Positions 1 through 31,281 of a stretch of DNA of 31,281 nucleotides are shown here, piece after piece (the stretch's first letter is position 1; each line of letters starts with the position of its first letter). The DNA is from Nitrospirota bacterium (GTDB lineage: Bacteria; Nitrospirota; JACRHJ01), in assembly GCA_963733375.1 (NCBI GenBank), contig CAVTDB010000021.1:1-31281 (forward strand), read 5' to 3'. A program made the translations under genes and the position numbers. A model generated the notes under the pieces. That model was not told the DNA's origin. It worked only from the letters and a program-made list of their open reading frames with translations, and ran no database searches.

Positions 1-61
1 GCATCGTTAGCGGCCCGAAGCGCTTGCGCGCATAAATTCAGACGGGAAGCCACGGAATATA

Positions 62-3000
62 ATGACGGATAAACCAAACGAAAAAAGGGGATTGTGCGGG
101 ATATGCTCCGCCGGGTGCGGCGTAGTCGTCGAGCTACGACAGTGAAGGCCGGATGGCTTCCGTGCGGGCGGACGAGGAGTCCCCCTTCGGGATGATATGC
201 AGGGTCGGGGAGCGCTCGCCCGATATCGTCTACTCGAAGGACAGGATACCGTACCCGATGCGAAGGACGGGGAAGAAGGGGACTTTCGAATTTGAAAGGA
301 TATCCTGGGACGAGGCATATGATGAGATCGCCGGCAAACTTCTTGCCATAAAAAGAGAGTCCGGGCCGGAGGCCGCCGCGGTATATACCGGGAGCGGGAG
401 CTTCGAGCGCGCCCTGTGCGACGTCTACCAGCCCGCCGGCGTCCGCGTGTCCTCCGCCTCCAGCGTCCTGTTCCCTTACGGCTCGCCGAACACGCTGGGG
501 GTGGGCGCGCTCTGCTACGTGGCGTTCGCGATGATCGCCCCGCACGTCACGATGGGGACGTTTTACATCGACATGTTCTCGGATATCGAGAACGCGAAAC
601 TCATAGTCATATGGGGAAAGAACCCCGCCGCCCATTGCCCGCCGGACGACTTCCTGCGCATCCAGGCGGCGCATCGGCAGCGGGCGCGAAGGTCATCGTC
701 ATAGACCCCCGGAAAACGGCGCTGGCCAGGCTGCCCGGCGCCAAGTGGATACCCATCCGGCCCGGGCACGGACGGGGCCCTTGCGCTGGGGCTTTGCAAT
801 ATCCTGATAGAGGAAGAGCTCTTCGACGAGAAATTCGCGAGGGACTGGACGGCCGGCTTCGATGAGTTCAGCGCATACGTACAGCACTTCAGGCCGGACT
901 ACGTGGAGAGCGTCACGGGCGTCCCGGCTGATGTAATAACTTCGCTCGCCCGGGAGATTGCGGGTGCGGACGGCGCGGCCCCGGTAATGTACAGCGGACT
1001 CGAGTACAACGGAAACGGGGTGCAGACCGTCCGTGCGGTGCATACGCTGTGGGCGCTGGCGGGGCAGCTGGACGTGCCGGGCGGCCAGTGCTTCAAGATG
1101 AGGGAGGGCAAGTTCCCCATAAACAAGGGCGGGCTGATAGCCAACCCGGACGTGGGACGGGCGGCGGGACATAACGACTTTCCTTTATATACGAAGTACC
1201 GGGGGGAGTTCCATGCCATAGCCCTCCCGAAAGCGGTGCTGGAAGGCGACCCTTACAAAATACGCGCCCTGATAAGCCTCGGCGCGTCCATCATCACATC
1301 CTGGCCGGACTCCGGCATCTGGAGAGAGACACTGAACGCCCTGGACTTCCTCGTATGCATAGACCGGCAATGGACGGCGGACATGGCCTATGCCGACATC
1401 GTGCTCCCGGCGGCGACTTATTACGAGACCGGCTCGTACATGGTCTACGACTCGGCCTTCAAAATCCGGGAGCGTCTGATAGAACCCGTCGGCGAGGCCA
1501 GGGGCGATTTTTTCATCATGGCGGAGCTGGCAAACCGCCTGGGATACGGGCATCTCTACCCGCAGGACGAAGAAGAACTGCTGGCCTACGCACTTAAAGG
1601 CTCCGGCTTTACGCCGGAAGAGGTGCGTAAATCAGGCGGCATGGCGCGTATGCCCCAGGCCATGATGCAGTACCGGAAATGGGAAAAGGGTTCTCTCAGG
1701 GAAGACGGCAGGCCGGGTTTTGATACCCCTTCCGGCAAGTTCGAGATTGCCTCGTCCATACTGGAAGAATACGGCTACGACCCCCTGCCGCGCTACGCCG
1801 AGCCCAGGGAAAGCCCCCTCTCCACTCCGGACTATGCCAAAAATTTCCCGCTGATATTCAATTCCGGGGCGCGCCATAACCTGGACCTGCACGCCCTTCA
1901 CCAGAGCGTACCCGCACTGGCGAAAGAGTATCCGGCGCCGACGGTTTTGCTGAACAAAATCGACGCGGAGAAACGCGGGATAGCGAACGGGGACAAGGTG
2001 CGGATAAAGACGCGGCGAGCGAGTATTGAGATGTACGCCTCCGTTACCGAGGACATCGTCCCAGGAGCGGTGGAGGCAAGCGGGATGGGCGGGGGCTTCT
2101 CGGGTTCCCAGGACTGGCGGCGGGCGGGTGTGAATGAACTCACGGACTTGAATAACTTCGACCCGATCTCCGGTTTCCCCGCTTACAAGGCGCTGCTGTG
2201 CGAGGTTGAAAAAGCCGGGGCCGCGGAAAATGTTTCCGTCATGAGCGCGGGCGAGTATGCCTTAGAGGAAAAACCGGCCGATAGGCAGCCCGCCGAGCGG
2301 ATATATTTCGACCACAACGCCACCACGCCGCTCCATCCGGAAGTGCAAAAGGCGATGGATGAATGCGCGGGGTCCTTCGCCAACCCGTCCAGCATCCATT
2401 CGGCCGGCAAGGCGGCGCACGCTTTAATCGAGACGTCGCGGAAAAATCTGTCCCTTCTCCTTAACTGCACGCCGCGCCGGCTGATATTCACGAGCGGCGC
2501 CTCCGAGGGCAACAACCATGTAATAAAGTCCGTGGCGCTGGCCAGCAGAAGCTCCAGGAACCACGTCATAACCAGTTCCATCGAGCACCCGAGCGTACTC
2601 GGCGCCTGCAAATGGCTGCAGGGGCAGGGCTTCGATGTCACCTTCCTCCCAGTCGATAAGTACGGGCTCATCGACCCTGACTCCTTGAAAAAAGCCCTAA
2701 CCGGCAAGACCTGCCTGGTCAGCATAATGGCCGCCAACAACGAGACCGGCTCCATCCAGCCGGTTGCCGAGCTTGCCCGCATCGCAAGGGAGATGGGCGC
2801 GCTTTTCCATACGGACGCGGTGCAGGCGGCGGGCAAGATACCCGTGGACGTGCAGGCGTGGGGGGTGGATTTCCTGACGGTTTCCGGCCATAAATTCCAT
2901 GGGCCGAAGGGGACGGGCGCGGTCTATGTCCGCAAAGGAGTGGAACTGGAACCGCTCATCCACGGGGGGAAGCAGGAGTGGGGCCTGCGCGGCGGGACGG

Positions 3001-3455
3001 AGAATACCGCTGGAATCGTCGGGATGGGCAGGGCGGCCAGTTTAGCCGTAAACGTGCCTTCAGCACATGGAACAATGTCCGGGTCTCTGCGGGACAGACT
3101 TTTTGACGGGTATTTCGCAGAATAGTGCCCGGAGGCCCGGCTGAACGGCCATCCGGAAGCGCGGCTCCCGAACACCTTGAACGTCACCCTCCCGGGACTG
3201 CGCGGGGAGTCGATGGTCCTGGCGCTCGACTCGAAGGGGGTCTGTTTCGCGTCCGGTTCCGCCTGCAAGTCCGGCTCGCCGGAGCCCTCATACGCCCTTA
3301 CGGCCATGGGTCTGTCCGATGAAGAGGCGCACTGCTCGCTTCGGTTCTCGCTTGGGCTATCCAATACGAAGGAGCAGGTGGACAGGGTCATAGGTCTCCT
3401 GGAAGAGGTAATAAAAGGCTCCGGAAGCTCCGTGCGCTTCGTTTCCTGCCGGTAA
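62..3455 (+). CDS. Molybdopterin/tungstopterin oxidoreductase (acetylene-hydratase-like) fused to C-terminal IscS/NifS-type cysteine desulfurase; likely metallopterin-dependent ergothioneine synthase (MES); several apparent indel errors
   Basis: ATG at 62 reads MTDKPNEKRGLCGICSAGCG (CxxCxxxC 4Fe-4S motif), with a 4th Cys in GMICRVG. Bis-MGD motifs present: RISWDEA, GALCY, IDPRKT...IRPG-TDGALA, ADIVLPAATYYE, TPSGKFEI. Desulfurase motifs follow: IYFDHNATTP, FTSGASE, HTDAVQ, SGHKFHGPKG (PLP Lys) and SGSACKSG (catalytic Cys). Pieced together from ORFs 153-704, 416-865, 903-3125 and 3177-3455; egtD lies directly downstream. Confidence 0.88.
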
Positions 3456-3462
3456 TGATTGG

Positions 3463-3568
3463 GGGGAGGGAGCATTCTCGGAGAAAAATTATCGTTGAAC
3501 GTAAAATAGAAATATTGCCATGAAGCGTAATTGTGAATAATAATTTTCCGGAGAGAATGTCCCTCCCC
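3463..3568. repeat. Imperfect ~30-bp inverted repeat (long hairpin) in the MES-egtD intergenic region
   Basis: GGGGAGGGAGCATTCTCGGAGAAAAATTAT (3463-3492) versus ATAATTTTCCGGAGAGAATGTCCCTCCCC (3540-3568, reverse complement GGGGAGGGACATTCTCTCCGGAAAATTAT). Confidence 0.7.
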
Positions 3569-3588
3569 ACGCGCTGAAAGGTATAAAT

Positions 3589-4600
3589 ATGGCCTTAAAA
3601 AATAACGCCCAGTTGCGCGTCCTGAATTCAGGCCATCCCGCCTCAGCTCCCGCCCCGAACGATTTCGCGGCGGACGTGCTGGCGGGTTTATCAAGTGAGC
3701 CCAAAAGGGTCCCCTCGGTTTATTTCTACGATAAAAAAGGCAGCGAGCTCTTCCGCGGCATCACAAGTCAGAGCGAGTATTACCTGACCCGGTGCGAGAC
3801 TGAGATCCTGCGCCGGTACCGATGGGCGCTGGCGAGGTTTTTCGGAAGGAGTCAGCCGTTCAATTTGATCGAACTTGGCGCGGGCGACGGTCTCAAGACG
3901 TCGGTCCTCATCTCGCATCTGCTTAAGGAACGGCTGGAATTCAACTACGTCCCGGTGGACATCTGCGCGGAATCCGTACGGAAAGCGATCAGGAATTTTA
4001 AGGCGATGGACTGTGAGAATTTCAAAATCTGCGGGCTGGTAGACGATTATTCAAGCGCGATGCGCTGGATGGCGAGGGAGAGCCGGGGCAGGAACATCGT
4101 GCTCTTCCTGGGCTCCACGATAGGGAACTTCAAAGACGATGACGCCCGCTCTTTTCTATCCGAGTTGTCCGGCTCGCTAAGGCGCGGCGACTTTGTATTC
4201 ATCGGGTTCGATTTAAGGAAGGACCCGGCGATTTTGAATAAGGCATACAACGATAAGGCGGGGATAACCAGGGAGTTCAACCTGAACCTCCTCGACCGGA
4301 TGAACAGGGAGCTCGGCGCGGACTTCGACAGAGGTAAATTTGAACATTTCGGATACTACAACGAGCGCATATCGGCGATGGAGTCCTGGCTTATCAGCCT
4401 GGAAGACCAGGCGGTCAATATCAGGGAAATCGGGAGCGTTTTTTATTTTAAAAAAGGGGAGAGAGATCCATACCGAGTATTCGCATAAATACTCGGTGGA
4501 GGATATAAACGGGCTCATGGGCGGGGCGGGCTTTTCCATCGTGAAGACCTTCTTCGACTCGCGGAGGTTCTTCGCCGATTCGCTTTGGAAGGTCATGTAA
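3589..4600 (+). CDS. egtD: L-histidine N-alpha-trimethyltransferase (EgtD/EanA family); frameshift near 4450-4460
   Basis: Motifs GLSSEPKRVPSVYFYDKKGSELF, EYYLTRCE, LIELGAGDGLKT, FLGSTIGNF, GFDLRKD...AYND..GITREFNLNLL. The C-terminal IHTEYSHKY is in ORF 4340-4600, after an A/G homopolymer. Confidence 0.93.
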
Positions 4601-4602
4601 TT

Positions 4603-5262
4603 TTACTTGCTGTCCAGGTGCCTGATAATCCTGCCCTCCACTAAATATACGACCATCTCGGCGATGTTCGTCGCGTGGTCGGCGATCCTCTCCAGATATT
4701 TAGAGATGTAGGTTATCCTTATGGCCCTCGATATGGAGTGCGGGTCCTCTATCATGAACGTCAGGAGCTCCCTGAATATCTGCTTGTTCAGCTCGTCCAC
4801 GAAATCGTCCTCGTCCAGGACCGACCAGGCAAGCTCCGCATTCCTGTTCACGAAAGCGTCGAGGGCCTCCTTGAGCATGTTCCTTGCCGCCTTGGCCATC
4901 CTGGGGATATCGATGTAAGGCTTTAAGTTCGGCTCCTCGTTCAGCTCCAGGGCGCGCTCCGACACGTCCACCGCGAGGTCGCCTATCCTCTCGATGTCGG
5001 TGACGATCTTCATGGCCGTGGTGATAAAACGCAGGTCCCCCGCCTCCGGCTGCCTGAGAGCTAAGAGCCGTATGCATTCCTCGTCTATCTCCACTTCCAT
5101 CCGGTTTACTTCGTGGTCGGCTTCGATGACCTTCGCAGCCATCGCGTTGTCCCGGTCCACGAGAGACTTTATCGAGCGCGCGACCTGGGCCTCCACGACC
5201 GAGCCCATGGTAAGAAGCCGCTCTTTTAAGTCGATTAGCTCCTTCTCCAGTATTTTGCCCAA
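4603..5262 (-). CDS. phoU: Phosphate signalling protein PhoU
   Basis: Motifs ALRQPEAGDLRF, DIERIGD, YLERIADHATNIAE; last gene of the pst operon; TTG start with GAGGAG RBS. Confidence 0.96.
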   Translation of the reverse strand: MGKILEKELIDLKERLLTMGSVVEAQVARSIKSLVDRDNAMAAKVIEADHEVNRMEVEIDEECIRLLALRQPEAGDLRFITTAMKIVTDIERIGDLAVDVSERALELNEEPNLKPYIDIPRMAKAARNMLKEALDAFVNRNAELAWSVLDEDDFVDELNKQIFRELLTFMIEDPHSISRAIRITYISKYLERIADHATNIAEMVVYLVEGRIIRHLDSK

Positions 5263-5275
5263 GGTTATTTTCTCC

Positions 5276-6034
5276 TCATCCGAACCTGCCGGTTATGTAG
5301 TCTTCCGTCCTCTTGTCCGAGGGGTTGGTGAATATATTGTTCGTCGTCCCGTACTCTATCAGGCTCCCGGAGAGGAAAAAGACCGTCCTGTCGGATATCC
5401 TGGCCGCCTGCTGCATGTTATGCGTCACTACCACTATTGTATACCGTTCTTTCAGTTCCGTAAACAGATCTTCTATCTTCGCGGTGGAGATAGGGTCGAG
5501 CGCGGAGGCTGGCTCGTCCGCCAGCAGGACTTCCGGCTCCACAGCGAGCGCGCGGGCAATGCAGAGCCTCTGCTGCTGGCCGCCGGAGAGGCTTATGCCG
5601 GGCCTGTTCAACTGGTCCTTGACCTCTTCCCAGAGCGCCGTCCGCTTCAGGTAAATCTCCGCCTTCTCGTCAATCTCATGCCTGCTGAGCCTTTTGTTCA
5701 GTATTATGCCCGCCACCACGTTCTCTTTTATGGACATGGTGGGAAAGGGGTTCGGCTTCTGGAATACCATCCCCATGCGCCGCCTTATCAGCACCGGGTC
5801 CACGCTATTGGCGTAGATGTCTTCCCCGTCCAGGATTATCTTCCCGCTTGAATAAGCCCCCTGTATCTCCTCGTGCATACGGTTTATGCACCTGATGAAG
5901 GTGCTCTTCCCGCAGCCGGAAGGGCCGATTATCGCGGTAATGGATTTTTCCGGGATTTTTATGTCGATATCATGGAGGGCCTGGGTCTTCCCGAACCAGG
6001 CGTTTAATCCTTCTACGGCAAGCTTGTCCGCCAT
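5276..6034 (-). CDS. pstB: Phosphate ABC transporter ATP-binding protein
   Basis: Walker [33 protein letters not shown]-terminal [10 protein letters not shown]. Confidence 0.97.
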
Positions 6035-6887
6035 TAGCGTTTAAACCCCTTCCTTGCCAGATATAGCCGGGCCGAAATATTAAGCAGCAGGACCGCGCTC
6101 ACCAGCACGAATGCCGCCGCCCACGCCTTCTGATGCCACTCCTCGTAAGGCGAGATGGCGTAGGTAAAGAGCTGCACCGGGAGGGTGCCCATCGGCTGGG
6201 TGGGCTTAAGGCTCCAGAATACAGTTCGATGCCGACGTGAAGAGGAGCGGCGCGGCCTCCCCGCCCACCCTCGCGACGGCAAGCAGGACCCCCGTGACCA
6301 GGCCGCCGCTCGCTGTCTTTACCACTATCTTAAGGATCGTCACCCACCTCGGCACGCCGAGCGCCAGGGATGCCTCCCGAAGCGAATCCGGCACCGTCTT
6401 GAATATCTCTTCGGAGGACCGGATTATTATGGGGAGCATCAGAAGCGCCAGGGCGACCGAGCCGGAATAGGCTGAAAAACTGTGCATCGGCATCACTATG
6501 AGCGCGTAGGCCACTATCCCGGCCACGATCGCCGGAACCCCCGCAAGGACGTCCGAGACGAACCTCACCGCGCTGGCGAACATCCCTCTCCCGTACTCGG
6601 AGAGATATATGGCCGTGGCGATCCCGACAGGCACGGAAATGACCGACGCCATGCCGACTACTATCAGGCTCCCGACGAAGGCGTTGGCCATCCCTCCGCC
6701 CGGTACGCCCACCGGGGTCGGTAGCTGCGTAAAGAAATCAAAGTTTATCGCATGTATCCCTTTGGAGAGGACGTAGCCCAGAATCCAGAACAGAAAGGCA
6801 ATGGCGGTCAGGGACGAAAGATACCGAGAACGCAAGCCAGAAATGCCCCACTGGCCTTCTTTTCAAATATCTTAAGTCGCGGCCCAT
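6034..6887 (-). CDS. pstA: Phosphate ABC transporter permease PstA (frameshifted)
   Basis: [43 protein letters not shown]; C-terminal AWAAAFVL in ORF 6034-6282. Start ATG overlaps the pstC stop. Confidence 0.92.
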
Positions 6888-7836
6888 CAGATCCCCGCCC
6901 CCCTCATCGCCGCGCTGGCGCCCATCTTCCACATGAGGTACTTGGCGGCGGCGTTGACGATGATGCTTATCACGAAAAGGACCAGCCCAAGCCCTACCAG
7001 CGACGATATATGGAGCTTCTGGACAGCCTCGGCGAACTCGTTCGCTATCGCCGACGCGATGGTGTAGCCGGGTTGAAAAAGCGACAGGCTTATCTTGGGC
7101 GTATTGCCGATTACCATCGTAACCGCCATCGTCTCGCCCAATGCGCGGCCCAGGCCCAGGATTACCGCGCCCAGGATGCCGGAACGGCTGTACGGGATTA
7201 CCACCTTGGACACGACCTCCCACCTTGTCATGCCGAGCGCCAGGCCGCCCTCACGCTGGGCCTGGGGCACCGTAAACATCACGTCGCGCGATATCGCGGA
7301 TATGGTGGGGATTATCATGACGGCCAGTATTATGCCGGCGGCCATCACGCCAAGCCCCAGGGGATAGCCCGTGAAGAACGGAAGGTAAGAAAACTTGGAA
7401 AGAGGCGGCTCTATGTAATGCTGAAGCGCCGGGGCCAGGACGAAGAGACCCCACATCCCGTAAATGAGGCTCGGTATCGCGGCCAGAAGCTCGATTAAAA
7501 AACCCACCGGCGTCCTTAGCCACGGCGGCGCAAGCTCGCTTAAGAAGACGGCTATGCCAAGGCTTACGGGAAGGGCGAGGATAAGCGCGATGAGCGAGGT
7601 GTAAAAGGTGCCCCATATGAAAGGGAGCGCCCCGAACAGCCCCTGCACGGGGTCCCAGTCGCTGGATGCCAGGAATTTAAGCCCGAAGCTCTTGAAGGCG
7701 GGGAGCGAGTAGATAATCAGCTCCACGACCACCACGCCCGCAATGAAGCAGGATAAAAGCGGCGAAAGAGGCGGTTATCCCCCTGAAGACAGCTCTCAGG
7801 GTTAAACCGCCTCTTCCTGTTCAGATCTTGAGGCAT
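6887..7836 (-). CDS. pstC: Phosphate ABC transporter permease PstC (N-terminal frameshift)
   Basis: WDPVQGLFGALPFIWGT, ELLAAIPS, GRALGETMAVTMVIGN, TIASAIANEFAEA. Probable start ATG at 7836 (MPQDLNRK). Confidence 0.92.
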
Positions 7837-7925
7837 CAAGCCTTTTATCTCACCTTTGGATGCGCCCGTTAAACCCGGGCAGCCACAATAGTATCTGAAC
7901 TCTTCGGGCATCAGGCCCCGGTAAA

Positions 7926-8925
7926 CTACTTTACCTCTTTGTTCAGGTCCGCCAGTATCTGTTTTTTCAGTTTGTTCGGGCAGGGAGACGTAGGTCAAGT
8001 CTGCCGCGTCCTTGTCGCCTTTCGCGTAGGCCCACTTCACATAGCTCTTAACCGCTCTGGCCTTGGCGGCGGGCAGGTTCTTCGGGATGAGCATGAAGGT
8101 GAACCCGGCTATCGGATACGAGTTCTTCCCAGGCGAATAGGTGAACTTTATGTGGTAATCGGCCGGGATCTCGGCATGCGTGGCCGCCTCCTTGGCGTTC
8201 TCCAGGCTCGGATACACGTAGTTGCCGTCCCTGTTTTTTACCATCGCATAGGTCATCTTGTTCTGAAGCACATAGGCAAGCTCGACGTAGCCAATCGCGC
8301 CGCTGGTCTGCTTGACCGTGCCCGCGACCCCTTCGTTGCCCTTGCCGCCGATGCCGGCGGGCCAGCTGACCGCCGTGCCGGAGCCGACCTTGGTTTTCCA
8401 CTCGGGGCTCACGTCGCTCAAGAACCAGGTGAAGATATTCGTGGTGCCGGAGCCGTCGGAACGGTGGGCAACGATTATCGGCAGTCGGGGAGTTTGACGC
8501 CGGGGTTCTCCTTCGTTATTGCCGGGTCGTTCCAGTGGGTTATTTTGCCGAGGTAAATATCCGCTATGGTCTGTCGGGTTGAGCTTCAGGCCCGTCTTAA
8601 CACCGGGGACGTTATAGGCCATCGCCACGGCGCCGCCGACCGTCGGGAACATGAAGAGGTTCGCTGCTTTCTGCTGCTCGCCCGTAAGAGGGGCGTCGCT
8701 GCAGCCGAAGTCGACCGTGCCGGCCTTAACCTGGGCGATGCCGCCGCCGCTGCCGATGGAGGCGTAGTTTATCTTCGTCCCGGTCTGCTGGTTGTACGAG
8801 TAGAACCACTTCGAGTAAAGAGGGTACGGGAATGTAGCCCCCGCCGCGTTCAGCGTCTCGGCCGCGTACGCCGCGCCGCTCGCAAGTATCAATGCCGCGA
8901 CGGCAATTATCAAAAGCTTTTTCAT
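7926..8925 (-). CDS. pstS: Phosphate ABC transporter substrate-binding protein PstS (indels near 8490-8570 and 7985)
   Basis: Signal peptide, [48 protein letters not shown]. The true C-terminus [17 protein letters not shown] is in a shifted frame, with stop at 7926-7928. Confidence 0.93.
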
Positions 8926-8966
8926 TTTAAGTCCCCTTATTGCTTTATTTTTGTAAAGTTTTCTTT

Positions 8967-9003
8967 GTCCCCGCCTTCTCTTTTATAAACTGAAGGCGGG
9001 GAC
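8967..9003. terminator. GC-rich stem-loop between the porin gene and pstS (terminator-like or mRNA-stabilising)
   Basis: GTCCCCGCCTTC (8967-8978) / GAAGGCGGGGAC (8992-9003): perfect 12-bp stem with no clear U-tract on the minus strand. Confidence 0.5.
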
Positions 9004-9036
9004 TGTCATATTATATCACTCAAAACAAAACATCAA

Positions 9037-10359
9037 CTAAAACGTCCACTGCACGTCAGCCTTCAGGAGGTTCTCGTTTCCCGCCTTGGTCGAAGCTATG
9101 TTCGGTCGGCTATGGTCCTCTCGTCGTCCAGGACGAACATCACGTTCTTGCTTACGTCGTAGCTGACGCCGTAATACCAGCGGTGGATAGTGGAGTAGGC
9201 TACATCGTCGTCGTGGTCGAACCTGTCGTAGCGGCCGAGTATCCTGAGCGGCTTCAGGAAGGGCATCCTGGCCCACGCTAGAGGACGAGTAGCCATGGCC
9301 TTCGACGTTTTGTGATGCCTGCCGGGACATTTGGCGCTAAGAGTCGGTGCCCCTGGTTATGTCGTATTCGCCGGAAACAAAGAAGTCGTCTTTGTACTTA
9401 TATCCTACGAACCCGATTTCCCTGTCTCTCCTGTGCAAGAAGTCAGCTTTGCCGGTGGAGTAGAACGCGCTAACCTGTAAACCCTTCGTCATATCCCACT
9501 GCGGGAGCGGGCAAACAGTCAGCCTGCCCTGAACGGTCTTGTACTTGTTGGTCTCGTCGGCGTGGTACCCTTCGCCGTTTATCACGTCCACCTGATAATC
9601 GCCGTAACCCGCCGGGATCTTGCCCTTAAGGCCCACGCCCAGGTCGGCGGAGTTGAAAAAGCCTTCCTTCTCGATGATCATGGGGTCGATTACGCGGTAC
9701 TCCCAGAGGCCTTCCTCGTAATCAAGCCACGCAGTCTGGTACTGGCCCATCTTGACTTCGAAGGACGGGTAGAAATTCAGGAAGTCGTGGAAGTCCAAAT
9801 AGGCGTACTTGACTCTCAACTCCCAGTCACCTTTGTTGTTATCCGTTACGCCCGAAGGCAGGGCCGACCCGGCCGCGCCCGAGAAACGGGTTATATCTGA
9901 CGTGAAGCGGGCGCTTATCTCCGGGCTCATATCCGCGAAGACATTTATATATCCGCGGTTGAGGGTGAACTTGTTCCTGGGGTCCTTGTGGCCATTGTCA
10001 GCGGTCGTCTGGCGGTGGTCGAAGTCGTAAGAGTACTCGCCGTAGAAGAGGCCGCCGATTTTTACCTTCGGGAAGGTATTGGCCGCCTTCTCGCCGACGG
10101 CGTTCGTAACGGCGTCCTTGAAGGCCTGGCTGCTGTAATCGCCGGCCGGAGCGGCTGCCGCTTCGGGGGCGGGGGCGGCCTGCGCCGCCGGAGCCTGCGT
10201 CAGGGTGGACATGTCAACAGGGACCCTGCCCTCCGCCGGCTTGGTGAAGACCTGGCCGGTTTCGGGGTCCTGGTAGAGGACCGGGGAATCGCACCATGCC
10301 GATGCTGATATGGATAAGAGAATTGCCGCGAATATCGTCGCGCTCAGATACTTCTTCAA
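9037..10359 (-). CDS. Putative outer-membrane beta-barrel porin, probably for phosphate uptake (frameshifted)
   Basis: Signal peptide, Ala/Pro linker, amphipathic beta-strands (FTLNRGYINV, LRVKYAYLDF, DLGVGLKG, YQVDVINGEGY) and C-terminal ...KADVQWTF (Bam signal). Lies upstream of pstS, behind Pho boxes. Confidence 0.7.
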
Positions 10360-10400
10360 CTTTAGTCCTCCTTTGGAACGGGAAGGTTATCATCCCCCCT

Positions 10401-10439
10401 GTTACAGAATTATTACAGTTATGTTACAAGTCCGTTAAA
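10401..10439 (-). promoter_or_regulatory. Pho box array (4 half-sites, 11-bp period) upstream of the porin-pst operon
   Basis: Plus-strand GTTACA 10401, ATTACA 10412, GTTACA 10423, GTTAAA 10434. The minus strand reads TTGTAAC-ATAA-CTGTAAT-AATT-CTGTAAC, matching the PhoB consensus CTGT(C/A)A(T/C)-N4. Confidence 0.8.
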
Positions 10440-10503
10440 TCCGCTTTGCTGCCCCTTTTCACCCCCTTTCCAAAGATTGCGGGCAGAAGGGTAACAGTAA
10501 TTT

Positions 10504-10542
10504 GTTACAGCGTTATTACAGGAAGTTTATTTTTGGGTTACA
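10504..10542 (-). promoter_or_regulatory. Second Pho box array
   Basis: GTTACA 10504, ATTACA 10515 and GTTACA 10537 (11- and 22-bp spacing); overlaps the phoR stop. Confidence 0.6.
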
Positions 10543-11990
10543 GTGAGGAATTAGAGGATTTAAAGGTGAGCGTGACTTTCGTCCCTCTGCGGACGAGGCT
10601 TTCGATATTGAAGCTGCCGCCGTGGATCCTTACAAGGTGCTTGACGATCGCCAGGCCAAGGCCCGTCCCGCCAAGCTCGCGCGAGCGCGCCGGGTCCACC
10701 CGGAAAAATCGTTCCCCCATCCTGGGCAGCATCTCGGGAGGGATTCCGGGGCCCGTGTCGGTTATGGATATCTCCACCGTATCACCCGCCTCTCCCGCTT
10801 TTCCGGCTGATGGTGACGCTCTCGCCCCTCGGGGTATATTTGACCGCGTTGTCCAGGACGTTCAGCATTATCTGGTAGGCCTTATCTTTATCGGCAAGGG
10901 CCAGCGGCATCTCGCCGGGGAAATCCACGACCAGTTTTATGTTTCGTTCCTTTATTTTCGGTTCGAGAAGGGCCGCGGCCTCCAACGCCACTTCCTTAAC
11001 CGACACCGGTCTCATGTGAAGCTTAATCTCGCCCAGCTCGATTCTCGACAGAGTCATCAGGTCCTCGACGAGTCTGGCCAGTCTTTGCGAGTTCGACTCT
11101 ATTATCCCCAAAAATTTGTATCGCCTTCTCTTTATCGTCAAGCGCGCCGTCCATCAAAGTCTCGGCAAAGCCCTGTATGGCGGCGATGGGGGTTTTGAGC
11201 TCGTGCGTCACGTTCGCCACGAAATCACGGCGCACCCTCTCCAGGGCCTGCATCCTCGTCATGTCGTGCAGCACTATCACTATCCCGGAGAAACCGTCCT
11301 CTATGATAAGAGGCACGCACCCGGCGATGAAATACATCGGCTCCGGGAATCCCGTCTCTACCTCGCCGGAGACGTAATCGCGGCGCTCGTGCGCACTCTT
11401 GTACAGGTTCAGTATCCCTTCGTTCCTTATCACTTCCACAAGCGGCCTGCCGACGGCGTATTCTTCCTTGATGCCGAATGTCTTCAGGAACGCCGGGTTC
11501 ACGATCATCACCCTGCCCTGGGCGTCTGTCACCATGACCCCGTCCGCCATGCCCTTCAGCACCGCCGTCAAAATGACTTTCTCCTTGGAGAGCGCCTCCA
11601 CGTTTTTCTTGAGCTGCTCCGCCATGAGGTTTAGGTTATCCGCCAGGACCCCAAGCTCGTCTTTTCCATCGGAGGCAATCCGGCTGGAGAAATCTCCCGA
11701 CGCGATCTTCCCGGTGAACGCGGCCATCCTGTCCGCCCTCCGGGTAAGCCGCCGGGACAGGAATATCCCCAGGATAATCGAGGCGATAAATATTATAAGG
11801 CGCCCGCCGCAGCCTGCTCTTTTATGTGCGACATCGCCTCTTCCACTTGCTGGGATGTCATGTGGGAGCGTACCAGATAGTTCTTGACGCTTCGGGAGAT
11901 ATTAAGCCAGAGGATAGGGGCGGCGACGGCGCCCAGGAGGATATACGCGAGGATTACCTTGCTTAAAAGCCTGCTTCCGAACTTCATCAT
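10538..11990 (-). CDS. phoR: Phosphate regulon sensor histidine kinase PhoR (TM-HAMP-PAS-HisKA-HATPase; frameshifted)
   Basis: HAMP ([15 protein letters not shown]), [60 protein letters not shown], spread over ORFs 11793-11990, 11023-11727, 10782-11141 and 10538-10777. Confidence 0.92.
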
Positions 11991-12679
11991 TCAGCCATTT
12001 CGTACCCGATGCCGCGCGCGGTCTTTATGACTTTCGGGTTCTCCGGGTCTTCCTCTATCTTCGCCCGGAGCCGCCTTATATGGACGTCCACCGTCCGGGG
12101 CTCCACGAACTGGTCGTCCTTCCATACGTTGTCCAGGAGTTTTTCACTGGGGATGGCCCGGCCCCTGTTCTGGGCGAAATATTTAAGGAGCTTGAACTCC
12201 GTGGGCGAGAGCACCAGCGGCTTCTCGTTCAGATAGACCTTGTTCTTGTCGAGGTCGATTTTAAGGACGCCGACACTTATGACCGGCTGCGTCGCCTGGC
12301 CCTTCACGGACAGCCGCCTCAGCACCGCCTTCACCCTCGCCACCAGCTCGCGCGGCGAGAACGGCTTCGTGACGTAGTCGTCCGCTCCCAGCTCAAGCCC
12401 AAGGACTTTGTCAAGCTCTTCGCCCTTCGCCGTGAGCAGGATTACCGGGATATTCTGGCTCTCCGGCCTTTTTTTGAGCTCCCGCAGGACCTCCAGGCCC
12501 TGCATGCCCGGAAGCATTATGTCGAGCACAATGAGGGAGGGTATCTCTTTTTTTGCCGCCTTGAGGGCGTCGATACCGTTCTCCGCGGTGAGTACCTTGT
12601 ACCCTTCTTTCCCAAGGTTATACTCGACCAGCTCCAGCAGGTCTTTCTCGTCGTCCACCACGAGGATTTTCTCGGGCAT
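11987..12679 (-). CDS. phoB: OmpR-family response regulator PhoB/PhoP
   Basis: Receiver domain (VVDDE, LDIMLPG, LTAK, GADDYVTKPFSPREL) plus winged helix (RTVDVHIRRLRAKIE, TARGIGY); coupled to phoR and the pst operon. Confidence 0.92.
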   Translation of the reverse strand: MPEKILVVDDEKDLLELVEYNLGKEGYKVLTAENGIDALKAAKKEIPSLIVLDIMLPGMQGLEVLRELKKRPESQNIPVILLTAKGEELDKVLGLELGADDYVTKPFSPRELVARVKAVLRRLSVKGQATQPVISVGVLKIDLDKNKVYLNEKPLVLSPTEFKLLKYFAQNRGRAIPSEKLLDNVWKDDQFVEPRTVDVHIRRLRAKIEEDPENPKVIKTARGIGYEMAE

Positions 12680-12749
12680 GGCGTCTCCTTAATGATTTTG
12701 CCTGCTTTACTCTATTATATTTCTTTTTTTACGTCCAATAAAAAAGAGA

Positions 12750-12778
12750 GTTTCATCAGAACTTAATATTCCCTTAAT
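12750..12778 (+). promoter_or_regulatory. Degenerate OmpR/PhoB-type direct repeats
   Basis: TTCAT 12752, TTAAT 12763, TTAAT 12774: exact 11-bp period, in the divergent intergenic region next to phoB. Confidence 0.5.
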
Positions 12779-12848
12779 CAAACTGAAACAACAGTCTGCT
12801 TTAATTCAGCAGCTTCCTCAATCCTGCCGCGAGAAGGGAAGACATACT

Positions 12849-12889
12849 GGCCCGCAATGGCACCCTCCCGCCAAAGCGGGCCTTTTTTT
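12849..12889 (+). terminator. Rho-independent terminator-like hairpin with T7 tail
   Basis: GGCCCGC-AA-TGGC-ACCCTCCC-GCCA-AA-GCGGGCC followed by TTTTTTT (12883-12889). Confidence 0.65.
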
Positions 12890-12914
12890 AACAAAACCTT
12901 AATCGAACCTTCAT
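12886..12914 (+). promoter_or_regulatory. Degenerate OmpR/PhoB-type direct repeats upstream of the microprotein-PHP-GT21 operon
   Basis: TTAAC 12888, TTAAT 12899, TTCAT 12910 (11-bp period), with ACC-containing spacers (AAAACC, CGAACC). Confidence 0.5.
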
Positions 12915-12964
12915 TCTACTGAAATATCTTTATGGTTTACTGTAGGAAGAAGGGAGGGCTTATT

Positions 12965-13120
12965 ATGAGGTGCCCGAAGCTGGTTAAAGAGAAAACGGAC
13001 CTCTGCTCGCAGAACCCCAATTACTGCCCCAGCAAATTCGAGTTAAGGGAATACTGCAGGACCCGCCTGCATAAGAATCTGCCCGTTCTTTCCGGGGCTA
13101 TCACCACAGTGCAAACATAA
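12965..13120 (+). CDS. Small Cys-rich protein 1 (~51 aa; probable indel near 13077 hides a terminal CP motif)
   Basis: RBS AGGGAGGG, then MRCPKLVKEKTDLCSQNPNYCPSKFELREYCRTRLHK; removing one A gives ...HKICPFF. Paralogous to the next ORF. Confidence 0.65.
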   Translation: MRCPKLVKEKTDLCSQNPNYCPSKFELREYCRTRLHKNLPVLSGAITTVQT

Positions 13121-13132
13121 AGGAGACCAAAA

Positions 13133-13306
13133 ATGCATTGCCCGTATTTTAAAAAATTTGAGACTGATATGTGCGTATCCTCGGAAATATCGATCATCCC
13201 GAGCGGCAGGCATACCGAACAGTTCTGCAAAACAAATCACTACTGGGCCTGTCCCATAAAGGGGAACCTGGCGAAGATGGTAGAAGCCTTCTCCTACAGC
13301 GCATAA
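13133..13306 (+). CDS. Small Cys-rich protein 2 (57 aa, not in ORF track)
   Basis: AAGGAG RBS, then MHCPYFKKFETDMCVSSEISIIPSGRHTEQFCKTNHYWACPIKGNLAKMVEAFSYSA*; its stop overlaps the PHP start (TAATG). Confidence 0.75.
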   Translation: MHCPYFKKFETDMCVSSEISIIPSGRHTEQFCKTNHYWACPIKGNLAKMVEAFSYSA

Positions 13307-14013
13307 TGCTTCTATGTGACTTCCATATCCATACCGATTACTCGGACGGCTCCGTGGGCTTGAGAAGGGTAGTTGACCTCTACGGCCAGGCCGGCTTCGA
13401 TGTGATAGCCATTACCGACCACGTCGTAAACGGCGACACCCTCATGGGCAAGCTTGCCCACCGCCTCAAGTTCAGCGTCACCCAGAATAATTTCGAAAAA
13501 TATTTCTGCCACGTCAAGGAAGAGGCGGCGAGGGCCTGGGAGAGATACCGGATGCTCGTGATACCCGGTATAGAGATAACCAAGAATTCCTTCTCCTCGA
13601 ACAAGGCGGCGCACCTGCTCGTACTCGACATAAAGGAGTTTATAAAGGCCTGCTGGGATTTTGAGAAGATATTCCTGGAAGCAAAGCGCCAGGACGCCCT
13701 CACCATCGCCTGCCACCCCCACCATACGTCGGAAGCCGGCTTCTTAGACACCTTGTTCCTATGGAACAACAGAGAGAAATACGCCAAGTACATAGACGCA
13801 TGGGAGATAGCCAACAGAGACGACGTATTCAACGTGATAAGCCTGAAGAAATACCCGTACATCGCCAACAGCGACTTCCACAAGCCCCGCCACATATATT
13901 CATGGAAGACCCTCCTTAACTGCGAAAAAAACCTCGATTGCATAAAGAAGTGCATAAAGCTGAACGACGGAGTATCGATCACGCTATTTCGGAGGTGCAA
14001 AAAAGAATGGTAG
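13306..14013 (+). CDS. PHP-family metal-dependent phosphoesterase
   Basis: MLLCDFHIHTDYSDG, IAITDH, PGIEIT, AHL, CHPH, ANSDFH motifs. Real start is 13306, not 13171. Confidence 0.88.
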   Translation: MLLCDFHIHTDYSDGSVGLRRVVDLYGQAGFDVIAITDHVVNGDTLMGKLAHRLKFSVTQNNFEKYFCHVKEEAARAWERYRMLVIPGIEITKNSFSSNKAAHLLVLDIKEFIKACWDFEKIFLEAKRQDALTIACHPHHTSEAGFLDTLFLWNNREKYAKYIDAWEIANRDDVFNVISLKKYPYIANSDFHKPRHIYSWKTLLNCEKNLDCIKKCIKLNDGVSITLFRRCKKEW

Positions 14014-15137
14014 CCGTATTTTATTTTCTGACCGGCCTTGGGTTCCTCATCTATCTGGCTCAAATCCTGGCGGTACGGTCAGTCATCAAGACGCCAAGGA
14101 AGAAAAGCGAGTACCTCCCGCCGATAAGCGTCCTTAAGCCCTTGAAGGGCCTGGACGACAACCTGTTCGAGAACCTTGAGAGCTTCTGCAACCAGGACTA
14201 TCCAACCTACGAAATTATTTTCGCCCTGAGGGAAATCAGCGATCCCGCTTATAAGGTGGCCGTTAAAATAAAAGAGAAATGTAAAGACCGGGACATAACG
14301 ATAATCGCCCAGTGGTGCGAAGAAGGGCTGAACCCGAAGGTCAACAACCTGGTCCCGGCATACAGGGCGTCCAAATATGACTTCTTCCTCATAAGCGACA
14401 GCAACGTGCTGGCGGATAAAGACTATTTAAGAGATACCGTGCAGCACATGGAAGACGGCGAAGTGGGTCTCGTGAGCAACCTCATCAGGGGGGTCGGCGG
14501 GCGCACCATCGGCTCCGTATTTGAAAACCTGCACCTGAACACCTTCATCCTGGGCGGCGTATGCTTCCTGGAAAAAATCGTGAAGATGCCTTGCGTGGTC
14601 GGGAAATCGATGCTCATCCGTAAAAGTCATTTCGAGGAGATCGGCGGCTTCGGAGCGGTAAAGGACCACTTCGCGGAAGACTATATAATCGGCAGAAAGA
14701 TGAAGGAGGCCGGATTTAAAGTGGCCCTTTCAAACCATGTCATAAATACCGTCAACTTATATTGGCAGACCGGCCAGTTCATGTCCCGGCATGCGAGGTG
14801 GGGGAAGCTGAGGTACAGGATCGGAGGGGTTTCTTATCTTACGGAGCTTCTTGGGAATTTCGTTTTTCTTTCCTTTGTCCCGCTTCTTTTTCGCGGCCCG
14901 TCGAGGTTTACCTTGCTCCTGCCGCTTGTCGCATGGCTTTTAAAATCCTGCGGCGATTATCTCACGGGCAGGACATTGAAATCGGAGATGCACCCGCTCC
15001 TTTATCTCCTGTCTCCTTTGAAAGACATAATTATCGGGATCGTCTGGTTCGTGCCGATATTCTCGAACTCCATAGAATGGAGAGGGGACAGATATACGAT
15101 AACAAAGGATTCCCTGCTCCACCCCTGCAAGCTCTAA
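14007..15137 (+). CDS. GT21 / ceramide-glucosyltransferase-like (HpnI/Pgt-like) membrane glycosyltransferase
   Basis: N-terminal TM, ISVLKPLKGLD, QDYP, GLNPKVNNL, ISDSNV, GKSMLIRK, FAEDY, RHARW, C-terminal TMs and IEWRG. Confidence 0.88.
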   Translation: MVAVFYFLTGLGFLIYLAQILAVRSVIKTPRKKSEYLPPISVLKPLKGLDDNLFENLESFCNQDYPTYEIIFALREISDPAYKVAVKIKEKCKDRDITIIAQWCEEGLNPKVNNLVPAYRASKYDFFLISDSNVLADKDYLRDTVQHMEDGEVGLVSNLIRGVGGRTIGSVFENLHLNTFILGGVCFLEKIVKMPCVVGKSMLIRKSHFEEIGGFGAVKDHFAEDYIIGRKMKEAGFKVALSNHVINTVNLYWQTGQFMSRHARWGKLRYRIGGVSYLTELLGNFVFLSFVPLLFRGPSRFTLLLPLVAWLLKSCGDYLTGRTLKSEMHPLLYLLSPLKDIIIGIVWFVPIFSNSIEWRGDRYTITKDSLLHPCKL

Positions 15138-15143
15138 GGCGAC

Positions 15144-16930
15144 TTACTTTACCTCTTTCCAGGCGATACCGTCCGGCAGTTTGAATTTTACCGTATCGCG
15201 CGTAGATTCGAGCGCCCCGGAAAACCAGCCGTCTTCATCCCAGAATACGCCGTCCGGCAAAAGGATGCGGACAAGCTTATCAGCCGCCGCGCCGCCGCGC
15301 CAGCCCGATCATCGCCCACTTGCGCACTCTTTTCTTATCCGGGGTCCCTTGGGAAAAGGCATACTCGCACCTCCGCCCGTTCCTGGCTGGAGGACGCATT
15401 CTCAATGCCGATGATATAAATGCCCCGCGCCCCGCGGGCGACTGTCAGGACCTTCTGATTATCGCCGCCGGACATCTTAAACTCATTGTCCCGCTCTTTT
15501 CCCCCCTTGCCTTTCAAGGGGTACGGCCGCCAGGCGTATTTCAGCTTTAATTTAGCGCCGTTCCCGCAATTCAAGTAAACCACCATGTCCACGGCATTTA
15601 AGTTTTCATCATGCAGGTCACGTGTTCGCTCACCGAGCGGTCCCCGTAAACGTCATATCCTTCCGCATATATGAAATTTTTTTCCGCCTGGGCTGGGATT
15701 TTAATTTTAAAAGAACCGTTTGCCGCCCTGGCCTCGTAGGAGACTCCGTTGACATATACTGTTACCTTGTCCACATTCCCTTTGACCTCCCCGGCTACCG
15801 TGATGTCCGCCGATTCAATGCAGTCTATTACGGTGCCGTCCGAGGGGCTTTTTATCTCTATGCCGGTCTCCGGGACAGCGTTAAGCGCCGCATGTCCGAA
15901 CCCGGCCGCCTGAGAAGTCCCCGTTTTTATCGCGTCCACGCCGGCGGCCTTTTTCTCGCCTGCGCCCGAAGCCCCCCCCGGGACCCCGTGCAACGGAAGC
16001 GTATAAAGTACCGGCGGAGGCCATTTTTTTGCCGCCCGTTTCAATATTATCTCCGCCTGCGGCATTTCCAGGACTTCCGGCGGCGGAGGCCGCTTCGCCC
16101 TGCCCGTCCCATCCGGCCCTGTCCGGCCCCGGCCGCTTTCTCTAATTTCGCCGTGGGGGTTCCGCCCGCCCCTTCGCTTCTTCCCACGCCTACTCCGGAA
16201 GTCCCGGCCCCTTCAGCGGTCTTGATCCCGGCTGGAGAAAATGCAGGCCCCATGCCGGTGACGGATGAAAATCCCGCGGCGGATTTGAAGCCCGCTCCCT
16301 CCCCGGAGGACGTAATGAGAGGGTCGCCGCCGGCATATGATTTTATATCGCCCACCCCGACGATGTCCTCTGACCCCCTCTGCCGCCCCCGCCTCTTCCG
16401 CCTCCCCTGCCCCTTTTTCTCCGGCAGGGCGGCAGCCCCTCCGCCGGGCGAACCAGGCCCGGGAAGGGCAGTCCCGTCAGGGACGCCGGGAGCGGAATTG
16501 TTTTTTTCAACCGAGGCTACCAGGGTCTCGTCGCCTGAGGATTTTAAAGGGCCTCCCACGGGCGCTCCGGCGGAGGAAATATCGGAGTCGGGCGCATTCT
16601 CCGGCGCGGGTTTCTCCGCGGGCGCGGATATCTCCTTGGACGATGCCGTGGATGCGGGTATCTCTTTACGGGCTTGGGCTAGATACCGCTTTGGCGAGGA
16701 TATCGCCCTGGCGCGCGGCCGCCTTTTCGGCGGCGGGCGCGTGAGGGAGCCCTTCGGACGACGTCCACGTAAGCCAGGTTCTGGATGCTCGCGGGTTTAT
16801 CGGCGTAGTAGTCAATAATCGCGGGCGCCGCCACGGCGGCTATGGAGTGAAAAACAAAGGAGACCGCCAGGAAGAAAGGCAGTCTTTTCCCTTGTTTTTC
16901 TTTTATTACCCTTTTTGAGTTTTTGACCAT
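15144..16930 (-). CDS. Hypothetical membrane-anchored protein (TonB-like N-terminal TM, Ala/Gly/Pro-rich linker, Ig-like domain); frameshifted; last gene of the tad operon
   Basis: FFLAVSFVFHSIAAVA anchor (SxxxH), low-complexity linker, IKSPSDGTV...ITVAGEV...VYVNG...NGSF (Ig-like). Fragments 16679-16930, 16047-16559, 15598-16065 and 15335-15592; C-terminus ...DGIAWKEVK* with stop at 15144-15146. Confidence 0.55.
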
Positions 16931-17280
16931 GGGGGCAGTTCCGCGAATACAAGCTCATCCCCCGGCTCCACGTCCAGTTCCGAAAGGGTCCCGCCCGCGA
17001 TTTCTATGACCCCTTTAGCCTTTGGGAATATCCTGGACAGCTTGCCGGGTCTTATACCTCTGATAACGCCGACGGCCCTTTTGCCGTTGTCAAAAAAAAC
17101 CGCGTCTATCGGGAATTTCATTCCGATGGTATGTATGGAGATGCAGGGAGATATTACCAGGGCGTGCCCGCCGTCGAGTCTATTCTTCCCCAGAAGGCCC
17201 CTCAGCCGGGCCAGGAAACTGTCGGCAAAGGAGACCTGGCTGGCTATGCAGGATTTTTTCGTCCCGTTGAAGATCTTCAT
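16906..17280 (-). CDS. DUF192-family protein
   Basis: MKIFNGTK...ADSFLARLRGLLG...PCISIHTIGMKFPIDAVFFD...VIEIAGG; start overlaps the tadC stop. Confidence 0.85.
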   Translation of the reverse strand: MKIFNGTKKSCIASQVSFADSFLARLRGLLGKNRLDGGHALVISPCISIHTIGMKFPIDAVFFDNGKRAVGVIRGIRPGKLSRIFPKAKGVIEIAGGTLSELDVEPGDELVFAELPPWSKTQKG

Positions 17281-18199
17281 TTTTTTACAACCTTGAACAG
17301 CGTGTCGTAGATCTGTATCATGGCCGGACCCAAAATTACCACCATGAGCGCCGGGAATATGCAGAACGCGAGCGGGAAGACCATTTTTATCGTCGTCTTC
17401 GCCGCCGCCTCTTCGGCGATCTGACGGCGCTTGGTCCTTAAAGAGTCGGAATGTACCCTGAGGGAGCGCGCAAGGCTTGCGCCAAGTTTCTCGGCCTGCA
17501 CCAAAAGGGCGACCAGCGCCTTGATATCGTCTACCCCGGTGCGCTCTCCCATGTCCCGGAGGGCGTCCATCCTGGGCTTTCCGGCCCGTGCCTCCGCGCT
17601 TGCCGTCCTGAATTCCTGCGCCAGCACGTTCCCCTGAAACTCCTCGGTTATCCGGACTATCGCGGCGTCCAGGCCAAGACCCGCCTCCACGCATACCGTG
17701 AGGAGGTCCAGCACATCCGGCAGGGCGTGGAATATCTCCGTCTGCCTGCGCTTTATCTTTTCGTTAAGCCAGACGTTCGGAGCGATGTACACTAAGAGGC
17801 CGCAAGCAACGCCAGGACGACCGCGGCAAAAAATTTGTGGAGGTGCGCCTGCGCATAGGGATAAACGAGCAAAAAGGCGGCGGCTCCGGCAAACACCTTT
17901 ATGCCGGCGAATACCAGAAGCGACGAACTTTTTCTGTATCCCGCCTTGATCAGCATAATCCTTAATTTGCCGCGTTCCTTATCCGACATGGGGACTTTAG
18001 TGCCGGCCATTATCGCGGCCTTCTCGAAGGCCCTCTCCGTCCCGGCGGCATTCTGCCCGTCCGCCGTCTTTTCCTTCTTCATCTCGCGCAGCCTTATCTC
18101 CACCGCGGCCGGCCTTGAGAATACCAGGAAGGGCAATATGAGCGCGAGGACGCCCACGATTATGAATACTGCTGCGGTCATCACTGCGATAGTTATCAT
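17277..18199 (-). CDS. tadC: Tad pilus platform protein TadC (frameshift near 17795-17820)
   Basis: LPDVLDLLTVCVEAGLGLDAA, QAEKLGASLARSLRV, AEEAAAKTTIKMVFPL...IFPA. Confidence 0.92.
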
Positions 18200-18208
18200 T
18201 TTGGGGAC

Positions 18209-19181
18209 CTATATTTTTATTTTTATGATTTTTCTTATCACGAAGAACCCGATCACCTGCAGCGTGAAGGCCGCTGCCACCATCATAATCCCGGCCTTCG
18301 TAGTAAACAGCACCTTGATATATTTCGGGTTTAAAACGCATCAGCACCATCAGCAAGGCCAGGGGAAGGGCGGCAAGTATATATCCCGAAAGCCTCCCCT
18401 GCGCGGTATACACCCTGAGCTGCCTGAGCACCTTGAACCTCTCCCGGATAGTCATCCCAAGCTTTTCAAGTATCTCCGCAAGGTTTCCGCCGGTCTCCCG
18501 CTGCACGTTGACAGCGGTGATAAAAAACCGGAGGTCTATGGAGTCGACGCTCCTCGTCATGTGGTTCAACGCCTCGGGGATAGGGATGCCGTATCCCTGC
18601 TCCTCGTAAGCCAGCCGGAACACCTTCGCTATCGGCTCCGCCATCTCCTGGGACACCACCTGAAGGGCGCTGGTGAAGGAATGTCCGGCCCGGAGCGACC
18701 TCGCGGCCATATCCAGCGCGTCCGGGAGCTGTTCCATGAACTTCTTAAACCGCGCCTGCCGCCGGTTTAAGAGATACATGTACGGCAGCGAGGCCAATGC
18801 GGGCGCAAGCAACAGGCATGGCAGGAGGCTCTTCCCCATCCGGGCGCCGATAAGGAATCCCACTGCCCCAAGGGCAAGGGTAAGGAGCGCCAGCGGCCCG
18901 ACCTTTATCTTCACGTCCGCCTGCTCTATCAAAAGCTCCATCCTCTGCGCGAGGGGCAGGCTGTACAGGAACTTGTGCAACGCCGGTATGGCGCTCATCA
19001 TCTCGTCCTTCAAAATAGTAGGCATGGCCTCTTCCGGAGGCTTGCGGAGCGCTATCGTCTGCAGGCGTTGTTTTATTTCCGACCTTTCGGCGGCCTGCGG
19101 TCCGGCGGCGAATAAATAGATTACCGCGCCAGTCGAAAGAAAGGCCGCGAAAGCGATTAACGCTATGAGTGCAGGTCCCAT
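18209..19181 (-). CDS. tadB: Tad pilus platform protein TadB (frameshift near 18340)
   Basis: FMEQLPDALDMAARSLRAGHSF, QRETGGNLAEIL, TAQGRLSGYILAALP; GGAGG RBS before ATG 19181. Confidence 0.92.
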
Positions 19182-19192
19182 GTGGCCCTCCA

Positions 19193-20518
<1,326 letters not shown>

Positions 20519-20536
20519 AGATACACCTCCGTACTT

Positions 20537-21684
20537 TTATGCCGCGATGGGCTGCGATATCATCTCTTCCAATCCCTTTGCTATCGTAATATAACTCTTC
20601 GCCACCTCGGAAACGGGGAAGAGCTTGACGAGCGGCTGGCCCTTGTTCTCGGAATTTTTAGCATCGATATACGAGTTCGGGACCTGCCAGGAGACCTTTT
20701 TCCCGAAAACTTTCTCCGCGTCTTTTATATTGATCTCGTCTTTTTTGCTGTACCGGTTGACCAGCAGCTTAATCGCCTTTCCGCTTAAACCCATGCCCGC
20801 GAAATATTCCAGCGCCTTCTGGGTGTTGCCGATGGAAGGCAGGGAAAGGGTGCTCACCATCACCAGCAGGTCCGAGTTTTTTATACCCCGGATGCCGGTC
20901 TCGTCATAGCCCTCCCGACATCGAGCACGACGTAATCGAACACCCGCTTTAACTGTTCCAGCACCGCAGGCAGGTGCCGCTGGTCAATCTCCGTCATCTC
21001 GTTTATCCTGGCCGGGCAGGAGAGAAGGCTTATCCCGCTGGAGTGGCGGGAGACGACTCCCCTCAGGAAGGACTTGTCGAGCTTGGACAGGTTCCTGGAC
21101 GCATCCGCGATCGAATACTTGGGCTTTAAATTAAGGAAGACGTCCGCGCAGCCCCCATTAAGGTCCAGGTCCGCCAGCAGTACTTCCTTCCCGGTCGTCT
21201 CTTTAAGCGCGGCGGCGATATTCACGGCCGCGGTCGTGCAGCCGCTCCCACCTTTGGCTGTGAAGCAGGATATGACCTTTCCGATATGGTCCTGGCCGCC
21301 GGCCGCTCCCGATTGCGCCCTCTCAAGCTTTGCGGACGCGCGGGCCAGGTCCTCCTGTTTCACGGGCCTCGGCAGGAACTCCGAACAGCCGCTCCTGATG
21401 GCCCTTAGGATGTTTTCGGCGGAGCTGTCCGCCGACGTGGCTATAATGCCCGCGGCGGGATTTTCACGCGCGATACTCTCGATGAACCCTGGTGCGGCCT
21501 GACTGTTTACCTCAAGCTCTATAATGATGAGGTTCGGCTTTGTCCTCAGGATAATTTCATGGCCGGCGGCGAGATCGCGTGCCTCTCCGGCTATCCTCCA
21601 ACCCGCCGACTCGGTAAGATATTTTTTAAGCGACGCCGCCTGTACCGCGTCTGAATCGATTATCACCGCCGTTAGACTGCTCAT
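20537..21684 (-). CDS. cpaE: Pilus localisation protein CpaE/TadZ (receiver-like + MinD/ParA-like domains; frameshift near 20890)
   Basis: N-terminal degenerate receiver domain, AKGGSGCTT deviant Walker A, DLDL..G, FDYVVLD, LLVNRY, NKGQPL. Confidence 0.9.
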
Positions 21685-21701
21685 GGAAATTTCTCCTTCT
21701 C

Positions 21702-22254
21702 TCAGTTATGCGTAGTGCCATGCCGTAATGCATGTCGGCCTCGCATTGCATCCACCAGCTTCGCCGCAGGGAACTTTTGCTGGAGTTCCGCCAGCACTTG
21801 CATAAGGTCACTACAGCTGAATGTTTTGCTTGCTGAGCTCGGCTGTATGATATAAATGTCATCCTGGCCAGCGATTCCGTGCGGAATCGCATGCCCGGTC
21901 CAGGCGCCGCCGACTGAGTCAACCTGGATTACCCCGTAACCCACCACGGTAACTTCCTGCAGACCGTTTCCCTGGTCGGTCCCGTCATACATCGGCCGAA
22001 TTCTGCAACGCAACGTTTTTCGCCTCAGTGGTCGCATTGGTTTTCTTTACGGTATCCGACGAGCCTTCCAGGGCGTTCGCCCCTGCAAGCGCCGCGGCGT
22101 CCGCGGCAACCTGGAGCTGGCTCTTGACGCCGTAGAGGTGCGCAACGTCCAGAGCCAGCGCCGCCATTGCAATAAGCGCTACAAGCGAGAGGGCGAAGAT
22201 TACCAGTACCCCGCCCTTTTTCCCCGCAACCGGCTTTATCAGTGCAGTTTTCAT
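21702..22254 (-). CDS. TadG-like (Tad N-terminal) minor pilin/adhesin; short and frameshifted near 21990, possibly internally deleted
   Basis: KKGGVLVIFALSLVALIAMAALALDVAHLY...QLQVAADAAALAGA; continuation in ORF 21702-22037. Confidence 0.65.
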
Positions 22255-23911
22255 TTATTTCGTCTTTAAAGGGTCCATCGTCATCGAGTTCGGGAGCATG
22301 GGTATGAACTTGAATTCGTCATCCTGCTCCTTCGTCGGCTCATTAGCGCCCGGTAACTCGGGCTTCACGCCCGCCGGCCATCGCCTTCGCCAGCTTCGGC
22401 GTCACGAAGAACACCAGTTCCCTCTCGTGTTTCTCGAGCTGCTGGTCCCTGAAGAATGCCCCGATAATGGGTATGTCGCCCAGCAGGGGCACCTTGTCGA
22501 TGTTCTTCTGCCAATCATCGTTTAAAATGCCCGCCACCACGAACGTCTCGCCTTCCTTAAGCTCCACATCGGTATCGATATAATCCGTTTTGAGCGCGGG
22601 TATCGTGAACCCGCTGAACTGGACACCGTTAGCAAAATCGAGCGTGCTTACGCTTATCCCGTTGCTGTTTTCCTCGCTGGTATTCGAGCCCCTTTCCGTG
22701 GGACTTTCTGCCCATGAGTATCTCGATATTGCCGTTTTCCTTGACCATGGGGACTCATGTTCAGCTTCACGCCGAACTCCTTCCACTCTATGCTTACGGA
22801 TGGTGCGCTGCCCGCGGTCCCGTATTTTGACGACCGGCACCGGGAACTCTCCGCCCGCCAGGAACCGCCCTGTCTCCCCTTCGCGGACAAGCAGGTTCGG
22901 CTCCGCGAGCACCCTCGCCAGGCCCTTCGAGGCCAGCGCCTTTATCAGGAACTGCGTCCCGCTGGGCAAGGTACTACGCCAAGAGTAGCACCCGTTTACC
23001 GAGTGTTAAGGCCTCCGCCTAGGTGCCCGTTCGGATAGTCGCAAGGCCGCCCGTGTCCCTTGGACCGGAAAGAGGTTGGTGATGCTGTAAGCCCGCCGTA
23101 ACCGAGGAGACTGCGGTATCTATGGTCAGATTTTTCGAGGCGTAGGCCCAGTTGATGCCCAGCTCGCGCATGGCGGTCCTGTCTATCGAGGCCACCGTTA
23201 TCTGGAGCTCCACCTGCGGGGCGTCCGACACTTCGAGCAGGCTCACGTACTAAGGGTTTTATCGTTGGGATCACCGAAATTTTTTTCCGTTTCCGTCGTC
23301 TGGCCGCCTTGCAAATAAGTAAGCTCCTTGCTCCCTACTGGATATGCGACAGATTTGAGCACGTTTTCTATCCGGGCCTTCCTGTGTTCCGAGGATACGT
23401 TGCCGGATACAATGATGGTATTGCCCAGCATTTTCATGTACGTTAGGCGCATCATCTCTGGCGACCTCGTCGATACTCTTCTGCAAGTCCGTGATGTCCG
23501 TCACGACGTTGATGTCGTAGAAGGTCTTCTGGTCGTTTTTGTCCCAGACGATGAGCGTCGATTTTCCCGGGTACTGCCCGTCGATTTTTATCTCCGTCTT
23601 CGCCGGCCCCGGCTTATCGGGGACGGAGTAAATGACCTGGACCAGCGCGGGGCTTTTCGGCTCCCTGTTGCCTTCTCTTCTTCACGCCTTGACTGGAGGT
23701 CTCCTGTGTCTGCTCCTGCACTGTCACCGAATATCTTTTTATCTGATACGGGACGGTGAGGATGACGGATTCGCCGACGCGCACTTCCGTATAGACCCCG
23801 GCAAACGAGTCGGCGGCGAAAACGGCGGAACTAAATAACGCTGCGATTAACGATGACGGAAAATACCGTAAAACCTGAGGCCCTCCGCTGGCCGAACAGT
23901 CGCTGAAGCAT
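22255..23911 (-). CDS. rcpA: Tad secretin RcpA/CpaC (multiple indels)
   Basis: GKSTLIVWD N-domain, PQVELQITVASIDR, ARVLAEPNL, FLAGGEFPVP, EWKEFGVKL, KVPLLGDIPIIGAFFR, ELVFFVTP; AAGGAGG RBS before ATG 23911. Confidence 0.88.
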
Positions 23912-23941
23912 GTAAGATTCCTCCTTTTGTTTTACTGCTCA

Positions 23942-24831
23942 CTATTTGTACGATTCATTCGTGCGAAGGCTGCCCTTGATTACCTCTATGGTTACTCCCG
24001 CGGGCGCTTCCACCGCCACCGTCTTTACCGCCTTCACCGCCTTGCCGGGCGCCTGGCGCTTGCCACGCGCTGGACGGGCTGTTGCGGCTGTGGCACATCT
24101 CCGCCAAGGAGAGACGCGACCGTTTCGCCTTTTGTCTTTGACACTTCCGTGTCGTCAAGGTGCCGGAGGATAAGCTGGACCTTGTTCTCGCTCGCCAGGG
24201 CAAGCTTCTCCGCATCTTCGGGCGTAACGTCCAGGGTCACGGTAGGCACCGACACCGGCTTCCCCTCCTTCTGCTCCAGTATCTGGCCGACCGCCAGCAC
24301 CCGCACGTCCTGGAGCACTATCTTGCTTATCCTGGTATCCCTGCCGTTTGCCGTCTTCCCATAAGGGGAGTCCACCGTCGCCACGACGTCCACCATGCTG
24401 TTCGGCAGGACGAACCCCGCGACTCCCACCACTTCGTTGACGGCGACCGTTATGGCCCTCTTCCCGGGCTTGATGATATAGCTCATCACCCCGGCACCGG
24501 AATTCACGGGGGCGAGGCTGGATTCCAGCACAGGCGCGCCAGCCGGAATGTCGGATATGGCCAGCCTGTCCTGTACCTGGGTTAAGTTGCTGGAAGAGCC
24601 GGCGGGTATATTTTTCTTCGGCCAGTCTGCAAGCTTGAGCTGTTCCGGCTTGGTCTTCGTGCCGAACGGTATCTCCGCGGCTGCGACCACCACTTGCTGG
24701 ATTTCCATCTTCGCCTTTGCCGCCTCGCGGTCTTTGGCGGAGAGATAGTTGTAAACCATGTACGCGGAAACCGATGCCAGAACTAAGGCCGCCGCCGCAA
24801 TCGTCGCGGTAATCTTTGCAGGAAGTGCCAT
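23942..24831 (-). CDS. cpaB: Flp pilus assembly protein CpaB/RcpC (C-terminal frameshift)
   Basis: TM, SAF domain (VVVAAAEIPFG), GKRAITVAVNEVVGVAGFVLP, LQDVRVLAVGQ, VTLDVTPEDAEKL; real end ...TIEVIKGSLRTNESYK*. Confidence 0.92.
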
Positions 24832-24847
24832 TTCTGTTTCTCCTTTG

Positions 24848-25215
24848 TTAGGGTATCGCCAACTCGTAGTACATCGTCCCTGTTCGCTCCAATGTAAAGC
24901 TTTTAGTTACATGCACTTGAAAAAACGCAAACGCCAATGAGTCCAATGAATTTAATAATGCTTCATCCTCGCATAATCCTGTGTGTTGGTAATTATTGTA
25001 GCCACTTGCGCAGGCGCTTGCCCCGGATCTGTCAGGACCGCCCCGTACCTTGCGGCTGCCCGGACGGAGTTCCCGAGATGAGTCGAGTAATACCATAGCC
25101 TGCCGAACTCCAATGCCCCGAAAAGAAACCCGAAGAAGAGGACGGCGACCAATGCGAACTCGACCATCGCCTGGCCTGAATTTCCTGCAATAATTTTTTT
25201 TGCGCGTGTCTTCAT
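24848..25215 (-). CDS. tadE: TadE-like pseudopilin (frameshifted)
   Basis: SGQAMVEFALV...GALEFGRLW...SVRAAARYGAV; C-terminal TMYYE in ORF 24848-25096. Confidence 0.8.
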
Positions 25216-25219
25216 ATCT

Positions 25220-25381
25220 TTATGGCCAAAGGTTAACCACTTTTGTATAAAGTGCGTTTACCTGACCTCCGAAAGCCCCCAGCGCGGCGACCGCGGCGGC
25301 GGCTACAAGTATCAAGATCATCGCATACTCCACCAGGCCCTGGCCTTGTTCATCTTTCAGCGGCGCGGTATTTTTTTTCAT
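25220..25381 (-). CDS. flp: Flp type IVc pilin 2 (53 aa, not in ORF track)
   Basis: MKKNTAPLKDEQG|QGLVEYAMILILVAAAAVAALGAFGGQVNALYTKVVNLWP*; AGGGG RBS. Confidence 0.88.
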   Translation of the reverse strand: MKKNTAPLKDEQGQGLVEYAMILILVAAAAVAALGAFGGQVNALYTKVVNLWP

Positions 25382-25408
25382 AATATCCCCTTTGCGCGGG
25401 CAATCTTC

Positions 25409-25436
25409 CCGCCGGGGCCCCGAAGGGCCCCGGCGG
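25409..25436 (-). terminator. 12-bp GC stem with cUUCGg tetraloop after the major flp gene
   Basis: Minus strand CCGCCGGGGCCC-TTCG-GGGCCCCGGCGG. Confidence 0.7.
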
Positions 25437-25445
25437 AGTGGAAAT

Positions 25446-25637
25446 TTAAGGCGTAGTCAACGCTGTCTGGATCTTGCCAAAGACCGTGTTTACGTTCTGG
25501 CCGATAAGGCCCAACGCGGCGAGGGCTATGACCGAAACAAGCACGAGGATAAGAGCGTACTCCACCATGCCCTGCCCTTTTTCGTCCAATACCGGAAGCC
25601 TGAAATAATTCGCTAACGCAAGTATCATCTCTTTCAT
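25446..25637 (-). CDS. flp: Flp type IVc major pilin
   Basis: DEKG|QGMVEYALILVLVSVIALAALGLIG...VFGKI; strong AGGAGG RBS. Confidence 0.95.
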   Translation of the reverse strand: MKEMILALANYFRLPVLDEKGQGMVEYALILVLVSVIALAALGLIGQNVNTVFGKIQTALTTP

Positions 25638-25687
25638 TTTCTTTTCCTCCTGTTTTAAATTACGTGAAATGCGGATTTTTTTAAGCG

Positions 25688-25744
25688 AAGAACTGGAGTG
25701 CTTCTAAAGAACTGGTGTGTTTTCGAAAAACTGAAGTGTTTCTT
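25688..25744. repeat. 3 x 19-bp imperfect tandem repeat in the flp 5' leader
   Basis: AAGAACTGGAGTGCTTCTA / AAGAACTGGTGTGTTTTCG / AAAAACTGAAGTGTTTCTT. Confidence 0.8.
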
Positions 25745-25816
25745 ATTTGAAATGTTCTTAAAACTCTATTATGATTGGAACCAATCTTCTTTCGTTTTAA
25801 GTGTTACTTAATTATA

Positions 25817-25846
25817 TGTATAGCTCATAAGTTCGGTTTTTGTCAA
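25817..25846 (-). promoter_or_regulatory. Putative sigma70 promoter for the flp-tad operon
   Basis: TTGACA (25846-25841), 18-bp spacer (contains a homopolymer), TATACA. Confidence 0.5.
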
Positions 25847-25920
25847 ATCCTCATATTTTGCCCTCCTTAATGTTGATGTTATATTATATTTTCGGCACTG
25901 TTTTCAAAAATACATGGCTT

Positions 25921-25973
25921 TACTTGCCCGCCGAATGCGGTCGGTCCCGCGACCGCACCGACGGTTACAAGTA
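25921..25973 (-). other. Long stem-loop with G-U pairs favouring the minus strand
   Basis: Minus strand TACTTGT-AA-CCGTCGG-TGCGGTCG-(CGGGAC)-CGACCGCA-T-TCGGCGG-GCAAGTA. Confidence 0.65.
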
Positions 25974-26002
25974 GTCAAATCATCCATCTCTCAGCGTCCG
26001 TG

Positions 26003-26029
26003 GCCATTGTTGCCATTGTTGCCGTTGTT
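26003..26029. repeat. 3 x 9-bp tandem repeat GCC(A/G)TTGTT
   Basis: GCCATTGTT GCCATTGTT GCCGTTGTT; the minus strand reads NNG-NNG-NNG-HGR* in one frame. Confidence 0.8.
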
Positions 26030-26100
26030 GGACTATCCCCCGTGTAAAAGGGTGTTGGATTGGTTTAAAACCGGTATCTACTTAAACTGGTAGGCTTGAC

Positions 26101-26154
26101 TGGTTCTAATTCAAAATGGTTCTGATTCAAATGGTTCTTAGCTAGAGTGGTTCT
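26101..26154. repeat. 4 x TGGTTCT repeat with 15-16 bp period
   Basis: TGGTTCT at 26101, 26117, 26132 and 26148. Confidence 0.8.
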
Positions 26155-26188
26155 TACTCGATTTTGCATTGCAATGATGTTAGCTCAT

Positions 26189-26217
26189 ATAATAACGGCG
26201 CATTCGGACTTTGTCAA
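26189..26217 (-). promoter_or_regulatory. Putative sigma70 promoter firing toward the repeat/hairpin region
   Basis: TTGACA (26217-26212), 17-bp spacer, TATTAT (26194-26189). Confidence 0.65.
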
Positions 26218-26249
26218 ATCACCATAAGAACCAGGATTATGTTGGAATA

Positions 26250-26320
26250 CCGATTTGACGTTAATGACTATATGCCGATTTGACGTTAATGACTATATCT
26301 GATATTTTATTATCAGGAGG
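26250..26320 (+). promoter_or_regulatory. Promoter of the tadE-tadE-tadG cassette, with an internal 25-bp tandem duplication; copy 1 of a duplicated promoter
   Basis: CCGATTTGACGTTAATGACTATAT at 26250 and 26275; TTGACG(26280)-17 bp-TATTTT(26303) with extended TG; AGGAGG RBS. Confidence 0.7.
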
Positions 26321-26328
26321 CGCATCCT

Positions 26329-26826
26329 ATGAACAAAAAATCCGGTGAAAGACTTATACCGCTGCGAGAGAGAAGGGGCCAGACCATCGTGGAATTTGCG
26401 TTGGTTGTGCCCATAATTTTTTTACTGCTTTTCGGCCTTATAGACCTGGGCATAATGTTTTACGTAAACCTGACCATGCAGAATGCCGTACGGCAAGGCG
26501 CCCGCACCAGCGTGGTGGGAAGCAGCTCAGGCGGCCCGACCCAGCGGGCGGCACTGATACAAACCATAAGGGACAGCTCCAATGGCCTTTATGACAAAGG
26601 CCAACCGCGACTTACCACTTATATCGTAACGCCGGGCAGCTCGACGTTTTCCAACTTCACCGGCGCCAACATCGGCGGCTCGGGGCAGATAGTCATGGTC
26701 CGGCTCGATTACACCTGGCCCCTTCTCACCCATATATTAAGTCCTTTCTTTACGAACGACGAGTACAGTTTCACGGTGAAAGCGACCATGCGCAACGAAC
26801 AGTTCCTATCCGGCGGTGGAGGATGA
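26329..26826 (+). CDS. tadE: TadE-like pseudopilin
   Basis: RG|QTIVEFALVVPI...GLIDLG...NAVRQGAR; VRLDYTWPLLT; MRNE C-terminus. Confidence 0.9.
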   Translation: MNKKSGERLIPLRERRGQTIVEFALVVPIIFLLLFGLIDLGIMFYVNLTMQNAVRQGARTSVVGSSSGGPTQRAALIQTIRDSSNGLYDKGQPRLTTYIVTPGSSTFSNFTGANIGGSGQIVMVRLDYTWPLLTHILSPFFTNDEYSFTVKATMRNEQFLSGGGG

Positions 26827-26828
26827 CC

Positions 26829-27365
26829 ATGAAGGCCAGGGCTTATCGCATATTGCATGAATCGACGGGCCAGGCACTGGTCGAAGCGGCCATAGTTCTG
26901 CCCTTGCTGGTCCTTCTGGTCATAGGCGTGTACGAGTTCTCGCGCTCCATCCAGGCAAATAACATAGTAGTCGCCATGAGCAGAGAGGCCGCCAACCTTG
27001 CGTCCCGGGGCAGAACATAGCACCCCAGGACATAATGGACGCCGTGGGCGATACGGCGCAGCCGCTGGACATGCCCGCGCACGGCATGATAGTTATCACC
27101 AAGGTCCAGGGCGTGAAGATCGGAAGTACAGTGCATACGGTTGTAGTAAGCTCGTCCGACCAGTACAAATGGGCAAAAGGCGGCTACAACGTGGCCAGCA
27201 AAATCGGGACTCCCCAGTGGAACAAACTACCGCGTGAACATCCCCAACCTTACATTGGGAGATGGCGATGAGGCTTGGGTGGCCGAGGTTTTTTATGATT
27301 ATCAGGTCACGTTCGTAAATGAGTTTACATGGAAGCCCACTCTATATTCAATGTCGATATTTTAA
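26829..27365 (+). CDS. TadE/TadF-like pseudopilin (frameshifted)
   Basis: TG|QALVEAAIVLPLL...GVYEFSR...SREAANLASR; continues in ORF 27035-27271, then WVAEVFYDY and PTLYSMSIF* (stop 27363-27365). Confidence 0.8.
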
Positions 27366-27383
27366 AGTGCAAAAAGGGGAACC

Positions 27384-28799
27384 ATGAAAACAACGGGAAA
27401 ACAAGATGGACAGGTATTAGTCTTCTTAGCCCTGTCAATAGTAGCTCTTCTGGGCATTACGGGATTAGCCATAGACGGAGGGATCGCCTACGGGGTAAAG
27501 GCCAAGCTGAGCAGCGCCGTGGACGCGGCCGCCCTGGCGGCCGCCAACGCGACTGGCGACAGCTCCCCCAATGGTAGCTATGCAACCGCAATAGCCGCCG
27601 GCGTGGCGCGTTTTAACGCCAATTACCCTCAGTACCCTGCGAAATACCTCAAGTCCACCGTCACCTCCGGTCCGACAATAAGTGTGGCGCCCAACAAGCC
27701 CGGGCCGGGGCAGATACAGGTCACTGTAACCGCAAGCGCGACGGCGCCTACATATTTCATGCAGGTCCTGGGTCTAAATAAGGTGACCGCGGGCTCCACG
27801 GCGCAGGCAGTCAAGAAGGACCTTGACATGGTCCTGGTAATCGACAATACCGGCTCGCTGGACCCTGTCGGTTCGTCGGTTCGAAGATGCGGCTTTAGCG
27901 TTCATCGACCAGTTCAATTCGACCACGGACAGGGTGGGCCTGGTAAACTTCGCTTATGGCGCCAATGTTGCGGTCCCTATATACACGGTATCCAGGGGAT
28001 TTAATAAGTCGGCGATTGAGACCGCCATAAAGCCATGACTTTTGATGGAGACACCAACTTCAACGAGGCCTTCTGGGATGCCAGGGCCCAGCTCGACAGC
28101 ATACCCGTGTCGAGCCGCTCAACATTCAGGGTCATAGTGTTCTTCTCCGACGGCTCGCCAAACTCCTTCTCGGCCACTTTCAATAGCAACCACCCCGGGA
28201 TTATCTGTACCAACGACTCCCCTGAAAACCCCTTTGGGCTTGATAAGATAGGCTCCCTCTCAGCCCATTCCGCCAATTACGACGTATCAAACGTGACCTC
28301 CTTGCCGGCCTATGCCACATGGACGAACGGCGGCCCAACCACAAGCATCTACCAGGTTGCGCCTAACCCGTCGGGCTACAGGCCCGTTATAGCTAATTAC
28401 TTACATGACCCAAATGACAAAGCTAATTTTGGCACTCAACGGGGTGGCGGTCGTGGTGGCGGTGGCGGTAGTGCAAACTATCCTGGTTTTACGAGCGTGA
28501 ACGACGCCGCGAGGAACCTCGCGGAAGAGATGGCGTACGACGCAAGGAGTACGAACATATACGTCTACACGCTTGGCGAGGGCCCTGCACTGACCACGGC
28601 AAAAAGCTGGGGGCCCTCCGGGGTCGTCGGGGCTTTCGAAACAGGCGATGCCGTCCTCAAGAACATGGCCAACGACCCCACGGCAAGGACCTATAACTCG
28701 AAACAGCCGACCGGGGATTATGTCTATGCGGCGGATGATACGCAACTGCAGCAGGCCTTTGACGAGATAAGAAGCCAACTGCTCCGGCTGACGAGGTGA
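27384..28799 (+). CDS. tadG: TadG-like pilus tip protein with vWA (MIDAS) domain (frameshift near 27880-27890)
   Basis: DG|QVLVFLALSIVALLGITGLAIDGG...SSAVDAAALAA; vWA motifs LVIDNTGS, GDTN, IVFFSDG, IYVYTLG; ends AFDEIRSQLLRLTR. Confidence 0.85.
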
Positions 28800-28860
28800 A
28801 CTAAGGATATGATTTCGTTTATTAACGCGCTGCCTCCGCGTCCGGGTTTTGCCATATCAT

Positions 28861-28931
28861 ATAAGAATCGTAATTATGTCGGAATGCCGATTTGACGTTA
28901 ATGACTATATCTGATATTTTATTATCGGAGG
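28861..28931 (+). promoter_or_regulatory. Copy 2 of the duplicated promoter, upstream of the MshEN-AAA+ ATPase
   Basis: 28884-28926 is identical to 26272-26314 (43 bp); similarity extends upstream (ATAAGAA...ATTATGT.GGAAT) and to the GGAGG RBS. Confidence 0.85.
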
Positions 28932-28938
28932 CACAATT

Positions 28939-30342
28939 ATGAATATAAAATTTGGCGAAAGACTCATAAAAGCGGGAGTCGTTAATAAAAATCAGATAAC
29001 TGCGGCCTTGCAAGAGCAGTCGCTAAGGGGGGGCAGCCTGGGCCTGAACCTGACCCGCCTTGGTTTCGCCACGGAAACGGACATAAATTCATTCATTGAA
29101 CCGCTGCCGGCGCCGCCGGCGACCGCGGAGGCTACCGGCCTGCCCAAGGAGTTCCTCACCGAGCTCGCCCTGAAGCAGGTCTTCTACCTGGGTACCTTTA
29201 CCATCCCTGAGCTATCCGAGAGGCTGAAGCTGCCCCACAACATCATAACCGGGATAGTCCAGGACATGAGGCAGAGCAAGTTCTGCGAAGTAAAAGGCGG
29301 CTCCGCGTATCAAAGCGTCACGTATTCGTTCTCCGTCACTACCGAAGGCAGGAACAGGGCGATGGAGCTGCTGGAGAAGAATTCGTACGTGGGGCCCGCG
29401 CCCGTGCCGCTTCAGGACTACTGGATGATGGCCGAGCGCAATACCGTGCGGAACGTCCGCCTGAGCCGGGCCGACATGGATCGGGCTTTTTCGCCTTACG
29501 TGGTACCGGAGCGGCTGTTTGACCAGTTCGGCGCGGCGGTGAATTCGGGCAAATCAATGTTTGTTTACGGGCCGGCGGGCAACGGGAAGACGGTCTTGGC
29601 CGAGGCCCTTGGGCGCGTCATGGAAGAGGTCGTATGCATTCCCCATGCGGTCGCCGTGGAGCGCGAGTTGATACGGGTTTGGGACCCTGTAAACCATCGG
29701 TCGGCGGATGACGGCGCCCACGGCAATTACGACCAGCGGTGGGTGCTGTGCAAGAGGCCCGTCGTCATGGTAGGCGGAGAGCTGACGCTTAAGATGCTCG
29801 ACCTCGATTTCAACCCCATACATAAGTTCTACGAGGCCCCTCTTCAGATGAAGGCAAACGGCGGCGTCTTTATCATCGACGACTTTGGCCGCCAGATGAT
29901 AAGGCCCCGGGACCTCTTGAACCGCTGGATAGTCCCGCTGGAGAGAAGAAGCGATTTCCTGACCCTGCACACGGGCAAAAAGTTCGAGATACCTTTCGAC
30001 GAGCTTGTCATATTCGCCACGAACTTAGAACCCAAGGACCTGGTCGACGAGGCCTTCCTGCGGCGCATCCATTACAAAATACGGGTCGATCATCCTTCGA
30101 AGGAAGAGTTCAAGAAGATATTTGCCCGGGTGTGCGCGCAAAAAGGCATCGAATACTCGGATGGGGCCGTGGATTATCTCTTAAATGAGCGTTACGCCAA
30201 GACGGGCGTAAAATTAAGCGCCTGCCATCCGCGCGATATAATCGAGCAAATAATCGACATATCGAGATACAAGGGCTTAAAGCCTCTCCTGACTCCGGAG
30301 ATTCTAGACGCGGTATGGAGTAATTATTTTATAGACCGATAA
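28939..30342 (+). CDS. AAA+ ATPase with N-terminal MshEN-like (c-di-GMP receptor) domain
   Basis: KFGERLIKAGVVNKNQITAALQEQ-x5-SLGLNLTRLG (MshEN-like tandem motif), wHTH-like segment, Walker A GPAGNGKT, Walker B FIIDDFG, sensor-1 FATN, arginine finger AFLRR. Confidence 0.85.
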   Translation: MNIKFGERLIKAGVVNKNQITAALQEQSLRGGSLGLNLTRLGFATETDINSFIEPLPAPPATAEATGLPKEFLTELALKQVFYLGTFTIPELSERLKLPHNIITGIVQDMRQSKFCEVKGGSAYQSVTYSFSVTTEGRNRAMELLEKNSYVGPAPVPLQDYWMMAERNTVRNVRLSRADMDRAFSPYVVPERLFDQFGAAVNSGKSMFVYGPAGNGKTVLAEALGRVMEEVVCIPHAVAVERELIRVWDPVNHRSADDGAHGNYDQRWVLCKRPVVMVGGELTLKMLDLDFNPIHKFYEAPLQMKANGGVFIIDDFGRQMIRPRDLLNRWIVPLERRSDFLTLHTGKKFEIPFDELVIFATNLEPKDLVDEAFLRRIHYKIRVDHPSKEEFKKIFARVCAQKGIEYSDGAVDYLLNERYAKTGVKLSACHPRDIIEQIIDISRYKGLKPLLTPEILDAVWSNYFIDR

Positions 30343-30353
30343 AAACGAATTTC

Positions 30354-30383
30354 TTGACTATCCTACCCGAAATTTAATATAAT
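30354..30383 (+). promoter_or_regulatory. Putative sigma70 promoter
   Basis: TTGACT(30354)-18 bp-TATAAT(30378). Confidence 0.45.
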
Positions 30384-30477
30384 ACAAGGGATTAGCCTTC
30401 TGGCTTCCGGTCCTCCGGCTATTTGCGTTTTTTCTTATTGTTTTTAGAGTATTATCCCGAGAAAGCCTGACCCTTAA

Positions 30478-31281
30478 GTGGAAAGAAAATTTAAAAGGCT
30501 CCTTGGCCTCCAGATTTTGACGTTGCAAGGATTAATCAAGCGGCCGCGGAGGCCGGCAGTTCCGGCAAACAGGTTGAAGAAGTCCTCATCGGAAAATTAA
30601 AAATCCCGAAGCACGAGGTCCTGCTCTCACTCTCCGAGTTCTACAACCTCCCGTTCATGGAATTCGACGAAAGTTCCGCCGTCCCGCGAGGCCTGCTCTG
30701 CATACTCGACTTCGGGCGTCTCAAGGAAGAACGCTGGTGCCCGCTGGACATCGACGGCGACGAAGCCGAAGTTGCGGCCTGCCAACCCGACGCCCCCGGC
30801 CTGGCCGAGGAGATTAAAAAAACCCTCGGCGTAAAACGGATCCGTTTCCACATCGCCCTTTACTCCGACCTGGTCAGGATAATCGAGAACAGCTGGAATA
30901 TCAACCCCCGGTTCCAGCCGTCCGGCGGGAGGACGCCGCTTGCGAAGGTCAGGACGTTCCTGGCCAACAGGCGCTCGCTATATGCATGCTACAGGACCCA
31001 ATACGCAAGAGGCCGCACCGGTTCCGCGTTCCTGCGCACGGGATTTTCTTTCATTGCGATAGGTTTTCTTCTCTTTCGTGTTTTGGCCTGGGACTTGCCG
31101 CCATGGCCGGCTCGGTCCTCATTGTCGCCGGCCTTGCCGCGGCCTGGGACGGTTTTAAACGGTACTCCGACAAGGAAGATAGGCCATAAGCGGATTGATT
31201 TTACTCCCACCAGTTCCACGTGGGGCACGACAGTCCTTGAAGCCTCCGGCGGCAGTGAACCCAGTTTCACCCGCACAGCCC
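30478..31281 (+). CDS. Partial membrane protein with GspE/PilB-N-terminal-like domain followed by a DUF202/YidH-like segment (frameshifted, runs off the window; not in ORF track)
   Basis: Read manually: EEVLIGKLKIPKHEVLLSLSEFYNLPFMEFDE...RLKEERWCPL...VAACQPD...IKKTLG...SDLVRIIEN, then RTPLAKVRTFLANRRS...ARGRTGSAFLRTGFSFIAIGFLLFRVFG. Start position approximate. Confidence 0.65.

What the first reader, a model, noticed from the sequence alone, without database searches (positions are those of the whole stretch)
62..4600. Molybdopterin enzyme-cysteine desulfurase fusion next to egtD: O2-independent ergothioneine synthesis (MES type)
Seen: one ~1130-codon gene joins a 4Fe-4S/bis-MGD oxidoreductase to a complete IscS/NifS desulfurase, followed by egtD. 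No egtB/egtC/egtE or rhodanese-type eanB is in the window. Established: EgtD makes hercynine, and a bifunctional enzyme with this architecture (MES, Caldithrix abyssi, Seebeck lab) sulfurates hercynine without O2. Inference: this organism makes ergothioneine anaerobically. The system is rare and automated annotation would split and mislabel it, but it is not undescribed; a new host lineage would be the novelty.
Basis: partly seen in the sequence, partly recalled or inferred. Interest (0 to 1): 0.7.

Follow-up and report, generated by a model that had tools for sequence, protein, structure and literature searches.

The report
Anaerobic ergothioneine genes, error-laden assembly
Two neighbouring genes in an uncultured Nitrospirota bacterium match the oxygen-independent route to the antioxidant ergothioneine described in 2022 and likely make that compound; the breaks in both genes are likely assembly errors, so this is an ordinary new copy of a known pathway, from a branch of the enzyme family that includes none of the four tested enzymes.

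Summary
Confirmed, but known. As assembled, 62-3455 is in pieces: ten extra bases break it and one breaks egtD (3589-4600). Two same-genus relatives have intact frames and lack these bases, as do contigs from public runs, and this genome's rpoB has 16 such insertions, so they are most likely assembly errors. Read through, the gene encodes 1127 aa, 62.6% identical to Caldithrix abyssi MES. It keeps all nine mapped key residues and groups with MES in trees. In the host family, egtD occurs in the same 5 of 12 genomes as MES. egtB and a multi-domain rhodanese were not found (genome 81% complete). The 'new host lineage' claim is weak: the 2022 paper already lists two Nitrospirae MES, and I found 13 among 401 genomes of the phylum. 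This scan reported MES on other DNA at least 8 times. One twist: the enzyme lies in a subclade with 18 distinctive Mo-module positions, and none of the four tested MES carries its hallmark residues. Activity was not tested.

The parts
62..3455 (+). MES gene (metallopterin-dependent ergothioneine synthase), 1127 aa once 10 extra bases are left out
   Evidence: one intact frame in L001 (1125 aa) and L002 (1127 aa)
62..2213 (+). N-terminal Mo/W-bis-MGD module (residues 1-716). Fe4S4 cysteines C12/C15/C19/C46 at nt 95/104/116/198; predicted metal ligand C151 at nt 513 (CaMES C153)
   Evidence: Pfam; residue mapping; best PDB sequence match acetylene hydratase, E 8.6e-71; model of the L002 orthologue, pLDDT 90.2, aligns to 2E7Z at Z 37.8, rmsd 2.8 over 678 residues, tied with ArrA and Nap
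2298..3455 (+). C-terminal NifS/IscS-type PLP cysteine desulfurase. K943 (CaMES K952) at about nt 2892; C1065, C1088 and C1126 (CaMES C1074, C1097, C1135) at nt 3264, 3333 and 3447
   Evidence: Aminotran_5; 58.8% identity to the CaMES C-module; residue mapping
3461..3571 (.). About 110-nt hairpin-forming dispersed repeat between the two genes; not specific to this locus
   Evidence: 12 copies in G000; 7 of 41 relatives; 17 of 28 consensus pairs show compensatory changes; no Rfam hit at gathering score
3589..4600 (+). egtD, histidine N-alpha-trimethyltransferase, 336 aa once the extra base at 4465 is left out
   Evidence: Methyltransf_33 in two frames; the intact L002 orthologue (325 of 336 identical) passes TIGR03438 at 315.9 bits against a cut-off of 290.9; F47, I50, Y56, N166, Y206, T213, F216 and E282 kept, M252 replaced by S

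Best explanation
The locus is a two-gene MES-egtD pathway that likely makes ergothioneine without oxygen, and its frameshifts are likely assembly errors. By analogy with C. abyssi MES (steps inferred, not tested here): EgtD methylates histidine three times with SAM to give hercynine (trimethylhistidine). The C-terminal PLP domain (K943) strips sulfur from cysteine onto C1065 as a persulfide. The terminal C1126 relays it within the same chain to the Mo/W-bis-MGD centre bound by C151. The sulfido-metal then transfers sulfur to C2 of the imidazole ring. Shown here: architecture, residues, family placement, gene linkage, and intact frames in relatives.
For: Identity to CaMES is 704 of 1125. All 9 mapped residues are kept: four Fe-S cysteines, C153, K952, C1074, C1097, C1135. 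The window protein matches 309 of 312 columns that are at least 97% conserved across 273 fused homologues. It nests in the MES clade. egtD lies beside MES in 60 of 68 loci, and in 19 of 21 from this subclade; the 2 subclade misses are contigs of 2.4 and 3.4 kb. In the host family egtD is in the same 5 of 12 genomes as MES. Not found: egtB (TIGR03440 in G000; FGE-sulfatase 0 of 5 genomes) and egtC above cut-off (0 of 3); rhodaneses are single-domain frames of 108-171 aa. moaA and modA are present, with mobA-like hits below cut-off. dsrA and acsB point to anaerobic metabolism. For artefact: inside rpoB, G000 has 14 single and 2 double insertions and no deletions against G002, while G001 against G002 has none. 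Contigs from 4 public runs leave out bases at the MES sites. Chemistry is from PMC9516567.
Against: No activity was measured. The subclade differs from the other 144 homologues at 18 Mo-module columns, 4 of them invariant in all 144, and all four tested enzymes carry the other residues at those four (read by eye). EgtD has S at M252, one of the substrate contacts marked in the paper's Figure S1. No run held half or more of the stretch's words (best share 0.15), so the breaks could not be checked against this strain's own reads. G000 is 81% complete, so the absences are provisional. The host also encodes heme-copper oxidases, so it may not be a strict anaerobe.
Confidence: 0.86

Rival explanations
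1. The subclade uses the same sulfur relay, but its altered cofactor pocket gives a different metal or pterin preference, or a related product (for example selenoneine or another sulfurated betaine).
For: 18 diagnostic columns, all in the Mo module. Several (S111, K186, A190, H191, L608, L611, E670, S672) lie in or beside stretches numbered as cofactor contacts in Figure S2 (colours lost in the text, so the assignment is inferred). EgtD has M252S.
Against: Acetylene hydratase has the same K and H at positions 186 and 191. 228 of 229 family-wide conserved Mo-module columns are kept. egtD linkage is as tight as elsewhere (19 of 21 against 41 of 47). S at M252 occurs in 19 of 57 MES-linked EgtDs and in 2 of 2 egtB-linked EgtDs examined. 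selD was not over cut-off in 0 of 3 genomes.
Confidence: 0.08
2. The operon is a real pseudogene in this strain.
For: 11 frame-breaking insertions in 4.5 kb; the source reads were not available.
Against: All 11 are insertions. The same pattern breaks the essential rpoB, and moaA is split across two frames. No premature stop remains after read-through, and the protein is 95.8% identical to the intact orthologue.
Confidence: 0.04
3. The fusion is a self-sulfurating or Fe-S-supplying redox enzyme unrelated to ergothioneine, and egtD is a chance neighbour.
For: Databases name these proteins 'cysteine desulfurase NifS'. The fold is shared with nitrate, formate and arsenate reductases.
Against: egtD co-occurs in 60 of 68 loci across many phyla and in either gene order. 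Identity to the assayed CaMES is 62.6%. A separate NifS-type desulfurase exists on contig C13.
Confidence: 0.02

Closest known systems
CaMES, metallopterin-dependent ergothioneine synthase of Caldithrix abyssi (UniProt A0A7V4WV16; Beliaeva and Seebeck 2022, PMC9516567)
   Same: Domain order, length (1127 against 1136 aa), 62.6% identity, Fe4S4 cysteines, metal-ligand Cys, PLP Lys, relay cysteines, linked egtD.
   Different: Lies in a separate, well-supported subclade with 18 diagnostic positions, including T192 to A, D193 to H, F610 to L and Q613 to L (CaMES numbering); not assayed; host from another phylum than CaMES.
EgtD of Mycolicibacterium smegmatis (PDB 4PIM/4PIO, 4UY5)
   Same: TIGR03438 over cut-off for the intact orthologue; F47, I50, Y56, T163, N166, Y206, T213, F216, E282 and S284 kept.
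   Different: M252 is S; the partner is MES, not EgtB/C/E.
Acetylene hydratase (PDB 2E7Z), DMSO reductase family
   Same: Best sequence and Foldseek match in the PDB; Fe4S4 site plus Cys-ligated bis-MGD fold.
   Different: 25-27% identity; its catalytic Asp13 (residue role recalled) aligns with S16; no desulfurase domain.
EanA/EanB (Chlorobium limicola) and EgtB pathways
   Same: Same first step and same product (PMC9516567).
   Different: Unrelated sulfur-transfer enzymes; neither was found in G000.

Membership tests
MES | N-terminal bis-MGD module fused to a C-terminal PLP cysteine desulfurase in one chain | tested here: met
   The junction lies inside the unbroken ORF 903-3125; single frames in L001 and L002
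MES | C153, K952, C1074, C1097 and C1135 conserved (the Table S1 criterion) | tested here: met
   C151, K943, C1065, C1088, C1126 (mapped on P0230, which is 99.4% identical to P0243)
MES | Four N-terminal Fe4S4 cysteines | tested here: met
   C12, C15, C19, C46
MES | Mo module groups with CaMES, apart from stand-alone DMSO-reductase-family homologues | tested here: met
   53-row quick tree, 100% SH-aLRT against 3 stand-alone homologues; acetylene hydratase itself was not a row
MES | Co-encoded histidine methyltransferase, no EgtB or EanB | tested here: met
   egtD adjacent; egtB and a multi-domain rhodanese not found in an 81% complete genome; FGE-sulfatase 0 of 5 genomes
MES | Host is an anaerobe | tested here: inconclusive
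   dsrA and acsB present, but also heme-copper oxidases; the organism is uncultured
MES | Converts hercynine and cysteine to ergothioneine | not testable with these tools
   Needs expression and LC-MS
EgtD (IPR035094 / TIGR03438) | Equivalog HMM score over cut-off | tested here: met
   315.9 against 290.9 for the intact L002 orthologue; the window's own truncated frame scores 271.4
EgtD (IPR035094 / TIGR03438) | Substrate-contact residues F47, I50, Y56, Y206, T213, F216, M252, E282 (Figure S1) | tested here: inconclusive
   7 of 8 kept; M252 is S, as in 19 of 57 MES-linked and 2 of 2 egtB-linked EgtDs examined

The most novel reading that the evidence does not exclude
The window's enzyme represents a second, untested MES subfamily, found in Syntrophales-like, Desulfobacterales, Chloroflexota and Nitrospirota genomes. 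Its Mo/W-pterin pocket has been remodelled in concert (S111, K186, A190, H191, F382, L608, L611, E670, S672), giving a different metal or cofactor preference, or a different thio- or seleno-histidine product. This Nitrospirota family took it up by lateral transfer, apart from the MES of other Nitrospirota.
Probability: 0.1. Interest if true: 0.6.

Novelty: new member of a known kind. Interest (0 to 1): 0.22.

Why it matters
It adds one more likely anaerobic ergothioneine producer, in a small uncultured class of sulfite/sulfate-reducing Nitrospirota. It also shows how databases hide this pathway under the name 'cysteine desulfurase'. The practical value is a candidate list: full-length CaMES could not be purified (PMC9516567) and no MES structure was found in the PDB copy searched. 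The intact same-genus orthologue belongs to a subclade that none of the four tested enzymes represents, so it is a reasonable next enzyme to assay. It does not change what is known about the pathway.

Tried and rejected
Source reads: no run held half of the stretch's words, and no RNA holder was listed, so direct polishing was impossible and expression is open. A pattern scan for the CaMES locus in metagenome contigs found 0 matches; CaMES was obtained through. Ten named subclade proteins had no UniRef accession, so whether Table S1 entries fall in this subclade is not settled. Riboswitch reading of the MES-egtD spacer: rejected, because there was no Rfam hit and the 12 copies sit beside unrelated genes, including before oppositely oriented ones; the promoter-like match at 3515-3544 lies inside this repeat and is not treated as evidence. 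Selenoneine reading: selD not over cut-off in 0 of 3 genomes. Literature: 0 papers hold ergothioneine + Nitrospirota + egtD; 0 hold three of EgtD, Met252, Glu282, tryptophan; searches listed no second primary study of MES, but subscription journals are mostly not searched. egtE was not searched separately in the genome. The host class name was not determined. The careful tree did not finish; quick trees are cited.

Full report
Observation. The window is contig C21 of genome G000 (2.39 Mb, 81% complete). Translation shows the gene in pieces across three frames. Pfam finds Molybdopterin at 153-701; Molybdopterin, Molydop_binding and Aminotran_5 in the unbroken 740-aa ORF 903-3125; the rest of Aminotran_5 at 3126-3452; and Methyltransf_33 in two frames at 3589-4600 (32 of 107 ORFs scanned). 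The fusion point is therefore real without any correction. A phoU/pst operon converges from 4603.

The breaks. The closest named loci, L001 and L002 (titles: Nitrospirota bacterium), match about 9 kb of the window at 91-94% nucleotide identity. Against both, the window has 10 extra single bases in the large gene and one in egtD, and no missing base in either coding region. Leaving them out gives 1127 aa (1080 of 1127 identical to the L002 protein P0001) and 336 aa (325 of 336 identical to P0003). Contigs of four public runs, from relatives only, leave out bases at about 130, 677-680, 759-761 and six sites in 3053-3128; one piece covering 4412-4700 has one gap. The control is rpoB. In G000 it is scattered over several frames, with 14 single and 2 double insertions and no deletions against G002, whereas G001 against G002 shows none inside the gene. 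moaA is also split. An insertion-prone assembly is the simplest reading. It is not proven, because this strain's own reads were not found.

Identity. I read parts 1-3 of 6 of the main text of PMC9516567 and parts 1-3 of 4 of its supplement. It defines MES, reports ergothioneine in E. coli for four homologues, and shows C153, K952, C1074 and C1135 to be essential, with sulfur transfer inside one chain. CaMES was retrieved as P0243 (UniRef100_A0A7V4WV16). The window protein is 62.6% identical overall, 65.8% in the Mo module and 58.8% in the desulfurase. All nine mapped residues are kept. It matches 309 of 312 columns conserved in at least 97% of 273 fused homologues (this set was gathered by similarity to two queries and contains near-duplicates). 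In a 53-row quick tree it nests with CaMES at 100% SH-aLRT against three stand-alone homologues. The best PDB sequence match is acetylene hydratase. A model of the orthologue's Mo module (pLDDT 90.2) aligns to it at Z 37.8, rmsd 2.8 over 678 residues, tied with ArrA and Nap.

EgtD. The intact orthologue passes TIGR03438. Seven of the eight substrate contacts of Figure S1 are kept; M252 is S. Among 57 MES-linked EgtDs this position is M in 24, S in 19, I in 13 and L in 1. Both egtB-linked EgtDs examined have S. The change is therefore common, but its effect is untested.

Context. egtD lies beside MES in 60 of 68 loci (L069 was dropped as a plain desulfurase hit). In the host family, MES and egtD occur in the same 5 of 12 genomes; these are kin and not independent. 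egtB, egtC over cut-off and a multi-domain rhodanese were not found. moaA and modA are present; mobA-like hits fall below cut-off. dsrA and acsB indicate anaerobic metabolism, but heme-copper oxidases are present too.

Host novelty. G002, labelled same genus, holds P0001 at 100%, which places the host in Nitrospirota. Its class has 12 genomes, all in one family. Table S1 already lists two Nitrospirae MES. Of 401 genomes of the phylum, 16 matched at E 1e-120 or better: 13 are MES at 60% identity or more, and 3 are stand-alone homologues at 39-42% (two candidates scored per genome). The window's enzyme groups with Syntrophales-like sequences, not with other Nitrospirota MES. Holding 8 Nitrospirota rows together is rejected (p-AU 9e-74, 20 rows), but that group was named after I had seen a tree, and the direction of transfer was not tested.

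The one twist. The tree puts the window in a 129-row clade (100% SH-aLRT). Eighteen columns, all in the Mo module, separate it from 144 other MES; at four of them (CaMES T192, D193, F610, Q613) the others are invariant (the tree used the same columns). By eye, all four tested enzymes carry the other residues at these four. Several changes lie near positions numbered as cofactor contacts in Figure S2, an inference because the colours were lost in the text. Against a change of function: acetylene hydratase shares K186 and H191, the relay residues are intact, and egtD linkage is undiminished (19 of 21 against 41 of 47). Whether Table S1 includes members of this clade was not settled.

Literature and earlier notes. 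Searches listed no second primary MES study and no paper joining ergothioneine, egtD and Nitrospirota; subscription journals are largely outside the library. PMC13547098 was read as passages only and cites MES in its reference list. This scan had reported MES loci in other genomes at least 8 times.

Verdict. It is a new member of a known family, in an error-laden assembly, from an untested subclade. Interest 0.22.

Noticed in passing
window 3461-3571: About 110-nt hairpin repeat between MES and egtD: 12 copies in G000, 2-18 matches in each of 6 other genomes of the family, 0 of 29 outside it; 17 of 28 consensus pairs show compensatory changes; no Rfam hit; sits between unrelated genes.
   Followed up: partly
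proteins P0248, P0247, P0232, P0242: ANME-1 archaea have MES Mo modules about 72% identical to CaMES with no desulfurase attached. P0232 and P0242 (724-731 aa) end right after the module, and P0248 (ANME-1 ERB7, 1064 aa) fuses the module to EgtD. Since CaMES needs sulfur transfer within one chain, their sulfur donor is an open question, arguably more interesting than this window.
   Followed up: partly
L001:3796-4845, L002:3058-4080, L007, L009, L017, L059: A DUF5996 gene lies near MES in 6 of 21 loci of this subclade and in none of the 47 others; the upstream region is missing from G000.
   Followed up: partly
L017, L021, L025, L042, L060, L065: A family of ORFs whose representative (L060:5997-7766) is an OpuAC-type betaine ABC transporter occurs in 6 of 68 MES loci, possibly for ergothioneine or hercynine transport. 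Not present in the window.
   Followed up: no
L001, L002 versus L003-L010: In this genus egtD follows MES and has S252. In the sister Syntrophales-like loci egtD precedes MES, has M252 and is only 37-41% identical, which suggests egtD was replaced independently.
   Followed up: no
G000 genome-wide (C26 rpoB, C3 moaA; window 6200-9000): The assembly is rich in spurious indels, so other 'split' or 'broken' genes in this genome should be treated with caution.
   Followed up: partly
window 4603-12679 (minus strand): phoU, pstB, two permeases and pstS, then a 340-aa ORF without Pfam hit (9337-10359) and a PhoR/PhoB-like pair.
   Followed up: no
window 13171-15137 and 15598-31281: A PHP-domain protein, an HpnI-like glycosyltransferase below cut-off, and a Tad/Flp pilus cluster with secretin, RcpC, TadE/G and Ig-domain ORFs; ORFs at 28035-28799 and 28939-30342 have no Pfam hit.
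   Followed up: no
L005:813-2632 and L006: One genome holds a further MES copy in pieces near an intact one, and another copy on a second contig; possibly duplication or mis-binning.
   Followed up: no
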